Shown here piece by piece: positions 1 through 64,000 of a DNA stretch of 64,000 nucleotides; the first letter of the stretch is position 1, and the number at the start of each line of letters is the position of its first letter. This stretch comes from an uncultured Clostridia bacterium. Its GTDB lineage: Bacteria > Bacillota > Clostridia > TANB77 > CAG-508. The stretch is taken from positions 23,589-87,588 of the forward strand of contig CALXWM010000001.1 of NCBI GenBank assembly GCA_944392425.1, given 5' to 3'. The translations under genes and the position numbers were made by a program. The notes under the pieces are model-generated. The model searched no databases. It saw nothing but the letters and a program-made list of their open reading frames with translations, and was not told where the DNA came from.

Positions 1-3000
1 AATATAGTTTGTAGCTCTACATCCACCACCTGTTTGTGACATTATTAATGCGGTTTTATTTAAGTCATATTTGCCTGATTCTAATGCTTCAATCATTTGA
101 CCTGTTGTAAGTATAGATGGATAGCAAGCATCATTATTTACGTATTTTAAACCTACTTCAACTGTGTGTGGAGTGCATTCTTTAAGCAAATGTACATGGT
201 ATCCACAAGCTTCAACTGCTGATTCTAATAATTCAAAATGAACAGGTGCCATTTGTGGAATTAATATTGTATAGTCTTTACGCATATCTTTTGTAAATAT
301 TTTCTTGTCAATTTCATAATTTCCATTATTAGAATTTTCAGATTTCTTTTTAGCAATTCTTTTATTCATACTAGCTAGTAGTGAACGAATACGAATTCTT
401 ACAGCTCCCAAGTTATTAACTTCATCTATTTTTATTAATGTGTACATTTTATCATAGCTTGATAATATTTCTTCAACTTGGTCAGTTGTTACTGCATCTA
501 CACCACAACCAAATGAGTTTAATTGTACTAATTCTAAATTATCATGTTTGCCAACAAAATCTGCTGCTGCATAAAGTCTTGCATGATATACCCATTGGTC
601 AACAACTCTAATTGGTCTTTTTACTTCTGTTTGATTACTTATACTATCTTCAGATAATACGCATAATCCTAAACTTGTAATAAGTGTATCTATACCGTGA
701 TTTATTTCAGGGTCTACGTGGTATGGTCTACCTGCTAAAACAATGCCATGAACATTATTTTTTTCCATATATTCTAAAGCTTCTTCACCTTTTTTGCGAA
801 CATCATCTTTGAAATGTTGATACTCTGTTTCAGCTTCTTTTGCAGCTTCTAATAATTCTTTTTTAGTGAAATTATATTCTTCAAATTCAGGTAAAGACAT
901 TATTGTTTCAGCCAACTTCTTTGGTTCAAAAGGCAAAAATGGATTTAAGAATTTTATACCTTTTTCTTTTAATTCAGGAATATTATTTTTTAATACTTCT
1001 GAGTAAGATATAACTATTGGGCAGTTATAATGGTTATCTGCTTTTGTGTATTCTTTTCTTGAAAATGGCATACAAGGGTAAAATATTGTTTTAATACCTT
1101 TATTAATTAAACTTATAATATGCCCATGTGAAAGTTTTGCAGGATAGCAAACTGATTCAGATGGCATTGATTCCATACCCTTTTCGTATGTTTTTCTATT
1201 ACTCTTTTCTGATACTACTACTCTAAAACCAAGTTTAGTTAAGAATGTAAACCAGAAAGGATAATCTTCATACATATTTAAAACTCTAGGAATGCCAATT
1301 GTTCCACGTTTTGCATCTTTTTCTTCTAGTGGAGTATAGTTAAATAATCTTTCAAATTTGTACTTGTAAAGGTTTGGTAATTCTTTTTTTCCTGTAACTA
1401 TTCCTTCTCCTTTTTCACATCTATTTCCGGAAATATGTCTTTGACCATTGCTAAATTTATTAATTGTAAGTAAACAATGATTTTCACATCCATTACAACG
1501 AACATGAGAAGTTTCAATTTTTAATTTATCTAAATCTTCTTCTTTAGATATTTTAGACATATATTCCATATCCATGTTTGCTTCAAATTGTTTTCTAGCG
1601 AGTATAGCTACACCATAAGCACCCATTAAACCTGCAATATCTGGTCTTATAACTTCTTTACCAACAATAAGTTCAAATGCACGTAAAACAGCATCATTAT
1701 AGAATGTACCACCTTGTACAACTATATGTTTACCAAGCGTATTTACATCTCTTACTTTCATAACTTTTTGAATAGCATTTTTTATAACTGAATATGAAAG
1801 TCCAGCTGAAATATCTCCTACTGTTGAGCCTTCTTTTTGAGCTTGTTTTATTTTAGAGTTCATAAATACTGTGCATCTTGAACCTAAATCAACAGGATTA
1901 CGTGATTCTAGAGCAGCTTTTACAAAATCTTCAATAGATAAATTTAAGCTTTTTGCAAAAGTTTCTATAAATGAACCACAACCTGATGAACAAGCTTCAT
2001 TAAGCATAATATTGTTGATTGTGCCATCTTTAATTTTGATATATTTCATATCCTGACCACCAATATCTACAATACTAGTAACATCAGGTAAAAATCTTTG
2101 TGCAGCTGTGTAGTGTGCAATTGTTTCTATTTCGTTCAAATCAACATTTAAAGCAGTTTGAATTAATTTTTCACCATAACCAGTTACACCACTATATCTT
2201 ATTTTTGCATCTTTAGGTAATACTTTGTATAAATCTCTTAGCATTTGCATAACGCTTTTTAGAGGATTACCTTCATTGCTACGATATAATGAATATAAAA
2301 GTTTATCATTGCTATCTGTAACAACTAATTTTGTAGTTGTTGAACCAGCATCTATACCAATAAAGCAATCACCTTTAAAGTTTTTTAAATTACCTTTTTC
2401 TACTTTGTCTTTGTCATGTCTTTCTTTAAATTCCTTATAGTCTTCATCTGTTACAAATAATGGTTCAAGTGGTGTTGATGTAGAATCATGAGATGCTTTT
2501 AACATTTGAATTTTAGCTTTTAGTTTTTCATTAGAAATAGGTTTATTTTCTATTGAATCTAAAGCTGCACCCTTTGCAACAAGTAAATGTGCATTTTCAG
2601 GAACTATTGTTTGTTCAGGTGTTAAATGTAAAGTCTCAATAAATCTTTGTCTTAATTCAGATAAATAATTTAAAGGACCTCCTAAAAATGCTATATTTCC
2701 TCTTATAGGTCTACCACAAGCTAATCCACTTATTGTTTGATTAACAACTGCTTGGAAAATTGAAGCAGCAATATCCTCTTTATCTGCACCTTCGTTTAAA
2801 AGTGGTTGTACGTCAGTTTTTGCAAAAACGCCACAACGAGAAGCTATTGGATAAATCATTTTATGCTTCTTAGCAAGTTCATTTAGACCTTGAGAATCAG
2901 TATTTAAAAGTGATGCCATTTGGTCTATAAATGCACCTGTACCACCTGCACAAGTACCATTCATTCTTTGCTCAATTGATTTACCAAAGTACACTATTTT

Positions 3001-3324
3001 AGCATCTTCTCCACCAAGCTCAATAACTACATCTGTTTGAGGTATGTATTTTTCAACAGCTCTTTTACAAGCAACAACCTCTTGTATAAAAGGTAGGTCT
3101 AAAAATCTTGCTGCTGACATAGCACCAGAACCTGTTAAAGCTATTGTATATGTATAATCTTTATAATCTTCGGCAAGTTTTTCTAAAACTTGGCATACTG
3201 TATTTTTAGTATCTGAAAAATGTCTTTGGTAATTTTCGTATATAATATTTAGGTCTTCGTCCATTACAACGATTTTAACTGTTGTTGAACCAACGTCAAG
3301 ACCAACATGTAATGTATTACTCAT
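1..3324 (-). CDS. CoA-substrate-specific enzyme activase family protein (fused BadF/BadG/BcrA/BcrD-type ATPase plus 2-hydroxyacyl-CoA dehydratase-like domains). Partial: the C-terminus lies beyond the window start.
   Basis: The reverse-strand frame is open from an ATG at 3324 to position 1. The RBS AAGGTG lies upstream. The N-terminus reads [24 protein letters not shown], an acetate/sugar-kinase-fold ATPase motif. A second DAGSTTTK ATPase repeat occurs later, followed by a Cys-rich HgdB-like region. Six-frame ORFs listed on the plus strand here are antisense noise. Confidence 0.7.
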
Positions 3325-3604
3325 ATAAAATTCACCTTATTTAAAAATTTAGGTTTTTAAGGTTACCTATAAACCTAAATTTTATATCCTTATTTATAAA
3401 AAAATAAGAACACAAAATCTCTACCATATTGTATATGCAAAAGACTTATTTGTCAATAACTAAAGATTGGCAAAATGCCTAATAATACTGTAATTCTCGC
3501 AAAAATGAGTTATATGTGTTTTTTACGAAAATATAAAAATTAAGTTATATTTAGATTATTTATTTCATAGTATTTGATAGAAAAATCTTTAAAGGAAGGA
3601 CAAA

Positions 3605-4135
3605 ATGTATATGAAAAAAATGTTTATTTTAAAGGTAGTTATAATTATTGCTATTATTTCTATATTGGCTATATTAATTGTTTTAAATTTTTCCACAGAA
3701 GTGGTAGAAAATGTGGAAAATGAAACTGTAATTGAGCCAGAAGAAGAGATTTCAGAAGAACAAATGAGGCAAACCGCAATCACATTATATTTTGAAGATA
3801 AAGAGAGTATGCAATTAGTAACAGAAGAGAAAAAAGTTGATGCCAAAGATTTGGTGGATAATCCATATTTATATATAGTAAATTTATTAATATTAGGACC
3901 AAATAGTGAGAATTTACAAAATCCTATACCTGAAGGAACAAAGGTTAATAAGGCAGAACTTAATGGAGATTGTGTTACTGTTGATTTATCCCAGGAATTT
4001 TTAAATAGTAGTGGAACAAATGCTATTTATGCTATAGTAAATTCTTTAACTGAATTAAAAGAAGTAAATAGCGTAAAGTTTTTAATTGATGGTGAAGAAC
4101 AAGATAATATGAAAGAGGCATTTGTGAGAAAGTAA
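3605..4135 (+). CDS. GerMN domain-containing membrane-anchored protein (sporulation/germination-associated)
   Basis: An N-terminal TM helix is followed by a GerMN-like region (TLYFEDKESMQL...VTVDLSQEF...VNSVKFLIDGEE). The RBS AAGGAAGGA lies upstream. Confidence 0.55.
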   Translation: MYMKKMFILKVVIIIAIISILAILIVLNFSTEVVENVENETVIEPEEEISEEQMRQTAITLYFEDKESMQLVTEEKKVDAKDLVDNPYLYIVNLLILGPNSENLQNPIPEGTKVNKAELNGDCVTVDLSQEFLNSSGTNAIYAIVNSLTELKEVNSVKFLIDGEEQDNMKEAFVRK

Positions 4136-4140
4136 AGTTT

Positions 4141-4329
4141 GTTACTATTCACAGCTATACATCTTAACTAAGTCTCCAATATACATTCTGCCGCATTTGC
4201 TTCGAGGTTTCGCTATTCGCGAAAACTCTCGCTCGCTGCCACTCCGCTCCTACGTCGTCTGCGTTCGCTGAAATGCTTTAGAACATATATTGGAGACTTT
4301 ATATAAATAATATAACTGAGAATAGTAAC
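4141..4329. repeat. Long imperfect palindromic element P1a (filled form) in the 3' UTR of the GerMN gene
   Basis: Outer inverted repeat GTTACTATTC (4141-4150) / GAATAGTAAC (4320-4329). Inner inverted repeat CTAAGTCTCCAATATACATTC (4168-4188) / GAACATATATTGGAGACTT (4281-4299). Core hairpin GAGGTTTCGC-TATTC-GCGAAAACTC. The core is shared with 27958-28103. Confidence 0.6.
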
Positions 4330-4340
4330 AAAATTTTAAT

Positions 4341-4379
4341 AAACCCTTAAATGTTATGATTTAAAGGGTTTATTTTTTA
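4341..4379 (+). terminator. Rho-independent terminator
   Basis: Hairpin AAACCCTTAAAT...TTAAAGGGTTT followed by a T-run. Confidence 0.55.
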
Positions 4380-4406
4380 CCAGAAATATGCTATACTAAA
4401 ACTATT

Positions 4407-5126
4407 ATGGAAAGAATAGATGATTTACAATATAAAGGTTTAAAAATAATTCAAAACACAGAAGGCTTTTGCTTTGGCATAGATAGTGTCTTACTTACAG
4501 AATTTGCAAAGGATATGAAAAAGCATAGTTCAATAGTAGATTTGGGAGCAGGCACAGGGATAATAGGAATATTACTTAGTAAAAAGGTAGAAGCTTCAAA
4601 AATAGTCGGTGTCGAAGTTCAAAATGATGTAGCCCAAATGGCTAAAAGAAGTGTTGAATTAAATAATCTACAAAATATAATGAGCATAGTTAATGAAGAT
4701 GTGCAAAATCTAAGTTTAGAAAAAAACTCTTTTGACTATGTAGTAACAAATCCACCATATAAGAAAAAAGGTACGGGAATTATAAATCAAAAAGATAAAC
4801 AAATAATTTCAAGGCATGAAACAACAGTAGATTTAGAGGGATGGATAAAGGTTGCAAGTAAATTATTAAAAGATAATGGTGCAATATATATGGTGCATAG
4901 ACCTGAAAGGCTTAATGAAATAATAGAAATATTAAGAAAATATAGGTTAGAACCAAAAAGAATAAGATTTGTATATCCTAAAATAGATAAAGATGCAAAT
5001 TTAGTATTAATAAAAGCTGTAAAATATGCAAATTCTTTCCTTAAAGTAGAGAAGCCATTAATAATATATAAAAATGACGGAAGTTATACAGATGAAATAT
5101 TAAAAATATATGAAGAGGGAAAATAA
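4407..5126 (+). CDS. Class I SAM-dependent methyltransferase, tRNA (adenine37-N6)-methyltransferase (TrmN6/YfiC)-like
   Basis: SAM motif I DLGAGTGIIGI. N6-adenine MTase motif IV NPPY (VTNPPYKKK). Confidence 0.6.
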   Translation: MERIDDLQYKGLKIIQNTEGFCFGIDSVLLTEFAKDMKKHSSIVDLGAGTGIIGILLSKKVEASKIVGVEVQNDVAQMAKRSVELNNLQNIMSIVNEDVQNLSLEKNSFDYVVTNPPYKKKGTGIINQKDKQIISRHETTVDLEGWIKVASKLLKDNGAIYMVHRPERLNEIIEILRKYRLEPKRIRFVYPKIDKDANLVLIKAVKYANSFLKVEKPLIIYKNDGSYTDEILKIYEEGK

Positions 5127-5954
5127 ATGGGAAAAGGAACTTTATATTTAGTTGCAACTCCAATTGGCAATTTAGAAGATATAACATTGAGAGCCATAAG
5201 AATTTTAAAAGAAGTAGATTTAATTGCAGCAGAAGATACAAGACAAACATTAAAATTATTAAATCATTTCGAAATATCAAAAAAATTAATTAGTTATCAT
5301 AGGCATAATGAAGATATAAAAAAAGATTTATTAATAGAAAAATTATTAGAGGGGCAAAATATAGCTATTGTTACAGATGCAGGAACTCCGGCTATTTCAG
5401 ACCCGGGAGAAGAAATCGTAAAAGAAGCAATAAAAAACAATATTAAAGTAATTCCAATACCGGGAGCTTGTGCTTTAATAAATGCACTTATTGCTTCTGG
5501 ACTAGATACAAAAGAATTTTCTTTTTATGCTTTTTTACCATTAAATAAAAAATTAAGAAAAAATAAATTTGAAGAAATAAAAAAAGACGGAAAAACTGCA
5601 ATAATATATGAGGCTCCACATAAATTAATAAATACTTTAAATGATGTATTAAATAGTTTAGGAGATAGGAATATTGTTTTAGCAAGAGAACTTACAAAAA
5701 TACATGAAGAATTTATTAGAGGTAAGGCAAGCGAAATAATAAATAAATATAAAGAAACTGAACCTAAGGGAGAATTTATTATATTGATTGAAGGAATTAA
5801 AATTAAAGAAGAAAATAATTTAAATAATTTAAGTTTAGAAGAACATTATAAATATTATGAGAATCAGGGTCTAGACAAAAAAGAAATAATTAAAAAAATA
5901 GCTAAAGATAGAAATGTAAATAAAAATGAAATTTATCAGAAATTTATAAAATAA
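5127..5954 (+). CDS. rsmI: 16S rRNA (cytidine1402-2'-O)-methyltransferase RsmI
   Basis: N-terminus GTLYLVATPIGNLEDITLRAI..AAEDTR is diagnostic of the RsmI/tetrapyrrole-methylase fold. Conserved synteny with abrB. Confidence 0.9.
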   Translation: MGKGTLYLVATPIGNLEDITLRAIRILKEVDLIAAEDTRQTLKLLNHFEISKKLISYHRHNEDIKKDLLIEKLLEGQNIAIVTDAGTPAISDPGEEIVKEAIKNNIKVIPIPGACALINALIASGLDTKEFSFYAFLPLNKKLRKNKFEEIKKDGKTAIIYEAPHKLINTLNDVLNSLGDRNIVLARELTKIHEEFIRGKASEIINKYKETEPKGEFIILIEGIKIKEENNLNNLSLEEHYKYYENQGLDKKEIIKKIAKDRNVNKNEIYQKFIK

Positions 5955-5996
5955 TAAAAAATTAAAATAATTAATAATCAATAGAAAAATAAATAA

Positions 5997-6025
5997 AAGT
6001 CTACCTCTGAAGTAGACTTTTTTAT
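5997..6025. terminator. Bidirectional rho-independent terminator between rsmI and abrB
   Basis: Hairpin AAGTCTACCTCTGAAGTAGACTT with a T-run on the plus strand and an A-run on the other. Confidence 0.55.
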
Positions 6026-6042
6026 GTATATATTGTTTTTCG

Positions 6043-6288
6043 TTAGTTAAGTTTTTTCATTTCACTTAAGCATTTTGCACAAACGTTTTTGCCTTTGTAA
6101 GGAGTGACATCTTTAGAACTTCCACAAAATATGCAATCAGGTTCGTATTTTCTAAGCATAATTGTTGTTCCTTCTACATATATTTCTAGTGGGTCGTTGC
6201 TAGAAATATCTAGTTTGTTTCTCATTTCCATTGGTATTACAAATCTTCCTAATTCATCAATTTTTCTAATTATTCCAGTTGATTTCAT
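6043..6288 (-). CDS. abrB: Transition-state regulator AbrB (AbrB/MazE/SpoVT swapped-hairpin family)
   Basis: MKSTGIIRKIDELGRFVIPMEMRNKLDI..LEIYVEG matches the AbrB N-domain. It lies downstream of rsmI as in Bacillus. A TGn extended -10 lies upstream. Confidence 0.85.
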   Translation of the reverse strand: MKSTGIIRKIDELGRFVIPMEMRNKLDISSNDPLEIYVEGTTIMLRKYEPDCIFCGSSKDVTPYKGKNVCAKCLSEMKKLN

Positions 6289-6417
6289 ATTTTTCCTCCC
6301 AATCTTTTAAAAATTCGTAAATATTATAACATAAATTTTGGAAAAAAGCTAGTATAATTCTAAAAATATTTGAATATATTTGGAAATAGTAGCATTATTT
6401 TTATGAGAGGATATAAA

Positions 6418-7002
6418 ATGTTAAATTATATTTGGCCTATTCTAATATTGGCTTCTTTTATATATGCAATTTTTAGTGGAAATGTACAAAATCTAAATAG
6501 TTCAATTTTTAAATCTCTTGAAGAAGTTATCACTCTTTCTATGACTCTAGTTGGTACGATGTGTTTATGGTGTGGTATGATGGAAATAGTAAAAAATACA
6601 TCAATAATGAAAAAAATAATAAGAATGCTAAGACCAGTACTAAATTGGCTTTTTCCAGAGAGCAAAAATAATGAAGAAGCAATGGAAAATATATCGATGA
6701 ACACAATTTCAAATATATTAGGATTAGGAAATGCATCAACTCCAGCAGGAATTAAGGCTATGGAGAGCCTACAAAAAGAAAATAAGAATAAACAAAAATT
6801 AAGTAATTCTATGTTAATGTTAATTGTTTTAAATACTACATCGATAGAGCTCATACCAACAACAGTAATTGCAATAAGAACATCTTTAAATGCACAAAAT
6901 CCTGCTGATATAATTATTCCAATATGGTTTGCAACAATAATAGGAACAGTAGTAGGGGTGATATCTACTAAAATTTTAATAAAAAGGAGTAAAAATAAAT
7001 GA
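6418..7002 (+). CDS. spmA: Spore maturation protein A (nucleoside-recognition/Gate domain)
   Basis: MLNYIWPILILASFIYAI... membrane protein paired with spmB. RBS AGAGGA 7 nt upstream. The track ORF starts 48 nt earlier. Confidence 0.75.
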   Translation: MLNYIWPILILASFIYAIFSGNVQNLNSSIFKSLEEVITLSMTLVGTMCLWCGMMEIVKNTSIMKKIIRMLRPVLNWLFPESKNNEEAMENISMNTISNILGLGNASTPAGIKAMESLQKENKNKQKLSNSMLMLIVLNTTSIELIPTTVIAIRTSLNAQNPADIIIPIWFATIIGTVVGVISTKILIKRSKNK

Positions 7003-7508
7003 CATATATTTCAGCAATGATTATTCCTACCATTATCTCAATAATATTAATTGTTGGGTTAAAAGAAAAAAAGAATGTATATGATTTATTTATTAATGGA
7101 GCGAAAGATGGTATAAAAGTCGTATTAAAATTATTCCCTACTTTAATAGGAATTTTTTTAGCTATATATATGCTAAGAAGTTCTGGATTAATTGATTTTA
7201 TATGTAATATAATTTCTAATGTAACAAAAATATTTAGTATACCTAGTGAAATATTGCCATTAGCAATTATTAAGCCTATTTCAGGTAGTGGTTCAATGGC
7301 AATTGCTACAGAAATAATGGCTCATTTTGGCGTAGATAGTAATATAGGAAGAATTGCTGCAACAATTATGGGATCATCTGAAACTACTTTTTATGTAATA
7401 GCTTTATATATGAGTAGCGTAAAAGTTAAAGATGGAAGAAAAGTTGTAATTCCTGCCTTGCTTGCAGATTTAGCTAGTACAATTTCTGCAATTCTATTTT
7501 TAAGTTAA
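6999..7508 (+). CDS. spmB: Spore maturation protein B
   Basis: Overlaps spmA by 4 nt (ATGA coupling). Membrane protein matching the SpmB family. Confidence 0.75.
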   Translation: MTYISAMIIPTIISIILIVGLKEKKNVYDLFINGAKDGIKVVLKLFPTLIGIFLAIYMLRSSGLIDFICNIISNVTKIFSIPSEILPLAIIKPISGSGSMAIATEIMAHFGVDSNIGRIAATIMGSSETTFYVIALYMSSVKVKDGRKVVIPALLADLASTISAILFLS

Positions 7509-9863
7509 AAATTATTTTTATTATATTAAACTAATTAAAAAAATTAAATAGAAATAAAAAAATAAATAAAAAATAATTAAATAAATAAAAAAATTAAATA
7601 AATAAAAAAATAAATAAATAAATAATTAATTAAATAAAAAAATAATTAAATAAAATAAATAATTAAAATAAAAATATAAAAAATAGAAAAACAATTAATA
7701 ATAAATTAAATAAAATATAAAAAAGAAATAAAAATTTTTATTAATGTTAATATAAAAATAAATATGTATATTAAAAAAATATATATAAGATAAAAAACAT
7801 AAAGTTATTTACAAATTGACAAAACTAAATTTAAAATTTAAAAAATAATTTAAAAAATCTTCTGAATAAAAACTCTTAATTACTAGATAAAAATTTAAAT
7901 AAAAATCTAAAATTTATTAAGGAATAAAAGATTTTAAGAATTAACTTGTCTAAAAATAGCAAAACTATAAAACATTTAAATTGTATACATAAAGTAAAAA
8001 ATATATAACTTAATGAACTAAATTATAAAAATAAAATAATATTATTGTCTTTTTGATAAAGTGAGAAGTGTCGAAAAAAAGCAAAAAATGTACAAAAAAA
8101 TGATAAAAAACTTAAAAAATAAATTATAATGGGCAAAATAATAATAAAAAATTAAAAAGAATGAGTGACAAAAAGACAAGATTTAATTTGAATTAATTAT
8201 ATTAATAAAGCATAATTTATTAAAAATTGTAAAAATAATATGAAAAAAGGTAGATAATAATTGGAAAAAATATATTCAAAAGCCTAAGGAATTAGCTAAA
8301 AACAGATTTTTTGAATTTCTTAACAAATTATTTTAATAAGGATAAAATAAATTAAAAATAAATAATTATTTTGAAAAGGTAAAAAATATTTTATTAATAA
8401 TTGTTAAAATGACAAAATTAAATTTACAGTAAATTTAACCTTTTTAGTGTAGAAATATAGTACCAGGTTTAAATATGGAATAAAACTAAAATATTTTATT
8501 AGAATTAATAATTTATATTTTATAAAAAATATAAATTAAACAAAAATATAAATTAAACAAAAATATAAATTAAAGAAAAAAATAAATTAAATAAAAAATA
8601 AATTAAACAAAAAACTAAAATAAATTAAATAAAAAATAAATTAAATAAAAAATAATTAAATAAAATAAATTAAATAAAAATAAATAAAATAAAATAAAAT
8701 AAATTAATAAAATTAAATAAATATTAAATTAAAAATAAATAAAATATTCAGAACTAATTAAACATACCCAAGATATATTTTATTATAATCAAAAAATTGA
8801 TATAGAAGTAAATATATTAAATTAAAAAATTAATATCTATATAAAAAGATAAATATATTATAATATTTTATAAGTTTTAATAAATTAAATGTAAATAAAT
8901 GAATTTGTTTTACAAATTGACAAATCTCGAATTGGTAAAAAAATGAATTCCAGTAAAAATACTTTAAATTGATTTCAACAATTTTGAGTATAAATGATAC
9001 TATGGACTTCTTCAAATACTGAGGAAATAAGACTTTTGAGAAGAAGGTTTAATCTTCTTAAAAGAATTCAAACTTCAAAAAATGGTATACATAAACATTG
9101 AAACGACAATACTGTACAGAAGATGTACTTTTATCAATTGTCTTTTTGAATAAACGAAAAATAAGAAATATAATAAAAAAAGCTTTTTAAAAACTTAAAA
9201 AGCGCAAAAAAATTGAAAAAATGAAATAAAAATTTAATAGATAAAAAAATAATTGATTGGCAAAAAAGCAAAAAATAAAATTGAGTTAATTACATAGAGA
9301 TTAACAAAAAATCGAAATGGCGTCAATAATATGATTTAAAACTAGAGTGTTTTCTGAAAAAATATTTTATTTTTTGCTAAGGGATAGGCAAAAAATTGAA
9401 TTTTTTGCTTTGATGAAAGATTTTGGAACTTTAATTAAATTTATGTAGAATTTTTTAAAGAAAGATTGGAGTGATACAAAAATAAAAAGGACAGTTGTTA
9501 AATTGACAAGATAATGCTAACAACTGAAAATGGTAGAGTATGGCAAAAAAGATAGCTATATATAACACCAGATGGACAATTTAAAAATATAAAATTAAAA
9601 CTGATAATAAATAATAAAAAAATAAAATAATTAAAAAATAAAATAATAAAAAAATAAAATAATTAAAAAATAAAATAATTAAAAAAATAAAATAATTAAA
9701 AAAATAAAATAATAAAAAAATAAAATAATAAAAAAATAAAATAATTAAAAAATAAAATAATTAAATAAAATAAATTAAATTATAATAAAATTAATTAATA
9801 ATAAAAAAATAAACTTAATAAAAATATTAAGCTTATTTTTTAAATAATATTAATTTAATAAAA
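7509..9863. repeat. 2.35-kb non-coding AT-rich (>85% AT) tract with three low-complexity tandem arrays (about 7545-7700, 8520-8720, 9596-9790)
   Basis: No ORF of 60 aa or more on either strand. 17-19 bp units such as AAAATAAAATAATTAAAAA occur about 10 times at 9596-9790. Normal-complexity islands at 8890-9140 and 9290-9560 carry TTGACAA -35-like boxes. Confidence 0.7.
9805..9841. terminator. Bidirectional terminator downstream of the MBL-fold gene
   Basis: Hairpin AACTTAATA...TATTAAGCTT flanked by A/T runs. Confidence 0.45.
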
Positions 9864-10649
9864 TCATAAATTAATTACATTACTTGGTTTTAATCTGCTA
9901 GCAACACATAAAGATAATTCTTTATTTATTTTATTATTAATTATTTCTTCCATTACTGTTTTATAAGCAAGCTCTGGAAAATTATTTTCTTTACTTAAAT
10001 GTCCTAACATTATATTATTTACACCACTTGAAATTAATTTAATTATTGTATCACTAGCTTCCTGATTAGATAAATGTCCATTTGGACCAGCTATTCTTTG
10101 TTTTAAATAATAAGGATATCTTGAATATTTTAATATAGAGGGCTCATAATTTGATTCTAATAATAAAAAATTACTTCCTTCTAATTTTTTTATAATATTA
10201 TTTTCCATATGACCTATATCTGTTGCAACGCTAAGTTTTTTATCATTATTATAAATATTATATCCACAAGGTTCTGCTGCATCATGTGGAATATGAAAAG
10301 GATGAATATCTAAATCTCCTATTTCAAAATGGTCATCAGTATTAAATACTCTTTTATTTTTTTCATCTATTAAATTAGTTTGGTCTGGCATATTATCAAA
10401 AGTTTTTTGATTTGCATATACTGGAATATTATATTTTTTAGAAATTGCGCCTAATGTTTTTACATGATCGCTATGTTCATGTGTAACTATTATTGCATCT
10501 ATTTGAGATAAGTCTTTTCCTATGCTTTCTAAGCCTGTATTTATTTTCTTTTGACTTTCTCCACAATCTATTAACACATTTACGCTGTCTGTTCCAACAA
10601 AAGAGCAGTTACCAGAACTGCCACTATATAAATTACAAAAATTAAACAT
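9864..10649 (-). CDS. MBL-fold metallo-hydrolase (YycJ/WalJ-like)
   Basis: Metallo-beta-lactamase motif VTHEHSDH with downstream Asp/His ligands. Confidence 0.75.
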   Translation of the reverse strand: MFNFCNLYSGSSGNCSFVGTDSVNVLIDCGESQKKINTGLESIGKDLSQIDAIIVTHEHSDHVKTLGAISKKYNIPVYANQKTFDNMPDQTNLIDEKNKRVFNTDDHFEIGDLDIHPFHIPHDAAEPCGYNIYNNDKKLSVATDIGHMENNIIKKLEGSNFLLLESNYEPSILKYSRYPYYLKQRIAGPNGHLSNQEASDTIIKLISSGVNNIMLGHLSKENNFPELAYKTVMEEIINNKINKELSLCVASRLKPSNVINL

Positions 10650-10659
10650 TTGTTATTCC

Positions 10660-11922
10660 TCATTCTTCTGTTATTCTTTGTATATTAGCACCTAAGCTTC
10701 TAAATTTATCTTCTATATGTTCATAACCTCTATCTATGTAATGAATATTATATAATTCTGTTGTGCCATTTGCTATAATTCCAGCAATTAATAGTGCGGC
10801 ACCTGCACGTAGGTCTGTTGCATATATAGGAGCACCTTTTAAGTTTTCTACTCCTTCAAAAATAGCAGTTTTGCCTTGAGCAGTTATTTTTGCCCCCATT
10901 TTGTTTAATTCATTAGTATATTGAAATCTTGATTCCCATATGCTTTCATTTATTATACTTGTTCCTGATGCAACAGATAAAGCAACACCCATCTGTGGTT
11001 GCAGGTCTGTTGGAAATCCTGGATATGGTAAAGTTTTTATATTTGCTGAACGAGATCTTTTGTTACAAGAAACTCTTAAACTATCGCCTAAATCTTCAAC
11101 CGTTGCTCCCATCTCAAGAATTTTTGCAGTCAATGAATCCATATGCTCAGGAATACAATTTTTTATTAATATATCTCCCTTAGAAGCTACTGCTGCAAGC
11201 ATAAAAGTACCTGTTTCTATTTGATCGGGAACTATTGAGTAATTACAATTTTCTCTAAGATTTTTTACACCGTTTATTTTTATAGTATCTGTTCCTGCAC
11301 CACGAATATCTGCACCTGCTGCATTTAAAAAGTTTGCAACGTCAACTATATGTGGTTCTTTTGCAACGTTGTCTAATATTGTAGTACCTTTTGCTAAAAC
11401 TGATGCTAAAATTAAATTAATTGTTGCTCCGACAGAAACAACATCAAAATATATTGAAGTACCTGTTAATTTTTTCGCTTTGGCAGTTATTTTTCCTTGA
11501 CTAACATCAACAACAGCACCTAGTGCCTCAAAGCCTTTTATATGTTGATCAATTGGTCTTGCTCCTAAATTACAACCTCCTGGAAGACCTACTTGAGCTC
11601 CACCACATCTACCAAGAAGAGAGCCTATTAAATAATAAGAGGCTCTAAATTTACTTGTTTTATCTAATGGAGCATTTGTGCAACTTAGATTTCTAGCATC
11701 AACAGTTAATGAATGTTCTCCTGTCCATGTAACTTTTGCACCAAGCTCATTTAATATATCACATATAATTTTTACATCACTTATATTTGGTACATTTTCT
11801 AAAGTTGTTATTCCATCTATTAGAAGTGTAGCTGGAAGTATTGCTACTGCAGCATTTTTTGCTCCGCTAATTTCTACTTCACCTTTAAGCTTTGTTTTTC
11901 CTTTTATTACAAATTTATCCAA
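10660..11922 (-). CDS. murA: UDP-N-acetylglucosamine 1-carboxyvinyltransferase
   Basis: MDKFVIKGKTKLKGEVEISGAKNAA... and the EPSP-synthase fold. 420 aa. Confidence 0.9.
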   Translation of the reverse strand: MDKFVIKGKTKLKGEVEISGAKNAAVAILPATLLIDGITTLENVPNISDVKIICDILNELGAKVTWTGEHSLTVDARNLSCTNAPLDKTSKFRASYYLIGSLLGRCGGAQVGLPGGCNLGARPIDQHIKGFEALGAVVDVSQGKITAKAKKLTGTSIYFDVVSVGATINLILASVLAKGTTILDNVAKEPHIVDVANFLNAAGADIRGAGTDTIKINGVKNLRENCNYSIVPDQIETGTFMLAAVASKGDILIKNCIPEHMDSLTAKILEMGATVEDLGDSLRVSCNKRSRSANIKTLPYPGFPTDLQPQMGVALSVASGTSIINESIWESRFQYTNELNKMGAKITAQGKTAIFEGVENLKGAPIYATDLRAGAALLIAGIIANGTTELYNIHYIDRGYEHIEDKFRSLGANIQRITEE

Positions 11923-11978
11923 AATTTAATTCCCCCAATGTTTTGTCTCTTTTAATCATATATTTTATAACACAATCT

Positions 11979-12620
11979 TTAATTATTTGCAAGCTTTGTT
12001 CCTATGTTTTCAAAAAATTCAATAATCTTAAATTTGATATTAGTAATTCCATTTTCATCAGTATCTGAAATTATACTATACTCTTCATCTCCTAAGTTTT
12101 CTTCCAAATTTTCTTTAGATTCTTCTGGAACAACTCCAGATGTAACATCTACAAAACATAGAGGAGGAAACATTACACACCACCAGTTTTGACCTTCTGC
12201 TTTACCGATTTTTACTCTTAAAGCATCATAAAAACCTGCAGGAAAGCTAATATCTCCATAAGTTTTTGTTGGGAATGAAAAGTTACCTATTTCTATATTA
12301 ACTTCATAATTATATCCATTTTCTTCTACAACATTTTGAGCAATGTTTTTGAAATCATCAATGTGTTCATGTGCAATTTCAATAACTTCATCTTTAGTAT
12401 TCAAATCATTTGTTAAAGTATTCATATAATTTATAAGGCAATCACGAACTTTGTATTTTAAATTTTGATCCTCTTCACTATCACTATTTGCAATTACGTG
12501 TAATCTAAACACGCTATCCGCTAAATTATTACTTACAGCATTAACATAAGAATAAGCAGAAAGTAATAAAAATGCAACTGACACAATTAATAAAAGTAGA
12601 TATTTTTTCATATAAATCAC
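11979..12620 (-). CDS. spoIIR: Stage II sporulation protein R
   Basis: Signal/TM N-terminus and the SpoIIR signature FRLHVIANSDSEEDQ. Adjacent to murA as in many Firmicutes. Confidence 0.75.
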   Translation of the reverse strand: MIYMKKYLLLLIVSVAFLLLSAYSYVNAVSNNLADSVFRLHVIANSDSEEDQNLKYKVRDCLINYMNTLTNDLNTKDEVIEIAHEHIDDFKNIAQNVVEENGYNYEVNIEIGNFSFPTKTYGDISFPAGFYDALRVKIGKAEGQNWWCVMFPPLCFVDVTSGVVPEESKENLEENLGDEEYSIISDTDENGITNIKFKIIEFFENIGTKLANN

Positions 12621-12792
12621 TATCCTTTCAAAATCAGGTAATTTATTTACTAGTAGAATTTAATAAATTTGTATTTGATAATTTCATAAATTAAAATTCA
12701 TTAGCAAAAAATTGGCTACCTTGATTTTCTATTTAATAAAATTATTACCTAATATTTTTAAAATATACATAAATGGAATAAATTAATTATTT

Positions 12793-12857
12793 TGTCGAAT
12801 TTTGACGAACGATTTTTTTGTAATAATCTTGACACATTTGTAACAAAATGGTAAAAT
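12793..12857 (+). promoter_or_regulatory. Tandem Spo0A-box-like motifs plus a sigma-A-like promoter upstream of ORF 12884
   Basis: TGTCGAA (12793-12799) and TGACGAA (12803-12809) have a 10-bp phase. TTGACA (12829-12834), 17-bp spacer, TGgTAAAAT (12849-12857). Confidence 0.4.
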
Positions 12858-12883
12858 CTACCACATAGAGAAGGGGGACATTT

Positions 12884-13315
12884 ATGAAGATAGAAAACGT
12901 ATGCAATTTTTATGCAAGTAAGTATCATCTAAGTGTTGTACTATATGAATACTTAAGAAAAAATTCTAGAAAGGAAATTATTACATTTTTTGAAGATGGA
13001 ATTAATGAAGAAATGAAAATGGTAGAATCAAGAGCAAAGCGTCATATTAAAAATAAAATTAATTTTAATGCAAATAATGATATACAAAATACATATATTA
13101 ACCAAAGCAAAAACTTAGTATTTATACTTATGGGAAGTAATTTATATTTGAAGGAGGCGAATAGTTATATTAAAGAAGAGCTTAAATTCATGAAAAATGT
13201 AAAAGCTAAAATTATTAATTGTTATGATTTTGATCAGCAAAGAAATTTTATGAAGGACATTATTAAAGGTAGTGATAAAATTTTGTACACTACTGGTGAA
13301 AAGGTGATTGAGTAG
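12884..13315 (+). CDS. Hypothetical protein (143 aa)
   Basis: Intact ORF with an upstream promoter module. No recognisable motif. Confidence 0.45.
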   Translation: MKIENVCNFYASKYHLSVVLYEYLRKNSRKEIITFFEDGINEEMKMVESRAKRHIKNKINFNANNDIQNTYINQSKNLVFILMGSNLYLKEANSYIKEELKFMKNVKAKIINCYDFDQQRNFMKDIIKGSDKILYTTGEKVIE

Positions 13316-13524
13316 AATGTGGAGCTATATTTATATAGCTCCATACTTTTTTAAAAAATATGGAAAAAGTAATTGACCATCAAAATTCCACAAAAAACTA
13401 ATTGACTAATTTACTTTAATGTTATATATTATATTGTATCTAAAAATTCACATTTTTAGTTGTAATGGCATGAAGTGTCTATCGTGGCCGAAGCCTAAAT
13501 AAAATATGGCAAAGGAGAATTAAA

Positions 13525-14772
13525 ATGGACGAAAAATTAAAGCAAATTGAACAAATACTTAAAAAGTATGGCCAGGAGCAACTATTACAAGGATATAATA
13601 GGCAACCAGGCGAAAAAGAAAAGGAAGAATTCTTAAATGATCTTCTTACAATTGACTTCGCACAAATTGAAAAATTATACGAAGCAAGCAAAAAAGCAAA
13701 AGACTTTTCAGAGTCAAAAATTGAACCAATTGATTTTGTAGACAAATCTAAATTATCTAAAGAAGAGTATGCAAAATATGAAAAAATCGGTTCAGAAAAA
13801 ATTAAAGAAGGTAAACTAGCTGTAGTTACAATGGCTGGTGGACAAGGAACTAGACTAGGACATACAGGGCCAAAAGGAACATATGACTTAGGATTAGACT
13901 CACACAAATCTATATTTGAAATTCTTACTGACACACTAAACGAAGCAAGAAAAAAATATGGTGTGGATATTCCTTGGTATATAATGACAAGTGAAGAAAA
14001 TAACGAAGCAACAGTTAATTTTTTCAAAGAACACAATTTCTTTGGATATCCAGAGAGCTCAGTAACATTCTTCAAACAAGGCAAATTACCTATGCTTAGC
14101 ACAGATGGAAAAGTGCTTTTAAATGAAGAAGGAAAAATAAAAGAAGCAGCAGATGGACATGGTGGAATATTCCAATCAATGCTAAAAGATGGTGTTATTT
14201 ATGACATGAAATCTAGAGGAATTGAATGGGTATTTATAGGCGGAGTTGACAATGTTTTAGTAAACATGGTTGACGCTGTTCTAATAGGTTTAGCAGAAGA
14301 TAAAAATGTGCTAGCAGCAGGAAAAAGTATTGTTAAAGCAGGACCAAAGGAAAAAGTTGGTGTATTTTGCAAAAAGAATGGTAAACCAAGTGTTATTGAA
14401 TATAGCGAAATTTCTGAGGAAATGGCAGCTGAAACAACACCAGATGGAGAGTTAAAATATGGAGAATCACATATTTTATGTAATTTATTTAATATAAAAG
14501 CTATTGAAAAAATTAGTAAAATGGATTTACCATACCACGTAGCTTTCAAAAAAGCTAAATATTTAGATAAAGATGGAAATATTGTTTCACCTGATAGCCC
14601 TAATGCATACAAATTCGAATCTTTCTTATTTGATGCTTTTGAAAGTTTAGATGATATGGCTATATTAAGAGTAAAAAGAGAAGACGAATTTGCACCTGTT
14701 AAGAATGCGGAAGGTGTAGATAGCCCAGAAACAGCTAGAAAATTATATACAGATTTTCATAGCAAAAAATAA
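13525..14772 (+). CDS. UDPGP-family UDP-sugar pyrophosphorylase (eukaryotic-type UDP-GlcNAc / UDP-glucose pyrophosphorylase-like)
   Basis: Nucleotidyltransferase motif VVTMAGGQGTRLG plus the UDPGP core. Followed by a phosphohexomutase gene. Confidence 0.7.
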   Translation: MDEKLKQIEQILKKYGQEQLLQGYNRQPGEKEKEEFLNDLLTIDFAQIEKLYEASKKAKDFSESKIEPIDFVDKSKLSKEEYAKYEKIGSEKIKEGKLAVVTMAGGQGTRLGHTGPKGTYDLGLDSHKSIFEILTDTLNEARKKYGVDIPWYIMTSEENNEATVNFFKEHNFFGYPESSVTFFKQGKLPMLSTDGKVLLNEEGKIKEAADGHGGIFQSMLKDGVIYDMKSRGIEWVFIGGVDNVLVNMVDAVLIGLAEDKNVLAAGKSIVKAGPKEKVGVFCKKNGKPSVIEYSEISEEMAAETTPDGELKYGESHILCNLFNIKAIEKISKMDLPYHVAFKKAKYLDKDGNIVSPDSPNAYKFESFLFDAFESLDDMAILRVKREDEFAPVKNAEGVDSPETARKLYTDFHSKK

Positions 14773-14780
14773 TTAGTAAT

Positions 14781-14905
14781 GGTTGAAAAATAATTGCGTT
14801 TTGGCGTCGTTTAACTGCGCTGCGAAGGTCCTCAATGTGCAAAAAAGCACACTTCCGGCCTTCTTGCTTGTTAGCCTAGCCAAAATCACAATTCTTTTCC
14901 AACCT
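14781..14905. repeat. Palindromic element P2a (about 125 bp) between the UDPGP and phosphomutase genes
   Basis: About 90% identical to 29679-29804. Arms GGTTGAAAAATAATTGCGTTTTGGC / GCCAAAATCACAATTCTTTTCCAACC. Centre GTGCAAAAAAGCAC. Confidence 0.6.
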
Positions 14906-14938
14906 ATTTTAAAATATAGGAAATGAAAGGAACTTAAA

Positions 14939-16666
14939 ATGGAAGAATATTTAGTTAAATATGAAAAATGGTTAAATGATCCATGCTTTGATGAAAATAC
15001 TAAAAAAGAACTAAAAGAAATAAAAGAAAATGAAAAAGAAATAGAGGATAGATTTTATAAAGACTTAGAATTTGGAACCGCAGGCTTAAGAGGTGTAATC
15101 GGAGCTGGAACAAATAGAATGAATAAATACACAGTAGGAAAAGCAACACAAGGCTTGGCCAACTTTATATTAAAAGAAGGCACACAAGATAAAGGTGTTG
15201 CAATAGCATATGATTCAAGACATATGTCAAAGGAATTTAGCGAAGAAACAGCTTTATGTTTAAATGCAAATGGAATAAAAACATATGTATTTGAATCTTT
15301 AAGACCAGTGCCAGAATTATCTTTTACAGTTAGAAAATTAGGTTGTACAGCAGGTGTTATGATAACAGCAAGCCATAACCCACCTGAATATAATGGATAT
15401 AAAGTTTATTGGGATGATGGAGCACAAATAGTTCCACCAAAAGATAAACAAATAATTGATGAAGTAAATGCTATTACAGATTTTTCTACTATTAAAACAA
15501 TGGATAAAAAAGAAGCGGTAGAAAAAGGTTTATATGTACAAATAGGAAAAGAAGTTGATGATGACTTCGTAAATACTTTAAAAAGTTTAGTACTAAATCC
15601 AGATATTATAAAGAAAGAACAAGAAAATGTTACAATAGTATATACACCTCTACATGGAGCTGGAAATGTACCAGTACAAAGAGTTCTTAAAGAATTAGGA
15701 TTTACTCACGTATATGTAGTACCTGAGCAAGAAAAGCCAGATGGAGATTTTCCAACAGTAAGTTATCCAAACCCAGAAGATAAAAAAGCATTTAAGTTAG
15801 CACTAGAACTTGCGGAAAAAGTAGATGCAGATGTGGTTTTAGCAACAGACCCTGATTCAGATAGACTAGGTGTATATTCAAAAGATGAAAACGGCGAATA
15901 TGTACCATATACAGGTAATATGTCAGCTATTCTTATTGCAGAGTATGAACTATCTCAAAAGAAGGAAAAGGGATTACTTCCAGATAACGGTGCTATTATA
16001 ACAACAATAGTTTCTTCAAATATGACAAAAGATTTAGCAAAAGAATATAATTTAACAATGTTTGAAACATTAACAGGTTTCAAATGGATAGGCGAAAAAA
16101 TAAGACAATTTGAAGAAAATAATAATAGCTATTCATATCAATTTGGATTTGAAGAAAGTTATGGATGCTTAATAAGTCCTCACGCAAGAGATAAAGACGG
16201 AATATCTGCAGTTATGGCACTATGTGAAGCAACAGCTTATTATAAAAGCAAAGGAATAACTTTATGGGAGCAAATGATTAACATTTATAAAAAATATGGT
16301 TTTTATAAAGAAGGACAAGTATCAATTACATTAAAAGGTGCTGATGGTGCTGAGCAAATTAAAGCTATGATGGAAAAAATGAGAAAAAATCCTCCTAAGA
16401 AATTAGGAAGCTATGATGTATTAGAAGTAAGAGATTACAAAGAACATACAATAGTTAAAGCTGATGGAACTAAACTTAAAACTGATTTACCAACATCAAA
16501 TGTATTATATTATGATTTGAATGATAACAGCTGGTGTTGCGTAAGACCATCAGGAACAGAGCCAAAAATTAAATTCTATATGGGTGTTAAAGGCGAATCT
16601 ATGGAAGAGGCAGAACAAAAATTAGAAGAATTAACTGAGGCAATGAAAGAATATTCAAATTCTTAA
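14939..16666 (+). CDS. Phospho-sugar mutase (phosphoglucomutase/phosphomannomutase family)
   Basis: Active-site TASHNPPEYNGYK, metal-binding DPDSDR, and sugar-binding GEESYG-like region. Confidence 0.85.
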   Translation: MEEYLVKYEKWLNDPCFDENTKKELKEIKENEKEIEDRFYKDLEFGTAGLRGVIGAGTNRMNKYTVGKATQGLANFILKEGTQDKGVAIAYDSRHMSKEFSEETALCLNANGIKTYVFESLRPVPELSFTVRKLGCTAGVMITASHNPPEYNGYKVYWDDGAQIVPPKDKQIIDEVNAITDFSTIKTMDKKEAVEKGLYVQIGKEVDDDFVNTLKSLVLNPDIIKKEQENVTIVYTPLHGAGNVPVQRVLKELGFTHVYVVPEQEKPDGDFPTVSYPNPEDKKAFKLALELAEKVDADVVLATDPDSDRLGVYSKDENGEYVPYTGNMSAILIAEYELSQKKEKGLLPDNGAIITTIVSSNMTKDLAKEYNLTMFETLTGFKWIGEKIRQFEENNNSYSYQFGFEESYGCLISPHARDKDGISAVMALCEATAYYKSKGITLWEQMINIYKKYGFYKEGQVSITLKGADGAEQIKAMMEKMRKNPPKKLGSYDVLEVRDYKEHTIVKADGTKLKTDLPTSNVLYYDLNDNSWCCVRPSGTEPKIKFYMGVKGESMEEAEQKLEELTEAMKEYSNS

Positions 16667-16680
16667 TAAATTTTAATAAA

Positions 16681-16734
16681 AATCTGACAATAATTATTAA
16701 TTTAAAGAATAATTGTTGCAGATTTTTATTTTAT
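16681..16734 (+). terminator. Rho-independent terminator after the phosphomutase gene
   Basis: Imperfect hairpin AATCTGACAATAATT...AATAATTGTTGCAGATT followed by TTTTATTTT. Confidence 0.45.
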
Positions 16735-16768
16735 ATTAAAAGTAATATAGAGAAAATATGTAGAAAAA

Positions 16769-16844
16769 TGTCGAAAAAAGTCGACGAAAAATAATGATTA
16801 TTTATATAAAATTAATTGACAAGAAACAGAAATTAACATATAAT
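16769..16844 (+). promoter_or_regulatory. Conserved module: tandem Spo0A-box-like TGTCGAAAAAAGTCGACGAAAAA plus sigma-A promoter for the Rpn gene
   Basis: TGTCGAA 16769-16775 and GTCGACG 16780-16786. TTGACA 16816-16821, 17 bp, TATAAT 16839-16844. The same 23-mer and geometry occur at 33021-33096. Confidence 0.5.
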
Positions 16845-17052
16845 GAGGACATAATTTAAAGCTTTAAATTAAAAATATTTTATCATGAAATTTTTTATAT
16901 AATTAAATTGATTCAAAATTTAAATCTTAAAAATTTCAATAAAAAATTTTATTAAATGTATAACCTATATTTGAGGTTTTTTTTATAATTCTTGTTAAAA
17001 ATAAGATTTAAATCACGAATTCTCACAGAAAATTATAATGGAGGATTATTAT

Positions 17053-17997
17053 ATGGCAGAAAAAGAAGAAAGTATAAAATTATTAAAACCAAAGATAGAC
17101 ATAGTTTTTCAAAGCTTATTTAGCAAGAAAAATGAAAAAATAACAAAAGCATTTGCAGAAGCAATGTTAGATGAAAAAGTAAAAAAAATAACAATAAACG
17201 ATGATAAAGAATTATTTAGAGAAAAACCAGAAGATAAACTTGGGATATTAGACCTAGAATTAGATATAAATGACAGAGAAAAGGTAGATATAGAAATACA
17301 ATTAGTGGATAGATCAAATATACAGGAAAGGTTATTGTTTTATTTTTCAAAATTGTATTATAACGAAGTAAAAAAAGGGGATGACTATAAAAAGGCTAAA
17401 AGAGTAGTAATGGTAGCGATACTAGATTACGATTTTAACCTAACAAAAGAAATTAAAAGAATGGAAACAAAATGGAAACTTAGAGAAGAAAATGCAAAAG
17501 ACCTCGTCTTGACAGACAAAATTGAAATAGATATAATAGAACTATCTAAAGTAAGGGCTGAATATGAAAAAAATAAGCAAAACAAAAAGGCACAATGGGC
17601 ATTGTTCATAAACGACCCTAATACTAAGGAGGTCAAAGAAATTATGAAGGAAAATGAAGATATAGAAGAAGCAGTAGTAACAGTACATAAAATGACAGAA
17701 GATGAAAAAATGAGAAGACTAGCAGATTTAAGAGAAAAAGCCATATTGGATGAAAAGGCAATTAGACGTAAAGGCTATGAAGATGGACATGAAGCTGGTT
17801 ACGAAGATGGCCGAACAGAAGGCCGAGCAGAAGGTCGAGCAGAAGGTCGCGCAGAAGGACTGGAAAAAGGAAGAACAGAAGGAAAAGCAGAAGAAAGAAA
17901 AGCAATATTAAATAATTTAAAGAAAATGAAATTATCAACAGAAGAAATTTGCAAAATTTTAAATATAACAACAGAAGAATTAGAAAAAATGGAATAG
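17053..17997 (+). CDS. Rpn-family recombination-promoting nuclease / putative transposase (YhgA-like PD-(D/E)XK) with C-terminal DUF4351-like tail
   Basis: N-terminal PD-(D/E)XK core (ILDLELD...DIEIQ). C-terminus carries EGRAEGRAEGRAEG repeats and a terminal STEEICKILNITTEELEKM helix typical of this family. RBS GGAGGA 7 nt upstream. Confidence 0.75.
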   Translation: MAEKEESIKLLKPKIDIVFQSLFSKKNEKITKAFAEAMLDEKVKKITINDDKELFREKPEDKLGILDLELDINDREKVDIEIQLVDRSNIQERLLFYFSKLYYNEVKKGDDYKKAKRVVMVAILDYDFNLTKEIKRMETKWKLREENAKDLVLTDKIEIDIIELSKVRAEYEKNKQNKKAQWALFINDPNTKEVKEIMKENEDIEEAVVTVHKMTEDEKMRRLADLREKAILDEKAIRRKGYEDGHEAGYEDGRTEGRAEGRAEGRAEGLEKGRTEGKAEERKAILNNLKKMKLSTEEICKILNITTEELEKME

Positions 17998-18154
17998 TCC
18001 TTATAAAATGGAATTAAAGGTAATGTTAATTTTAATATTACCTTTTTTAATGCGGTAATTTATAGAAGACCTCAATTATACTAATTTGCAATATTATGTA
18101 AAAAGTTGTATAATAAGCAAATAGTAAATATAAATAGTTAAAAAGGAAATGAAA

Positions 18155-18871
18155 ATGCAAAAAATACTTAGCAAATTAAGAAAAGCAATTGAAGACTATA
18201 ATATGATAGAAGAGGGCGATAAAATAGCAGTTGCTCTTTCTGGAGGTAAAGATTCTGTTACTTTACTGTATGCTTTGAAAAACTTACAAATATTCTATCC
18301 TAAAAAATTTGAATTGATTGCGATAACTGTAAATCCTGGATTTGATGGATTTGATACTAAAATCCTCAAAAACATTGCAAAAGATGTAGGGGTAGAATTA
18401 GTTATTGCACCGAGTGACATTAAAGCAATAGTTTTTGATGTTAGGAAAGAAAAAAATCCTTGTTCATTATGTGCAAATCTACGTAGAGGAATATTAAATT
18501 CAGTTGCAAAAGAATATGAATGCAATAAAATAGCACTAGGACATAATGAAGATGATGTATTAGAAACTTTTTTATTAAATTTGATATATGCAGGAAATTT
18601 ATCTACTTTTGCTCCAATGAGTTATATGGACAGGTCAGATATGACTTTAATAAGACCATTAATATATACTCCAGAAAAAATGACAAAAAGTTTTGTTAAA
18701 AAGAATAGTATAGAAATAATGCCAAAAGTTTGCCCTATGGACGGAGTATCTAAAAGAGAATATGCAACTGAACTGTTAAAAAGTTTTGAATTACAATATA
18801 AACATTCTCGTGCAAATTTAATTGGAGCCATTAAGAGAGCTAATATAAATGGTTGGAAAGAAATAAAATAG
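18155..18871 (+). CDS. PP-loop ATPase, tRNA 2-thiocytidine synthetase TtcA-like
   Basis: PP-loop SGGKDS plus CxxC (CSLCANLRRG) and CPMD motifs. Confidence 0.6.
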   Translation: MQKILSKLRKAIEDYNMIEEGDKIAVALSGGKDSVTLLYALKNLQIFYPKKFELIAITVNPGFDGFDTKILKNIAKDVGVELVIAPSDIKAIVFDVRKEKNPCSLCANLRRGILNSVAKEYECNKIALGHNEDDVLETFLLNLIYAGNLSTFAPMSYMDRSDMTLIRPLIYTPEKMTKSFVKKNSIEIMPKVCPMDGVSKREYATELLKSFELQYKHSRANLIGAIKRANINGWKEIK

Positions 18872-18923
18872 TTAAAAATATGTAGAAATAATTGAAAAAG
18901 TGTGCTATACTAATATAGTCAGA

Positions 18924-18998
18924 TGTTTCCGTAGCTCAGTTGGATAGAGCAATCGCCTCCTAAGCGAGAGATCGGCAGTTCGACTCTGCCCGGGAACA
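18924..18998 (+). tRNA. tRNA-Arg (anticodon CCT)
   Basis: Cloverleaf: acceptor GTTTCCG/CGGGAAC, D-arm GCTC..GAGC, anticodon loop CTCCTAA, T-arm GGCAGTTCGACTCTGCC. Genomic CCA follows. Confidence 0.85.
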
Positions 18999-19017
18999 CC
19001 ATCATAATATTTTATAA

Positions 19018-19050
19018 AAGTACAAAAATAAAATTGTACTTTTAATTTTT
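19018..19050 (+). terminator. Rho-independent terminator after tRNA-Arg
   Basis: AAAGTACAA-AAATAAAA-TTGTACTTT followed by TAATTTTT. Confidence 0.6.
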
Positions 19051-19466
19051 GGTCATAAAATGTCAAATTATGTAAAATTAAATATAAAAGATAAAATAAT
19101 CACGAGTGTAAAAATTATATAGAAAATCGCACAATAAGTTTACAATAATTTAATTATGTATCTTGAAAATATACCATATTTTAGAAAAAGTTTAATAAAT
19201 TTTCAATTATCACGATTTAACGTTGATGTAGTATGATTTATTGTGATAGTATTTATGCTGTGCTTACAGTACAGCTGAAAACACGACTTTTTATAAATAG
19301 CAAAACATCGCAACTAATGTACCAAAAAATGTAGAAAAATATATATAAATCATCCTGTAGCGTAATTGCCAACTTGTATATGTAGAAAGGGATAATGCTA
19401 TTTATTATAATTTCATTGTTGTACAGAGCAGGGGGTGATTTATAGGAGAGGAAAGAGAAAAAACAA

Positions 19467-20330
19467 ATGAGCTTTGGAGAAAACTTAACTAATTTAAGAA
19501 GACAAAAAGGTTGGTCACAAGATGATTTAGCAAACAATTTAGATTTATCAAGACAAGCAATTTCTAAATGGGAAAATGAAACTAGTAAACCTGATATTGA
19601 TAACATTAAAAAGATAAGTAAAATTTTCTCTATAAAAATTGATGACTTGATTAATAATGAGCTACCTGATGATAAAGCAGTTACATTGGATGTTAAAAAA
19701 GAAGAGAAGAGAGAGAAAACTATTACCATTATAAAATTAATGATTATCGCTGTGATAATTTTATATGTAATTAGCGTTATCTATAAGTTTGCTTCATTAT
19801 TAGTAATTGTTAATGGTGTGCAAAAGTATGCTAACTTAAATAATTATCATTATGTTATTACTACTTACGATGAAAACGGATTAGCTGAGAAAGAGGAATG
19901 CTGGTTTAAAGACGGAGTATCGAAAACAATAAATACAGCGGTGGAAGATGAAATATTATATGAAAAGCAAACGTATATTGATTATAATAATGCTCTAGGA
20001 TATACAATTATTGACAATAATAAACAGAGGATAAACTATGATGAATATATAAAATATAATCTGAATTTTGAATTAGGTGGGCAAATGTTTTCAAATTTTC
20101 CGGTTGTAATCCAAGAGAATAATGTTGTTTCAATTTTAGCAAAAGCTTTTAGAGTTAATAATAGTTCAATCAAAATTGAAAATAATTCAATTATTTTAAA
20201 CTTTGATAAAAGTTATGTTATTTTAGATAAATCAACATTGCTTCCAATAATGGGGATTTATGAGAGCAATAAAAATGATAATAATATTCAATCCTATTTT
20301 ATTGAGCTAAATAATGTTTCAAAATTATAA
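19467..20330 (+). CDS. XRE-family HTH transcriptional regulator with a central TM segment and C-terminal extracytoplasmic domain
   Basis: HTH_3 (LRRQKGWSQDDLANNLDLSRQAISKWE). TM helix IIKLMIIAVIILYVISVIY. Confidence 0.7.
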   Translation: MSFGENLTNLRRQKGWSQDDLANNLDLSRQAISKWENETSKPDIDNIKKISKIFSIKIDDLINNELPDDKAVTLDVKKEEKREKTITIIKLMIIAVIILYVISVIYKFASLLVIVNGVQKYANLNNYHYVITTYDENGLAEKEECWFKDGVSKTINTAVEDEILYEKQTYIDYNNALGYTIIDNNKQRINYDEYIKYNLNFELGGQMFSNFPVVIQENNVVSILAKAFRVNNSSIKIENNSIILNFDKSYVILDKSTLLPIMGIYESNKNDNNIQSYFIELNNVSKL

Positions 20331-20353
20331 AAAAACAGGTCTATTATAGACCT
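20329..20353 (-). terminator. Terminator hairpin for the minus-strand secreted-protein gene (bidirectional)
   Basis: AGGTCTA-TTA-TAGACCT with a T-run on the minus strand. Confidence 0.5.
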
Positions 20354-20372
20354 GAAATAGGAGAGAAAAGAA

Positions 20373-20858
20373 TTAATCATAAATAAAAGCAGCAACTTGG
20401 TAGGGTGTTGTGATTCCAGAGGAAAAATAGAAAGTATAGTTCCCTGCCGGAGCATAAGTTAATTCACGAGAATAGGTGGAACTACCGGTTCCAACCATAC
20501 TTCCCAAACTTATTGTTTGACCGTTGGGAGTAAGAACAGAGCATGTAACCACGCTATTCTGATCAGTGTATCCAATTTGGGCAACAATGTCGGCCCAAAA
20601 GTTGCCACTCGGAAGGGTTACTGTCAGAGTACCACTGCCACCATAAATGGTTGTAGCACCACCTGCAATCACATCGCCCAAGCTGGCCCGGGTGCTGACA
20701 TCTTCCGAAGCAGAAACAGAATCGACTTCTTCAGAGACCGAAGTCAGATTGATCGTTTCAGACTTGGCAGGCTCAGCGGCAAAAGCCGAAGTGGTAAAGC
20801 CGATAGCCAGAGCCAAAGTCATCAGAAGAGCAACAAACCGTTTCTTCATAGCATTCAT
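20373..20858 (-). CDS. Secreted Gly/Ser/Thr-rich small protein of unknown function, encoded by a compositionally foreign (GC-rich) gene
   Basis: Sec signal peptide (MKKRFVALLMTLALAIGFTTSAFA). The gene is roughly 45-50% GC against roughly 28-30% in neighbouring genes. GCC/CCG/GGC codons are absent elsewhere in the window. Confidence 0.65.
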   Translation of the reverse strand: MNAMKKRFVALLMTLALAIGFTTSAFAAEPAKSETINLTSVSEEVDSVSASEDVSTRASLGDVIAGGATTIYGGSGTLTVTLPSGNFWADIVAQIGYTDQNSVVTCSVLTPNGQTISLGSMVGTGSSTYSRELTYAPAGNYTFYFSSGITTPYQVAAFIYD

Positions 20859-21090
20859 CCTTTCTAATTTGTAATGAGTTGATAGTCGGACATTTCTACT
20901 CTCTCCTATTTTTTATATTACCATACACTCTGGAAAGATTCAGAATGTAATAGTAATCAAATTATGCTAAATGCATACATCAAGATATTTACCACCTACG
21001 AGACCAAACTTCTGTATAAAAAGATGAATTGTGAATTACTGGGAAACTTTTGGAATTGACCAAAGGTCCATAATAATTAGGCACATATAA

Positions 21091-21453
21091 ATGCGAGTCG
21101 AAGATAGAAAAATTATTGATGCAATTATGGTGGAACTAAATCACTTCAAATTTAGTCGTTCATCAATATCGTACCAATATTTAATCGACGCTATCCACAT
21201 AGTTGTGAAGAGCCCAATTTCTATCAAGAATTTTAATAAAAGTATTTATGGGCCAATTGCAAAAAAATATGAGACAAAACCTGAAAATGTACAATGGTCA
21301 TTAAGTAAATTAATTGATTTAATGTATTCAAATACTCCATCAGATGTAATTTATGATTATTTCAGATTTTTTATGGATGAAAAACCTACGCTCAAATTTT
21401 TTATTATAACGGTAGCGAGAAATGTATATGATAACCAAGTTGGTTACGGTTAA
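21091..21453 (+). CDS. Orphan Spo0A C-terminal (Spo0A_C) DNA-binding domain protein lacking a receiver domain
   Basis: Aligns to the Spo0A effector domain: SYQYLIDAIHIVV matches GYQYLREAI, IYGPIAKKYETKPENVQWSLSKLIDLMY matches [28 protein letters not shown], and KPTLKFFIITVARNV matches KPTNSEFIAMVADKL. Confidence 0.6.
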   Translation: MRVEDRKIIDAIMVELNHFKFSRSSISYQYLIDAIHIVVKSPISIKNFNKSIYGPIAKKYETKPENVQWSLSKLIDLMYSNTPSDVIYDYFRFFMDEKPTLKFFIITVARNVYDNQVGYG

Positions 21454-21509
21454 TTATTATATACGTGCTTTGTATAACAAAATATTTAAAAGAAAGAAGG
21501 ATTAGAACT

Positions 21510-21776
21510 ATGGACAAAAAGTTATTTGCAACATTAAGTGTTGCAAAAGGGGATACTACAGACGAGATTAAAATCTACAAAATTAAAGGAGAAAAATTCG
21601 GCATTCAAATCGAATCAACTGTTGATTCTAAAACTATGGTTAATACTGCCGAAAATATAACAAGTAGTGAGGAGAAAATAAATAAGCTTCTTGATACTCT
21701 TGTTATGAACTCAGAAAATTTTACATTATTAGAAGATTTTGCGTATGATTTCGCAGACATTGCTCTATCTGTTTAA
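21510..21776 (+). CDS. Hypothetical small protein (88 aa)
   Basis: ORF starting MDKKLFATLSVAKGD. Followed by a perfect 10-bp palindrome hairpin AAGCATATTA/TAATATGCTT (terminator). Confidence 0.4.
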   Translation: MDKKLFATLSVAKGDTTDEIKIYKIKGEKFGIQIESTVDSKTMVNTAENITSSEEKINKLLDTLVMNSENFTLLEDFAYDFADIALSV

Positions 21777-22151
21777 ATGAATAAGCATATTATTTAATAT
21801 GCTTTGTTATTAGGCAAGTAGGGCATTTTTTAGAATTTTATTGTAAAGTATTTTTTGTAATTGAGCGTAGCAGAGGGTATAAATACTTTACAATTAGTTG
21901 GGAATTTATTTGGAACGCTTCGTGTAAATTTATTCAAAATACGGAGGACGATAAGCTTGAACCTTAGAGTAAATAAGCTTTATAGAAGTTTATGTGCATA
22001 AACTGCATAATTACGCACATAAATCTTTGTTAATTTTATAAGTTGCGTAAACTTGCAACAATATTAAATATATGTTATTATAAATTATGTCTTTTATAGG
22101 TTTAATAAAACGCCTTAAGATAATATATTTTCTTTAGAAAGGGTTTGCATA

Positions 22152-22616
22152 GTGAATAAAGAAGATTATATGAAGTTAGCATTAGAAGAGGCAAAAAAGG
22201 CATATGATGAATTAGAGATTCCAGTAGGTGCCATCATTGTTAAAGATGGTAAGGTAATAGCCAAAGCATATAATGAGAAAGAGAAAAAACAAGATAGTAC
22301 AAAGCATGCAGAAATATTGGCAATCCAAAAAGCTACTAAAAAGTTAAAATCATGGAGATTATATGATTGTGATATGTATGTAACTTTAGAGCCATGTAGT
22401 ATGTGTGCTGGAGCACTAATCCAGTCAAGAATTCGTAAAGTATATATTGGAACTATGGACGAGAAGACTGGTGCCTGTGGATCTGTTTTAAACCTATTAG
22501 AAGATTATAAATTTAATCATAAAGTTGATGTAGAATATGGTATTTGCCAGGTAGAATGTGAGAAAATCTTAAAAGATTTTTTTAAATATCTTCGAAAGCT
22601 TAAAGGTAATAAATAG
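22152..22616 (+). CDS. tadA: tRNA-specific adenosine deaminase
   Basis: CDA zinc motifs HAEILAI and PCSMCAGAL. GTG start. Synteny tadA-scr-dnaX as in Bacillus. Confidence 0.85.
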   Translation: MNKEDYMKLALEEAKKAYDELEIPVGAIIVKDGKVIAKAYNEKEKKQDSTKHAEILAIQKATKKLKSWRLYDCDMYVTLEPCSMCAGALIQSRIRKVYIGTMDEKTGACGSVLNLLEDYKFNHKVDVEYGICQVECEKILKDFFKYLRKLKGNK

Positions 22617-22666
22617 TCTACATTCATATGATTTATATAATAACATGTTTTTTTATGCCATAATCT

Positions 22667-22758
22667 GAAGAGATACCGAAGTGGTCATAACGGAACTGCC
22701 TCGAAAGCAGGTGGTCACATTTAGTGGCTCGTGGGTTCGAATCCCACTCTCTTCGCCA
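22667..22758 (+). tRNA. tRNA-Ser (anticodon CGA), long variable arm
   Basis: Acceptor GAAGAGA/TCTCTTC, 3-bp D stem, anticodon loop CTCGAAA, long extra arm, T-arm GTGGGTTCGAATCCCAC. Genomic CCA follows. Confidence 0.8.
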
Positions 22759-22850
22759 CTTATAAAGGATGTTTGAATTTTACAGCTTTTTATGTATAAT
22801 ATTTGTGATATAATGTTAATTAGCATATAAAAAGCGAAAGGATGAAAATA

Positions 22851-23597
22851 ATGGAAAAAGATAAAAAAGAAAAGCTGAAACTGGCTATAACACTTGCAAT
22901 AATAGTTATTGCATTTGGAGTAGCAATAACTATTATGCTAAAGTATAGTCAAGAAGGCGAAAACAACATGCCTTTTAATTTATCTGAAATAATTGTTGTA
23001 AGTAGTGCAGAAGGTGTTACTAAATCTGAAAATCCTGAGAATTATAAATGGAATTTGGATATAATGCAATATAATGATATTTATTTAAATATTTCTAAAA
23101 ATGAAAATTATGATAAGAATGCATATATAGAAAGTGTTAGCATAGAAAATTTTTCATTTACAACTCCAAAAGTGGGAAATACTAGAGTATATATGCCAAA
23201 TAGTACAGAGGGTGCTTTGTTTACCTTTGATGATGAATATTTAATAAATAGAACTCTTAAATATAGTGGAGGAAAGAGTAATAATACTAGAACCTTAGAA
23301 ATATCTAGTCAAGGGGGAAATGTACTTTTTAGAGCTGCTAATACACAAGTTGGTGAATATGTTTCTAATGATGATGCTGAAATTGCACATAATGGAACTT
23401 TAATAACTAAAACAGGTGTGTCTATAGAAGATTTAAAATACAGTATTTCTTTTGATGTGGTTATAGACACAAATATTGCAACTTATAGGGGAAATGTAAA
23501 CTTAGATTTACCTGTCGGAGATATCTTAACAGAAGGCACGTCACAACTTGATGAAAAAGACTGCTCAAATATTGTATTTAAAAGAGAAACAATGTGA
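22851..23597 (+). CDS. Hypothetical membrane-anchored protein
   Basis: N-terminal TM (LAITLAIIVIAFGVAITIML) then an extracytoplasmic domain. RBS AAAGGA is correctly spaced for the ATG at 22851. Confidence 0.5.
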   Translation: MEKDKKEKLKLAITLAIIVIAFGVAITIMLKYSQEGENNMPFNLSEIIVVSSAEGVTKSENPENYKWNLDIMQYNDIYLNISKNENYDKNAYIESVSIENFSFTTPKVGNTRVYMPNSTEGALFTFDDEYLINRTLKYSGGKSNNTRTLEISSQGGNVLFRAANTQVGEYVSNDDAEIAHNGTLITKTGVSIEDLKYSISFDVVIDTNIATYRGNVNLDLPVGDILTEGTSQLDEKDCSNIVFKRETM

Positions 23598-23616
23598 AAA
23601 ATTTCACTCAATATAC

Positions 23617-23645
23617 TTGATATTATCTTTAAAATAATATATAAT
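23617..23645 (+). promoter_or_regulatory. Sigma-A promoter of the SRP RNA
   Basis: TTGATA (23617-23622), 17 bp, TATAAT (23640-23645). Confidence 0.6.
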
Positions 23646-23650
23646 GCGTA

Positions 23651-23790
23651 AGGGTATGAGAATGTTTCTTTATAGAGGATATTCTCAATAAAAGGCTATG
23701 AATCTTGTCAGGACCGGAAGGTAGCAGCAATAAGTAGATTCTTTTATGTGGGGATATCCTCTATGGAGAAAGGTTTTTGTACCTTTATTT
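23651..23790 (+). ncRNA. ffs: Signal recognition particle RNA (scr/ffs)
   Basis: Conserved domain-IV motif GTCAGGACCGGAAGGTAGCAGC at 23708-23729. Flanking helix TATAGAGGATAT/ATATCCTCTATGG. Terminal hairpin AAAGGT-TTTTGT-ACCTTT followed by a T-run. Conserved position upstream of dnaX. The ends are approximate. Confidence 0.75.
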
Positions 23791-23876
23791 AAAATTAAGA
23801 TGCTTTATGTGGGCAAGCAGCTTTGTTTACATTAGGTAGATTTAAAGCCTTTTAGCTTAGGCGGAAAGGACAAAAA

Positions 23877-25541
23877 ATGGAGTATACAGCTTTATATAGA
23901 AGATTTAGACCTACAACTTTTAAAGATATTGTTGGCCAAGAACATATAACTACTACTTTAAGAAATCAAGTAATAGCAGATAGAGTTGGACACGCATATT
24001 TGTTTACTGGTTGTAGAGGCTGTGGTAAAACATCTTCAGCAAAGGTTTTGGCAAGAGCGGTAAATTGCTTAAACCCTCAAAATGGAGAGCCTTGTAATGA
24101 ATGTAGCATTTGCAAGTCGGCATTGGATGGGTCTCTTACAGATATTGTTGAAATGGACGCGGCTTCTAACAATAGTGTTGACGATATTAGAGCTATTCGC
24201 GATGAAGTTAATTTTTTACCAACTGTTGCTAAATATAGAGTATATATTATTGATGAGGTTCATATGCTTTCACCAGGAGCTTTTAATGCATTGTTAAAAA
24301 CATTAGAAGAACCACCAAAACATGTTAAGTTTATACTTGCAACAACAGAACCACAAAAACTACCTGCTACTATACTTTCAAGATGTCAAAGGTTTGACTT
24401 TAAAAAGATTTCTGAACCAGATATTACGCAGAATTTAGAAAAAATTTGTAAAGAATGTAATATACAATATTCTGTAGATGCATTAAACCTTATAGCAGAA
24501 CTTTCAGAAGGAGCCATGAGAGATGCTTTATCTATTCTTGAAAGATGTTCTCAAGGAGAAGATAATAATATCACAGAACAAAAGGTTAAAGAGTTGGTAG
24601 GAATACCAAAACTTGAGTATATTTCAGGAATTACTAAGGCTATTTTAGAATATGATGTAAATAGTAGCTTAGAAATATCTAATAAAATTATTCTTGAAGG
24701 CAAAGATCTAATAAACTTTTTGTGGGAAATTATAAAATACATTAGAGACATTATGATTTTAAAGACAACGGGAAATGGTTCTAATATTTATTCAGAAGAT
24801 GATAAAAATCTAATGCAAGATTTAACTAAAAATGTTAGTAAAGACAGACTACTTCAAATTATATACACATTATCTAACTTGGAAAATGAAATAAAATGGT
24901 CATCACAGAAAAATATAATATTCCAAGTAGGTATAATGAGGCTTTGTAGTAAAGAAAACAGGTCACTTTCTGAAAGAGTTGACGCCTTAGAGGAAAAAAT
25001 AGCTACAGGAAATTTTAATATAAATGGAAGCGAAACTTCTGCAAAAATGGGAAATGGATCAACGCAAAATAGAGATGCAGTATCCACAAGTTCTGCACAA
25101 AATGTGAATAACTTGGCTCAAAATTCAGGCAAAATTGCAAATAATTTTTCATCAAATAGTAATTCAAATGCGGATGCAAATTTGCAAAGTAGAGCAGATG
25201 CAAAAGGAAAGGGTACATCAGGTGGTAATACAAATTTTTGGCCAAATGTAATAAATAGGTTAAAAGAAGAAAGAAAAGCAATGCTATTTTCTAATTTAAA
25301 TAATACAAATGCAGTAATGTTAGATGACATGACAGTTGGAATACAATTTACAAATGGATTAAATAGCTTTGGTAGAGCCGTTATAGAAAGGCCGGAAAAC
25401 ATGAACGAGCTTAAAAGATTGGTATCAATGGAATGCGGAAAAGACATGAGAATAAAAATTTTAGATAAACAAGAAAACAAAAAAGAAGAAAATACGGCAA
25501 ATAAAATTGATTTAGGAATAAATATTAATTATATTGATTAA
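23877..25541 (+). CDS. dnaX: DNA polymerase III subunit gamma/tau
   Basis: AAA+ Walker A GCRGCGKTS, box VII, and zinc module CNECSIC. Confidence 0.9.
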   Translation: MEYTALYRRFRPTTFKDIVGQEHITTTLRNQVIADRVGHAYLFTGCRGCGKTSSAKVLARAVNCLNPQNGEPCNECSICKSALDGSLTDIVEMDAASNNSVDDIRAIRDEVNFLPTVAKYRVYIIDEVHMLSPGAFNALLKTLEEPPKHVKFILATTEPQKLPATILSRCQRFDFKKISEPDITQNLEKICKECNIQYSVDALNLIAELSEGAMRDALSILERCSQGEDNNITEQKVKELVGIPKLEYISGITKAILEYDVNSSLEISNKIILEGKDLINFLWEIIKYIRDIMILKTTGNGSNIYSEDDKNLMQDLTKNVSKDRLLQIIYTLSNLENEIKWSSQKNIIFQVGIMRLCSKENRSLSERVDALEEKIATGNFNINGSETSAKMGNGSTQNRDAVSTSSAQNVNNLAQNSGKIANNFSSNSNSNADANLQSRADAKGKGTSGGNTNFWPNVINRLKEERKAMLFSNLNNTNAVMLDDMTVGIQFTNGLNSFGRAVIERPENMNELKRLVSMECGKDMRIKILDKQENKKEENTANKIDLGININYID

Positions 25542-25561
25542 ATTTAAAGGAGGATTTAGAT

Positions 25562-25894
25562 ATGGCAAGAGGAGGATTTCCAGGTGGATTTGGTGGTATA
25601 AACATGAACCAAATTATGAAACAAGCGAAAAAAATGCAAGAGGAAATGGAAAAATCACAAGAAAATTTAGCAAGTCAAACATTTGAGAGTACAACAGGTG
25701 GAGGAGCTGTTTATGCTAAAGTAAATGGTAGTAAAGAACTAATGGAGATAAAAATCCAGAAAGATGTTGTTGACCCAGATGATGTTGAAATGCTACAAGA
25801 TTTAATTTTAACCTGTGTTAATGATGCTCTTAAAAAAGTGGATGATGCTCAAGCTAAAGAACTTGGCAAATATAACATTCCGGGACTAAAATAG
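25562..25894 (+). CDS. ebfC: Nucleoid-associated protein YbaB/EbfC
   Basis: 110-aa YbaB family with [17 protein letters not shown]. Conserved dnaX-ybaB-recR order. Confidence 0.85.
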
Positions 25895-25895
25895 T

Positions 25896-26498
25896 ATGTC
25901 ATCATATTATTCACCATCAATAGAAAAACTAATAGAAGCATTTCAAAAACTACCAAGTATAGGAGAAAAATCAGCTGTAAGACTTGCATTTTATATTTTA
26001 AATTCTAGTGAAGAAGAAACGAATAAATTTATACAAAGCATACAAGACGCAAAGAAAAATTTGAAGTTTTGTTCAAAATGCTTTAATATATCTGATACTG
26101 ACCCATGTCCAATATGCTCAGACCCAAAACGTGACCAAAGTAAAATTTGTGTTGTTGAAGATGTTAAAGATGTGGTAGCAATGGAAAAAACTCATGAATT
26201 TAAAGGGCTTTACCATGTACTTCATGGGTCTATTTCGCCAATGGATGGAATAGGGCCGGATGATATTAAAATTAAAGAATTGCTAGCTAGGCTTATGGAT
26301 GGAACAGTAAAAGAAGTAATTTTAGCAACAAACCCAAGAGTTGAAGGAGAAGCAACTTCGATGTATATTGCAAAACTTATTAAGCCAATGGGAATAAAAG
26401 TTACAAGAATAGCTCACGGTATTCCAGTTGGAGGAGATATTGAGTATACAGATGAATTTACTTTAGGAAGAGCTCTTGAAGGAAGAGTGGATTTATAA
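25896..26498 (+). CDS. recR: Recombination protein RecR
   Basis: HhH motif, C4 zinc finger [16 protein letters not shown], Toprim domain. Confidence 0.9.
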
Positions 26499-26509
26499 AA
26501 TTAAAATAG

Positions 26510-26612
26510 CTACAGTTCAGTAATTGTTATTTAACTAAAAAAGTTTCAATATACATTCCAGAACATATATTGAAACTTTTATATTAGATTATATATCTTT
26601 ACTGAACTGTAT
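26510..26612. repeat. Nested palindromic element P1c (empty form of the P1 hairpin) between convergent recR and the glycosyltransferase gene
   Basis: Inner palindrome AAAAGTTTCAATATACATTCC/AGAACATATATTGAAACTTTT at 26538-26580 matches the inner arms of P1a (4168-4188 / 4281-4299) but without the ~95-bp core. Outer inverted repeat CTACAGTTCAGTAA / TTACTGAACTGTAT. Confidence 0.55.
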
Positions 26613-26617
26613 TTATT

Positions 26618-27742
26618 TTAAGTTTTGTCATTCATTATAATTCTACAAATATCCCTTGTAGAATTCTTTTTTGCCATTAATTTAGAGCGTATTTTCATAT
26701 GCTTTATTTGCTCAGGATTTTCTAAAAGTTCTTTAATTGCTTCGTTTGGATTTTCAGTTTTCCTTATCCAAACGGCAACACCTTTTTTCTCTAAAAATTC
26801 TGCATTTTCTATTTCTTGACCAGGTATTGGGTTAATAACCACAATAGGTAGTCCAGAAGCTAAAGACTCTGTTATTGTTAAGCCACCTGGCTTAGTAACA
26901 ACTAAATCAGAAATGCTCATTAATTCAGGAACTTCATTTGTATAGCCATAAACTTGAACATTTGGATTTTCTCCAACTAGTTCTTCAAATCTAATCTGCA
27001 TTTTTTCATTTTTACCAGAAATAGCAATTATTTGATATTCATCGTGAATATTATCTATAAAGGCTTTTAATATTTTTAGTGTTTTTTCTTTGCCTAAACC
27101 AAATTCACCACCACCAAAAAATAAAATAGTTTTTTTGTTATAATCTAAATCAAAAGAAGCTTTAATTTCTTTTCTATTAAAATGCTCTAAGAACCTGTTT
27201 GAAAGAGGAATACCAGTTGCATGTATTTTGCTAGCAGGTATACCTTTTGCAATTATATCTTTTTTCATACCTTCATGAGAAACAAAAATATGGTCTATAT
27301 ATTTACTACCAACTAGCCATTGGTCATGTGACGCAAAATCTGTCATAACACTAGCTAAAACACAATTTGTTTTACCTTTTTCTTTTAAATAAGCAGTCAT
27401 TTGACTTGCAAAAGGATGGGTGGAAATAACAATGTCTGGTTTAAATTCCTCAAACAATTTGTTTAATTTAATAGACATGAATTTATTAGCACCACTACTT
27501 ATATGTGACATTGCACCTTTTTGAGAATGATCATAAATTTCTCCCCAAGCCCAAGGTGCTTTTTTTGCCATTTCTTTATATGCAAAAGTTGTAAGTGTAT
27601 TTAATCCTTTATTTATATATTCTACACAATCAATCATTTTTGTTTTAACATTTGGATAATTTTCATCTAAATATTGTTTTATAGATTTGGCAGCAGATAA
27701 ATGACCACCACCATAAGATGCATAAAAAATTAAAATCTTCAT
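26618..27742 (-). CDS. Diacylglycerol glycosyltransferase (MGDG-synthase / UgtP-like, GT28 family)
   Basis: N-terminal MGDG_synth region (ILIFYASYGGGH) and a C-terminal GT28 domain (GGLTITESLASGLPIV). Confidence 0.7.
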   Translation of the reverse strand: MKILIFYASYGGGHLSAAKSIKQYLDENYPNVKTKMIDCVEYINKGLNTLTTFAYKEMAKKAPWAWGEIYDHSQKGAMSHISSGANKFMSIKLNKLFEEFKPDIVISTHPFASQMTAYLKEKGKTNCVLASVMTDFASHDQWLVGSKYIDHIFVSHEGMKKDIIAKGIPASKIHATGIPLSNRFLEHFNRKEIKASFDLDYNKKTILFFGGGEFGLGKEKTLKILKAFIDNIHDEYQIIAISGKNEKMQIRFEELVGENPNVQVYGYTNEVPELMSISDLVVTKPGGLTITESLASGLPIVVINPIPGQEIENAEFLEKKGVAVWIRKTENPNEAIKELLENPEQIKHMKIRSKLMAKKNSTRDICRIIMNDKT

Positions 27743-27957
27743 TATGTTTGAACCTTTCAATAAAATCTTTATGACAGTTCAGTAAAGTAAATTCTACAAA
27801 AACAAAACTGTAATGAATTTCAATAAGATTTGTGAATTATTTACTGATAAAATCTTTATACCACAATATATGAAATAAATCAATTGAATATTTTATAAAA
27901 TTTTGGAAAAAATACAATAAAAAGTTACAATTCATAGTCACATTTTTTTAATACAGG

Positions 27958-28103
27958 TTGCATTATATATTTTTCCGCTTTTGCTTCGAGGTTTCACTAT
28001 TCGTGAAAACTCTCGCATGCTCACTTCGGCAGGCATACTTCACTAAAATTAAAAAAGTTTTCTATGCCTCAGGTCGCTAAAAGCTCCAAATATATATTGC
28101 AAT
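27958..28103. repeat. Palindromic element P1b (filled form) in the divergent region upstream of ypeB
   Basis: Core TTTGCTTCGAGGTTTCACTATTCGTGAAAACTCTCGC, same as P1a with CGC/GCG changed to CAC/GTG on both hairpin arms (compensatory). Terminal inverted repeat TTGCATTATATAT / ATATATATTGCAA. Confidence 0.6.
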
Positions 28104-28154
28104 TTTATAATAAATTTAAATTGCTATGAATTTTAACAATATGTGAGGTATTGT

Positions 28155-29543
28155 ATGAGTAAAATTAAAGATAAAATTTATGATTTTAAAGATAGGTTAA
28201 GAGATAGGAAGATGCTTACTTTGGTTGTTACTTTAGTTGCAATCATAGTTGTGCTTGGAGTTGTTATTTTTAAAAAGCAATTAGAGTATAGGGGATTAGC
28301 AGAAAACAGTTACAATAACGCATTTTATCAATTGGTTGAATATGTTAATCAAACAGAAGTATTGCTAGCAAAATCAACGATTACAAATAGCAGTAAACAT
28401 GGTGCAGAAACCTTAACAAATATTTGGAGAAATTCTGGTTTAGCAGAAACTTATTTAGCAAGACTTCCAATAGGAACACAGGAACTTGAGCAAGCACAAA
28501 AATTTTTGAATCAAGTTTCAGATTATAGTTATACATTGGCAAATAAAACAATTGGAGGAGAAGACTTAAGCCAAGAAGATTTAGATAATTTAACAAGTTT
28601 GCATCAATACTGTGGATCACTAAAGGACACTTTAAATCAACTAGAAATTGATTTGTATTCCGGTAACATTAAATGGGGAGAACTAGAAAAAGCCGGAGGA
28701 GAAGCTTTAACTCAAGAAGCAAGTAATTTATCTCAAAGTAGCTTTGGAAGTATGGTAGAAAATTTACATGAATATGCTGGTTTAATTTATGATGGAGCTT
28801 TTTCAAACCATATGACAAATCCTGAAAGAGTTGGACTTACAGGAGATGAAATAGATGAAACAAAAGCAATGGAAATAGCAAAAGATTTTATAGGAAATAA
28901 TAGAATTACAGAAATGACTTCTAATGGTCAAAGTCAAAATGGAAATATTGAATGTTATAGTTTTACGGCAAAAGTAGGAGAAAAAGAAATATTTACAATA
29001 GCCATTTCTAAAAAAGGTGGACATGTAGTATTTATGAATTCAAACAGAGATATAGCAAATGAATCTATTTCACCAGAAGATACTGTTGCAAAAGGCAAAG
29101 AATTCCTTGAAAGCAAAGAATTTAAAAATATGAAATCAACATATTACATGAACAATGGTGGCGTATTAACTGTGAACTATGCGTATGAACAAGATGGAAT
29201 TACTATGTATCCAGATTTAGTTAAAGTAAAAATAGCATTAGATAATTGTGAGGTATTAGGAATTGAGTCTACAGGATATTTAAATTGCCATAGAGATACT
29301 AGAGAAGTATCAGAAACAAAAATTACTTTAGAAGAGGCTAGAAGTAAAGTTAACCAAAACTTGAATGTTAGTTCATCAGGATTAGCAGTTATACCAACAG
29401 AGTGGGGCACAGAGGTACTTTGCTATGAATTTAAAGGAAATACTGCGGACAATGATTTTATAGTGTATATAAATGCTGAAACAGGTGAAGAAGAAGATAT
29501 TTTGATGATAATAAATACACCAGAGGGAACATTGACGGAGTAA
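28155..29543 (+). CDS. ypeB: Germination protein YpeB (PepSY-domain protein)
   Basis: N-terminal TM, YpeB-like N-region (YNNAFYQLVEYVNQ), C-terminal PepSY repeats. RBS GAGGT before the ATG at 28155. Confidence 0.75.
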   Translation: MSKIKDKIYDFKDRLRDRKMLTLVVTLVAIIVVLGVVIFKKQLEYRGLAENSYNNAFYQLVEYVNQTEVLLAKSTITNSSKHGAETLTNIWRNSGLAETYLARLPIGTQELEQAQKFLNQVSDYSYTLANKTIGGEDLSQEDLDNLTSLHQYCGSLKDTLNQLEIDLYSGNIKWGELEKAGGEALTQEASNLSQSSFGSMVENLHEYAGLIYDGAFSNHMTNPERVGLTGDEIDETKAMEIAKDFIGNNRITEMTSNGQSQNGNIECYSFTAKVGEKEIFTIAISKKGGHVVFMNSNRDIANESISPEDTVAKGKEFLESKEFKNMKSTYYMNNGGVLTVNYAYEQDGITMYPDLVKVKIALDNCEVLGIESTGYLNCHRDTREVSETKITLEEARSKVNQNLNVSSSGLAVIPTEWGTEVLCYEFKGNTADNDFIVYINAETGEEEDILMIINTPEGTLTE

Positions 29544-29574
29544 TGTGTCAGTAGGGACGCTCCTGTTTGACACA
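29544..29574. repeat. GGGACG-loop hairpin H1
   Basis: TGTGTCA-GTAGGGACGCTCCTGTT-TGACACA. 24/28 identical to 50471-50497. Confidence 0.6.
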
Positions 29575-29678
29575 GTTTATTAGTGAAAAATTCCTACTTG
29601 TAAATTTCATCTTATTGTCATATAATTAACGCAAATTTAATAATAATTTATTAAGTTGGTAAAATTATTTTAAGGATG

Positions 29679-29804
29679 TAAAGTTTAAAAATAATTGCGT
29701 TTTGGCGTCGTTGAACTACGCTACGAAAATCCTCAATGTGCCTAAAAGCACACCTCCGGTTTTCTTGCTTGTTCGCCTAGCCAAAAGCACAATTCTTTTT
29801 AAAC
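29679..29804. repeat. Palindromic element P2b between ypeB and murF
   Basis: Copy of 14781-14905 with paired substitutions: GGTTG/CAACC becomes GTTTA/TAAAC, and GAAGG/CCTTC becomes GAAAA/TTTTC. Confidence 0.6.
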
Positions 29805-29837
29805 TAGATATAGACCTTAAAAAGAAATGAGACAAAA

Positions 29838-31262
29838 ATGAAAGTTAAAGATATAGTAAAAATAACAAATGGAAAAATTTTATGCGGAGATGAAAAAATA
29901 CCTTGTAATCACTTTGTTAGAGATTCAAGAGAAGTCAAAGAAGGGGATGTATATGTTGCACTAAAAGGAGAAAGATTCGACGGAAACGATTTTTGTCAAT
30001 CTGCAATAGATAATGGAGCGAAAGTATGCATTGTTAGTAAAGATGTTAGAGAAAAAGAAAACGATACAAAATTAGTTAATACTGAAGCGGATAAAATAAA
30101 TAATTCGATTAAAGAAAATGAAGTAACAATTATCAAAGTAGAAGATACTCTAAAGGCATTACAAGAAATAGCAACATACAAGAGAATGCAATACAATATA
30201 CCAGTAGTAGCAGTTACTGGAAGTGTAGGCAAAACAAGTACAAAAGATTTAATTGCAAGTGTTGTATCTCAAAAATATAATACTTTAAAAACAAAAGGGA
30301 ACTATAACAATGAAATAGGACTTCCTCTTACAATACTTGGGTTAACAAATGAAGAAGCAATGGTTGTTGAAATGGGAATGAACCATTTGGGAGAAATAAG
30401 AAAATTAACCAATATAGCTAAGCCAACTGTTGCTGTTATAACAAATATAGGAACTGCACATATAGGAAATTTGGGTTCAAGAGAAAATATTTTAAAAGCT
30501 AAGTTAGAAATATTAGAGGGCTTGCAAGGAAATACTGTAGTTATAAATAACGACAATGATTTGTTACATAAATGGGTAAATGAAAACAAAGAAAAATATA
30601 ACATTATAACTTATGGAATAAAAAATAAAAGCAAATACATGGCAACAGATATTAAATCTTTTGAAGATAAAAGTGAATTTAAGGTTGTATGTGAAAAAGA
30701 TGAAAGCATAAATAACAAAATGGTTACTGTACCAGTAGGTGGAGAGCATTTTATACTAAATAGTCTTTGTGCAATTGCAGTAGGAGAGTACTTAAACGTT
30801 CCAACTGAAAAAATAATAAATGGAATTGCAAACTTAGAACTAACTAAAAAAAGAATGGAAGTTTTAACTAGTAAATCTGGAGCTACTGTTATAAATGACA
30901 CATATAATGCAAACTATGACTCTATGAAGGCTGCAATTACATATTTAAAAGAAATAAAAGATAAAAGAAAAATAGCAGTTTTAGGGGATATGCTTGAGCT
31001 AGGAGATTATTCAAAAGAGTTACACGAAAAAGTTGGGGAAGAAGTTGACGAAAGCATAGATATTTTAATAACAATTGGAAAAGAAGCAAAATATATTGCT
31101 GAAAAAGCTAAAGCTAAGCAAATTATAGAATGTAAAGATAATGAAGAAGCTGTTCGTAAATTGAAAGAATTAGAAACAAAAGATGATGCAATTTTACTCA
31201 AAGCATCAAATGGAATGAAATTTTTTGAAATTGCAACCGCACTTTGTGAGGAGGTTTTATGA
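29838..31262 (+). CDS. murF: UDP-N-acetylmuramoyl-tripeptide--D-alanyl-D-alanine ligase
   Basis: Mur ligase P-loop VAVTGSVGKTSTKD plus middle and C-terminal domains. Confidence 0.9.
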   Translation: MKVKDIVKITNGKILCGDEKIPCNHFVRDSREVKEGDVYVALKGERFDGNDFCQSAIDNGAKVCIVSKDVREKENDTKLVNTEADKINNSIKENEVTIIKVEDTLKALQEIATYKRMQYNIPVVAVTGSVGKTSTKDLIASVVSQKYNTLKTKGNYNNEIGLPLTILGLTNEEAMVVEMGMNHLGEIRKLTNIAKPTVAVITNIGTAHIGNLGSRENILKAKLEILEGLQGNTVVINNDNDLLHKWVNENKEKYNIITYGIKNKSKYMATDIKSFEDKSEFKVVCEKDESINNKMVTVPVGGEHFILNSLCAIAVGEYLNVPTEKIINGIANLELTKKRMEVLTSKSGATVINDTYNANYDSMKAAITYLKEIKDKRKIAVLGDMLELGDYSKELHEKVGEEVDESIDILITIGKEAKYIAEKAKAKQIIECKDNEEAVRKLKELETKDDAILLKASNGMKFFEIATALCEEVL

Positions 31263-32248
31263 TTAAAATAGCTGTTATTTATGGTGGAATGTCAACAGAA
31301 CATGACGTTTCTGTTGTTTCTGCAAAAAATGTTATAGATAATTTAAACATAGGAAAATATGAAATACATAAAATAGAAATTGCTAAAAATGGTGAATGGT
31401 TATCAGGTGGAAAGAGGATAAAAAACATTGTAGAAGAATTACAAAAAGTAGACGTTGTTTTTCCAGTATTACATGGTCTTTATGGAGAAGATGGAACAAT
31501 ACAAGGAATGCTAGAACTTTTAGGAGTACCTTATGTGGGTTGTAAAGTTCTTGCATCAAGCGTGTGTATGGATAAAGTATATACAAAATATATACTTAAA
31601 AATGCCAAAATAACTCAAGCTAAGTTTGTATATATAAAAAATGAAAATACATATGTAGATGATGATTTAGAAGAGATAGAACTTCAAAATGATGAAATAA
31701 TAGATGTGGTTGAGAAAAAGCTAGGATTTCCAGTGTTTGTAAAGCCATCAAATTCAGGTTCATCAGTTGGCGTAACAAAAGCAAATAATGGTGCAGAACT
31801 TATTAAAGCGTTGCAAACTGCAAGCCAATATGATAAAAAAGTTTTAATAGAAGAAGCAATTGTAGGCAAAGAAGTAGAATGTGCTGTGTTAGGAAATGAT
31901 AAAGTGCTAGCATCTACTGTAGGAGAAATATTATCTGCAGAAGATTTTTATACCTATGATGCAAAATACAATAATAGTGAGTCAAAAACAGTAATACCAG
32001 CATCTATACCAGAAGAAACAATAGAAGAGATAAAAAGACTTGCTGTTAAGGCGTTTAAAGCTGTTGATGGAAGCGGACTCGCTAGAGTAGATTTCTTCGT
32101 AGAAAAAGACACAAACAAAATATATTTGAATGAAATAAATACAATGCCGGGATTTACATCAATTAGTATGTATCCTAAATTGTGGGAACATGAAGGGTTG
32201 GAATATTCGGAATTATTAGATCAGTTGGTTAAACTAGCATTGGAATAA
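31259..32248 (+). CDS. ddl: D-alanine--D-alanine ligase
   Basis: ATP-grasp fold (EVECAVLG, LNEINTMPGFT). 4-nt overlap with murF. Confidence 0.9.
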   Translation: MIKIAVIYGGMSTEHDVSVVSAKNVIDNLNIGKYEIHKIEIAKNGEWLSGGKRIKNIVEELQKVDVVFPVLHGLYGEDGTIQGMLELLGVPYVGCKVLASSVCMDKVYTKYILKNAKITQAKFVYIKNENTYVDDDLEEIELQNDEIIDVVEKKLGFPVFVKPSNSGSSVGVTKANNGAELIKALQTASQYDKKVLIEEAIVGKEVECAVLGNDKVLASTVGEILSAEDFYTYDAKYNNSESKTVIPASIPEETIEEIKRLAVKAFKAVDGSGLARVDFFVEKDTNKIYLNEINTMPGFTSISMYPKLWEHEGLEYSELLDQLVKLALE

Positions 32249-32315
32249 TAAATTTAATATAATGTTTCAATATATATTCTCTCTCATTTAATTATTATGT
32301 AAGAAAGGCTTATTT

Positions 32316-32885
32316 ATGGTAGAAGATCTTGAATTATTAAAAGAAGAAATTAAAGAAAAATTAACAGAAAAAAGATATGCACACAGCATTGGAGTAATGG
32401 ATATGTGTGAAAAACTTGCGAATCATTATGGCGGAGATGTAAAAAGAGCAAAATTAGTAGGCTTAGTACATGACATGGCAAAAGAAATGACAGATGAAGA
32501 AATGCTTAATTATGTTAAGAAAAATAAAATAAAAATTACAGAAACAGAAAAAGCTATACCGCAAATATTGCACGGAAAAATAGCAGCAGATTTAGCGAAG
32601 AAAAAATATGATTTTGATGATGAAATGTGCAAAGCCATAGCTTGTCATACAACTGGAAAAGAAAATATGACATTACTTCAAAAAATACTATTTGTTGCTG
32701 ACAAGACTGATGAGACTAGAAAGTATGAAGGTGCAGAAGAATTAAGAAGTCTAGCATTTGAAAGCTTAGATAAAGCTGTTATAAAAAACATAGATGATAC
32801 TTTAAAAATAAATATAGATAAAGGAAAAGTTATTATTGAAGAAAGCATTAAAACGAGGAATTATTTGCTGATGAATAATAATTAG
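32316..32885 (+). CDS. yqeK: HD-domain bis(5'-nucleosyl)-tetraphosphatase YqeK
   Basis: HD motifs HSIGV...VHDMAK...DKTDE. Confidence 0.75.
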   Translation: MVEDLELLKEEIKEKLTEKRYAHSIGVMDMCEKLANHYGGDVKRAKLVGLVHDMAKEMTDEEMLNYVKKNKIKITETEKAIPQILHGKIAADLAKKKYDFDDEMCKAIACHTTGKENMTLLQKILFVADKTDETRKYEGAEELRSLAFESLDKAVIKNIDDTLKINIDKGKVIIEESIKTRNYLLMNNN

Positions 32886-32908
32886 AACTAATTAAACAAG
32901 TTTGAAGT

Positions 32909-32940
32909 AGCTGTTTTGTGGCACCTATCCCAAAACAGCT
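32909..32940. terminator. Inverted-repeat hairpin downstream of yqeK
   Basis: AGCTGTTTTG-TGGCACCTATCC-CAAAACAGCT. No T-run, so it may be structural rather than a canonical terminator. Confidence 0.35.
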
Positions 32941-32970
32941 AAAATGTAATTGCAAAAATAAAATAAAAAA

Positions 32971-32997
32971 ATATATAATTAAGGAGTAAATTCTAAT
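32971..32997. repeat. Left copy of a ~30-bp direct repeat bracketing the second Rpn gene
   Basis: ATATATAATTAAGGAGTAAATTCTAAT, repeated at 34333-34369 with an 8-bp insertion. Confidence 0.6.
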
Positions 32998-33020
32998 ATT
33001 TGTCATTTTTTGTCATATCT

Positions 33021-33096
33021 TGTCGAAAAAAGTCGACGAAAAAGTGAAATAAATTTGTCAAAATATATTGACATAAAAAATTAAAAAATGTAAAAT
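33021..33096 (+). promoter_or_regulatory. Second copy of the Spo0A-box-like tandem motif plus sigma-A promoter module
   Basis: TGTCGAAAAAAGTCGACGAAAAA at 33021-33043. TTGACA 33068-33073, 17 bp, TGTAAAAT 33089-33096. Confidence 0.5.
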
Positions 33097-33409
33097 ATAA
33101 CCATAAATTTTAATCAAGAAATTAATTTCAAAGTTAATTTATTCTATATTTTTTCAATAAGACAAAAATCATTTTAAAAGGAGGTGAACTTTTAAGCGAA
33201 GGACAAAAAATTAATTGTAAAAGATAAAATTTATAATATACTAAAATTTGTATCAAATAATTTCGGTCGACAAGTTTATTTATTTTAATTCAATATATTT
33301 TATATCTATGTTATATCAAATATGTAGAAACAAGAAAAATAAAAATAAACAAAAATAAAAAGTAGTTGAAAAATCGTAATATATTTGATACAATAGAAAC
33401 GGAGAACAT

Positions 33410-34225
33410 ATGTCAAATATTAAAGTAAACAAAGTTGACGCACCACTTTTAGATGATTATGTCTTTAAGCGTACATTTACAAGAGATGATCCAAATGGAA
33501 TACTTAAAGATTTTTTAGAAGCAGTATTAAAAATAAAAATACATAATGTACAAGTATTGAATGCAGAAATACCAAAGGACTTGTTAGATGAAAGAGGAAG
33601 CGTTTTAGATGTTAGAGCGGAGTTAGACAATAATAGAATTGTAGATATCGAGATGCAAGTAAATGATGAAGGCAACATAGATAAACGCAGTTCAGTGTAT
33701 ATGAGTAAAAATATTTCGACTCAAATAAAAGTTAGAGAAGATTATAAAGGCTTAAAACCATCAATAGTGATAAACATTTTAAATTTTAATAGATATAAGA
33801 GAAATAGCTACCACTCAGTGGCACATATGAAATTTGAAAAAACAAGTCAAGAAGAATATGTAGACTTAGGATACAAAAAGGAAGAAGAAAATGCAACAGA
33901 TGTGCTAGAAATGCACTTTATAGAATTGCCAAAATTTTTAAAGAAAAATCCTGAAGCAAAGACTAGCCTAGAGCAATGGCTATGGCTGATAGCAGGAAGG
34001 GAGGACAAAGTAAAAATGTCAAAGTTAGATAATCCAGAAGTAAAAAAAGCGATGAAGTTGGTAGATGAAATAATGTCAGACCCAAAAGAAAGAGAAATAA
34101 TCGAAGCAAGAGCAATGGCAAAGTTTAACTATGACACAGGAGTAGCATATGCCAAAGAAACTGGCAAAAAAGAGCGGAATTCAAGAAAACAAAAAAGAAA
34201 TGGCCAAAAGGATGAAACAACTTAA
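33410..34225 (+). CDS. Rpn-family PD-(D/E)XK nuclease paralog. Its C-terminal helix continues in the +1 frame to 34298 (frameshifted).
   Basis: N-region matches the 17053 paralog (DYVFKRTF...IVDIEMQ). After the stop at 34223-34225, the alternate frame reads AKRMKQLKMADDQICQILNISTEELKKLIND, matching the conserved family C-terminus. A poly-A run at 34156-34162 is the likely slip site. Confidence 0.65.
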   Translation: MSNIKVNKVDAPLLDDYVFKRTFTRDDPNGILKDFLEAVLKIKIHNVQVLNAEIPKDLLDERGSVLDVRAELDNNRIVDIEMQVNDEGNIDKRSSVYMSKNISTQIKVREDYKGLKPSIVINILNFNRYKRNSYHSVAHMKFEKTSQEEYVDLGYKKEEENATDVLEMHFIELPKFLKKNPEAKTSLEQWLWLIAGREDKVKMSKLDNPEVKKAMKLVDEIMSDPKEREIIEARAMAKFNYDTGVAYAKETGKKERNSRKQKRNGQKDETT

Positions 34226-34332
34226 AATGGCAGATGATCAAATATGCCAGATATTAAATATATCAACAGAAGAATTAAAAAAGCTGATTAATGACTAAAG
34301 GTGTTTTTGAATTGCAATTTAGATAAAAAGAA

Positions 34333-34369
34333 TATATAATTAAGAAAAATTTAAGGAGTAAATTCTAAT
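34333..34369. repeat. Right copy of the direct repeat, followed by a (TA)8-9 microsatellite at 34399-34415
   Basis: ATATATAATTAAG-AAAAATTT-AAGGAGTAAATTCTAAT. AAGGAG plus ATG opens a 19-codon ORF that runs through the TA tract. Confidence 0.55.
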
Positions 34370-34553
34370 GACAAAAATCGCTGAAAGCCTTGGGGCTGTA
34401 TATATATATATATATCGTAGGATTTAACAAAGTAAATTTATGTGAACATAGAGAAAAAACTATGCTTTTTAGACGTACTAAAATTGTCTAATCGGCATAA
34501 TTTTTTTTGTGAAAAATAAGAATTTTAAGAAAACAGGAGGAAATTTTAAGTCT

Positions 34554-35879
34554 ATGAAAAAATTAAGTAATAAGCAAAAATTAGTGAGTGGAATAGCAAT
34601 AATTTTGGTAGCTATTATAATAGCAATAATAGTTACAACAAATGTAATAAATAACAATGTTGGAACTGAAAGCTATTTAGTTACAACTGCAAATGCAAAC
34701 TCAAATTTAGTTGCTAGTTACATAAAATGGGGAATAACCATAGGTGGCATAACAGGCACTCTAGAAAGCCTAAACACATTTGATGCTACAGCTACTGCAG
34801 AAGATATAATTTGGGGAGAAACAGCATATGTAAAAGGTGAAAAAATTACAGGAACAAAAGTAGTAACAGTGGCACAAGCACAAGAATCACAAAAAGTATT
34901 TGAAGAAAATACAGTTCTAATAGATGATTATGGAAATAGTGTAAAGGTACCTGAAGGTTTTAAAATAGCAGAAGATTCAGCAACAGCAGTTACAGAAGGA
35001 GTAGTAATAGAAGACTTTTCTGCAGAAGGAGCAACAGAATACACAAAAGGAAGTCAGTTTGTCTGGGTGCCCATAGGAGATATAAAAACAAATGATAATG
35101 GAGACATATCGTCTATCGAATTAGGAAGATACTCATTTTCAAGTGATGGAAAAGAAACATTAATACAAGAAGGATTGAATTGGAGTGATACATCTAACTC
35201 AGTAGTAATAGAAGAAACAACAGGAGAATCTATGAAAGAGTTGTCAAGTAGTACTTATGGTAATGCAACATCAAAAGACTTAGGAGAATTTGTAACAAAA
35301 GCTTTGAATAGTAGAGGCTACTATATTGGCAGATATGAAGCGGGAGATGCATATGCGACAAATTCTCCAAGAACAGGTTCTCCAAATGTATCAAATTACA
35401 ATAATCCTATTACATGCAAAAAAGAAGTATATCCATATAATTATATAAATCAATCAGATGCATCAAAATTGTGCCAAGGTATGTATAACAATGATGATTT
35501 CAAAAGTGATTTAGTAAACAGTTATGCATGGGATACAGCGATAGTATTTATACAAACATTTAGTAATGACAAAAATTATTCTGTGCAGTCAGGAATAAAT
35601 ACAGCAAAAAAAATTCAAAAATGTGGTGAAAGTATATTAGAAAATTTAGACACAGGAGATGATGTGAATGATAGAAGATGTAATATATATGATATGGCGG
35701 GAAATATGTATGAGCTTTCAACTGAATGTTGCTTTACAGGTAATAATCATTGTGTAAGAAGAGGAGGGTGTTTTGATACTCCTGAAGGTTATTATGGTAT
35801 GTTAGTAAATGATCGTGCTAGTTGCAATCAACTGTCTGCCATTGATTTTTATTCATTTAGACCAATTCTATATTTATAA
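34554..35879 (+). CDS. Membrane-anchored surface protein with C-terminal FGE-sulfatase/SUMF1-like domain
   Basis: N-terminal TM (IAIILVAIIIAIIV). C-terminal motifs NIYDMAGNMYELS and HCVRRGGCF resemble the formylglycine-generating-enzyme fold. Confidence 0.55.
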   Translation: MKKLSNKQKLVSGIAIILVAIIIAIIVTTNVINNNVGTESYLVTTANANSNLVASYIKWGITIGGITGTLESLNTFDATATAEDIIWGETAYVKGEKITGTKVVTVAQAQESQKVFEENTVLIDDYGNSVKVPEGFKIAEDSATAVTEGVVIEDFSAEGATEYTKGSQFVWVPIGDIKTNDNGDISSIELGRYSFSSDGKETLIQEGLNWSDTSNSVVIEETTGESMKELSSSTYGNATSKDLGEFVTKALNSRGYYIGRYEAGDAYATNSPRTGSPNVSNYNNPITCKKEVYPYNYINQSDASKLCQGMYNNDDFKSDLVNSYAWDTAIVFIQTFSNDKNYSVQSGINTAKKIQKCGESILENLDTGDDVNDRRCNIYDMAGNMYELSTECCFTGNNHCVRRGGCFDTPEGYYGMLVNDRASCNQLSAIDFYSFRPILYL

Positions 35880-35904
35880 AATAAATACATTTGCACATAA
35901 AAAA

Positions 35905-35941
35905 GCGGAATATGGTCATTGCTTTATTGCCGTTTTTTTTA
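35905..35941 (+). terminator. Rho-independent terminator
   Basis: GCGGAAT...ATTGCCG followed by TTTTTTTT. Confidence 0.55.
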
Positions 35942-36116
35942 TACATAAGAATGTTTATGAAAAATAACTAACTTTGTCAAATTTTATCGAAATAACTAGG
36001 CTAATTAATTGTACTCAAAATCTTGACGAAACATCATTAAAATAGTATTATAAAGGAGTGACGATGATTTAATAAAAAGAGAAGGAACAGTATCAAAAGT
36101 AATAGTATTAGACAGA

Positions 36117-36476
36117 TTGAACAAAAGAAAAATAATATATAATATAAATGAAATAATATTAGAAATATATAAAACATTAAAAAATACAGAAGAAAAAGAA
36201 ATAATAGAAAATTACATAAGATCTTCATTAACAGAACTTATAAATAATGCACAACTAGATGAAGTTATAAAGAAAATAAATAAAAATGAAGGAGGAGAGA
36301 ATAGTATGTTAAGACAAACTATAATAGAAATGATTGAAGATGGAAAAGAATCTGGCATAAGCCAAGTAGCAATTAATATGTTGAAACAAAAACATAAAAA
36401 AGAAGAAATACAAAAATGTACGGGCTTAAGTTATGCTAAAATAACAAAGTTAGAAAAATCATTACAAAATGCATAA
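36117..36476 (+). CDS. Stand-alone Rpn-family C-terminal (DUF4351-like) domain protein: candidate RpnS-like small protein or gene remnant
   Basis: The C-terminus GKESGISQVAINMLKQKHKKEEIQKCTGLSYAKITKLEKSL matches the terminal helix of the two Rpn paralogs. Internal Met at 36306. Upstream: TGTCAAATTTTATCGAAA motifs, TTGACG, 17 bp, TATTAT. Confidence 0.5.
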   Translation: MNKRKIIYNINEIILEIYKTLKNTEEKEIIENYIRSSLTELINNAQLDEVIKKINKNEGGENSMLRQTIIEMIEDGKESGISQVAINMLKQKHKKEEIQKCTGLSYAKITKLEKSLQNA

Positions 36477-36696
36477 AAATCTTTCTATAAAATTTCCCTA
36501 AAACTAATGAAATTTGAAAATATATATGATATAATAAAAATGCCATTTATTTTAAACTGCATTAATCACAATGCAAAATTAAACAAAATGGCATTTGCTA
36601 CTTTTTAAAACATAGAAAAATATTTAATTTTAGCTATATTTTAAAAGTTTCCATTAAAATATGTTTATGCATATTTAACAGAGTGGAGGATGTTAA

Positions 36697-37578
36697 ATGA
36701 GTTTTAAGGATTACTATAATGTACTTGGACTAAATTCGAATAAAGTAACGCTAGATGAAATAAAATTTGCATATAGGGAACAAGCAAAAAAGTACCATCC
36801 AGATATGCATGCAGGAGATAGCGTACTTGAAGAAAAATTCAAAGAAATAAATGAAGCATATAGAATTTTATCAGACCCTAAGTCAAGAAAAAGATATGAT
36901 AGAAATTGGTTTATATACACAGAAAGAAAAAAGAGACTACAAAATAAAGATAGAGAAGTAAAAAAATCTTTTAAAGAAAAAATGATTGATATATTATTTG
37001 GAATGACTATACCAAAAGATCAAACTTCAAAAAAAGTTAAAGAACCTATAAATGGTGAAAACATAGAGACAGAAGTTGATGTTAATGTTGTGGAAGCTTT
37101 TAATGGTGTTTCAAAAAAACTAAAATTATTAGCTGTAGACGGAAAAACAAAAACCTTTAACTTAAATATTCCAGAAGGAGTACAAGATGGAGATAAAATT
37201 AGATTTATTGGTCAAGGAAAGCCTGGAAAAAATAATGGTGATAGAGGGGATTTGCTAGTTAAAGTAAAAATCACCAATACAAAAGAGTTTAAATTAGTTG
37301 GGGCAGATATTTATACCGAAATTTCAATATCTCCATGGCAAGCAGCATTAGGAACAAAATTAAATTTGCAGTCCATAGATGGTGAAATTTCATTAGTGGT
37401 TCCAAAAGGAACAGAAAGTGGAGAAAAATTTACTATAAAAGGAAAAGGATATAAATTTGGTAGAGGAAATAGAGGCAATTTTTATATTATTACTAAAATA
37501 GTAGTTCCTAAAAAATTAACAGAAAAGCAGTTGGAACTTTATAATGAATTAAAAGAAATTGATGAAAAAATATCTTAA
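36697..37578 (+). CDS. DnaJ-domain protein (CbpA-like: J-domain plus DnaJ C-terminal domains, no zinc finger)
   Basis: J-domain with HPD (YHPDMH). Two DnaJ_C beta-domains (GDKIRFIGQG..GDRGDLLVKVKI). Confidence 0.75.
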   Translation: MSFKDYYNVLGLNSNKVTLDEIKFAYREQAKKYHPDMHAGDSVLEEKFKEINEAYRILSDPKSRKRYDRNWFIYTERKKRLQNKDREVKKSFKEKMIDILFGMTIPKDQTSKKVKEPINGENIETEVDVNVVEAFNGVSKKLKLLAVDGKTKTFNLNIPEGVQDGDKIRFIGQGKPGKNNGDRGDLLVKVKITNTKEFKLVGADIYTEISISPWQAALGTKLNLQSIDGEISLVVPKGTESGEKFTIKGKGYKFGRGNRGNFYIITKIVVPKKLTEKQLELYNELKEIDEKIS

Positions 37579-37682
37579 AAACTTGAAATATGCATGTTTC
37601 ACAATTTTAGTTGACATATTATACATAATGTAGTATAATAAAATTGTTGAACTAATGAGAAATAGAGAAAAGAGGTGCTAAG

Positions 37683-38195
37683 ATGACTGATGAATTTCAA
37701 GGTAAAAGTTTTAGTATAACTGATCCACAAGGGGTAAATACAGTTATATATAGAATTAACAGAACAGCCAAGGAATTACAAAAGCAGTATCCAAAATATA
37801 CTGTTGAAAGATTAGTGTACTCTGAAGAAATGAATGGCAATATGAAAAAGAAAACCTTTTATGTTGATTATCCAGAGCCAGAAGGAGAAGACTTAGTAAT
37901 ATTATCTTTTGGACAAGAAAAAGTAGTTGTCAATATGGGATTACTTAAAGATAATAAATTAAAAATATCTAAAAGACCTATTCCAGTCAAATTTGACACT
38001 GTTTATTCAGAAACCCCAATGGAAATGAAAGACTTTAATTATACGCCAAACTTACAAAGAGCGTTTACAATTATCGACCCCGAAACAACAGAAGAGGTTA
38101 AGCCAAAATTATACATAGATAGTCAAACAAATGAAGTCAAAGGAAAATGTAAATTACAACCATACAAATCTTATTTCACTTTTGAAATAAAATAA
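37683..38195 (+). CDS. Hypothetical protein (170 aa)
   Basis: Intact ORF with RBS AGAGGTG. No recognisable motif. Confidence 0.45.
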   Translation: MTDEFQGKSFSITDPQGVNTVIYRINRTAKELQKQYPKYTVERLVYSEEMNGNMKKKTFYVDYPEPEGEDLVILSFGQEKVVVNMGLLKDNKLKISKRPIPVKFDTVYSETPMEMKDFNYTPNLQRAFTIIDPETTEEVKPKLYIDSQTNEVKGKCKLQPYKSYFTFEIK

Positions 38196-38209
38196 AGGAG
38201 GATTATTTA

Positions 38210-38581
38210 GTGGAAGGAACAAATAATGAGAGACCAACAGTAAGAGCTTCAGCATTATATTTTGTACCTGAAAGAACTACAGAAAAAGTTGGTAGTGCTG
38301 TTCAAGGAAATGCTGATGTAAAAGAAAGCCCAGAAGAAATAGTTAACTTGGGTGGACTTGAAATAGATGTTAGAGATCTTGAACTAAATATTTTATCTCA
38401 AGATAAACAAGAACAAATAAAAGACAATATGAAGAAAAGAATAACAGACTACTTCTTAGATCTAAATGTAAAAGAAAAATTGTCTAAACCAGTAAATAAA
38501 GAAGCAGTTGTGCAAAGCAATAAAAACTTATATACACCTAATGAAGCAATTAGACCAAATAGCGATTCTATAGAAAAATAA
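38210..38581 (+). CDS. Hypothetical acidic protein (123 aa, GTG start)
   Basis: RBS AAAGGAGGA 6 nt before the GTG. Tightly linked to the preceding ORF. Confidence 0.4.
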   Translation: MEGTNNERPTVRASALYFVPERTTEKVGSAVQGNADVKESPEEIVNLGGLEIDVRDLELNILSQDKQEQIKDNMKKRITDYFLDLNVKEKLSKPVNKEAVVQSNKNLYTPNEAIRPNSDSIEK

Positions 38582-38640
38582 TTTCTAAGGTTTTTATTAA
38601 GAAAAGGTATAAAAAATCATAACCAATGAGAAGGTAGATT

Positions 38641-40755
38641 ATGGGAAGTTCGTTTAGTGAATTTATGAAAAAGAATTTAAAATATATAATATTTGCGTTA
38701 GTATTATGGGCAATAGGCGAAATCTTTTTAGTTGCGCCTATTGCTTTAAGCATTAGCCAGAGCTATGTTGATGGATTATTCGATATAGCTCTTTTTATCG
38801 AAGCTTTAGTTGAAAATATAGTATCATTCTCATCAATTGGTAAAGTATTCACAAGTGAGGCAATTGGAGCATTTGGTAGCTCAACTTTGTGGTATACATT
38901 AATTGTTGCTTTGGCAGTAGGTATAGGAGCGTTTAAAAATAGAAAAAAGACAAAATATCAAAATATAGAACATGGATCAAGCGATTGGTGCCAAGGTGGA
39001 GAACAATATAGGGTTTTGAGTAGAAATTCTGGGTTACTTTTAGCTCAAAATCATTATTTACCACTAAATAAATTAGGAAATATAAACGTATTAATTGTCG
39101 GTGGTTCTGGTTCTGGTAAATCTTCAAGTTACACTATTCCAAATGCACATCAAATGCTTGGTTCATATGTATTTACAGACCCTAAGGGTGAAATATATGA
39201 TACAACAGCAGGCTTTTTACAGAAAAATGGATATGAAATAAAAATATTAAATTTAGTTAATCCAACAAGTAGTGATAGTTACAACCCATTACAGCACATT
39301 CAAAATGAAATAGATGTAGACGTTATAGCAAATACAATAGTAAAAGGACAGAAGGCAGAAGGAACGGCAACAGACCCATATTGGGACAATATGGCTGAAA
39401 TTTTGCTTAAAGCTCTTATTTATTATATTATTGCTACAAGACCACCAGAAGAACAAAACTTAGCAAGCTGTGCAGAACTAGTTAGAGCTGCAAATAATAA
39501 TGGTGGAAGCAACTTACTTACAGAACTCATGAGCCAGTTACCTTATGACCATCCAGCAAGAATGAACTACAAATCTGTTGAAATAGCATCAGAAAAAACA
39601 TATAGCTCAATTTTAAGTACATTGCAATCAAAACTTGGTAAATTTGACTCAAAGGAAATAGCAGATGTAACTTCAACAAATACAATAGATTTTGTTGACA
39701 TAGCAACTAAGAAAACAGCTTTATATGTTGTATCATCAGATACACATAGTGCATATGACTTTTTACTTACAATATTCTTCTCACAAATGATACAACAGTT
39801 ATATGATTTTGCAGATAAAAATGGTGGTAAATTACCAATTCGAACGTTCTTTATACTTGATGAGTTTGCAAACATAGGTCAAGTACCAGACTTCGATAAA
39901 AAGATATCAACAAGTAGAAGTAGAGGAATTTCATTTAGTGTTATATTACAGAACTTAGATCAATTAAAAGCAATATATGAAAAGTCTTATGAAACAATTA
40001 TAGGTAACTGTGATACTCACGTATTTTTGGGAAGTAACTCGTATGCAACAGTTGAATATTTTTCAAAGGAATTGGGAGAGAAAACAATTACTCATAATAG
40101 CAAATCGGTTAATAGAAATAATGTAGATGTAAGAACAGGATTTAGTGAATCAGATCAAATTATGGCAAGAGCTTTAATGACACCTGATGAACTTAGAAGA
40201 ATGGATAATAATGATTGTATTATCTTTGAAAAAGGATTAAAACCAATAAAAGCTAAGAAGTTTTGGTATTTTAAAACTCCAATGCTTAAAGATTTTAATG
40301 CAAATAGAATTGACCATAATGATTATGAATGTCAAGAAAGAGGAAACTGGAGAAAATACAATCCATATAATCCTTATACGGGTAATGAGAATGTAAATGA
40401 GCAAAGCAAAGATGTTAAGATTGAATCTTTGGATGACCTGTTTGAAGATGCTAAACCAGTAGAGCCAGTAAGTGATGTTCAGCAAAATTCTGGAATTCAA
40501 GGATTGCAAGGCACATCAGCAGTTTCAAATAACGGGTTTAATGCAGATGTAATTCCAAATGCAGGACCAAGTTTTGCATCAGTACCAAATAATCAGCCTT
40601 TGAATAATGGTTCAAGTGTTGAGAATCAGCCAACTAACATTCTTCCGGGATTTGAAGATGAAGCTACAAAACAAATGCAAGATACATCAGATGATGAAAT
40701 AGATATTCAAAAAGAATTAGAAGCAAAATTTGACGAATTGTTTGGAAGTGATTAA
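38641..40755 (+). CDS. Type IV secretion coupling protein (VirD4/TraG/TraD family)
   Basis: Two N-terminal TM helices, Walker A GGSGSGKSS, and the family signature FILDEFANIG...SFSVILQNLDQL. Acidic disordered C-tail. Confidence 0.8.
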   Translation: MGSSFSEFMKKNLKYIIFALVLWAIGEIFLVAPIALSISQSYVDGLFDIALFIEALVENIVSFSSIGKVFTSEAIGAFGSSTLWYTLIVALAVGIGAFKNRKKTKYQNIEHGSSDWCQGGEQYRVLSRNSGLLLAQNHYLPLNKLGNINVLIVGGSGSGKSSSYTIPNAHQMLGSYVFTDPKGEIYDTTAGFLQKNGYEIKILNLVNPTSSDSYNPLQHIQNEIDVDVIANTIVKGQKAEGTATDPYWDNMAEILLKALIYYIIATRPPEEQNLASCAELVRAANNNGGSNLLTELMSQLPYDHPARMNYKSVEIASEKTYSSILSTLQSKLGKFDSKEIADVTSTNTIDFVDIATKKTALYVVSSDTHSAYDFLLTIFFSQMIQQLYDFADKNGGKLPIRTFFILDEFANIGQVPDFDKKISTSRSRGISFSVILQNLDQLKAIYEKSYETIIGNCDTHVFLGSNSYATVEYFSKELGEKTITHNSKSVNRNNVDVRTGFSESDQIMARALMTPDELRRMDNNDCIIFEKGLKPIKAKKFWYFKTPMLKDFNANRIDHNDYECQERGNWRKYNPYNPYTGNENVNEQSKDVKIESLDDLFEDAKPVEPVSDVQQNSGIQGLQGTSAVSNNGFNADVIPNAGPSFASVPNNQPLNNGSSVENQPTNILPGFEDEATKQMQDTSDDEIDIQKELEAKFDELFGSD

Positions 40756-40757
40756 AA

Positions 40758-40788
40758 AAATCAACCTAATATGGTTGATTTTTTTTCT
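40758..40788 (+). terminator. Rho-independent terminator after the coupling-protein gene
   Basis: AAATCAACC-TAATAT-GGTTGATTT followed by TTTTTTT. Confidence 0.7.
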
Positions 40789-40854
40789 TTTATACTACTC
40801 GGTCATATACTTGCATGATTTTTTTCTTTTTTATAAAATATATATGTGAAAAAT

Positions 40855-41385
40855 ATGGATGAAATAAACAAAATTAAATACTATGATGAATTGCCATCAA
40901 CGCATTTATATATTAAGGAAAATCAAGATAAATTAGAAAGCGGAACAGTAATTATTGCTAATAAACAAACTGCAGGAATAGGAACACATGGCAGAAGTTG
41001 GTATACAGGTAGCGGTGATAATATTGCAATGAGTATGTTATTTAAACCTAAATGTGATTTATCTAGTTTAAATAATATAACGGTTGATGTAGCACAAAGT
41101 GTTAAAAATGTAATAAAAGATTTATATGATATTGATTTAAGCTTAAAGTACCCAAATGATTTATTATTAAATGATAAAAAAATATGTGGTATTCTTACAG
41201 AAATAAATACTATGTCAGGAAAAATAAATTATTTAATAATAAGCTTAGGGTTTAATGTAAATGAAATGGGTTTTGATGATGAAACAATAAAAATTGCAAC
41301 ATCATTGAAAAAAGAATATAATAAAAATTTTGATAGAAAAGAAATTATACTAAAAATAATTGAAAGTATAACGGAGCATATATGA
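40855..41385 (+). CDS. Biotin--protein ligase catalytic-domain protein (BirA-like, no HTH domain), first gene of the fab operon
   Basis: BPL signature QTAGIGTHGRSWYTGSGDNIAMS (GRGRRGRxW-type). Overlaps fabH by ATGA. Start alternatives are GTG 40846 or ATG 40855. Promoter TTGCAT, 18 bp, TAAAAT at about 40815-40843. Confidence 0.6.
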   Translation: MDEINKIKYYDELPSTHLYIKENQDKLESGTVIIANKQTAGIGTHGRSWYTGSGDNIAMSMLFKPKCDLSSLNNITVDVAQSVKNVIKDLYDIDLSLKYPNDLLLNDKKICGILTEINTMSGKINYLIISLGFNVNEMGFDDETIKIATSLKKEYNKNFDRKEIILKIIESITEHI

Positions 41386-42302
41386 GTGGAATAAAAATTA
41401 TAGGTAGAGGAAAGTATTTGCCAAAGAAAGAAGTAACATCTGCAGATTTAAGCAAAAAGTTTAATGTAACAGAAGAATACATATGCAAAGTTTGCGGAAT
41501 TAAAAGCAGATGGTATGGTAGTGCTGAAGATAGCTTAGAGAGTATGGCATATAAAGCAAGCTTAGATGCTATAAAAAATGGAAATATAAATTGCAATGAT
41601 ATAGACTTAATAATCGTGGCAACAACATCTTCAAACATGATGATGCCGGGAATTTCATACTTAGTGCAATCTCTTTTAAATATAAAAGATTGTATGTGTT
41701 TAGATATTTTGGCAGGTTGCAATGGATTTGTAAATGCATTTGATATAGCACAGAATTATATAGAAATTGGAAAAATCAACACAGCTTTAGTTATAGGTGT
41801 AGAAAAATTATCATCAGTGGTAAACGCAGACGATATGTCTACAGCTATTCTTTTTGGGGATGGAGCAGGGGCTACCATTATTACAAAAAGTGAAAATAAT
41901 AAAAAATATTATTCTAAATTTAAAAGCCAAGGGCAAAATGCAGAGTGTTTAACTTATGAAATTGGAAAAAAACTAGCTATGGATGGAACAAAAATATATA
42001 AATATGCAGTTGCAGAAGTTCCAAGATTGGTTAATGAAACATTGAATGAGGCAAATTTAGATATTGAAAAGATAGACCATATAGTATTACACCAATCAAA
42101 TACTAGAATAATGAGTTCAATAGCGAAAAAACTAAAAATAAGAGATAATAGATTGTTTTCAGATATAGAGAATGTAGGAAATACATTTTGTGCAAGCATA
42201 CCAATAGCTTTAACGGAAATAGAATTACAAGAAGGACAGTATTTACTAATGTGTGGTTATGGTGGAGGATTAAACACAGGGTGTATTTTACTAGGATTAT
42301 AG
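41382..42302 (+). CDS. fabH: 3-oxoacyl-ACP synthase III
   Basis: KAS III fold with active-site Cys in LAGCNGF and C-terminal His/Asn. Confidence 0.85.
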   Translation: MSGIKIIGRGKYLPKKEVTSADLSKKFNVTEEYICKVCGIKSRWYGSAEDSLESMAYKASLDAIKNGNINCNDIDLIIVATTSSNMMMPGISYLVQSLLNIKDCMCLDILAGCNGFVNAFDIAQNYIEIGKINTALVIGVEKLSSVVNADDMSTAILFGDGAGATIITKSENNKKYYSKFKSQGQNAECLTYEIGKKLAMDGTKIYKYAVAEVPRLVNETLNEANLDIEKIDHIVLHQSNTRIMSSIAKKLKIRDNRLFSDIENVGNTFCASIPIALTEIELQEGQYLLMCGYGGGLNTGCILLGL

Positions 42303-42431
42303 TTCTAATAAATTTTTAAAAGTTACAATTCACAGTTAGATTTTTTATAAATATAATATGAACCGTGAATTGCAATATGCAGGAGCTTTTATAAAGAAAT
42401 AATTATAAAATTAATTGAAAGGATGAACCAA

Positions 42432-43355
42432 ATGAAAACAGCATTTTTATTTCCCGGTCAAGGAAGTCAATTTACAGGAATGGGAAAAGATTTTTATGAT
42501 AAATTTAGAGAGGCAAAAGAAGTATATGATTTAGCAAATAAAGTAACAGAAATATCAGTTAAAGAATTATGTTTTGATGGGAGCGAAGATGAGCTAAAAG
42601 AAACAAAAAATGCTCAACTTGCAATTGCCACAACCTCACTCGCAATACTAGCAGTTATAGATAAATTGAACATTAAAGCAGAATTTGCAGCAGGATTAAG
42701 CCTTGGAGAATACGTTGCATTAGTATATGGAGGCTTTCTAAAATTAGAAGATTGTTTTAAACTTCTAAAACAAAGAAGTTATTATATGCAAAATTTAGTA
42801 CCAAATAAAGAATATGCAATGTCTGCTGTTATTGGCTTAGATTCTAGTAAAATTGAAGAAATTTGCACAAAACATGAAGCAAATGGAGAATTTGTAGTAC
42901 CAGCAAATTATAACTACAGTATGCAAACAGTAATATCAGGAGAAGCTAAGGCAATAGAAAGTGTTTCTCAAGAATTAAAAGACGCCGGTGCTAAAAGAGT
43001 AATACCACTTAAAACATCAGGACCATTCCATACAAAAGCACTAGAAAAGGCTAGCAAAGAATTTTATAAAGATTTACAAAAAGTAGAGTTCAAAACAGGA
43101 AATGGCGTAAATGTAATAAAAAACTTAGATGGAAACATATATAAAGCAGGAGATAATTTTGCAGAAATATTATCTAAACATATTATAAGTCCTGTAAGAT
43201 TTGATAAAGCTTTAAACATATTAAAAAATGAAAAAGCAGATACATTTATAGAAATTGGACCGGGCAAATCAATGACAGGATTTATAAACAAAGAAAAATT
43301 AGAAGGTTTAGCTTTGAATGTACAAAAAGTAGAGGATTTAGAAAAATTAAAATAA
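42432..43355 (+). CDS. fabD: Malonyl CoA-ACP transacylase
   Basis: FLFPGQGSQ and active-site GLSLGEY. Confidence 0.9.
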   Translation: MKTAFLFPGQGSQFTGMGKDFYDKFREAKEVYDLANKVTEISVKELCFDGSEDELKETKNAQLAIATTSLAILAVIDKLNIKAEFAAGLSLGEYVALVYGGFLKLEDCFKLLKQRSYYMQNLVPNKEYAMSAVIGLDSSKIEEICTKHEANGEFVVPANYNYSMQTVISGEAKAIESVSQELKDAGAKRVIPLKTSGPFHTKALEKASKEFYKDLQKVEFKTGNGVNVIKNLDGNIYKAGDNFAEILSKHIISPVRFDKALNILKNEKADTFIEIGPGKSMTGFINKEKLEGLALNVQKVEDLEKLK

Positions 43356-43418
43356 TTTTACGTTTGGGACGGTTCTTTTTGTAAAATATTTTACGATGGG
43401 GACGGACCAAAACGAAAA
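43356..43418. repeat. GGGACGG-loop hairpins H2 and H3 in the fabG leader
   Basis: TTTTAC-GTTTGGGACGGTTCTTTTT-GTAAAA (43356-43386) and TTTTAC-GATGGGGACGGACCAAAAC-GAAAA (43389-43418). Confidence 0.6.
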
Positions 43419-43437
43419 AAAAGAAAGGAATTATAAA

Positions 43438-44175
43438 ATGGAAGAAAATAAAGTTGCGTTAATTACAGGTGGAACAAGAGGAATAGGTAAGGCTATAGCT
43501 AAAAAGTTTGCTGAAAATGGTTATAATTTAGTTATAAATTATGTTTCAGAGAATACGGATTTAGGAAAATTAAAAAATGATATAAATAGTAAAAATGAGA
43601 TATTATTTGTAAGAGCAAATGTTGGAGATTTTGCATCTTGCGAAGAATTAGTAAAACAAGCAATAGATAAGTTTGGAAAAATAGATGTATTAATTAACAA
43701 TGCAGGAATTACAAGAGATAATCTGATTATGAGAATGAAAGAAGAAGATTTTGACAATGTAATTAATACAAATTTAAAAGGAACATTTAATGTTACAAAA
43801 AATGTAGTTCCATATATGATGAAAAAAAGAAGCGGGAAAATAGTTAATGTATCATCAGTTGTTGGATTAAGCGGAAATGCTGGTCAATGCAATTATGCAG
43901 CTTCAAAAGCAGGTATAATAGGATTTACAAAAAGCATAGCTAAGGAATTAGCAAGTAGAAACATATTAGCAAACTGCGTAGCACCAGGCTTTATAGATAC
44001 AGACATGACAGAAGTTTTAAATGATAGTGTAAAAGAAAATATAAACAATCAAATACCATTAAAAAGAATGGGAACTGCTGAAGAAATAGCAAAAGCTGTT
44101 TACTTTTTAGCAGGAGAAGATAATACATACATAACAGGTCAAGTTTTAAATATAGATGGCGGAATGTTAATGTAA
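43438..44175 (+). CDS. fabG: 3-oxoacyl-ACP reductase
   Basis: SDR motifs TGGTRGIGKA and YAASKAG. Start at the ATG with RBS AAAGGAA. The track ORF begins upstream, within the repeat. Confidence 0.9.
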   Translation: MEENKVALITGGTRGIGKAIAKKFAENGYNLVINYVSENTDLGKLKNDINSKNEILFVRANVGDFASCEELVKQAIDKFGKIDVLINNAGITRDNLIMRMKEEDFDNVINTNLKGTFNVTKNVVPYMMKKRSGKIVNVSSVVGLSGNAGQCNYAASKAGIIGFTKSIAKELASRNILANCVAPGFIDTDMTEVLNDSVKENINNQIPLKRMGTAEEIAKAVYFLAGEDNTYITGQVLNIDGGMLM

Positions 44176-44176
44176 A

Positions 44177-44290
44177 TTTTACGTTGGGGACGGTCCTTTT
44201 TGTAAAATATTTTACGATGGGGACGGACCAAAATGTAAAATAATACTAAAAATTTGATTTTTAAGAAAAAGGACCGTCCCAAACGTAAAA
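44177..44290. repeat. GGGACGG-loop hairpins H4 and H5 plus inverted partial copy H6 in the fabF leader
   Basis: H4 44177-44207, H5 44210-44240, and reverse copy AAAAAGGACCGTCCCAAACGTAAAA 44266-44290. 44181-44201 and 44266-44290 form a 21-bp inverted repeat with 1 mismatch. Confidence 0.6.
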
Positions 44291-44306
44291 AGAAAGGAAA
44301 ATTAAA

Positions 44307-45545
44307 ATGGACAGAAGAGTTGTAGTTACAGGAATGGGAGCAATTACTCCTATAGGAAACAATGTAGAGGAATATTGGAAAGGATTGCAAGAAGGTAAAT
44401 GTGGTATTGATACTATTACTACATTTGATACTTCTGACTTTAAAGTAAAATTAGCAGGAGAAGTTAAAAATTATAATCCTGAAGAATATTTTGATAAAAG
44501 GTCAGCTAGAAGATTAGACAAATTTGCTCAATTTGCAATGATAGCAGCAAGAGAAGCTATGAAAGATAGCAAAATGACAAAAGAAAATACTGATTTTGAA
44601 AGAGTTGGTGTTTTTATAGGTTCTGGTATGGGTGGATTAGATACAATTGAAAAAGAATTAAATGTATGCTTTGAAAAAGGATATGATAAAATTTCACCTA
44701 TGTTTATACCTATGGTTATTTCAAATATGGCTACTGGAAATGTTGCAATTGATTTAGGATTAAAAGGAGAATCTTTTTCTATAGCTACTGCTTGTGCAAG
44801 TGCAACTCATTCAATTGGAGAAGCTTATAGAGCTATAAAACATGGTTACCAAGATGCTGTATTTACGGGAGGAACAGAAGCTTCAATAACTAAATCTGGT
44901 CTAGCAGGATTTACAAATATTAAGGCTTTAACTCAAACTACAGATAAAAATAGAGCAAGTATTCCTTTTGATAAAGAAAGAAGCGGATTTGTAATGGGAG
45001 AAGGAGCTGGCGTTCTAGTATTAGAAGAATTAGAACATGCTAAGAAAAGAGGAGCAAAAATATATGCTGAAATAGTTGGATATGGTGCTTCTTCAGATGC
45101 ATACCATATTACATCTCCTGCACCTGGTGGAGAAGGTGGAGCCAGAGCAATGGTTAATGCAATTAAAGATGCAGGAATTGAACCTAAGGATATTACATAT
45201 ATAAATGCTCACGGAACATCAACACATCTAAATGATTCTTGCGAGACTTCTGCTATAAAAACAGCTTTGGGCGAGAGTAGTAAAAATGTAATGGTAAGCT
45301 CAACAAAAGGAAATACAGGACATTTACTTGGAGCAGCAGGAGCTGTTGAAGCAATTGCTTGTGTAAAAGCAGTTGAAGATGATTTTGTACCACCTACAAT
45401 TAATTACAAAGTTTCTGATGAAGAATGTGATTTAGATATAGTACCTAATAAAGGAAGAAATACAAAAGTTGAATATGCTATGTCAAATTCTTTAGGATTT
45501 GGTGGACATAACAGTTCAATAATTTTTAAAAAATTTGAAGACTAA
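44307..45545 (+). CDS. fabF: 3-oxoacyl-ACP synthase II
   Basis: KAS I/II fold with active Cys (ATACAS), HGTST and GHLLGAAG motifs. Confidence 0.9.
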   Translation: MDRRVVVTGMGAITPIGNNVEEYWKGLQEGKCGIDTITTFDTSDFKVKLAGEVKNYNPEEYFDKRSARRLDKFAQFAMIAAREAMKDSKMTKENTDFERVGVFIGSGMGGLDTIEKELNVCFEKGYDKISPMFIPMVISNMATGNVAIDLGLKGESFSIATACASATHSIGEAYRAIKHGYQDAVFTGGTEASITKSGLAGFTNIKALTQTTDKNRASIPFDKERSGFVMGEGAGVLVLEELEHAKKRGAKIYAEIVGYGASSDAYHITSPAPGGEGGARAMVNAIKDAGIEPKDITYINAHGTSTHLNDSCETSAIKTALGESSKNVMVSSTKGNTGHLLGAAGAVEAIACVKAVEDDFVPPTINYKVSDEECDLDIVPNKGRNTKVEYAMSNSLGFGGHNSSIIFKKFED

Positions 45546-45646
45546 TAATGTTCAAGAACATATATTAAAGCAAAAATAAAAATCAAAGCTGTAAATTGCA
45601 TTAATAAAGCGGTTAAATTTATAAAAAAGAAAGGATGTTAAATTTA

Positions 45647-46102
45647 ATGGAATACAAAGATATTAAAGAAATAGTTAAAGATATGGGAGAGTCTAAAATT
45701 GATGAATTAAAAATAGAATTTCCTGATGGAACTAAAATAAGTATGAAAAAAAATGACCAAAAAGTTGTGTATAAGGCTGAACCAGAAGTACATGAGGTGG
45801 TAATTCCACAAACTTCAACAGTAAGTACTATTGTGAATGCTAACTCTGAAAATAAAGTAGAAGAAAACTACAAAGAAATAAAGGCTCCTATGGTAGGAAC
45901 ATTTTACAGCAAATCATCTCCAACAGCAAAACCTTTTGTAAGTGTTGGCGACAAAGTAAAAAAAGGAGATGTTGTTTGTATAATTGAGGCTATGAAGCTT
46001 ATGAATGAAATAGAAAGTGAATTTGATGGCGAAATAGTTGAAATTTGTAAAAAAGACGAAGATATGTGCGAATATGGAGAATGTTTATTTAAGATTAAAT
46101 AA
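45647..46102 (+). CDS. accB: Biotin carboxyl carrier protein of acetyl-CoA carboxylase
   Basis: Biotinyl-lysine motif IEAMKLMNEI. Alternative start at 45635. Confidence 0.85.
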   Translation: MEYKDIKEIVKDMGESKIDELKIEFPDGTKISMKKNDQKVVYKAEPEVHEVVIPQTSTVSTIVNANSENKVEENYKEIKAPMVGTFYSKSSPTAKPFVSVGDKVKKGDVVCIIEAMKLMNEIESEFDGEIVEICKKDEDMCEYGECLFKIK

Positions 46103-46173
46103 TTTTATTTCACAATATATATTCTTCCAAATAATATTGTGAAACTTAATCTAAAATTAGAAAGGGTAAAGAA

Positions 46174-46596
46174 ATGTTAGATATTAATGGAATTATGGAA
46201 ATAATACCACAAAGAGCACCATTTTTGATGATTGATAAAGTTGAAGAATATGTACCCGGAGAAAGTGCAGTTGCATATAAAAATGTATGTATAAATGAAC
46301 CTCACTTTGCAGGTCATTTTCCAGGAAACCCTATTATGCCGGGGGTATTGATAGTTGAAGCATTGGCTCAAACTGGAGCAGTTGCCATTCTATCTAAAGA
46401 AGAAAATAAAGGTAAAAATGCTCTTTTTGGTGGAATAGATAAGCTAAGATTTAAAAAGCAAGTTGTTCCTGGAGATACTTTAAAGTTAGAAGTAAAAATA
46501 ATTAAACAAAAAGGACCAATAGGAATAGGTGAAGCTATAGCAACAGTTGACGGAAAAGTTGCATGTAAGGGAGAACTTACTTTTGCAATTGTTTAA
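46174..46596 (+). CDS. fabZ: 3-hydroxyacyl-ACP dehydratase
   Basis: Hotdog fold with [12 protein letters not shown]. Confidence 0.9.
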
Positions 46597-46646
46597 GCTG
46601 TGAATTGCAACTAAAATTGAATTAAATTTTAAAAGAAGGAGTTTAA

Positions 46647-47975
46647 ATGATACGTAAAATATTAATTGCTAATAGAGGAGAAATTGCAGTAAGAATAATC
46701 AGAGCTTGTAGAGAAATGGGAATTGCAACAGTTGCTGTTTATTCTGAAGCAGACAAAAATGCTTTGCATGTGAAATTAGCTGACCAAGCTGTATGTATTG
46801 GTCCAGCTCCATCACAAAAAAGTTATTTAAATGTAAAAGCTATATTAGAGGCTTGTTGCCTTACAGGTGCAGATAGTATTCATCCTGGATATGGCTTTTT
46901 ATCTGAAAATGTTTCATTTGCAAAAATGTGTAGTGAGATGGGCATTAATTATATAGGACCTTCATATGAGTTAATTGAGCTAATGGGAAACAAATCTAAA
47001 GCAAAAGAAACAATGAAGAAAGCTGGTGTTCCAGTTGTTGAAGGCTCAGAAGGAAATGTAGAATCACTTCAAGGAGCAAAAGATATTGCCAATAAAATTG
47101 GCTACCCAGTAATAATGAAAGCCGTAAGTGGTGGTGGCGGAAAAGGTATAAGAATAGCAAATAGTGAAGAAGAACTTATTAGATATTATGATGTAATAAG
47201 AGCCGAAGCCAAATCAGCATTTAATGATGACAGTATCTATATAGAAAAATACATAAAAAATCCTAGACACATAGAAATTCAAGTAATTGCAGATAAACAC
47301 GGAAATGTAGCACATTTAGGTGATAGAGACTGTACAGTACAAAGAAAAAATCAAAAAATGCTTGAAGAGAGTCCATCAGATTACATAGATGAAAAATTAA
47401 GGCAAAAGATGGAAAAAGTTTCAGTAAAAGCAATAGAAAAAATAGGATACACAAATGCTGGAACAATAGAATATTTGGTAGACAAAGAAGGCAATTTTTA
47501 CTTCATGGAAATGAATACTAGACTACAAGTCGAGCATCCTGTAACAGAGTTGGTTACTGGTGTTGACTTAGTTAAAGAACAAATAAATATAGCATCAGGA
47601 AAAAAACTTTCAAAAGAAGTAATGAATTTACACATAAAAGGTCATAGTATTGAATGTAGAATAAATGCTGAAAATCCAGATAAAAACTTTATGCCTTGTC
47701 CAGGAAAAATAACAGGACTTCATATACCAGGAGGAAATGGCATAAGAGTGGATTCAGCAATTTATCAAGACTATATAATACCACCAAATTATGACTCAAT
47801 GATAGCAAAACTAATTGTTCATGGTAAAGACCGTGAAGAATGTATTAATAAAATGAAGAGTGCATTAGGTGAATTTGTAATAGAAGGTATAACAACAAAT
47901 ATTGATTTCTTGTACAAAATACTAGAGAATCCTGAGTTTATAAAGAATGATTATGATACATCTTTTATAAAATAA
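46647..47975 (+). CDS. accC: Acetyl-CoA carboxylase biotin carboxylase subunit
   Basis: ATP-grasp biotin carboxylase (KILIANRGEIAVRIIRA, EMNTRLQVEHPVTE). Confidence 0.9.
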   Translation: MIRKILIANRGEIAVRIIRACREMGIATVAVYSEADKNALHVKLADQAVCIGPAPSQKSYLNVKAILEACCLTGADSIHPGYGFLSENVSFAKMCSEMGINYIGPSYELIELMGNKSKAKETMKKAGVPVVEGSEGNVESLQGAKDIANKIGYPVIMKAVSGGGGKGIRIANSEEELIRYYDVIRAEAKSAFNDDSIYIEKYIKNPRHIEIQVIADKHGNVAHLGDRDCTVQRKNQKMLEESPSDYIDEKLRQKMEKVSVKAIEKIGYTNAGTIEYLVDKEGNFYFMEMNTRLQVEHPVTELVTGVDLVKEQINIASGKKLSKEVMNLHIKGHSIECRINAENPDKNFMPCPGKITGLHIPGGNGIRVDSAIYQDYIIPPNYDSMIAKLIVHGKDREECINKMKSALGEFVIEGITTNIDFLYKILENPEFIKNDYDTSFIK

Positions 47976-48046
47976 AGTTATTTTCTACTTAAGCTTCAAT
48001 ATATGTTCTGAAGCTTTTAAAAACTATTATAATGAGAGGAAAAACG

Positions 48047-48889
48047 ATGGTTATTGATAAAATTAAAAAGGTTACAGTTACTGACACAAAAGCCAACACA
48101 AAAGCATCAGATATGATGGTTGGAAAATGGATAAAATGTGATAATTGCAAAGAAATTTTATATAAAGAAGATGTAAGAAAAAATTATAGCGTATGTCCTA
48201 ATTGTGGTAAGCATTTTAGATTATCTTCAAGAAGAAGAATAGTGCAAATAATTGATGAAGGCACATTTGAAGAGCTAAATGCAGATTTACACACAACAGA
48301 CCCAATTAAATTTGAAGGATATTTACAAAAAATAAAATCACTTGAAGAAAAGACTAAAATAAAAGAGGCTGTTAAGACTGGAATTGGAAAAATAAATGGT
48401 ATAAATGTTGCAATAGGAGTAATGGACGCTAACTTTATGATGGGAAGTATGGGAGAAGTTGTAGGTGAAAAAATAACAAGACTTATAGAAACAGCCATAG
48501 AAAAACATTTACCAGTTATATTGTTTTGTGCTTCAGGCGGAGCAAGAATGCAAGAAGGTATGGTATCTTTAATGCAAATGGCAAAAACATCAGCAGTTCT
48601 TTCAAAATTAAATAAAGCAGGTTTGCTTTACATAAGTGTATTTACAGATCCAACAACAGGAGGAGTTACTGCAAGTTTTGCTAGTTTAGGTGATATTATT
48701 TTAGCAGAACCTGGGGCATTAATAGGATTTGCAGGTCCAAGAGTTATTGAACAAACTATAAATCAAAAATTGCCTGAAGGATTTCAAAGAGCAGAATTCT
48801 TATTAGAGCATGGATTTGTAGATAGAATTGTTGAAAGAAAAAATATGAAAAACGAGTTATACAAAATATTAAAGATACATAATTATTAA
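48047..48889 (+). CDS. accD: Acetyl-CoA carboxylase carboxyltransferase beta subunit
   Basis: N-terminal zinc ribbon CDNC...CPNC plus the carboxyltransferase domain. Confidence 0.9.
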
Positions 48890-48904
48890 AGAAAGGAAAA
48901 TAAA

Positions 48905-49699
48905 ATGGCAAACAAAATAGAAGAATGGGATAGAGTTCTAGAAGCAAGAAAGCCAGAAAGACCTAAAGCATTAGATTACATTAACTACATATTTACCGAC
49001 TTTATGGAAATGCATGGTGATAGATATTTTGGAGATGACAAAGCAATAATTGGAGGAATAGGCTTTTTAAATAATATTCCAGTAACAGTTATTGGTGAAC
49101 AAAAAGGAAAATCTACAAAAGAAAATATGGAAAGAAATTTCGGAATGCCTAATCCAGAAGGATATAGAAAAGCATTAAGACTTATGAAACAAGCAGAAAA
49201 GTTTAATAGACCTATAATTACTTTTATAGATACGCCTGGTGCATATCCTGGACTTGGTGCAGAAGAAAGAGGTCAAGGTGAGGCAATTGCAAAAAATCTT
49301 TTAGAAATGTCTAAACTAGAAGTACCAATAATTTGTGTTGTAATAGGAGAAGGCTCAAGTGGAGGAGCACTCGCAATTGGTGTTGGAGATAAAATATTAA
49401 TGCTAGAAAATTCAATTTATTCAGTATTGTCGCCAGAAGGTTTCGCAAGTATTTTGTATAAAGATTCAAGCCTATACAAAAAAGCTGCAAAAGAAATGAA
49501 AATTACAGCAAAAGATTTGAAGAAGCTAGGTATAGTTGATGAAATAATAAAAGAAGATGATATTTTAGAAAATACTAAAAAAGCAATTGCTAAAGATTTA
49601 AAAGAGCTATTAAGCTTAGATAAAAATAAGCTAGTAGAAAATAGATATCAAAAATATAGAAATATAGGAAAGGGTGAAGAAAATGATATTGAAGGATAA
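48905..49699 (+). CDS. accA: Acetyl-CoA carboxylase carboxyltransferase alpha subunit
   Basis: [10 protein letters not shown] and [10 protein letters not shown] motifs. Confidence 0.9.
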
Positions 49700-50450
49700 G
49701 GTTATTTTAGTAATGGGATTAAGAAATAAGTGGAGTATTTCTTGGGGTGTAATAAGAAAAGCTTATGAAAATGGAGCAAAAGTATTATATACATATAATG
49801 ATGGTGACCAAGAAAAAATGGATAAACTTACAGAAGAATTAAAAGGTGCTAAAGGTTACAAATGTGATGTTTCAAACGATGAAGAAATAGAAAAATGTTT
49901 TTCACAAATTAAGAAAGATTTTGGAAAATTAGATGGAATATTACATAGTATTGCTCATGCATATACAGATGATTTAAGAAATGATTTCATATTAACTTCA
50001 AGAGATGGATATTCACATGCAATGGATGTAAGTAGTTATTCATTAGTAGCAATTTGTAGATATGCAATGCAATTAGATATGTTAAATGAGAATGCAAGTA
50101 TAGTAGCTCTTACATACTATGGTTCAGAAAAATCAATAGAAGGATATAATGTTATGGGAGCTGCAAAAGCAGCATTAGAGGCTTCTGTAAGATATTTAGC
50201 AAAAGACTTAGGTAAAAAAGGTATGAGAATAAATACTATATCTGCAGGACCTATCAAAACTTTATCAGCAAAAGGTATAAAAGACTTTAATTCAATACTA
50301 GATGTTGTTGAAGATAGAGCACCATTACATAGAAATGTAACAATAGATGATGTTGGTAATGTTGCAACATTCTTATTTAGTGATATGGCATCAGCTATAA
50401 CTGGTGAAATAATACATGTTGATTCAGGATTCTCATCAGTAGGTGTGTAA
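49683..50450 (+). CDS. fabI: Enoyl-ACP reductase (NADH), FabI type
   Basis: [22 protein letters not shown] matches the FabI N-terminus. Tyr/Lys catalytic region present. RBS AAGGGTG before 49683. Confidence 0.85.
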
Positions 50451-50470
50451 TATCAATAGTGTGTCAATAG

Positions 50471-50532
50471 TGTCAATAGGGACGCTCATTTTTGACATAA
50501 AAATTGTCAATGGGGACGGTTCTATTTGACAA
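50471..50532. repeat. GGGACG-loop hairpins H7 and H8 just past fabI, preceded by TCAATAGTG direct repeats
   Basis: TGTCAA-TAGGGACGCTCATTT-TTGACA (50471-50497) and TTGTCAA-TGGGGACGGTTCTAT-TTGACAA (50504-50532). TCAATAGTG occurs 2.5 times at 50452-50478. Confidence 0.6.
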
Positions 50533-50558
50533 TATTAATAAAAATTAATAACTAAAAA

Positions 50559-50620
50559 AGCATCTGAATGAACTCAATTGGAAAAAGTAGAGTTCAAATA
50601 GGTGCTTTTTATTTTTTTTA
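50559..50620 (+). terminator. Terminator of the fab/acc operon
   Basis: Imperfect hairpin AGCATCTGAATGAACTC...GAGTTCAAATAGGTGCT followed by TTTTTATTTTTTTT. Confidence 0.5.
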
Positions 50621-51575
50621 TTTAATAGAAAAAAATAATTAAATAAAAATAATTAAATAAAAATAATTAAATAAATAATTAATTAAAAACAATAAAAAAA
50701 TTAAAATAATAAAAAAATAAATAAAAAAAATAAAAAATAAAATAATTAAAAATAAATAATTAATAAAAATAAATAATTAATAAAAATAAATAATTAATAA
50801 TAAATAAATTAAATTATTAAATATAAAAATTAAATAAGAAAATTAAAGAATCTTACTAATTAAAATAATAATTAATAAATAGAAAATATTTAAAATAAAA
50901 AATTAAAAATTAATAATTAATTTTTTAATCTATAAAAAAGAAATTGTCAAATAGTCTAATTACTTTTTAAAAAATACATTAATTTAAATTAATAATTAAA
51001 AGGAAAAATAAATTAATTACAAAATAAAACAAATAATTGTGTACAACAAAAAAATTAGAAAAATCAAAAATACTTAAGGAATTAACCATTTGAAAGGATT
51101 TTTTTTATAAAAAACTCACAAAAGTATAAACAAAAATTGTAAACATAATATTGAAAAATGGAATAAAAATATATAAAAACCATTAGTAAAAATAATAAGA
51201 AAAATCAATAAAAAAGAATAAAATATCAGATGTGACTAAAAGACAAAATTTAAAATTAATGTTTATAATAAAAAATAATATTAATTTTATATAATAAAGC
51301 TCTTGCGAAAATCTGTTTGATATGATATAAATATATATAATTAGTTAATTAAATAATAAAGATAAATTAATTTATAAAAAATAATAAATTAAAAGATAAA
51401 TAATAAAAAATAAATAAATTAAAAATAAATAAATTAAAAATAAATAAATTAAGAATAAATAAATTATAATAAATAAATAATAATTAAATTAGTTAATAAA
51501 ATAATAAATTATTAATTTTAAAAAGCTAAAATAAATTAATTATTAATAAAAAAATAATTAAAGAAAGGATAAATA
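50621..51575. repeat. ~1-kb non-coding AT-rich tract with tandem arrays (for example 50621-50830, 51340-51540)
   Basis: No ORFs. 14-17 bp units AAAAATAATTAAAT and AAATAAATAAATTAAAA repeated 3-4 times. Same motif family as 7509-9863 and 52617-52730. Confidence 0.7.
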
Positions 51576-52616
51576 ATGAAATTTGTACATATAGCCGATG
51601 TTCATTTAGATACTCCATTTAAAACAATTAGTGATAGAGCAGATATAGGAGTAGAGAGAAGATTAGAGCAAAGAAATGCTTTAAAAAAAGTTATAGATTA
51701 TATTAAAGAAAATAATATTGAATATTTATTTATTAGTGGAGACTTATACGATCAAGAATATGTTAGAGAAAGCAGTATAAGATTTTTAAATGATTTATTT
51801 AGTGAAATACCAAATACAAAAATATTTATTGCACCAGGAAATCATGATCCTTATATAAAAAATTCTTTTTACTTTACTTTTTTATGGAACAGCAATGTAA
51901 AGATATTCACAAATATTGTAGAAAAAGTGGAAAACAATGATGTAAATATTTATGGATTTGGGTTTAATAATTTTGAAATGAATGAAAATCAAATAAAAGA
52001 TATTATTTTAGACGAACCAGAAAAAATAAATATATTAATTACACATGGAGATTTAGGTGAATCTAAATATAATCATATGAATTTAAATGAAATAAAATCA
52101 AAAGGTTTTGATTATGTTGCACTTGGTCATATTCACAAAAGAGATGATAGTACAAATATTGTTTATCCTGGCTCATTAATTTCTTTAGGTTTTGATGAAT
52201 TAGGTGAACATGGTATGATTGTTGGAGAAATTATTGATAAAAAATTAAATAAAGAATTTGTCAAAGTTGATGACAGAGAATTTGTTGAATTTGAATTAGA
52301 TGTTAGCAATATTATATCTGAAGAAGAATTAATAGAAAAAATAAATAACATTAATGAAGAAAATAAATTATATAAAATTATTTTAATAGGTTATAGAAAT
52401 TTCCCAATAAATATTGATATTAAATTAATAAATAAAAATATTATTAAAATAAAAGATAATACAAAATTAAAAATTGATTTTAAAGAAAATAATAATACAT
52501 TAAAAGGATTATTTATTAAAAAATTAAATGAAAGAAAAAATAATAATTTAATTGATGAAAAAACTTTTGAGAATATTTTAGAAATTGCTGAGCAGGCTTT
52601 GGGAAAAAATAAATAA
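51576..52616 (+). CDS. SbcD/Mre11-family metallophosphoesterase nuclease (YhaO-like)
   Basis: Calcineurin-like motifs HIADVHLD, GDLYD, GNHD, HGD, GHIH. Confidence 0.75.
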   Translation: MKFVHIADVHLDTPFKTISDRADIGVERRLEQRNALKKVIDYIKENNIEYLFISGDLYDQEYVRESSIRFLNDLFSEIPNTKIFIAPGNHDPYIKNSFYFTFLWNSNVKIFTNIVEKVENNDVNIYGFGFNNFEMNENQIKDIILDEPEKINILITHGDLGESKYNHMNLNEIKSKGFDYVALGHIHKRDDSTNIVYPGSLISLGFDELGEHGMIVGEIIDKKLNKEFVKVDDREFVEFELDVSNIISEEELIEKINNINEENKLYKIILIGYRNFPINIDIKLINKNIIKIKDNTKLKIDFKENNNTLKGLFIKKLNERKNNNLIDEKTFENILEIAEQALGKNK

Positions 52617-52730
52617 TTAATTAAATAAAAAAATAAATTAAAAATATGTAAAAAAATTAAAATAATAATAAAATAAATAAATTTAAAATAATTAATTTAA
52701 ATAATTAAAAATTAAAAGGAGAAAATTATT

Positions 52731-54665
52731 TTGAAAATAGAAAATATAAAAATTAATTCATATGGTAATTTAAAAAATAAAGAAATTAATTTAAAAAAAT
52801 TAAATATTATTTATGGAAAAAATGAAAGTGGAAAATCTACACTATTAAATTATATAAAAAATATTTTTTATGGAATATCAAAAAATAAAAATGGAAGAGA
52901 TATTTCAGATTATGATAAATATTTGCCATGGGGTGAAAATGATTTTTCTGGAAAAATAAAATATTCATTGGATAATAATTTTAATTATGAAATATATAGA
53001 GATTTTAATAAAAAAAATCCAGTAATATATAATGGTCAAATGGAGGATATTTCTAATAATTTTAAAATTGACAAAAAGACAGGAAATCAATTTTTTATTG
53101 AACAAACAAATGTCGATGAAAGCACTTTTATGTCAACAGCATTTTCAATGCAAAAGGAAGTGGTTGTAGATAGTGGTACGCAAGGTATTTTACTACAAAA
53201 GGTTGCAAACCTTGCGGAAAGTGGTTCAGAAGATGTGTCATATAAGAAGGCATTGAGCAACATTAATACTATGTTACTTAATGAGGTGGGTACATCAAAT
53301 AGTAAGGAAAGACCTATTAATATAGCAGAAAGTAATATCAAAAAGTATACAATTGACCTAATGACAATAAATGATGTAAAAAATAATAGGTATGAAATTG
53401 AGGAAAAAATTAATAATTATAAGCAAGAAATAAATATAGAAAATAAAAAAGATAAATTATTAAATTCTGTAAAAGAAATAATTGATAAAAATAAAATAGA
53501 AAAAGAAAAAATAAAATTAAAAAATAATATTTTAGAAGAAAATAATAATAAAATTAAAAATTTAGATAATGAAAAAGATAATTTATTAAATAAAATAAAA
53601 AATACAGAAAATATTTTTGAAAATAATTTAAAAAATAAAAAAATAAATAATAAAAATAAAATTATTAATTTTGTTATTTTAATTTTTTTAATAACAATTA
53701 ATATTTTAAATTTTATTTTTATAAAAAATATAATAATTAATATTTTATTATTTTTATTAATTCCAATTTATTTAATTTATTTTTTTATTAAATTAAATAA
53801 AAATAAAAAAATAAAAATAGAGGAAGAAAATAAATTAAATAAAATTAATTCGGAAAATGAAGAAATAAAAAAACAAATGAATATTTTAGATGGGCAAATA
53901 GAATTATTAGAAAAAAATTCAGAAGATACGAAAAATGAAATTGAAAAAATAGAAAATAATTTAAATAATAAATTATTAGAAGAAAAAAATGATATTATAG
54001 AAAATAATAAAAATAATTTTTCAGAAGATTATATTAATGATTTATTTAATTCAAATATTGATTTGTTAATTAATACAAATCAAAGAAAAATTAATGAACT
54101 AAATTTACAAATACATAAATTAGAAATAGATAGAGATAATATTGACCCAAAATTAGAAAAATTAATACATACAGAAGAATTATTAGAAATAGAGCAAGAA
54201 AATTTAAACAAATTGCAAAATAGAGCAGAAGAACTTAATTTAGCTAAAGTTATTTTGGATGAAGCTTATACTGAGATGAAGAAAAATATTACACCAAAAT
54301 TTAATCAAAGCTTATCTAAAAATGTAGAAAAAATATCTGATGGAAAATACAAAAATATTATAATTAATGATAAAATAACCGTAGAATTAGATGATGGTAG
54401 ATATGTTCCGGCGGAAAGTTTAAGTATAGGAACAATTGAGCAAATTTATTTATCTCTTAGACTTGCTATAATGAATGAAATAAGCAAAGAAAAATTACCG
54501 GTTATGCTTGACGAAGCATTTGCATATTATGATGATCAAAGGTTAGAGGCAGCCCTAGACTTTTTAAATAAAATTGATAATCAAGTTATATTATTTACCT
54601 GTACAAATAGAGAAAAAGAAATTCTTGAAAAAAATAATATTGATTTTAATTTTGTAACTTTATAA
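52731..54665 (+). CDS. SbcC/SMC-like AAA ATPase with central TM hairpin (YhaN-like), TTG start
   Basis: Walker A GKNESGKST, coiled coils, two TM helices (FVILIFLITINILNFIF / ILLFLLIPIYLIYFFI), ABC signature LSIGTIEQ, Walker B VMLDEAF. RBS AAAGGAG before the TTG. Confidence 0.7.
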   Translation: MKIENIKINSYGNLKNKEINLKKLNIIYGKNESGKSTLLNYIKNIFYGISKNKNGRDISDYDKYLPWGENDFSGKIKYSLDNNFNYEIYRDFNKKNPVIYNGQMEDISNNFKIDKKTGNQFFIEQTNVDESTFMSTAFSMQKEVVVDSGTQGILLQKVANLAESGSEDVSYKKALSNINTMLLNEVGTSNSKERPINIAESNIKKYTIDLMTINDVKNNRYEIEEKINNYKQEINIENKKDKLLNSVKEIIDKNKIEKEKIKLKNNILEENNNKIKNLDNEKDNLLNKIKNTENIFENNLKNKKINNKNKIINFVILIFLITINILNFIFIKNIIINILLFLLIPIYLIYFFIKLNKNKKIKIEEENKLNKINSENEEIKKQMNILDGQIELLEKNSEDTKNEIEKIENNLNNKLLEEKNDIIENNKNNFSEDYINDLFNSNIDLLINTNQRKINELNLQIHKLEIDRDNIDPKLEKLIHTEELLEIEQENLNKLQNRAEELNLAKVILDEAYTEMKKNITPKFNQSLSKNVEKISDGKYKNIIINDKITVELDDGRYVPAESLSIGTIEQIYLSLRLAIMNEISKEKLPVMLDEAFAYYDDQRLEAALDFLNKIDNQVILFTCTNREKEILEKNNIDFNFVTL

Positions 54666-54695
54666 CAAATATTTATTAATTAATAAGTAAAAATT

Positions 54696-54733
54696 AACCC
54701 TAAATTATATAAAAAATAATTAGGGTTTTTTTG
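54696..54733. terminator. Bidirectional terminator between the ATPase gene and the CDF transporter gene
   Basis: AACCCTAAATTA...TAATTAGGGTT followed by TTTTTT. Confidence 0.6.
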
Positions 54734-54758
54734 CACAAAAATTAATTTTATTATTTAA

Positions 54759-55637
54759 TTATATATTTTCTTTTTCCATTTCCATAGGATTAACATGTAT
54801 AATTGCTAAATATATAAAAGGTAAACCATTTAATTCTTTTTCTAATTTATCAGCAATACTGTGACTTTCAAATGTTGTTAAAGTTCCATCAACAAATATT
54901 GTTATTGAAACTAAATATTTATATCCCACAGGTGTAGTATTTAAATGATTATATTTTTTTATTTCAGGATATTTATTAATTATTTCAATTATTTTATTTT
55001 TATCTCCATCATTTAAAGATTTATCCATTAATACATTGAAACTTTCTATAAATATTTGCAATCCTGAATAAAAAATCCAAATAGAAATACCAATACCAAC
55101 CACACTATCAAACCAGTAAATATTGATTAAGCTTAGCATAATTGAAATTAAAGTAAAACTTGTTATTATGCAGTCATTTCTATGGTCTTTTTTATTTGCT
55201 TCTAATAATAAATTTTCGAAATTTTTAGACAATTTATTTGTGTATAGAAATAGAGACAATTTTACAATAATTGTGATAATACAAACTATTACTAAAAACC
55301 AAGAAAATTCGAAAGTATCTCCATTTATTAATGACATTATAGAATCATACAATAATTTTAGTGATATTGCCATCATTGATATACTTATAAACATTGAAAA
55401 TATGTATTCTGCTTTTCCATGACCCATATTGTGTGTATCATCTTTAGGTTCACTTGCAATTTTATTTCCTATAAAAGTCATTAAAGAAGCAAAAATGTCT
55501 GCTGCACTATTTACACTATCTGCTATCATTGCTTGGCTATTTGTAATTAGTCCGATTATTCCTTTAATTATTAATAAAAATATATTGCCTACAATTCCTA
55601 ATATTCCGGCTATTTTAGTTTGCTTATATCGGTCCAT
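54759..55637 (-). CDS. Cation diffusion facilitator (CDF) family metal efflux transporter
   Basis: Six TM helices with HD/DxxxD-type motifs (IADSVNSAADI, DTHNMGHGKAE) and a C-terminal cytoplasmic domain. Confidence 0.8.
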   Translation of the reverse strand: MDRYKQTKIAGILGIVGNIFLLIIKGIIGLITNSQAMIADSVNSAADIFASLMTFIGNKIASEPKDDTHNMGHGKAEYIFSMFISISMMAISLKLLYDSIMSLINGDTFEFSWFLVIVCIITIIVKLSLFLYTNKLSKNFENLLLEANKKDHRNDCIITSFTLISIMLSLINIYWFDSVVGIGISIWIFYSGLQIFIESFNVLMDKSLNDGDKNKIIEIINKYPEIKKYNHLNTTPVGYKYLVSITIFVDGTLTTFESHSIADKLEKELNGLPFIYLAIIHVNPMEMEKENI

Positions 55638-55777
55638 AAATAATCTCCTAATAAATGTTATTATTAAAAATAATAAATTAGAATAATATAAATAAAATTA
55701 TATAATTTTTTTATAAAAAAGTCCATAAAATATAAAAATTATTATGTAACTATTCATGATAAAATAATTTAGTCACC

Positions 55778-57155
55778 CAGGATAAAGACATGAAAAATTT
55801 TTTCATCGTCTGTATCCATTACAATTACTTGATTAAGAGATAATTGTTGTCTTGAAATTACGTAGTATTTTAAAGATTTCAATTGTCTCTTTTTCTACAT
55901 TTCTTGATATATCTTTTCTTATTCTTTTTAGGCTTTTATTTTTTATCTTTTTTACTTCATTTAATATTGTTAAACAGAACTTTTTTATTATTTGCAAATT
56001 ATATAATGCCTTCTTATTTACCGTCGTATTACTGTCACATTTAAAGGTAAAGTCCATTTGCCAATGTAATTTATTCTCCACATTCCAATGTTTTCTTATT
56101 GCATTTGAAAATTCTGCTGTATTTAACAATAAGCTTGAAATGTAATATCTTTTTTCTTCTACTTTACTTCCATCTGCTTTTTCTATGGTCTTTTTTACTA
56201 AGCCTATACTTTTTAATCCTTCCCATTCCTTATATTCTGCATACCATTTTACATCCTCTGTTTGATAATATTCATATGTTATTATTCCACTATGACTTTT
56301 TTCTCTGGTTAGTAAATATCCTCCTTCATAGCCTGATTGTATTAGTAGCAGTTTATCTTCATCAAAGTAATCTTCTACATCTTGATAAAAATTACCATGG
56401 TTTCTTTTTAAAGCTACACAATAGTCTCCTTTTTTAGAGATTACTGCTTTTATATTCTCCTTTTGCGTATTCAATGCATCCCATGTGCATATTGCTCCTT
56501 TTAAATCTAACCTTTTTATTATTTCTGGTATTCCTGTTATTTCATTTGTTTTTTCTTCTATTAGTTCTTGCCCTATGCACATATTTAATTTGTCTGAATA
56601 TACATTTAAAACATTTAATGGCTTTACTTCTTCTGTTATATTTGCTTTCTTTCTTGCACTTCCTTGGTCAACTTTTCCATCAAATGAAAATATGTCTTTA
56701 AATGTTTTATCTTCCATAAATTGTATTTCTTTTATGAAGTCGACAAATATTTTATTTAATTCTTGGCTATCTATTATGCTTATTACTCTTTCGTAAGTTT
56801 TAGCAGATGGAATTCCTCCAGTTAGTTTTAAAAATGTTTTTAAAAATTCTTTTTCATCTTTAGCATAATCTTCTATTTCTTCCCATTCATTACAATCTGC
56901 TAAAACTGCTAGAATTACTACAACAACTATATCCCAAATTTTATATGTGATTTTGCCTTTTTGTCTCTCATCTTTTAACATCATCGATTTTTCCTTCAAT
57001 TCTTTTAATTTACTTATTTCTATTTCTTTTATATTCATTATCTTTTGCTCCGTTTCGATGATATTATACCGTATTTTTTGATATTTGACTACTACTTTTT
57101 ATTGACTTTTAAACATTTATTAGACTTTCTAAAATTTTTTCATGTCTTTATCCTG
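55778..57155 (-). mobile_element. ISAs1-family insertion sequence (about 1.38 kb) with ~25-bp terminal inverted repeats
   Basis: Left inverted repeat CAGGATAAAGACATGAAAAATTTT (55778-55802). Right inverted repeat AAAATTTTTTCATGTCTTTATCCTG (57131-57155), the reverse complement of the left. A single transposase ORF lies inside. Confidence 0.8.
55833..57038 (-). CDS. ISAs1-family DDE transposase
   Basis: C-terminal HWNVENKLHWQMDFTFKCD matches the ISAs1/IS4-like HWxIEN..HW..DVxFxED signature. Plus-strand ORFs 55852-56796 are antisense low-complexity noise. Confidence 0.8.
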   Translation of the reverse strand: MNIKEIEISKLKELKEKSMMLKDERQKGKITYKIWDIVVVVILAVLADCNEWEEIEDYAKDEKEFLKTFLKLTGGIPSAKTYERVISIIDSQELNKIFVDFIKEIQFMEDKTFKDIFSFDGKVDQGSARKKANITEEVKPLNVLNVYSDKLNMCIGQELIEEKTNEITGIPEIIKRLDLKGAICTWDALNTQKENIKAVISKKGDYCVALKRNHGNFYQDVEDYFDEDKLLLIQSGYEGGYLLTREKSHSGIITYEYYQTEDVKWYAEYKEWEGLKSIGLVKKTIEKADGSKVEEKRYYISSLLLNTAEFSNAIRKHWNVENKLHWQMDFTFKCDSNTTVNKKALYNLQIIKKFCLTILNEVKKIKNKSLKRIRKDISRNVEKETIEIFKILRNFKTTIIS

Positions 57156-57304
57156 AAAAATTTTTATTTGATATTGAAAAAAAAAAATATTTAATATATA
57201 ATAAAAAAAATCTTTAATATTATTAAAACGCTAACAATTAAAACAAAATTGGAAGGTAAAATAATATTATTACTTAAATTATGTAAATAATAAAGGGGTA
57301 ATAA

Positions 57305-57733
57305 ATGGGAACTTGGGAAGATTATGAAAGGGAAAGAAGAAGAAGAGAAGATGAAGCAAGAAAAGCGGCTAGAAGAAATGAGTTAAATAACAAAATTAAT
57401 TCTTTAAATAAAGAGATTAATAACTTAAATAAGGAAAAAAATCAATATATACAAATGAAAAATAAAATAAATCAAGCCTTACCTAAATTAAATGAGGGTA
57501 AAGCTACCGTAAACCAAGGTAGCAATGAACTTCAAAATGCATACACGAGTCAAACAGCAAAAAATAAAGTTAAAGAATTTCAAGAAACAATAACTAACAT
57601 AGGAAATATAATAAAAAACTTAAATAATATAATATTACCAGCAATAGATTCAAAAATAAATGAATTAAATAGTCGAATTCAATCAAAAAATAATGAAGTA
57701 AACGAGTTAAGAAATGAATTGTCAAGCATATAA
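57305..57733 (+). CDS. Coiled-coil helical protein (142 aa)
   Basis: Charged N-terminus (ERERRRREDEARKAARR) then heptad-rich NxLNxxI repeats. Directly precedes the large toxin-like gene. Confidence 0.45.
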   Translation: MGTWEDYERERRRREDEARKAARRNELNNKINSLNKEINNLNKEKNQYIQMKNKINQALPKLNEGKATVNQGSNELQNAYTSQTAKNKVKEFQETITNIGNIIKNLNNIILPAIDSKINELNSRIQSKNNEVNELRNELSSI

Positions 57734-57776
57734 AAAGAAAAAATAATATGAAAAATTAAATATAGAAAGGAATAAA

Positions 57777-64000: not shown

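Follow-up and report, generated by a model that had tools for sequence, protein, structure and literature searches.

P1, a family of small non-coding mobile DNA repeats with nested palindromes in uncultured gut-type Clostridia

INTRODUCTION

Three long imperfect palindromes lie within a single 64,000-nucleotide stretch of the genome of an uncultured Clostridia bacterium (GenBank assembly GCA_944392425.1, contig CALXWM010000001.1; this whole stretch is referred to below as the window). Two of them share a core, which the other lacks, and an earlier note made from the sequence alone left two readings of the pattern side by side: a structured RNA, or a MITE-like element that targets hairpins. The question is what kind of element these palindromes represent, and how the forms with and without a core are related. 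We report here that they belong to a family of small mobile repeats, designated P1, which has not been described before, does not code for protein, and occurs in uncultured gut-type Clostridia. A search of the literature found no account of this family, and no paper that joins the concepts of MITE and inverton.

RESULTS

Nested palindromes in the window

All three palindromes are present where the earlier note had placed them, and the full elements are slightly larger than it described, its interval for locus 2 (27958 to 28103) being the inner part only. Locus 1 (4141 to 4329, forward strand), at 189 bp, is complete and has a core of type A. As the note had proposed, it occupies the 3' UTR of GerMN (Germane domain), with the stop codon at 4135 on one side and the terminator, a hairpin at 4338 to 4374 followed by a T-run, on the other. 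The limits 4141 and 4329 are the outer ends of the two terminal repeats; the palindrome reaches slightly beyond them, from 4134 to 4336. An inversion breakpoint lies inside the left terminal inverted repeat (GTTACTATTCACAG; 4141 to 4154, forward strand), and the right one (4316 to 4329, reverse strand; reverse complement GTTACTATTCTCAG) carries a SNP haplotype that tracks the orientation of the element among strains. The left inner arm (AAGTCTCCAATATACATTC; 4170 to 4188, forward strand), which includes a conserved 12-nt inner repeat (CAATATACATTC), and the right inner arm (GAACATATATTGGAGACTT; 4281 to 4299, forward strand) enclose the core (4189 to 4280, forward strand), a GC-rich segment with more C than G, containing a hairpin at 4204 to 4228 and a hypervariable triplet, here TAC. 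The GC content over 4189 to 4282 is about 54%.

Locus 2, upstream of ypeB, is a full element with a type C core (27924 to 28137, forward strand); its terminal repeats are at 27924 to 27937 and 28124 to 28137, its inner arms at 27958 to 27972 and 28088 to 28102, and its core hairpin at 27988 to 28012. Locus 3 (26511 to 26611, forward strand) is a core-less element flanked by the convergent recR and glycosyltransferase genes, with outer repeats at 26511 to 26523 and 26599 to 26611, an inner palindrome at 26536 to 26583, and a total palindromic extent of 26497 to 26625. In strains where this locus is filled, the site of the core maps to the window junction 26558/26559. Comparison of fold stability with dinucleotide shuffles gave z scores of -7.7, -6.5, and -9.2 for loci 1, 2, and 3, respectively, and none of the 200 shuffles equaled these folds. 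The sharing of a core between loci 1 and 2 was borne out by a 37-nt core pattern for which 4196 and 27980 are the only positions in the window, the number expected by chance being 0.00. When nhmmer is the sole evidence, loci 1 and 3 show only a weak likeness in their inner arms (E = 0.17); the homology is nevertheless real, because locus 3 in other strains holds a core of the family type between the same arms.

Three smaller sequences in the window can be compared with the family. A mini form at 42322 to 42376 (forward strand) consists of terminal repeats and spacer remnants, without inner arms or core; it resembles the locus 3 allele L110, which arose by deletion between ATAAAA repeats. A short inner-arm remnant (AAGCTTCAATATATGTTCTGAAGCTT) is found at 47975 to 48020 (forward strand; nhmmer E = 2.7e-4). 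A solo sequence like a terminal repeat (GTTGCAATTCACAG; 46598 to 46611, reverse strand), with one mismatch to the consensus, lies immediately 3' of a stop codon and could be either a remnant of an element or a chance match.

Anatomy and conservation of P1 elements

P1 elements are nested palindromes of about 190 to 215 bp, and a range of 181 to 212 bp was obtained when their size was compared with that of MITEs. Terminal inverted repeats of 14 nt (GTTACWATTCACAG) are found at both ends in at least 10 copies, with 0 to 3 mismatches. These are flanked by perfect direct repeats of 9 bp (AAAAACTTT) in L023 (4336 to 4543) and of 8 bp (CAAAATAA) in L062; the target duplication matches at 6 of 8 positions in three more copies, and in the rest it is degraded. 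Inside the terminal repeats are AT-rich spacers of 15 to 20 nt, which are not complementary to each other and give the element its polarity. A short variable stretch, still palindromic, separates the spacers from the 12-nt inner repeat (CAATATACATTC/GAACATATATTG), in which a CA/AC mismatch is conserved. The tip of the hairpin is occupied by the core, 92 to 121 bp in length with a GC content of 42 to 55%, the same strand always being richer in C than in G.

Five core types (A to E) could be distinguished, which have their termini (TTCCRCATTT ... TCGCTGAAATGYTCC) and polarity in common and differ in their interiors. Within type A the sequence is invariant except for the hypervariable triplet. 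In the orthologs L015a and L034 all 3 nt of one triplet differ, and the remaining core is identical. The block formed by the inner repeat and the core is 92 to 98% identical among 12 non-orthologous copies, and identity drops in an abrupt step to 52 to 66% outside it. Comparison of orthologous sites gave a similar picture, with an inner block about 96% identical and flanks only 61 to 83% identical. Such conservation is unlike the neutral decay of a selfish repeat, and to explain it the block would have to be under selection, undergo gene conversion, or move separately. The conservation also bears on the earlier proposal that the hairpin was the target of an insertion; the inner arms are more than a target, and no part of the repeat is as conserved as the block that they make up with the core.

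No conserved ORF was found in the P1 copies, and type B cores contain stop codons. We considered a coding reading of a 24-codon frame with a TTG start that crosses the type A core and has the variable triplet in frame; it was rejected, as the frame has no ribosome-binding site and is broken in types B to E.

Distribution and genomic setting

In total, about 30 copies of P1 were found in six MAGs and in metagenome contigs, and about 16 distinct loci were counted. A scan of 185,579 species genomes for the core hairpin, in which the loop and two stem positions were left free, gave 22 true matches at 20 loci, all of them in six uncultured Clostridia/Bacillota MAGs of 27 to 34% GC; the remaining matches were unrelated chance matches in high-GC genomes. 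A metagenome collection added nine contigs, among them three new loci, and a profile search with nhmmer identified an additional full copy, with a different 5' module, as well as several partial and solo-arm copies. Between 3 and 6 copies were detected per MAG, so the family is low-copy. The element had no match by BLASTN in 72,556 plasmids and 50,697 phage records, and a scan of viral contigs returned a single chance match. The hosts are AT-rich (roughly 27 to 30% GC), spore-forming, uncultured Clostridia, and the family is confined to one clade of these.

Most copies are positioned 0 to 40 nt 3' of stop codons, often ahead of a terminator, and the adjoining genes are housekeeping genes (EF-G/EF-Tu, PNPase, RNase R, SDRs). 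The core is in the sense orientation to the upstream gene in about 10 of 14 copies and antisense in the other 4, one of which lies between fusA and tuf. Dispersed copies, terminal repeats, target duplications, and differences in presence between species identify these sequences as one repeat family, as the earlier note held, and as MITE-like, which was one of its two readings. The outer terminal repeats, the target duplications, the additional remnants in the window, and the inversion polymorphism described next go beyond what that note contained.

Inversion, core presence, and deletion among strains

Contigs orthologous to the window loci were recovered by look-ups with exact protein sequences. 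Those that used GerMN (with its most upstream start codon) and FabD gave no matches, and those with FabH and AccC, for the mini and remnant copies, returned few contigs. At all three loci the element is missing from related species.

At locus 1, identity to the window over kilobases is 97.9% for contig L024 and 97.4% for contig L022, and in both the interior of the element is exactly reverse-complemented, with the breakpoints inside the terminal repeats. The 16 other contigs divide 9 to 7 by orientation, 7 being inverted, a count that, like those at locus 3, records variation between strains only. One inverted contig, L037, has no mismatches to the window in the 800 nt downstream of the element. 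There is nearly complete linkage between orientation and the SNPs of the repeat on the terminator side, so a single old inversion followed by recombination could account for this locus. In a sister lineage (L081 to L090) the element is absent and the spacer is only 71 nt long.

Locus 3 showed five allelic forms among 29 contigs. The core-less forward form of the window was found in 13, of which 4 have a 6-nt deletion at the tip; a core-less form with the interior inverted was found in 8. A core of 116 bp (type E) fills the element in forward orientation in 4 contigs and in an inverted element in 3. The remaining contig, L110, has the mini form, in which the inner hairpin is deleted between ATAAAA repeats. 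In the filled alleles the core is situated exactly at the hairpin tip, between TTC repeats; the filled junction reads ACATTC[TTCC...GTTC]CAGAAC and the empty one ACATTCCAGAAC. L095, a filled inverted allele, is an exact inversion of a filled forward allele, with an identical core. As the core is nested in the invertible segment, the four combinations of filled or empty state with orientation cannot have arisen by fewer than two inversions unless insertions took place in both orientations. Simple inversion alone would give GAATGTAT in the empty inverted alleles, which instead have GAACATAT; this tandem 2-nt change replaces the CA/AC mismatch and makes the inner arms perfectly paired. The element is absent from this locus in L122 and L123.

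The window and L097 belong to one species and differ in the absence or presence of the core on nearly identical local haplotypes. That loci 1 and 3 are filled and empty forms of the same hairpin, as the earlier note proposed, is thus upheld in that other strains of the species do have a core at the tip of the locus 3 hairpin. The note took the direction of change to be insertion; the flanking haplotypes of locus 3 are too mosaic to polarize the indel, and the difference could reflect insertion into a virgin hairpin or deletion.

Locus 2 has the same orientation in every strain that carries the element. The element is absent in L100, L122, and L123, and in L117 it is shortened by a deletion between TATATAT repeats. 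In the wider set of contigs, L099 and L034 also have deletions. The core-less allele of locus 2 and the mini allele of locus 3 are slippage deletions that removed more than the core.

Paired changes in the arms

The paired G-C to A-T swap that the earlier note described between loci 1 and 2, in the hairpin GAGGTTTCRC-TATTC-GYGAAAACTC, is present. In the family as a whole, the core hairpin has only one covarying pair; it does not vary among type A copies, and types D and E have other sequence in its place. The arms covary significantly, and seven pairs have double changes in 16 cells, against 1 single-side change, a value reached by none of 500 shuffles. The double changes, all in the arms, are mostly GC-to-UA or AU swaps in either direction, with almost no G-U intermediates. 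Searches of Rfam gave no match for the window at the gathering threshold, matches at chance level (E ≥ 0.3) in a permissive search of locus 1, and no match in a permissive search of core types B, D, and E.

Published work shows that template switching at short imperfect inverted repeats makes the arms alike and turns the spacer around, with results that look like compensatory substitutions (PMC8604942, PMC8794818). The transversion swaps, the scarcity of G-U intermediates, and the occurrence of elements in both orientations to transcription indicate dynamics of a palindrome at the DNA level. We conclude that the paired changes are genuine but that the evidence points to such dynamics, over a structured RNA, as what they reflect.

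Searches for an enzyme or a payload

A promoter and terminator scan of positions 3900 to 4500, which span locus 1, detected no such site in the element. No recombinase or transposase was found beside the copies, an all-versus-all comparison of 152 flanking ORFs returning orthologous sets and housekeeping paralogues. Tyrosine and serine recombinases were absent from the 27 window ORFs scanned, from annotated flanks, and from ORFs that recur near copies. There was no autonomous element with P1 terminal repeats in the approximately 350 kb examined, and no RAYT gene in the flanks examined.

The window does contain genes related to mobile DNA, namely, an ISAs1-family insertion sequence (55778 to 57155) and two genes for Rpn-like PD-(D/E)XK putative transposases, as well as a type IV secretion coupling protein gene and an SbcCD-like gene pair; no evidence was found that links the mobile-DNA-related genes to the P1 elements. 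The ISAs1 element was rejected as a parent, as its terminal repeats (CAGGATAAAGAC...) are unrelated to those of P1 and an 11-mer is all that it has in common with type B cores. An integron attC site, a Xer/dif-like site, and a circle junction at the variable triplet, judged by eye, were also rejected for misfits in motif order and symmetry.

DISCUSSION

We favor, at a probability of roughly 60%, the view that P1 is a non-autonomous, nested-palindromic repeat of the MITE/REP-like kind, subject to instability driven by replication. The whole element would be inserted by a transposase acting in trans. Once in place, it may form a hairpin or cruciform during replication, at which template switching and slippage between close inverted or direct repeats would take place. 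The inversions, tip indels, deletions, and arm corrections would then be products neither of a programmed switch nor of selection for an RNA fold. Elements that are co-transcribed as 3' UTR or intergenic hairpins may incidentally affect mRNA ends. Several observations go against this explanation. The near-invariance of the inner block is not what neutral decay of a selfish repeat predicts, and the approximately 350 kb examined held no autonomous element with P1 terminal repeats. Of the three window loci, two showed inversion, although the repeats involved are only 13 to 14 nt long, and the mapped breakpoints are all in the outer repeats, none in the equally long inner ones. Judged from the sequences, the location of the breakpoints could reflect an enzyme that recognizes the terminal repeats.

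Another reading concerns the core. It is possible, at a probability that we place below one-half, that the GC-rich core, or the inner repeat and core together, is a separate tiny mobile module that homes to the single-stranded loop of the palindrome and excises precisely. The step in conservation at the edge of the inner repeat (0.92 to 0.98 inside, 0.52 to 0.66 outside) would follow from such a module, as would the greater conservation of the block than of its flanks at orthologous sites, the triplet difference between L015a and L034, which resembles replacement and not point mutation, the presence and absence of the locus 3 core within one species on near-identical haplotypes (the window and L097), and the five core types with common termini and polarity; insertion sequences that target REP hairpins are also documented (PMC1525189, PMC12288879). 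The core-less hairpins would in this case be true empty targets, and an outer element of the MITE-like kind would be compatible with it. Candidate enzymes would be a site-specific recombinase or a single-strand transposase of the HUH/IS200-IS605-like or IS110-like kind, with TTC as the crossover or cleavage triplet. Non-autonomous elements of the IS200/IS605 type lack terminal repeats and target duplications, insert 3' of a fixed short motif, have subterminal hairpins at both ends, and excise precisely. The core follows TTC and ends in TTC, has an empty allele with an exact junction, and has an imperfect hairpin 15 nt from its 5' end, but it has no clear 3' hairpin, its termini do show short complementarity, and no TnpA gene was seen. 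Moreover, no core was found outside the hairpin context or attached to a transposase gene, the core-less locus 2 and mini locus 3 alleles are slippage deletions exceeding the core, a slippage deletion would equally leave a direct repeat of 3 nt at the hairpin base, and constant polarity is also expected from the common descent of a composite element. A more specific proposal, drawn from the sequences, is that the conserved block of about 116 to 145 bp acts as a miniature module which would insert and excise at the palindrome loop through a 3-nt TTC crossover and would be flipped between the outer repeats by a dedicated enzyme; we consider it improbable. Under that proposal the two Rpn-like PD-(D/E)XK putative transposases of the window would be enzyme candidates, and the near-invariance of the core would indicate a recognition or guide function in place of recent spread.

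Programmed inversion was weighed on similar grounds, as the elements might be invertons, flipped by a dedicated recombinase at the outer repeats for phase variation at several loci. Exact inversion with breakpoints in homologous outer repeats of 13 to 14 nt was seen at two loci, both orientations are common, the four states of locus 3 imply two or more independent inversions, unless insertions took place in both orientations, and L037 and the window differ in orientation despite 800 identical nucleotides. Yet the invertible segment holds no promoter- or terminator-like site; locus 1 is in a 3' UTR before a terminator and locus 3 is between convergent genes, where there is no downstream gene; the orientation of locus 2 never varies; and no tyrosine or serine recombinase was present among the ORFs scanned, although the genome could encode one elsewhere. 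Orientation is also tied to lineage and to SNPs in the repeat, which suggests rare events, and the same loci show other signs of general palindrome instability. Invertons are thus an unlikely explanation. A structured RNA, either cis-acting or small (a 3' UTR stabilizer, an RNase III substrate, or a C/U-rich regulator), with pairing under selection, would account for the very low z scores of the folds, the significant covariation of the arms, the conserved core, and the placement of most copies just 3' of stop codons, often before a terminator and hence transcribed, with the core predominantly in sense orientation (about 10 of 14). Against it, no Rfam family matched even at permissive thresholds, four copies are antisense, including the one between fusA and tuf, and a single locus tolerates either orientation, and complete loss of the core, in the population. 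G-U intermediates are almost absent from the transversion double swaps, an RNA made in the commoner orientation would have its stem weakened by the conserved CA/AC mismatch of the core strand, and the core hairpin, with its one covarying pair, is replaced in types D and E. The structured RNA that the earlier note offered as one of its two readings is therefore disfavored, and we regard it as quite unlikely. Finally, inverted repeats might have caused the inversions and the filled and empty states as artifacts of short-read metagenome assembly, and contigs L037 to L040 do end inside the element and L098 has a scaffold N-gap at locus 2. The longest exact inverted match is 14 nt, however, which is shorter than usual assembly k-mers, so orientation-specific junction k-mers must exist in the reads; the same alleles came from unconnected samples and studies and from different assemblers, as seen in contig names (NODE_, k87_/k119_, scaffold_, and Logan types), and orientation covaries with nearby SNPs. 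Artifact is an extremely remote explanation.

As a nested-palindromic repeat of the MITE/REP-like kind, P1 can be set beside several known systems. Correia elements duplicate TA at the target, compared with 8 to 9 bp for P1, and we know of no description of their inversion in situ. Like P1, the Correia elements of Neisseria (CREE/NEMIS) are non-coding and intergenic, about 100 to 160 bp long, with terminal inverted repeats around a conserved core. They share no sequence similarity with P1 and number hundreds, compared with a few P1 copies per MAG; P1 further differs in its three nested palindrome layers and its GC-rich tip module in an AT-rich genome, and neither an outward promoter nor an IHF site was detected in it. 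Both families include full and internally deleted forms, vary among strains in whether a copy is present, and form long hairpins in the transcripts that include them (PMC2649163, PMC3184786).

The REP/BIME and REPIN sequences are palindromes found 3' of stop codons, including mobile hairpin doublets, which are shaped by symmetry and serve as targets of insertion sequences (PMC3333891, PMC3116915, PMC2817692, PMC1525189). P1 resembles them as an intergenic palindromic repeat located 3' of stop codons. A REP is 20 to 40 nt long, high-copy, and accompanied by a conserved 5' tetranucleotide and a RAYT, whereas P1 is about 200 bp long and low-copy, with terminal repeats and target duplications. The target duplication of IS1397 is 3 to 4 bp. 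Insertion of IS1397 and ISKpn1 into PU loops, and of the IS110-family ISPpu9 into REPs, occurs precisely in the hairpin and with a very short junction repeat (PMC1525189, PMC12288879). The P1 core likewise lies precisely within a repeated hairpin, as a result of insertion or because other alleles have lost it, but it is 92 to 121 bp long, encodes no protein, and has no parent insertion sequence that we could find. Invertons such as fimS of E. coli, flgB and cwpV of Clostridioides difficile, and the Mpi promoters of Bacteroides are similar to P1 in length (about 150 to 230 bp), in their short inverted repeats, and in occurring in both orientations; they have a regulatory payload and a site-specific recombinase, neither of which was found for P1, whose positions are unsuited to regulation. 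Template-switch mutations resemble P1 in spacer inversion and in clustered changes that perfect the arms (PMC8604942, PMC8794818). The spacers of P1 are long (79 to 194 bp), the same kinds of event are seen repeatedly in dispersed copies of a bacterial repeat, and for P1 this would be the probable mechanism.

Taken together, P1 has the terminal repeats, the target duplication, the small, non-coding, and dispersed copies, and the presence/absence variation of a MITE. It has neither the payload of an inverton, nor the constant orientation and Rfam match of an RNA, nor, in the flanks examined, the RAYT association of REP/REPIN sequences. What is novel in P1 is the combination of three nested layers, a near-invariant GC-rich block at the tip in a genome of 27% GC, and an in situ inversion that segregates naturally.

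The family has consequences for the analysis of these genomes, as P1 elements disrupt short-read assemblies and may mislead searches for invertons. It is also a caution for the discovery of RNA motifs, since significant covariation and extreme z scores are found here without good evidence of RNA function. More broadly, P1 provides a natural population record of the evolution of a long quasi-palindrome, since alleles of single loci in wild strains preserve its inversions, the indels at its tip, its deletions by slippage, and the correction of its arms. If the GC-rich block is separately mobile or driven by an enzyme, it would constitute a new element that homes to hairpin loops, and the responsible enzyme might be traced through it in a clade of uncultured gut Clostridium.

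Variable positions and surroundings of P1 elements

The type A core of P1, a family of nested palindromic repeats, is otherwise invariant but contains a hypervariable triplet (alignment A1 columns 110-113; window 4249-4251 in locus 1), which reads TAC, GGA, GAA, AAA or TGAA. The triplet differs at all three bases between the orthologous copies in contigs L015 and L034. Core types B to E carry, at the place of the triplet, a variable hairpin of 30 to 45 nt.

At the copy found at L023 7627-7798 and L027 737-908, a divergent neighbor gene has its ribosome-binding site and start codon inside the left spacer/terminal-repeat region of the element. Either co-option of the element or its overwriting by the gene start may account for this. 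At the copy L010 1630-1845, the palindrome runs 13 nt past each terminal repeat (GAGCCAACATATT / AATATGTTGGCTC), representing either a fourth nested layer or insertion into a pre-existing palindrome.

Other repeats in the window

A second palindromic family, unrelated to P1, was observed at 14782-14903 and 29683-29804. The two copies share 88% identity and have a GC-rich center, and they differ by a paired swap, AAAA/TTTT to AAGG/CCTT; one site is 3' of the UDPGP gene and the other is in the ypeB/murC spacer. A relative of this palindrome is present in L021. A third family consists of REP-like hairpin units of ∼32 nt, TTTTACGTTGGGGACGGTCCTTTTTGTAAAAT, located at 43356-43419 and 44176-44290 in spacers of fatty-acid synthesis genes, in both direct and inverted arrangement.

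Two tracts, 7474-9864 and 50450-51576, contain no ORF of at least 120 aa. Their plus strand is 56 to 58% A, and they are made up of degenerate repeats with a period of 16 to 17 nt, for example AAAATATAAATTAAAC.

Mobile-DNA and putative hairpin-processing genes

A complete ISAs1-family insertion sequence occupies 55778-57155, with its transposase (DDE_Tnp_1_assoc and DDE_Tnp_1 domains) encoded on the minus strand at 55833-57038. Its 34-bp terminal repeats start CAGGATAAAGAC; an 11-mer from these repeats, GATAAAGACAT, recurs in the variable insert of some P1 type B cores (L009 and L062). Two putative transposase genes of the PD-(D/E)XK type (PF12784, Rpn/YhgA-like) were identified at 17038-17997 and 33410-34225, and an identical 23-nt motif, TGTCGAAAAAAGTCGACGAAAAA, lies upstream of each (16769-16791 and 33021-33043). 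A gene for a TraG/VirD4-like type IV secretion coupling protein (38641-40755) adjoins DnaJ-like and unannotated ORFs, and this region may be the leftover of an integrated conjugative element.

The window also encodes an SbcD-like (Metallophos; 51576-52616) and SbcC-like (AAA_27; 52731-54665) pair. In other bacteria, SbcCD is a nuclease that cuts DNA hairpins, and the presence of such a pair is noteworthy in a genome with many long palindromes.

Follow-up and report, generated by a model that had tools for sequence, protein, structure and literature searches.

The two long hairpins in the 64-kb stretch of DNA analyzed here (64,000 nucleotides, called the window below) belong to a dispersed family of structured palindromic repeats, which is real and well supported. 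We read the pair, with slightly better than even confidence, as part of a large family whose members are short, palindromic, dispersed and non-autonomous, akin to MITEs or to ERIC and Correia elements, and are co-transcribed with operons. This palindromic repeat family of uncultured gut Clostridia is apparently undescribed so far, and three of its features appear to be new, namely a conserved tail that reaches the start codon, insertion beside ribosome-binding sites, and a conservation of the loop sequences that spans several phyla. The first-pass annotation of the window had recognized the two hairpins and had missed that they form part of a dispersed family that is gained and lost, that their internal loops are conserved, and that a 3' tail extends to the next start codon in most copies.

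Copy A was located on the forward strand at positions 14781–14904, as a complete hairpin (P1–P5) running from GGTTG at 14781 to CAACC at 14904. It starts 8 nt past the TAA stop codon (14770–14772) of a UDP-glucose pyrophosphorylase-family (UDPGP) gene, and 34 nt separate its end from the phosphomutase ATG downstream (14939). Its left box TTTTGGCGTCG (14799–14809) comprises the 5' strand of P2 and the 5' side of internal loop 1 (GUC), and its right box CTAGCCAAAA (14876–14885) comprises the 3' side of this loop (CUA) and the 3' strand of P2. The apical hairpin TGTGC-AAAAAA-GCACA (P5, 14836–14851) is bordered on both sides by internal loop 3 (UCCUCAA / CUUCCGG). The 3' tail TATTTTAAAATATAGGAAATGAAAGGAACTTAAA (14905–14938) reaches the phosphomutase ATG, and its likeness to the tail of the family is only partial. 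Copy B, also complete and on the forward strand, lies in the 5' UTR of murF-ddl at 29682–29805 (AGTTT at 29682 to AAACT at 29805), with the same left and right boxes at 29700–29710 and 29777–29786. Its 3' tail AGATATAGACCTTAAAAAGAAATGAGACAAAA (29806–29837) matches the family tail AGATTTGTGCCTTAAGAAAGGAATGAGA and stops at the murF ATG (29838). Outside the repeat and upstream of copy B, a sigma-70-like promoter (TTGTAA-17-TATAAT, 29598–29626, forward strand) was predicted by consensus scan only, together with a terminator-like site at 29545–29560, and these predictions would place copy B within the murF transcript leader. No promoters or terminators were predicted inside the element.

Both hairpins are 124 nt long. 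Their mutual identity was 88–89%, close to the value of about 90% in the first-pass annotation, which had also placed the two copies to within one base. The flanks of copies A and B bear no relation to each other. One single long hairpin was the predicted fold of each copy, with folding energies of -41.5 kcal/mol for copy A and -38.5 kcal/mol for copy B (z-scores of -4.5 and -4.3), and none of 200 shuffled sequences was as stable. The element has a GC content of about 40%, compared to about 28% in the window. The 18–20-nt arm boxes occur at only two sites in the window, which are copies A and B, while 0.01–0.09 matches are expected by chance. Likewise, the covariance model R1 gave only two matches over the 64 kb, with 124.7 bits for copy A and 125.7 bits for copy B.

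The analysis confirmed the paired two-arm substitutions that had been reported between the copies and found more of them than had been listed. In the pair map, the change from copy A to copy B consists of five double compensatory pairs and one G.U to A-U change. These are G:C to A:T at 14781/14904, G:C to T:A at 14785/14900, T:A to G:C at 14812/14873 (missing from the earlier list), GG:CC to AA:TT at 14827/14860 and 14828/14859, and G.U to A-U at 14822. The change of CTGCGCTGCG to CTACGCTACG, which had been counted as a two-arm change, turned out otherwise. Both of its G-to-A substitutions sit on the left arm, where one falls in an internal loop and the other converts the G.U pair to A-U. The description of the copies as near-perfect palindromes also has to be amended, since the stem contains three asymmetric internal loops that are kept by both copies.

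The same architecture was found throughout the family, and the minimum-free-energy fold was identical in this respect across all subfamilies. From base to apex, the variable outer stem P1 is followed by P2 (UUUUGGC / GCCAAAA), a 3 × 3 internal loop (GUC / CUA) and P3, and then by a second loop (UKCR / CUY), P4, a third loop (YCAA / CCUCA-like), P5 (CGUAC / GUACG) and a small loop. The left box TTTTGGCGTCG was invariant in the copies selected by pattern and varied slightly in those found by the model only. Across 86 copies, 95.6% of the pair cells held standard pairs and 38 of 45 pairs had changed on both sides, in an alignment fitted to the covariance model, which favors structure. The covariation score of these copies was 0.355 compared to 0.108 after shuffling, and none of 500 shuffles reached 0.355. 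When the partners were slid, pairing fell to 30–51% of cells. A plain MAFFT alignment, however, had already given compensated changes in 20 of 28 pairs. These results bear out the earlier proposal of selection for an extended stem-loop. Because the stems are kept by compensatory change while the asymmetric loops remain constant, selection appears to act on a specific folded single strand. The persistence of the loops, with arms that have not been made identical, argues against self-correction of the palindrome. The asymmetry between G.U and A.C states was considered as proof of an RNA strand and rejected, since the ratio of 78:37 by cells is only 13:12 by columns; some G.U states are inherited across many copies, and A.C remains rare. 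In addition, deletion derivatives of 74–99 nt (L013 6518–6611, L077 3161–3259, and L088 3080–3171; L numbers denote loci and contigs) retain P1-P2-loop1-P3 at the base and have lost the apical half.

The first-pass annotation had proposed a wider census of the element. A pattern scan for TTTTGGCGTCG, a gap of 52–80 nt and CTAGCCAAAA, with one genome per species, returned at least 111 loci with several per MAG, and the covariance model R1 added 15 full or partial copies in about 805 kb of the same 8-kb blocks around matches. Among the matches listed, nearly all hosts were MAGs of animal-gut origin that carry the label uncultured Clostridia or Clostridium sp., and most host MAGs had a GC content of about 28%. 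The copy density was about one per 50–60 kb (approximately one per 54 kb in the blocks), and the two copies per 64 kb of the window are of the same order. Copies inside one genome were nearly identical. Copy B was also present in L055, L062, and L115–L117, and in exact-protein look-ups that sought empty sites, every contig reaching the sites of copies A and B was filled. Short-read Logan contigs with murF (L118, L120, and L121 at position 1; L119) begin within copy B, and assemblies are expected to break inside a repeat. In L128–L133 (3001–3111), one copy has been called as a 36-aa gene; its neighbors encode an RNHCP-domain protein and a protein with a metallo-beta-lactamase fold. This copy occurred in 145 blocks of the assembly collection, so its host species must be common in the sampled guts.

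Databases of known elements gave no counterpart. With Rfam 15, no part of the window or of 14 loci attained the gathering score, and the elements themselves gave only noise at E-values up to 10, in line with the initial impression that the hairpins match no known riboswitch. The element was not matched in the plasmid and phage collections, a viral 18-mer scan gave three chance matches only, and a literature search by sequence returned nothing relevant. One review of prokaryotic MITEs makes no mention of Clostridia or Firmicutes. A riboswitch or gene-specific leader was also rejected because the downstream genes span unrelated families.

Among the loci listed, the hairpin was co-oriented with the upstream gene in a ratio of 85:9 and with the downstream gene in a ratio of 71:23, and the L053/L081 site was the only one antisense to both neighbors. 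The downstream genes are unrelated housekeeping genes, including murF, guaA, pflA, valS, aspS, tig, ffh, fmt, and tpiA, among others. In 58 of the 66 sites with a co-oriented downstream gene, the downstream ATG lay 20–36 nt past the hairpin. For the class at 20–25 nt, this ATG is the in-frame ATG of the tail itself, 12 nt before the gene ATG, and the true distance is thus about 32 nt. On the other side, the upstream stop codon fell within -13 to +10 nt of the hairpin in 32 of 62 cases, and in ten of these the stop codon is a TAA that belongs to the element itself. Given their sense orientation at gene boundaries, the copies are predicted to be transcribed within operon mRNAs. At loci with negative GC skew, 11 of 13 copies were still co-oriented with the adjacent gene, although contig-level skew is a rough proxy of replication direction. 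Orientation therefore tracks the adjacent gene better than GC skew, which favors a constraint linked to transcription, while an oriented insertion target would give the same result. Thus, the orientation bias could stem from an oriented target motif instead of an RNA function.

The sequence after the hairpin, (AGATTTGTGCC)TTAGGAAGGAATGAGATTAAAAATG, is conserved among unrelated sites. In most Clostridial copies it forms a tail of about 33 nt that ends at the next start codon and carries an atypical Shine-Dalgarno-like AAGGAATGA. GGAATG was found in 47% of tails compared to 7% of ordinary ribosome-binding regions, while AGGAG was found in 3% of tails compared to 32% of these regions. An ordinary GGAG/GAGG peak was found 6–10 nt before the hairpin in 40% of copies, compared to 9% further upstream. 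As the simplest reading of these sequence patterns, many copies would lie downstream of a gene's own Shine-Dalgarno sequence and upstream of its start codon, with the tail serving as a substitute. By bringing its own Shine-Dalgarno-like sequence, the tail may allow insertions to be tolerated that part a gene from its native ribosome-binding site. At def-fmt and ffh, however, what follows the hairpin has its homolog in the native ribosome-binding region of an empty orthologous site, and the tail is thus not derived from the element everywhere. Two further ideas about the flanks were rejected. An extra helix between the 5' flank (Shine-Dalgarno) and a CCUU in the tail does not qualify as a selected feature, since it was hardly more stable with a copy's own sequences (-3.6 kcal/mol) than with ribosome-binding windows of other genes (-3.4 kcal/mol) or flanks of other sites (-3.3 kcal/mol), although copy B does have such a pairing of 8 bp (UUUUAAGG/CCUUAAAA). 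The upstream flank is also not a second copy of the tail, since a tail HMM matched flanks no better than background; the weak similarity between a copy's own flank and own tail (p = 0.017) was driven by a few sites.

Closely related genomes differ in the presence of the element. L018 and L112 are filled and L098 is empty at the same site, which represents a clean 155-nt indel (hairpin plus short tail) in flanks that are 95–98% identical, and the break sits directly after the TAA stop codon. Some genomes carry the element in the ylxM-ffh and def-fmt spacers where others have none, with a flank identity of 73–90%, and the ylxM-ffh spacer of L004 is among the empty ones. At the ffh site, the hairpin in L053 (3194–3333) and L081 (7253–7392) is inverted relative to L077 (7687–7826) and L096 (381–520), while the tail from the hairpin to the ffh ATG is unchanged. 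Candidate target-site duplications differed between sites, as the one clean pair allows AA (2 nt), def-fmt suggests TAAG, and a few sites show longer direct repeats, of 13–14 nt in L099 and L069 and of 13–18 nt when L070 is included. The latter derive from the ribosome-binding region (e.g., AAAGGAAGGTGAAA) and surround the hairpin plus short tail in L099 (7632–7771), L069 (5019–5158), and L070 (4368–4507); they may have arisen by tandem duplication of local sequence or as an extended duplication of the target.

In the window and the 8-kb blocks around matches, no transposase or parent element was found and no copy was split by an internal gene, and in these blocks no RAYT, Y1 or other candidate gene stood beside the copies. 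The only insertion sequence in the window, of the ISAs1 family (55778–57155), carries a DDE_Tnp_1 ORF (55833–57038, minus strand) and 34-nt terminal inverted repeats (CAGGATAAAGACATG...). It was rejected as a mobilizer because its terminal repeats are unrelated to the palindrome. Other features of the window were recorded as well. Extremely A-rich repeat blocks of about 300 nt with a period of 16–17 nt occupy 7525–7800, 8490–8745, and 9580–9830; these three are about 1 kb apart within 2.3 kb that hold no ORF of 80 aa or more, and similar repeats occur at 50600–50880. A PDDEXK_2 gene (Rpn/YhgA-like nuclease/transposase family, 33410–34225) lies about 1.2 kb downstream of the murF-ddl-HD genes, an arrangement shared by L115–L117. 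An SbcD-like (Metallophos) and SbcC-like (AAA_27) gene pair (51576–54665) is in a stretch of about 19% GC, and two tRNA genes and a small SRP RNA gene are at 18925–18998, 22667–22755, and 23672–23767.

The family was also detected outside the Clostridia. The same pattern scan returned GC-rich hairpins from Myxococcales/Polyangiaceae (L036, L095, L103, and L040), Desulfovibrio (L056 and L097), and Spirochaetales (L052 and L093), and a metagenome scan added four more (L122 and L124–L126) on contigs with 59–64% GC. A second model, R2, was trained on the Clostridial copies alone. It scored the GC-rich copies at 33–67 bits over their full length and found a second copy in L122, while the chance pattern matches L019, L110, and L123 gave no score. 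The apical block GGTCCTCAAYGTRC is common to copy A of the window, L122, and L126. Across the Clostridia, Myxococcota, Spirochaetota, and Desulfovibrio, the loops keep their sequence and the stems covary. In the GC-rich genomes, the element is found about 10 nt or less past the stop codon of a co-oriented gene, often between convergent genes. The Myxococcales/Polyangiaceae loci L036 (2844–2976), L095 (4699–4830), and L103 (5221–5352) share a conserved site with a small signal-peptide gene on one side. The product of the gene on the other side begins, judged by eye, like DUF692-family proteins, and the arrangement resembles a peptide-modification operon. The Desulfovibrio contig L056 (5.2 kb) has inverted copies at both ends (121–257 and 4963–5104), which reflect either assembly breaks at repeats or copies that bracket a segment.

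In kind, the family is closest to ERIC and Correia elements. ERIC elements or IRUs of Enterobacteriaceae and Yersinia are imperfect palindromes of about 127 bp that are dispersed in transcribed intergenic regions of operons, and in Yersinia they have orientation-dependent effects on mRNA that involve RNase E. The present family resembles them in size, in being an imperfect palindrome over its whole length, and in its dispersal in transcribed operon spacers, but it shares no sequence similarity with them and differs in its conserved 3' tail to the start codon, its fixed distance to the ribosome-binding site, and its occurrence in several phyla. Correia elements (CREE/NEMIS) of Neisseria are co-transcribed, and their paired inverted repeats in mRNA are RNase III substrates. 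As small non-autonomous palindromic repeats that are co-transcribed with genes, they would by analogy be the closest model for the proposed RNA behavior of the hairpin family. Correia elements also have 26-bp terminal repeats, a TA duplication, an IHF site, and promoter elements, none of which was found here. The RNase III signals of phage T7 are intercistronic hairpins with internal loops that separate the fates of upstream and downstream mRNA. The analogy is one of function only, since the T7 signals are not one repeated sequence, are not mobile, and have no homology to the present family. REP units are 20–40 nt long, with an unpaired GTAG or CGTC head and stems of 8–9 bp; they occur in several phyla, mostly past coding regions, with flanking genes that run in the same direction or converge, and may be RNA elements (PMC3733652). 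Both REP/REPIN and the present family are high-copy extragenic palindromes across several phyla, whereas the latter has one interrupted 60-bp stem, non-palindromic arms, and CGTC inside an internal loop. Assignment to CGTC- or GTAG-tagged REPs was rejected because these defining features failed.

The reading as MITE-like, co-transcribed repeats that we favor agrees with the many dispersed copies at unrelated sites, the whole-length palindrome that is too small for a transposase, and the insertion polymorphism. A parent insertion sequence with matching ends or a mobilizing enzyme, which would also be expected of a MITE, was not found in the window or the 8-kb blocks. The hairpin may be the part that is needed for propagation, with an enzyme acting in trans. 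Judged from sequence features, an RNA role of the hairpin is also likely. As RNA, it would form an intercistronic stem-loop that RNase III-type enzymes may process as a double-stranded substrate and/or that may shield the 3' end of the upstream cistron.

As a less probable alternative, the hairpin may primarily be a cis-acting structured RNA module whose loops bind a widely conserved protein or ligand, so that many operons would be co-controlled post-transcriptionally and spread would be secondary. Loop sequences that stay constant across the phyla, combined with covarying stems, fit this proposal, and so do the sense copies beside ribosome-binding sites or directly past stop codons. Moreover, orthologous pflA sites in three species hold diverged copies with many compensated changes. 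However, the near-identity of copies within a genome, the flanking genes with no common function, the differences in presence between close relatives, and the deletion derivatives without apical loops all speak against it.

We consider it equally doubtful that the element acts as DNA only, as a single-stranded hairpin or cruciform recognized by an HUH/Y1-type transposase (REPIN-RAYT or IS200/IS605 style) or another recombinase. In that case the RNA would have no role, and the orientation relative to genes would merely mirror an oriented target, for example an A-rich stretch past GGAGG or past a stop codon. This explanation accounts for the palindromic architecture, the gain and loss of copies, and the mini-derivatives that retain the basal P1-P2-loop1-P3 part, as well as for the A-rich left flanks, often at a fixed distance past GGAGG, and the in-place inversion at the ffh site. 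On the other hand, the orientation of the adjacent gene outperforms GC skew (2 exceptions vs. 13), the GTAG- or CGTC-headed unit of 20–40 nt is absent, and no Y1 or other candidate gene was seen beside the copies. If flipping in place is easy, the nearly uniform orientation suggests strand-specific selection. An origin as an IS200/IS605-derived palindrome was rejected, since such elements carry separate hairpins at their left and right ends and a strand bias linked to replication direction, whereas only a single hairpin is present here and orientation tracks genes (11 of 13 loci with negative skew, where contig skew is a rough proxy). A more speculative combination, to which we give a similarly low probability, is a mobile cross-phylum structured RNA module with loops read by a conserved host factor. 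It would land at translation boundaries, that is, between the Shine-Dalgarno sequence and the start codon or directly past a stop codon, and with its own replacement ribosome-binding site it would rewire the downstream translation start.

Returning to the favored reading as co-transcribed repeats, the remaining alternatives fared much worse. A conserved small protein is largely refuted and very improbable. It would be encoded by a frame of 47–48 codons that opens at a TTG of the outer stem, behind a Shine-Dalgarno sequence, crosses the hairpin and closes at a stop codon in the tail. This frame is open across the core in 91 of 106 copies, the TTG is 5–9 nt past GGAGG in many of them, and the frame often stops 3–8 nt short of the next ATG. 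But the conserved core is read in differing frames between subfamilies, 15 of the 106 copies are closed in all frames, including some with a good Shine-Dalgarno sequence, some copies have no TTG, and a mere 20 unnamed database proteins resemble the frame.

An integron attC site or an intrinsic terminator can hardly be credited. The attC sites are imperfect palindromes of 57–141 bp directly past a co-oriented ORF, with structure conserved over sequence, RYYYAAC (R'') at the 5' end and GTTRRRY (R') at the 3' end. The present element has an attC-like size and lies, as an imperfect palindrome, directly past a stop codon and shortly before the next gene. However, its ends GGTTG...CAACC are the reverse of the attC order, the core-site sequence also differs, the flanking genes are conserved housekeeping operons, and there are no cassette arrays and no integrase context. 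As the first-pass annotation had stated for a terminator, the element has no T-run; there was no terminator call at either copy, and copies are found inside operons. Recent duplication of a local segment and mere chance as the source of the two hairpins, for which the presence of two copies only in the 64-kb window might speak, are already refuted by the at least 111 loci at unrelated sites in many genomes and by the unrelated flanks of copies A and B. The first-pass annotation would have abandoned its proposal if the two copies were the only ones and came from a segmental duplication, or if further copies carried random, unpaired substitutions; the many loci elsewhere exclude the former, and the substitutions in the further copies are paired.

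Provided that the family has been read correctly, the poorly known uncultured gut Clostridia gain a widespread repeat class, and assembly breaks in their MAGs are explained. Its placement is unusual, since start codons are at a fixed distance from the hairpin, the native Shine-Dalgarno sequence is displaced upstream, and the element supplies another. This makes it a natural system for studying how a long hairpin in the translation initiation region is tolerated or used. Furthermore, the conservation of the loops from Bacillota to Myxococcota and Spirochaetota points to a conserved partner, be it the enzyme behind the movement of the element or an RNA-reading protein, which could be found through phylogenetic profiling.

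Follow-up and report, generated by a model that had tools for sequence, protein, structure and literature searches.

The stretch of DNA that we analyzed (the window, 64 kb) contains two genes of the Rpn nuclease family, rpn-1 and rpn-2, each of which is preceded by an array of short direct repeats and a sigma-A-type promoter. The features of the two loci, all on the + strand, are as follows.

16682 to 16733 (+): terminator hairpin and T-run of a phosphoglucomutase gene (assigned by Pfam) upstream of rpn-1
16759 to 16791 (+): rpn-1 box array, with TGTAGAA (16759), TGTCGAA (16769), AGTCGAC (16779) and an A-tract
16816 to 16844 (+): rpn-1 promoter, TTGACA-17-TATAAT (TATAAT at 16839), a perfect sigma-A type with a score of 12/12
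16852 to 16871 (+): perfect 20-nt palindrome, TAATTTAAAG followed by CTTTAAATTA, just past the rpn-1 -10 hexamer
16851 to 17052 (+): inferred rpn-1 5' leader, about 200 nt
17053 to 17997 (+): rpn-1, 314 aa, an Rpn-family PD-(D/E)XK nuclease (PDDEXK_2), the RpnL-like long product
17509 to 17537 (+): rpn-1 internal promoter, TTGACA-17-TATAAT, perfect, score 12/12
17626 to 17646 (+): rpn-1 internal start, AAGGAGG, 11 nt and an in-frame ATG (codon 198, ATG at 17644)
17791 to 17893 (+): rpn-1 tandem repeats, 12-nt period; each unit encodes four amino acids (EGRA-like)
33001 to 33043 (+): rpn-2 box array, with TGTCATT (33001), TGTCATA (33011), TGTCGAA, AGTCGAC and an A-tract
33056 to 33062 (+): extra near-consensus box, TGTCAAA, starting 12 nt ahead of the rpn-2 -35 hexamer
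33068 to 33096 (+): rpn-2 distal promoter, TTGACA-17-TAAAAT (TAAAAT at 33091), score 11/12
33366 to 33394 (+): rpn-2 proximal promoter, TTGAAA-17-TACAAT, TG motif present; the ATG follows after 15 nt
33410 to 34298 (+): rpn-2; the 271-aa open reading frame stops at 34225, and the C-terminal tail goes on in the +1 frame (34200 to 34298)

Both arrays contain the 23-mer TGTCGAAAAAAGTCGACGAAAAA, which lies on the + strand at 16769 to 16791 and at 33021 to 33043. As stated in the preliminary description, an identical 23-mer precedes both Rpn genes: there were exactly two copies in the window, no third match was found anywhere in it with up to three mismatches, and 100 shuffles produced no copy at all. 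The description was also right that the first box is a perfect TGTCGAA (16769 and 33021). A second box was said to lie 10 bp downstream; the register is correct, but the box is imperfect, reading AGTCGAC and matching at only five of seven positions. In both copies the start of the 23-mer is 47 nt from TTGACA (16816 and 33068), and 24 nt, not the approximately 33 bp given earlier, separate the end of the 23-mer from this hexamer. Phased boxes beyond the pair described previously were present at 16759 (TGTAGAA) for rpn-1 and at 33001 (TGTCATT) and 33011 (TGTCATA) for rpn-2.

The caveat had been raised that the 23-mer might simply be part of a larger segment shared by the two genes. This was ruled out, because the copies share the 23 nt alone, and their flanks and spacers are no more alike than expected by chance. 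Over the 24 nt that lead to the -35 hexamer the copies agree at about 46% of positions, which is the chance level for such AT-rich DNA, and the two Rpn proteins share 28% identity. The rpn-1 array starts about 25 nt past the phosphoglucomutase terminator, and the 23-mer itself was rejected as a terminator, since the scan flagged nothing but a 5-bp minus-strand hairpin, and no gene converges there. In an orthologous locus (L001) all 33 of 33 nt of the rpn-1 array are the same despite diverged neighboring DNA. Both promoter hexamers and the palindrome are likewise identical there, whereas the intervening spacers have diverged, a pattern that resembles a footprint. A genome scan for the exact 23-mer returned two MAG loci, both of them orthologues of the rpn-1 copy, and no exact copy was found in viral contigs.

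Such an island might lack any present function: the cassette promoters may have inherited it from a shared ancestor, or a short stretch may have passed from one copy to the other by gene conversion. The promoters are indeed homologous across the family, the module is missing or decayed in several relatives (L003, L016 and L013 to L015), and the 23/23 identity takes in positions that a regulator would leave free. We nevertheless consider this explanation quite improbable, as the boxes form an island of identity amid diverged flanks in paralogues and orthologues alike, three bases (G2, C4 and G5) are preferentially kept, helical phase survives insertions and deletions of 10 to 11 bp, and the same composite box recurs on two phage-like contigs that differ widely in GC content. 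The identity of all 23 positions, A-tracts included, exceeds what a Spo0A site needs; gene conversion or a further constraint on the sequence may account for it.

Comparison of 12 related promoters identified the 23-mer as the core of an array in which two to four heptads follow one another head to tail every 10 bp. A position matrix of 32 heptads (T28 G31 T28 C26 G24 A20/T10 A26) gave the consensus TGTCG(A/T)A, which is the 0A box of Spo0A. Spo0A contacts G2, C4 and G5 specifically, and its binding in vitro can be predicted from the presence of a perfect box (PMC3485338); these three bases were kept in 31, 26 and 24 of the 32 heptads, respectively, and position 6 was A in just 20. Positions 6 and 7 varied, as in TGTCGCA, TGTCGTT, TGTCGAT and AGTCGAC. 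The proximal box was 16, 26 to 27 or 35 to 38 nt away from the -35 hexamer (R=0.9 at a 10.5-bp period), and the helical phase of the array relative to this hexamer was preserved through indels of 10 to 11 bp.

Winged-helix response regulators typically use phased head-to-tail repeats upstream of a -35 hexamer, and the boxes may therefore bind another host regulator that recognizes direct repeats of 10 to 11 bp, for example one of the OmpR/PhoB type, or CtsR. The TGTCAT boxes of the rpn-2 copy fit such a regulator, and the 7-3-7 layout resembles the CtsR operator. That operator consists of tandem (A/G)GTCAAA-NAN-(A/G)GTCAAA overlapping the promoter, whereas the heptads here have other bases, with T at position 1 in 28/32 and G at position 5 in 24/32, and lie upstream of the -35 hexamer and not over it. 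TGTCG(A/T)A is instead the 0A box, a consensus that to our knowledge no other regulator has, so that we regard a different host regulator as rather unlikely.

Two further arrays were found in the window.

12793 to 12857 (+): array of TGTCGAA, ttt and TGACGAA, then CGATTT, TTGACA (12829), 17 nt and TGgTAAAAT; the gene that follows is divergent from spoIIR
12884 to 13315: gene 12884, 143 aa, downstream of the 12793 array
35975 to 36051 (+): weak array of TGTCAAA, ttt and TATCGAA, then TTGACG (36023), 17 nt and TATTAT, ahead of the open reading frame at 36117 to 36476

The array of gene 12884 (TGTCGAAtttTGACGAA at 12793 to 12809, with a perfect TGTCGAA at 12793 and TGACGAA at 12803) had been credited with the same geometry as the rpn arrays. 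The tandem boxes and the TTGACA that follows were borne out and the spacing was not, as the boxes lie about 11 bp, or one turn, nearer the -35 hexamer. Its boxes were only partially conserved in orthologues and were missing from one with 49% identity. The protein belongs to a narrow family of 110 proteins, and its structure model (pLDDT 94) has a RecA/KaiC-like fold, with no match below E=1e-3 among solved structures. The weaker pair reported ahead of the open reading frame at 36117 was present (TGTCAAAtttTATCGAA at 35975 to 35991, then TTGACG at 36023). The reading frame itself had been taken for a stand-alone Rpn C-terminal gene, an assignment that the searches do not support, as it gave no Rpn Pfam match or other family match and only a nonsignificant BLASTP match to the Rpn-1 tail (E=1.3).

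Across 207 kb of related DNA, the strict pattern TGNCG-10-TGNCG occurred only in rpn promoters and in the 12884 promoter, always facing the gene, and nine of its ten occurrences were at rpn genes. This concentration would suit an operator for a factor encoded by the cassette, either the RpnS-like protein or Rpn itself through its HTH-like C-terminal domain, that regulates its own synthesis as type II antitoxins do. The module moves with rpn genes into unrelated sites, PF27070 (HTH_Rpn_C) matches some homologues, and the extreme C-terminal ends of the tails of Rpn-1 and Rpn-2 are far more alike than the nuclease domains. However, the best tandem site of the window fronts the unrelated gene 12884. 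Antitoxin operators usually overlap the promoter, whereas these boxes lie 10 to 30 nt upstream of the -35 hexamer and the palindrome at 16852 to 16871 fits an operator better. RpnS, moreover, is described as working via protein-protein contact (PMC10400941). The pattern also occurs outside rpn cassettes: the composite TGTCGAA-N3-TGTCGTACGATT was found in two phage-like contigs with 27% and 46% GC, in which tblastn gave no Rpn match, and its occurrence on contigs of such different GC content points to a factor shared across Firmicutes. Among the metagenome matches listed for TTGTCGAANNNTGNCGAA, of which 65/120 fall within long open reading frames, the canonical pattern adjoined spo0A (L057 and L116), comK (L075 and L104) and an orphan histidine kinase (L148), so that, among these matches, the tandem layout marks accepted Spo0A targets. 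On balance, a cassette-encoded factor appears unlikely.

Homologous modules were found in differing genomic contexts, and each gene inherited the module along with the mobile rpn cassette and did not acquire it on its own. The rpn-2 cassette is flanked by a duplicated target, and 3 nt separate the left junction of this insertion from the start of its array, a position that would also suit recombination or end-binding sites for mobilization of the cassette. The junctions of related cassettes speak against transposon ends or terminal repeats. In a recent insertion (L006, with an 88-nt duplication at 98% identity) the boxes are set back about 125 nt from the left end, in L016 and L020 about 50 to 130 nt of cassette sequence remain to the left of the box position, and the right ends coincide with the rpn stop codon, where CGACA boxes and an inverted copy are absent. 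A role in mobilization is therefore very improbable.

Both proteins belong to the Rpn (RpnL/RpnS) nuclease family, with matches to PF12784 and TIGR01784 of E=4e-38 and E=1e-33 for Rpn-1 and E=3e-45 and E=3e-37 for Rpn-2; the characterized Escherichia coli proteins match PF04754. The identical 271-aa Rpn-2 product was found on 12 contigs. The perfect internal promoter of rpn-1 and the in-frame start behind it predict a 117-aa RpnS-like C-terminal protein that begins at codon 198, and both elements, the promoter at the same gene offset, were kept in 9/9 family-1 homologues with 57 to 98% protein identity. In rpn-2 an in-frame internal GGGAGG is followed after 11 nt by an ATG at 34016, and no consensus internal promoter was found in this gene. 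The Rpn-1 homologues are 302, 306, 310 and 314 aa long, with steps that are multiples of 4 aa.

The rpn-1 upstream promoter is one of three 12/12 sites in the window, against 0.14 expected, and it is kept in L001, L004, L005 and L006. The preliminary description had given the -10 element as TATAAT or TGnTAAAAT; TTGACA-17-TATAAT and TTGACA-17-TAAAAT were confirmed, and the extended form does not apply to the rpn-2 copy, in which the TG abuts TAAAAT. The proximal promoter of rpn-2 is kept in family-2 homologues. An Rfam search of the long rpn leaders gave no match at E<=1. The palindrome past the rpn-1 -10 hexamer has symmetric variants in L004 and L009 and as RNA folds with only -2.5 kcal/mol. 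It may serve as an operator for a dimeric protein or form a weak hairpin at the 5' end of the RNA. By its position at the rpn-1 transcription start it may be a second, cassette-specific operator.

Control of the array by Spo0A is the reading that fits these sequences best, and we hold it with middling confidence. Of the Spo0A-box interpretation put forward earlier, the part that stood was the cis-element, in the form of a conserved island with the 0A consensus, the contact bases, the helical phase and the spo0A and comK neighbors in metagenomes. We infer that Spo0A would be the protein that binds the array and that the array would act on the downstream rpn promoter. We lean slightly toward stimulation as the effect, since preservation of the helical phase hints that the bound protein would touch RNA polymerase, and 0A boxes upstream of a promoter can affect steps past closed-complex formation (PMC12090719). 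The promoters themselves count against Spo0A control, since at 12/12 and 11/12 they are already consensus and need no activator. At 10 to 30 nt upstream of the -35 hexamer, the boxes are too distant to act by simple occlusion or to bring Spo0A into its usual contact with sigma region 4. The variation at positions 6 and 7, the loss or decay of the module in several relatives and the concentration of the strict pattern at rpn genes also count against this reading. The window contains the sporulation genes spoIIR and ypeB, and no spo0A gene was found within its 64 kb. It does encode a stand-alone Spo0A_C-like protein of 120 aa, which was rejected as the binder; its recognition helix (VQWSLSKLID, against VERAIRHAIE in Spo0A) has diverged, so that it gives the Spo0A reading no support.

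Under Spo0A control, an array of two to four head-to-tail TGTCG(A/T)A heptads, carried in the promoter of a mobile rpn cassette in a spore-forming Clostridium lineage, would be occupied by phosphorylated Spo0A as dimers or oligomers along one face of the helix. From there, upstream of a consensus sigma-A promoter, Spo0A would modulate transcription of the full-length RpnL-like nuclease. In rpn-1 the RpnS-like short protein, the presumed antitoxin, would be made independently from the internal promoter and in-frame start, and the ratio of nuclease to inhibitor would then track the Spo0A state of the cell.

The arrays resemble those of Bacillus abrB, spo0A, spoIIG and comK and of Clostridioides difficile spo0A and sigH in the TGTCGAA core and the contacts at G2, C4 and G5 (PMC3485338). 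[quoted passage not shown] As in other Spo0A-regulated promoters, there are several near-consensus boxes each, arranged head to tail with a 10-bp period, and upstream boxes can act after polymerase binding (PMC12090719). In contrast, known boxes abut a weak -35 hexamer or follow the start site, whereas the rpn boxes lie 10 to 30 nt upstream of a consensus promoter, and the target here is a mobile nuclease cassette with candidate 0A boxes. With the RpnL/RpnS systems (RpnA to RpnE and RpnP2 of E. coli and an Rpn of C. difficile), as described in PMC10400941 and PMC5350276, the window proteins share the N-terminal PD-(D/E)XK nuclease, the hypervariable four-amino-acid repeats, seen here in the rpn-1 repeats and homologue lengths, horizontal mobility, and split or stand-alone C-terminal genes. 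The internal promoter and internal start (iTIS) of rpn-1 follow the layout given in PMC10400941. The window proteins differ from those of E. coli in being PF12784/TIGR01784 and not PF04754 proteins. No upstream regulator-binding array is described in the available parts of these two papers, which do not mention sporulation (the word is absent from PMC10400941 as available). The phages phi29 and Nf offer a parallel in which an accessory or selfish element has 0A boxes and its expression is tied to the host's decision to sporulate (PMC2731898). Their boxes repress early promoters and replication and trap the genome in the spore (PMC2731898), while the element described here is a chromosomal nuclease cassette.

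Nucleases of the Rpn type are widespread and were only recently recognized as gene-within-gene toxin-antitoxin and phage defense systems, and we found no description in the literature of how the long toxic form is regulated. Even without Spo0A binding, the array is a conserved, phase-locked regulatory element. We tentatively propose, as a possibility that we hold with some doubt, that these are mobile Rpn nuclease/antitoxin cassettes with their own Spo0A-sensing promoter, in which the balance of toxin and inhibitor would be reset at commitment to sporulation. If true, this would be a chromosomal defense or selfish-element counterpart to the 0A boxes of phi29, and it would tie a DNA-cutting defense system to the decision to sporulate, the moment at which the chromosome needs intact packaging and phages are known to take advantage of Spo0A.

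Both full-length Rpn genes, rpn-1 (17053-17997) and rpn-2 (33410-34225), are preceded by an identical 23-mer (TGTCGAAAAAAGTCGACGAAAAA), as the preliminary description had reported. The two copies are exact, no further match with up to three mismatches was found in the window, and none occurred in 100 shuffles. The first base of the 23-mer lies 47 nt from the start of TTGACA in both cases (16816 and 33068), and a 17-nt spacer and TATAAT or TAAAAT come next, which bears out the near-consensus sigma-A promoter claimed there. However, the -35 hexamer is separated from the 23-mer by 24 nt rather than by the approximately 33 bp first given, and the second box, although it does stand in the 10-bp register, reads AGTCGAC. 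Perfect TTGACA-N16-18-TATAAT sites numbered three in the window against 0.14 expected, two of them belonging to rpn-1; the third is at 37611. The 24 nt between 23-mer and -35 hexamer are only ~46% identical between the two copies, the expected level at the window GC content of 28%, and the 23-mer is thus an island of identity. The possibility that it is the visible part of a recent, larger duplication was ruled out, since the DNA surrounding the two copies is unlike. The two proteins share only 28% amino acid identity. The same geometry had also been described ahead of the 143-amino-acid gene at 12884, where the tandem and the promoter are present but the array sits one helical turn nearer the promoter, and a weaker version was found at 35975 as described.

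Box arrays and associated features of the window
11979-12620, minus strand, spoIIR
12793, perfect tandem TGTCGAAtttTGACGAA, then a promoter-like site
16759, extra phased box TGTAGAA of the rpn-1 array
16769-16791, plus strand, copy 1 of the 23-mer, exact match
16852-16871, perfect palindrome immediately after the -10 hexamer of rpn-1
28143-29543, ypeB
33001 and 33011, extra phased boxes TGTCATT and TGTCATA of the rpn-2 array
33021-33043, plus strand, copy 2 of the 23-mer, exact match
35975, weaker tandem TGTCAAAtttTATCGAA, then a promoter-like site

The host is a spore-forming Clostridium, since the window carries spoIIR and ypeB and the proposed genome search for the 23-mer, run over the species collection, returned exact matches only in two MAGs of uncultured Clostridium sp.; spo0A is not within the window. 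Upstream sequences from homologues of the two Rpn proteins (57-98% protein identity) were anchored on the -35 hexamer and compared. Despite quite different genomic neighborhoods, the homologues had a common module: two to four head-to-tail heptads with 3 A/T bases between them, giving a 10-bp period; a consensus promoter (TTGACA-17-TATAAT or -TAAAAT); in family 1, the homologues of rpn-1, a perfect palindrome immediately after the -10 hexamer; and a leader of 200 to 320 nt. The matrix of 32 phased heptads from 12 promoters was T28 G31 T28 C26 G24 A20/T10 A26, with the consensus TGTCG(A/T)A. The promoter-proximal box lay 16, 26-27, or 35-38 nt from the -35 hexamer, and, because these distances change by whole turns, the array is held on the same side of the helix; for a period of 10.5 bp, R was 0.9 (p<1e-4 versus uniform spacing, a value that overstates independence, as the promoters share descent). 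Between the window and L001, the orthologous locus of rpn-1, the 33-nt array, both promoter hexamers, and the palindrome were all identical, while the 24-nt spacer and the stretch immediately 5' of the array had diverged. In 207 kb of related DNA, the strict pattern TGNCG-10-TGNCG was confined on both strands to the rpn promoters and the 12884 promoter, oriented towards the gene in every case.

The module is inherited with a mobile rpn cassette, which explains why the distant paralogues rpn-1 and rpn-2 share it. In the family 1 locus L006, the rpn unit (773-2018) lies between direct duplications (685-772 and 2019-2106) of 88 nt that are 98% identical and comprise a groES promoter with a CIRCE element, and the right end of the cassette is 2 nt past the rpn stop codon. 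The rpn-2 gene is flanked by a duplication (32970-32997 and 34342-34369) of at least 28 nt with 86% identity, which extends further with an 11-nt indel in the alignment, so that its cassette spans approximately 32998-34311. This duplicated target consists of the promoter, the ribosome-binding site, and 'AAT' of a downstream small open reading frame (ORF), inside which lies a (TA)n microsatellite (34399-34416). Target duplications this long and variable are atypical of DDE transposases. The box array of rpn-2 starts 3 nt from the left junction of its cassette. A left-end motif, TGTCAAAAGGGAC..(C)TTGACAC, is shared 5' of the boxes by L006 (773-800), L016 (2160-2200), and L020 (2075-2110), with a second copy past the gene in L016 (3405-3460); the boxes are thus internal to the full cassette and were ruled out as its terminal repeats, which makes it highly improbable that they serve cassette mobility. 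Conserved islands inside the module still point to a function, and boxes without any present function are for this reason quite improbable. L005 and L006 both have a promoter-like site just 5' of the boxes, together with a terminator hairpin whose differences are compensatory; this element may be a small transcript travelling with the cassette. A conjugative element downstream is suggested by a VirD4-like coupling protein (38641-40755; CD1115 family).

The best available reading of the consensus and its conservation, which we hold with about even confidence, is that the array would be a site bound by Spo0A. The heptad consensus equals the 0A box, as had been proposed, although positions 6 and 7 differ from box to box, and the best-conserved positions are G2, C4, and G5, the published contact bases; binding by another host regulator is rather unlikely. 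Spo0A contacts G2, C4, and G5 of the core TGTCGAA specifically, mutation of these bases reduced binding of the C. difficile protein about ten-fold, and a perfect 0A box predicted in vitro binding, also for genes unrelated to sporulation (PMC3485338). As a positive control, metagenome contigs were scanned for the canonical tandem TTGTCGAANNNTGNCGAA, which gave at least 120 loci. Among the 120 matches listed, 65 were within long ORFs and look like chance. The 55 listed matches outside long ORFs included sites adjoining full-length spo0A (L057 and L116), comK (L075 and L104), and an orphan histidine kinase gene (L148), and tandem boxes preceding a DUF6514 gene (L063). Spo0A regulates its own gene, and comK in Bacillus is under Spo0A regulation. 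A composite that takes in bases past the last box, TGTCGAA-N3-TGTCGTACGATT, occurred in the rpn promoters of L005, L006, and L022, and 12793 has a near-match. Two phage-like contigs, L151 (46% GC) and L152 (27% GC), also carry the composite.

Composite sites in phage-like contigs
L151, 10760-10830, minus orientation, between an ArpU-like gene and an HNH and terminase block
L152, ~852-900

This distribution argues for a factor common to Firmicutes and not encoded by the rpn cassette, and a cassette-encoded regulator that targets the boxes is, given the phage-like sites, unlikely. Against the Spo0A reading, the rpn promoters are already consensus. The boxes lie 10-30 nt 5' of the -35 hexamer, a position that fits neither the classical contact of Spo0A with sigma region 4 nor simple occlusion; 0A boxes upstream of a promoter can influence steps that follow the binding of polymerase (PMC12090719). 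The 23/23 identity between the two paralogues exceeds the need of a Spo0A site and may come from gene conversion or added constraint. In some lineages the module is dispensable: it is absent from L003 (83% identical protein), the boxes of L016 are decayed, and in L013-15 (~2340-2440), a syntenic rpn-1 orthologue of another lineage, the TGTCGAAAAA box is gone through a 10-bp deletion, and promoter, leader, and initial codons are missing too; this copy is decaying. At the 12884 promoter, both boxes are found in close relatives only, one remains where the protein is 69% identical, and none where identity falls to 49%; the core promoter persists where boxes are lost. The product of 12884-13315 (143 amino acids) belongs to a narrow family of 110 proteins whose genes always have spoIIR on one side and the UDPGP and PGM genes on the other; its AlphaFold model (pLDDT 94) has a RecA/KaiC-like alpha/beta fold, and no solved structure close to this model was found.

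Other genes of the window
18925-18998 and 22667-22755, tRNA genes bracketing a four-gene block
19467-20330, RstR-like HTH protein, in the block
21091-21453, 120-amino-acid stand-alone Spo0A_C-like protein, in the block (PF08769, E=7e-14; recognition helix diverged)
21465-21776, DUF6514 gene, in the block
22152-22616, deaminase, in the block
23672-23767, SRP RNA gene

The rpn-1 and rpn-2 products are Rpn-family PD-(D/E)XK nucleases (PF12784, TIGR01784), and the genes add new members to a known family.

Features within rpn-1
17509-17537, perfect internal sigma-A promoter
17644-17646, in-frame ATG 11 nt after AAGGAGG, predicting a 117-amino-acid RpnS-like C-terminal product
17791-17893, seven overlapping copies of a repeat with a 12-nt period, encoding EGRA-like four-amino-acid units

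Offsets of the internal promoter and of the Shine-Dalgarno-ATG pair were unchanged in 9/9 family 1 homologues (L001-L006, L009, L011, and L013). Close homologues of rpn-1 encode 302, 306, 310, or 314 amino acids, lengths that differ by multiples of four residues, and the 12-nt repeat corresponds to the hypervariable one reported in Rpn proteins. According to PMC10400941, an internal promoter, an in-frame start, and four-amino-acid repeats are hallmarks of RpnL/RpnS, gene-within-gene toxin-antitoxin systems of long nuclease and short C-terminal protein with a C. difficile example and with stand-alone or split C-terminal genes. Within 34170-34298, the rpn-2 gene stops early, at 34225, while the +1 frame carries on with the conserved C-terminal tail (MAKRMKQLKMADDQICQILNISTEELKKLIND). 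The gene is either split or frameshifted close to an A-run. Since the truncated 271-amino-acid product is identical on 12 contigs (relatives have 287-291 amino acids), the frameshift is a genuine feature of the population. Family 2 leaders (window 33150-33400; L016, L020, and L022) have a common Shine-Dalgarno-like block, AAAGGAGGTRAAC, behind which no ORF was consistent across them; their proximal promoter, TTGAAA-17-TACAAT, lies 15 nt 5' of the ATG and is conserved. The boxed distal promoter of this family may drive a separate leader transcript.

Variants of the rpn-1 palindrome in homologues were symmetric, center included (L004, ~2290-2310; L009, ~2270-2285), and as RNA its fold reached only -2.5 kcal/mol. 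The palindrome thus resembles a dimer-bound operator more than an RNA hairpin; it is a candidate for a second operator, recognized by a dimeric protein that the cassette may itself encode.

With Spo0A as the bound factor, binding of Spo0A~P to the phased array would modulate transcription from the upstream consensus promoter of rpn-1. That promoter would yield the full-length nuclease plus, via the internal start, the short protein, which the internal promoter would also produce independently, and the long:short ratio would depend on Spo0A activity. Stimulation is slightly more likely than repression, because the retention of helical phase suggests that RNA polymerase is contacted. The nearest precedent for an rpn cassette wired to Spo0A is the set of 0A boxes in phi29 (PMC2731898), and such a cassette, if true, would be a new form of a known regulation.

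Follow-up and report, generated by a model that had tools for sequence, protein, structure and literature searches.

Genes and sequence features of the locus

The window, by which we mean the whole 64-kb stretch of DNA that was analyzed, contains a unit of four genes: a transmembrane regulator gene (XRE-TM), a convergent gene for a secreted protein (SEC) and, divergent from the latter, the genes of a Spo0A_C-like protein and of a DUF6514 protein (Table 1). The initial annotation had overlooked that the convergent XRE gene belongs to the unit. The 88-aa ORF and the 10-bp palindrome that it had placed at the end of the unit both exist, but the palindrome lies just beyond position 21776, where it had let the segment end. 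A multi-copy PD-(D/E)XK transposase gene is located 1.5 kb upstream of the four-gene block, beyond the conserved part.

Table 1. Genes, RNA elements and other features of the locus (positions in the window)
Feature	Position	Strand	Description
XRE-TM	19467..20330	+	Single-pass transmembrane transcription regulator; Pfam HTH_3, 55 bits
Hypervariable cassette	19850..20676		Varies within species; ~830 bp; drop of identity between conspecifics
SEC terminator hairpin CAGGTCTAT/ATAGACCTG	20336..20354	-	Intrinsic terminator; terminator scan and inverted repeat; followed by a T-run
3'UTR element, mRNA CUCUCCUAUU	20356..20365	-	Complementary to the 5'UTR element
SEC	20373..20849	-	GC-rich gene of a secreted 158-aa protein (161 aa if translation starts at 20858)
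SEC leader	20677..20849	-	Signal peptide and linker; invariant within species; richest in GC
5'UTR element, mRNA AAUAGGAGAGAG	20899..20910	-	SD-like; complementary to the 3'UTR element
P1	20918..20956	-	16-bp hairpin in the SEC upstream/leader region; RNAalifold covariation
Candidate promoter region of the Spo0A_C-like gene	21031..21077	+	Conserved intergenic block; promoter scan; putative function
Spo0A_C-like gene	21091..21453	+	Receiver-less protein, 120 aa; Pfam PF08769, 52.2 bits
DUF6514 gene	21510..21776	+	88 aa; Pfam PF20124, 27.3 bits
Palindrome AAGCATATTA/TAATATGCTT	21783..21804	+	AT-rich perfect 10-bp palindrome after DUF6514; probable weak terminator

The SEC protein probably starts at the second ATG (20849), since a ribosome-binding site (GAAAGGA) lies 8 nt upstream of this codon and the database copy of the protein (P0001) is also 158 aa long. 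As the initial annotation had stated, the protein carries a signal peptide (residues 1-24: KKR, a hydrophobic core and AFA/AEP), which is followed by an acidic Ser/Glu-rich linker reaching approximately residue 57, with a conserved Arg at its end, and by a folded domain of ~100 aa, an 8-stranded beta-sandwich with the conserved C-terminus ...FIYD (AlphaFold, pLDDT >94). The SEC family has more than 127 members and is under clear protein-level constraint, as seen from the conserved length, the motifs and the confident fold; a wider family of ~150-aa secreted proteins has 173 representatives at E≤1e-3, many of them Ala/Gly/Thr-rich, as is typical of moderate-GC Firmicutes. SEC has no match in Pfam, and no toxin or defence family was found for it in Pfam, NCBIfam, PADLOC or PHROGs; the weak NCBIfam match to NF053514 'JUQZ_fam_ocin' (BLB8/JUQZ-1 family model) is far under the cut-off. 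The structure matches only generic beta-sandwiches, with a weak likeness to the receptor-binding modules of toxins (C-CPE, a Cry5B domain and PirA) and a generic one to phage tail-fibre tips and C1q-like receptor-binding domains. Like PPC, collagen-binding and C-CPE modules, it is a compact eight-stranded beta-sandwich of ~100 aa (target-normalised Foldseek TM-scores of 0.42-0.55 with PPC 5sv5, ColH CBD 3jqw, GOLD 5azw and C-CPE 9j7x; identity 10-18%, E-values at best ~1e-4), but unlike them it is secreted as a domain on its own and ends in a conserved ...IYD.

The XRE-TM protein consists of an HTH_3 domain (residues 1-65) with a subsequent Lys/Glu-rich linker (Pfam; alignment), one hydrophobic segment only, forming a transmembrane helix at residues ~86-118 after a K/E/R-rich stretch (Kyte-Doolittle maximum of 2.8 at residues 86-104), and an ectodomain with a conserved juxtamembrane part (residues ~119-157) and a hypervariable distal part that extends to residue 287. 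Matches to solved structures (for example, ImmR, SinR and CylR2) are confined to the HTH, and the structure prediction for the ectodomain has a pLDDT of 42. The combination of a DNA-binding domain and a transmembrane helix in one polypeptide characterizes transmembrane transcription regulators, an established class, some members of which have partner proteins, and which read a signal outside and bind DNA at the membrane (PMC10269533). XRE-TM shares this fusion to a membrane anchor with ToxR-ToxS, TcpP-TcpH, PsaE-PsaF and the XRE-type membrane sensor BcrR, but no similarity of its ectodomain to ToxR, CadC or BcrR was detected. We predict from the domain layout that XRE-TM is a one-component regulator that would bind DNA at the membrane and respond to an outside cue.

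The Spo0A_C-like protein matches Pfam Spo0A_C (PF08769) with 52.2 bits (cut-off 25) over profile positions 5-103 of 104, its homologues carry precomputed PF08769, and there is no Response_reg match in Pfam, hence no receiver domain; both the similarity and the missing receiver agree with the initial annotation, which had proposed a profile search as the check. With the NCBIfam Spo0A equivalog model TIGR02875, positions 167-253 of 262 align, yielding 37.1 bits versus the cut-off of 200. This score, the absence of a receiver domain with a phospho-acceptor Asp and the different recognition helix led us to reject identity with Spo0A itself. The protein can be aligned to the solved effector domains of Bacillus Spo0A (1LQ1/1FC3), which are identical to each other in the recognition-helix stretch; the stretch aligned to the recognition helix is PENVQWSLSKLIDLMY, with NVQWSLSKLID in the Spo0A_C-like family, so that E, R and R of ERAIR are replaced by Q, W and S, respectively. 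These three residues reportedly make the base contacts with the 0A box (as attributed to Zhao et al. 2002). The four-gene unit contains no exact 0A box, and near matches are not enriched in it.

The initial annotation expected the orphan protein to bind 0A boxes and to compete with or mimic Spo0A. The isolated Spo0A effector domain indeed binds its targets without phosphorylation (PMC3485338), and the truncated Spo0A genes of gut phages have been proposed to act likewise (bioRxiv 10.1101/2023.01.19.524802). The receiver-less phage homologues described by Schwartz et al. in the latter study also comprise only the effector domain, with ~110-130 aa. Unlike them, however, the gene described here is chromosomal, syntenic and vertically inherited, and always adjoins the DUF6514 gene and the SEC/XRE-TM pair. 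A tblastn search of 50,697 phage genomes with its product gave no match, and phrog_24603, a PHROG family of similar size, was matched weakly. The recognition helix of the protein differs from that of Spo0A, and since the Spo0A residues are absent from it, mimicry at 0A boxes appears unlikely from the sequence. The DUF6514 protein aligns only to profile positions 27-78 of 94 (27.3 bits, cut-off 23.9), and its orthologues score 25.7 bits in the outgroup locus L022 and 22.7 bits in the distant locus L035.

A hypervariable cassette in a conserved locus

The gene order PP-loop/XRE-TM/SEC/Spo0A_C/DUF6514/tadA/dnaX is identical in all seven SEC-carrying GTDB species and in more distant relatives, with the DUF6514 gene directly 3' of the Spo0A_C-like gene in all chromosomal loci. 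A distant SEC homologue, P0328 (~27% identical to the profile-query sequence P0175), comes from a Mob_Pre element that is located in 24%-GC DNA and also carries an XRE-TM partner and, upstream, a Spo0A_C-like gene; the gene of P0328 itself has 42% GC and 31% GC3. The convergent XRE-TM/SEC pair is the core of a module that also contains the receiver-less Spo0A_C-like protein and, in the chromosomal version, DUF6514.

Comparison of the window with the conspecific contigs L041 and L043 revealed 98-100% nucleotide identity outside, but only 40-78% inside, a segment with sharp edges, which comprises the distal XRE-TM ectodomain, a 42-bp spacer with the terminator and the folded domain of SEC. One edge coincides with the junction of the SEC leader and the SEC domain, the other lies within the XRE ectodomain, and the same pattern is present in three species (that of the window and two more). 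Within one species, the amino-acid identity is 19-29% for the distal XRE ectodomain and 47-65% for the SEC domain. No variation within species is seen in the SEC leader, in the HTH and transmembrane parts of XRE-TM, in the Spo0A_C-like gene or in DUF6514; exactly the same protein was found on 150 contigs for the Spo0A_C-like gene, 83 for DUF6514, and four each for the SEC and XRE alleles. The SEC folded domain and the distal XRE-TM ectodomain make up a single allelic cassette, which is hypervariable and has sharp borders. It includes half of the GC-rich gene, a fact that the initial annotation had overlooked.

Allele classes of the cassette are common to different species, and the divergence of the SEC leader follows the species tree (r=0.91 with the identity of the Spo0A_C-like protein). 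The co-variation of SEC and XRE alleles is weak beyond linkage (Mantel r=0.69, a value driven by identical pairs), and one pair of loci, L003 and L029, is a counter-example with SEC domains 75% identical and XRE ectodomains 29% identical. We also considered a diversity-generating retroelement and rejected it, as no reverse transcriptase gene was found at the loci and no second copy of the cassette in the 64-kb window, and the variation is spread over whole domains.

Nucleotide composition and RNA elements of the SEC gene

The SEC ORF (20373-20858, minus strand) has 46.1% GC and 38.9% GC3, the local GC content peaking at 48-49% between 20400 and 20900 (sliding 300-nt window). When all 51 ORFs of the window with 100 aa or more are considered (50 besides SEC), mean GC is 29% and mean GC3 16.3% (sd 4.8), and the second-highest GC3 after SEC is 24.6%. 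The gene is thus a true compositional outlier, as the initial annotation had claimed when it proposed to judge this by GC3 against the genomic distribution. Only 15% of the SEC codons end in A, versus 48% in the background; CTG, CGG, CCC, CCG, GCC, ACC and GTC are overrepresented, and T is not depleted at third positions (45%, with T3 unchanged or above background). Recoding SEC with background codon usage gave an expected GC content of 36.9%, so that the excess is due in roughly equal parts to the amino acids and to codon choice. The FYMINK content of SEC (22%) is the window minimum; the adjacent, equally fast-evolving XRE ectodomain has 40-53% and represents the AT-rich extreme. Within the gene, the leader has 51% GC and 46-50% GC3.

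Across relatives, SEC has 40-46% GC and 28-41% GC3, compared with 9-29% GC3 for the neighbor genes, and the sole exception with normal composition is the outgroup L022. Four-fold degenerate sites at conserved SEC residues differ between species in 60-80% of cases, and the GC enrichment is kept despite these differences, which shows that GC-richness is a maintained, family-wide property and not a trace of unameliorated foreign DNA. The module of L022, which lacks the anomaly, indicates that GC-richness is dispensable for the basic function. The folding energy per nucleotide of SEC is about twice that of the neighbor genes, and the folding z-score of the coding sequence is between -2.3 and -5 in six of 13 sequences (five of 12 in-group ones and L022; -4.5 for the SEC mRNA of the window). 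In about half of the alleles it is near zero, so structure beyond composition is not universal. We infer that selection acting on nucleotides or mRNA (avoidance of A in the sense strand and a very stable mRNA fold), rather than foreign ancestry, underlies the GC-richness.

The untranslated regions of SEC contain further conserved elements. The terminator hairpin is present in all alleles with differing stems, and it is stronger than the palindrome behind DUF6514, which has too few G-C pairs for the terminator scan to score it. In the otherwise hypervariable 3'UTR, every in-group allele has a CTCTC(T)CC motif, and the 5'UTR element, which is nearly invariant across species, pairs with the 3'UTR in the minimum free energy fold (duplex energies of -18 to -28 kcal/mol at in-group loci), with a compensatory change in L024; the pairing is absent from the GC-rich distant members L035 and L037. 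In P1, the lower stem is conserved and the upper one variable and covarying, with compensatory changes in nine of 16 pairs (RNAalifold) and 92% of cells paired, compared with 31-55% in slid controls; none of 500 shuffles matched the observed values, and the U-G wobbles are compatible with the SEC-sense strand only. Stabilizers of mRNA 5' ends are known from Firmicutes, namely the STAB-SD of B. thuringiensis cryIIIA and 5' stem-loops as in aprE/ermC. The SEC leader, which also belongs to the gene of a secreted protein, resembles these in having an SD-like AGGAG and a stable hairpin far upstream of the start codon, but the SD-like element has its complement, an anti-SD-like sequence, in the 3'UTR of the same mRNA. 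The conservation of this pairing with a compensatory change suggests that the two elements may serve end-to-end pairing of the mRNA rather than 30S binding. On the other side of the intergenic region, the candidate promoter region contains three (T/G)GAA repeats with 10-bp spacing, which overlap a promoter-like site (TTGGAA-16-AATAAT); the GGAA repeats occur in L022 too.

Origin of the module

The initial annotation interpreted the segment as an island recently acquired from a higher-GC donor and proposed its absence from close relatives at the XRE-tadA junction as a check. The block was present at this junction in each relative examined (seven GTDB species and metagenomic contigs), no match to SEC was found in phage, plasmid or viral contig collections, and the four-gene block has no integrase and no direct repeats at its borders. 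A recently acquired genomic island was therefore rejected: there is neither absence from relatives, nor amelioration, nor mobility genes or a mobile-element match. The segment belongs to the chromosome and is inherited vertically, as a module present throughout an uncultured Clostridium group with low GC.

The strong compositional bias and the genuine Spo0A_C match, together with the phosphorylation-independent binding mentioned above, are what speaks for a recent island encoding a constitutive competitor or mimic of Spo0A, but this explanation is already largely refuted and very improbable, as synteny and the GC anomaly are kept across species with saturated synonymous divergence, the leader tracks the species tree and is yet the GC-richest part of SEC, the T-rich, A-poor third positions are unlike those of a GC-rich donor, no phage or plasmid match was found, and the recognition helix and the 0A-box search do not fit it. 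Alternatively, SEC could have been acquired anciently by the ancestor of the in-group, whose AT-rich copy, similar to that of L022, would have been replaced by one of a GC-richer clostridial lineage, with continuing import of alleles from this external pool that blocks amelioration. The normal AT composition of SEC in L022, the many Ala/Gly/Thr-rich proteins in the wider family, the ability of the SEC/XRE-TM pair to ride a mobilisable element and the allele classes shared by species would fit such a history; nevertheless, we consider it quite improbable, because the species-specific, vertically evolving leader outside the cassette is even more GC-rich, the co-transferred XRE ectodomain is AT-rich and the mobile copy is surrounded by 24%-GC DNA. 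Moreover, no locus with a close SEC homologue was found in a GC-rich genome, the only matches in higher-GC contigs being remote or partial (L033, with 24% identity across the greater part of SEC, and L034, with a match of 28 residues in the leader region). An overlapping antisense protein gene or a structured non-coding RNA is hardly credible as the cause of GC-richness: the codon-aligned antisense frame, open over 129 codons in the window, has two to nine stops at varying positions in other in-group alleles and 15 in L022, the Rfam proV RNA match inside SEC has 27.9 bits versus a gathering score of 88.5, and the folding excess of the window's mRNA is not universal, while SEC is constrained as a protein.

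Possible function of the module

The locus resembles the pherotype (specificity-group) loci known from quorum sensing in Gram-positive bacteria, agrBDCA, comQXPA and comCDE/blp, in that a sharply bounded hypervariable segment lies in a near-identical locus and spans the exported product and the sensing domain of the putative receptor, with leader and output domain constant. Further common properties are allele classes that cross species and an atypical composition of the polymorphic segment, as reported for Bacillus comQXP. Pherotype loci, however, use a processed or modified peptide and a histidine kinase, whereas the putative signal here is a folded ~100-aa beta-sandwich with a Sec signal peptide and the putative receptor is a one-component transmembrane XRE regulator. 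ToxS-type partners provide another parallel, being extracytoplasmic proteins that bind the outer domain of the regulator, as we propose for SEC; unlike them, SEC is fully secreted without an anchor, convergently encoded, hypervariable and GC-rich.

A bacteriocin-like toxin/immunity cassette, with SEC acting against bacteria or a host and the XRE-TM ectodomain as immunity protein or sensor, could owe its hypervariability to an arms race like that of polymorphic toxin systems. The sharply bounded variable segment across the C-terminal domains of two adjacent genes, the small secreted SEC, its fold likeness to toxin modules and the sub-threshold NF053514 match are consistent with it. This candidate was rejected as a polymorphic toxin pair, no toxin, pore-forming or enzymatic domain having been detected in SEC with the databases listed above, and we regard it as improbable in general, since a 100-aa beta-sandwich is a binding module and no known killing module, neither a dedicated exporter gene nor an immunity gene lies close by, and we know of no precedent for an immunity domain fused to an HTH regulator. 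It is also unlikely that there is no interaction between SEC and the XRE-TM ectodomain, each being diversified by phages (as receptor or decoy) or by host immunity and forming a seeming cassette because their 3' ends abut. The weak co-variation, the far greater divergence of the XRE ectodomain and the generic likeness of SEC to tail-fibre tips and C1q-like domains would be expected in this case, but the convergent pairing is retained even in very distant versions, including the mobile element, the cassette edges match domain borders at both sides, and the exact SEC and XRE alleles occur on equally few contigs. A similar arrangement was also seen once, in L037, where a GC-rich secreted protein (p170) faces a DUF4179 anti-sigma factor.

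The best reading, which we hold tentatively and somewhat short of an even chance, is a polymorphic recognition module of a secreted ligand and a transmembrane regulator, with the ligand gene held GC-rich by selection at the nucleotide or mRNA level. SEC would be exported, possibly processed after the conserved Arg at the end of the linker, and by analogy with known partner proteins would bind the ectodomain of its cognate XRE-TM, resulting in strain-specific control of the regulator. XRE-TM and the Spo0A_C-like factor might in turn determine transcription from the divergent promoter region that the genes share and that would drive SEC in one direction and the Spo0A_C-like and DUF6514 genes in the other; the role of the latter two is suggested by gene neighborhood.

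A more specific form of the ligand-regulator module is conceivable, although we rate it as rather unlikely: the 'pherotype' would be a folded secreted protein that a transmembrane XRE regulator reads with its hypervariable ectodomain, the system being wired to a receiver-less Spo0A-like factor and the ligand being encoded by a GC-rich, A-poor, closed-loop and hairpin-capped mRNA in a 27%-GC genome. If this is true, the SEC mRNA would have a post-transcriptional design of its own, being either long-lived or translated only under certain conditions, and the module would be a previously undescribed strain-recognition system in spore-forming Clostridia, possibly tied to developmental decisions.

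Composition of the SEC gene

The ORF at 20373-20858 on the minus strand, the GC-rich secreted-protein gene (SEC), has a GC content of 46.1% and a GC3 of 38.9%, compared to 27.5% GC for the window overall and a mean GC3 of 16.3% (sd 4.8) for the 51 window ORFs of at least 100 aa, none of the others exceeding 24.6%; in a 300-nt sliding window the GC content peaks at 49%. The gene likely starts at the second ATG at 20849, which is preceded by GAAAGGA and yields a protein of 158 aa, the length of the identical database protein P0001. The initial annotation had described this gene as a compositional outlier with atypical codon usage, and both observations are confirmed: A-ending codons make up 15% of the gene versus 48% of the background; AGA, CCA and TCA are absent and TTA occurs once; and CTG, CGG, CCC, CCG, GCC, ACC, GTC and ATC are strongly enriched. 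The third positions are A-poor but T-rich (45%), contrary to what a GC-rich donor, the source initially proposed, would leave.

Re-encoding of the SEC protein with background codon usage gave 36.9% GC, so the amino acid composition accounts for about half of the GC excess and codon choice for the rest. The bias is strand-specific, with A but not T depleted, and is seen at all three codon positions and in the amino acid make-up: the FYMINK fraction of SEC (22%) is the lowest in the window (background 38±5%). The part encoding the leader is the most GC-rich (51% GC, GC3 46-50%). The ectodomain of the convergent XRE regulator (XRE-TM) is at the opposite extreme (FYMINK 40-53%, GARP 5-13%) and evolves even faster than SEC.

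Conservation of the locus among relatives

More than 127 SEC homologs of 144-190 aa each were found, many of them on the same longest contig as homologs of the Spo0A_C-like protein. The gene order is invariant: PGM, PP-loop ATPase, XRE, SEC (opposite strand), Spo0A_C-like, DUF6514, tadA, a 248-aa protein, dnaX, ybaB and recR. It is kept around P0105 (locus L003), a SEC ortholog of only 52% identity, in all seven GTDB species-level genomes carrying the family (MAGs labeled as uncultured Clostridium, Clostridia or Bacillota bacterium), and in remoter relatives with Spo0A_C-like identity of 62%, 51% or less. The segment, for which absence from close relatives at the XRE-tadA junction had been raised as a check, is present there. 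In the GTDB genomes, the housekeeping neighbors are 73-99% identical to those of the window, and SEC (44-66%) and XRE (44-60%) are the fastest-evolving genes.

The anomaly is retained nearly everywhere among the relatives, SEC having 40-46% GC and GC3 of 28-41%, and its neighbors GC3 of 9-29%. The four-fold degenerate sites of SEC are saturated between species, as 60-80% of third bases are different at residues conserved between species; these sites are still enriched in GC (0.19-0.41 versus 0.06-0.24 in XRE). The SEC leader follows the species tree, its identity correlating with that of the Spo0A_C-like protein (r=0.91). SEC of normal composition (GC3 12%) was found only in the outgroup L022, the most distant syntenic relative, and P0328, a very distant homolog on a Mob_Pre mobilizable element in 24%-GC DNA, itself has 42% GC and GC3 of 31%. 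Neither SEC nor the Spo0A_C-like protein had TBLASTN matches in 50,697 phage genomes; for SEC none were found in 72,556 plasmids, nor were there relatives in a scan of viral contigs (IMG/VR). The conserved synteny and GC anomaly, the saturated sites and P0328 show that the GC-richness is a property maintained within the gene family rather than a relic of foreign ancestry, and the recent import from a higher-GC donor that had been considered almost certain is contradicted.

Hypervariable cassette

Several SEC proteins have identical leaders and folded domains that are only about 50% identical, and are allelic at a single locus. One species (L010, L013, L015, L017 and L029) has flanks of 99-100% nucleotide identity around a segment of about 850 bp with 40-65% identity and sharp edges. 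The same drop between conserved flanks is seen in a second species (L019-L021), and the window is 98-100% identical to conspecific contigs L041 and L043 except for approximately 19850-20676 (40-78%). The right edge of the cassette is at SEC residue ~58-62, at the junction of linker and folded domain, and the left edge is inside the XRE ectodomain at residue ~130, so that the cassette comprises the SEC folded domain, a 42-bp spacer with a terminator and the distal XRE ectodomain. Within one species, amino acid identity is 19-29% for the distal XRE ectodomain and 47-65% for the SEC domain, while the HTH/TM part of XRE and the Spo0A_C-like protein are 99-100% identical. In a collection of 15 billion proteins, the exact Spo0A_C-like and DUF6514 proteins of the window occur in 150 and 83 contigs, respectively, and its exact SEC and XRE alleles in four contigs each.

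Some allele classes cross species: L008 and L010 share 64% identity in SEC, among the higher inter-species values, and 53% in the XRE ectodomain, the highest one. The coupling of the two is not tight (75% versus 29% for L003 and L029). As the window contains neither a reverse transcriptase nor a silent cassette copy, a DGR and conversion from a local silent donor were excluded.

In one strain, L042 (~6519-8130), an insertion of about 1 kb truncates XRE-TM to its C-terminal 169 aa; in L040 (5836-7608) a DDE_Tnp_1 IS lies between XRE-TM and the PP-loop gene; and in L039 and L040 the Spo0A_C-like gene is called at only 84 aa, so its N-terminus may be damaged.

Encoded proteins

XRE-TM consists of an N-terminal HTH, a K/E-rich linker, a single strong hydrophobic helix (residues 86-118), a conserved juxtamembrane segment (VNGVQKYANLNNYHYVITTYDENGL.EKEECWFKDGVSK) and a hypervariable remainder. 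The closest solved relatives of the HTH are ImmR, Xre, PezA, SinR and CylR2; in a profile search against PDB sequences the HTH alone was matched, and the single-sequence structure model had pLDDT of 42. XRE-TM thus has the architecture of the transmembrane transcription regulators, a well-established class to which both the membrane-bound sensor BcrR and regulators acting with extracytoplasmic partners belong (PMC10269533).

SEC is secreted, as initially annotated: a Sec-type signal peptide (…AFA|AEP) is followed by an acidic Ser/Glu/Ala/Val linker with a conserved Arg at its end, a domain modeled as an eight-stranded beta-sandwich (pLDDT above 94) and a nearly invariant C-terminus, …(F/Y)IYD. 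By fold it resembles binding modules of a generic kind (PPC, collagen-binding domain, GOLD, C-CPE, tail-fibre tips and C1q-like). When 1.84 billion representatives were searched exhaustively with a profile, only 173 relatives emerged, almost all of them secreted proteins of ~150 aa with the same layout.

Pfam profiles support an orphan Spo0A_C domain protein without a receiver, and the 88-aa ORF also recognized before proved to be a DUF6514 protein. The former can be aligned from end to end with the effector-domain structures 1LQ1 and 1FC3, but an 11-residue stretch of the recognition helix that is identical in these two structures is NVQWSLSKLID in the Spo0A_C-like family. Within the family a distinct form of the helix is conserved (ENVQWSL.KL), and the protein therefore probably binds DNA at a target other than the 0A box. 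Exact 0A boxes are absent from the unit, and near matches are not in excess; the proposed mimicry of Spo0A at such boxes is thus not borne out. Receiver-less Spo0A homologs are already known from gut phages, with the same idea of signal independence (bioRxiv 10.1101/2023.01.19.524802), whereas the family described here is chromosomal, lacks phage TBLASTN matches and has only weak matches in PHROGs (two, of unknown function). PHROGs yielded nothing for SEC or DUF6514, and PADLOC nothing for SEC, Spo0A_C-like or DUF6514. In all chromosomal loci, the Spo0A_C-like gene is followed by DUF6514; nothing on DUF6514 was found in the literature searched, and all four proteins lack names in public sources.

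Features of the unit and its surroundings in the window
Feature	Coordinates	Strand	Description
PDDEXK_2 gene	17038-17997		PD-(D/E)XK transposase family, between PGM and PP-loop ATPase; carries EGRAEGRAEGRAEG repeat
tRNA (two) and small SRP RNA genes	18925-18998, 22667-22755, 23672-23767		Rfam; flank the unit
XRE-TM	19467-20330	+	Pfam HTH_3 (XRE)
3'UTR element CUCUCCUAUU	20356-20365	-	Between stop codon and terminator; complementary to AAUAGGAGAGAG
SEC	20373-20849	-	GC-rich secreted-protein gene
SD-like element AAUAGGAGAGAG	20899-20910	-	5'UTR, just 3' of P1
P1 hairpin	20918-20956	-	16 bp, upstream of SEC between nearly invariant blocks
(T/G)GAA repeats	21031-21058		Three, 10-bp spacing, just upstream of Spo0A_C-like
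Spo0A_C-like	21091-21453	+	Pfam Spo0A_C, 52.2 bits (cut-off 25); receiver absent
DUF6514	21510-21776	+	Pfam, 27.3 bits (cut-off 23.9)
Inverted repeat	21840-21853 / 21881-21894		Perfect, 14 nt, 27-nt spacing
Further inverted repeats	21973-22057		Imperfect
tadA	22152-22616		Pfam

RNA-level features

The predicted folding energy of the SEC mRNA (20336-20925, minus strand) is -187 kcal/mol versus -156±7 for dinucleotide shuffles (z = -4.5). The coding sequence alone, folded for 13 sequences (12 in-group alleles or species and L022), gives -0.22 to -0.34 kcal/mol/nt, compared to -0.11 to -0.18 for neighboring genes; six of the 13 sequences, L022 among them, have z-scores of -2.3 to -5, and the others have values close to zero.

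The palindrome reported in the initial annotation and a second, stronger terminator hairpin are both present. In P1, a separate hairpin, nine of the 16 pairs show compensatory double changes and 92% of the cells are paired; none of 500 shuffles attained the observed values, and slid controls had 31-55% pairing. Nine of 11 sequences have a U-G wobble that would turn into an A-C mismatch on the opposite strand, so the helix fits RNA in the SEC-sense orientation. If P1 is formed in RNA, the SEC leader would exceed the length suggested by the apparent TGnTAATAT -10 element. At the other end, the motif CTCTC(T)CC occurs in every in-group allele, amid a 3'UTR and terminator stems that are otherwise hypervariable, and L024 has a matched change at both ends (5' GAUAAGAGAGAG, 3' CUCUCUUAUC). 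P1 and the UTR pairing are present neither in the AT-normal outgroup L022 nor in the GC-rich distant members L035 and L037. Alternatively, these features may act at the DNA level, as inverted repeats on either side of SEC or as a palindromic operator; there is no recombinase near SEC, and SEC was never seen inverted.

In the window, a uORF of nine codons comes after the SD-like element; other species do not conserve this uORF, and a leader peptide was rejected. Upstream of P1 lies another small hairpin (ATGC…GCAT) with apparent compensatory variants. P1 matched no Rfam family, and Rfam gave nothing credible within the unit; near it are the tRNA and SRP RNA genes, ordinary housekeeping RNAs which account for short spurious ORFs listed there.

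Mobile-element version and flanking elements

A distant SEC/XRE-TM/Spo0A_C-like trio was observed in L037 and L038 (6001-12459) at the edge of a Mob_Pre-bearing element, which is inserted in two contexts, next to sigma/anti-sigma genes or a type I R-M system. XRE-TM is again convergent with SEC, and the Spo0A_C-like gene (29 bits, cut-off 25) directly precedes XRE-TM. The three genes thus stay associated through complete rearrangement, and a functional link among the three proteins is thereby favored. L037 also carries p170 (2391-2903), a second GC-rich signal-peptide gene (44% GC, GC3 46%) in 24%-GC DNA; it is convergent with the genes for an anti-sigma factor (DUF4179) and the corresponding ECF sigma (3055-4588). 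The resemblance to the SEC/XRE-TM arrangement hints that GC-rich genes for secreted proteins may be found opposite single-pass regulators more widely.

The PDDEXK_2 gene is missing from this position in other species (e.g., L003), and the end of conspecific contig L041 inside it suggests a multi-copy element. The 375-bp spacer between DUF6514 and tadA contains inverted repeats. The (T/G)GAA repeats, conserved across species and with an expanded GGAAAG array at this place in L022, are a candidate operator.

Interpretation

Several causes of the GC-richness were considered. GC-biased gene conversion as the main cause was rejected, since both halves of the cassette recombine together and the XRE half is AT-rich; besides, T3 is not depleted. 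C- and G-ending four-fold codons along with CGG, CTG and CCG are enriched and the amino acid composition is shifted as well; these codons are not known to be preferred in low-GC Firmicutes, which argues against simple translational selection as a sufficient cause. An overlapping gene or RNA is scarcely credible, a conserved antisense ORF having been rejected. In what is the weakest step, we infer selection on the mRNA (or DNA) for a message that is stable and poor in A, folds strongly and pairs at its ends. Another possibility would be selection for deliberately rare-codon, conditionally translated expression of SEC.

The best-supported reading of the locus, held tentatively, is a polymorphic recognition module of a secreted ligand and a transmembrane regulator: the SEC/XRE pair is kept together even on a mobile element, the cassette begins and ends at domain borders, and the constant parts are the export leader and the DNA-binding/membrane part, as the export leader and output part are constant in the agr and com pherotype loci. 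Diversifying selection acting independently on two exposed proteins is unlikely, and a toxin/immunity pair encoded by these convergent genes is distinctly so. It is improbable that an ancient transfer was followed by continued import of alleles: some allele classes do cross species, but the maintained A-poor, strand-specific bias and the adjacent AT-extreme XRE ectodomain argue against foreign ancestry. The initial view of a recent island with a Spo0A mimic is hardly tenable given the conserved synteny and the replaced recognition helix.

The structural facts are solid; the function of the module we infer. Precedents exist singly for transmembrane regulators with partners, pherotype cassettes, truncated Spo0A and 5' stabilizers. 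What appears undescribed is their combination: one hypervariable cassette that holds both a folded-protein ligand and the ectodomain of a regulator, the link to receiver-less Spo0A_C and DUF6514, and a ligand gene that has covarying RNA features and whose anomalous composition has long been maintained.

SEC is a clear counter-example to equating a compositional outlier with recent horizontal transfer. The maintenance of ~46% GC in a ~27%-GC genome through saturating divergence, beside an equally fast-evolving AT-extreme segment, indicates a gene-specific force at the nucleotide level, for which known mechanisms do not account. The locus also places chromosomal Spo0A_C proteins lacking a receiver, as well as DUF6514, in an initial genomic context, and it suggests that gut Clostridia have a ligand/regulator pair that is protein-based and allele-specific. 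If true, this would extend pherotype-type self-recognition from peptides and kinases to folded proteins and one-component membrane regulators.
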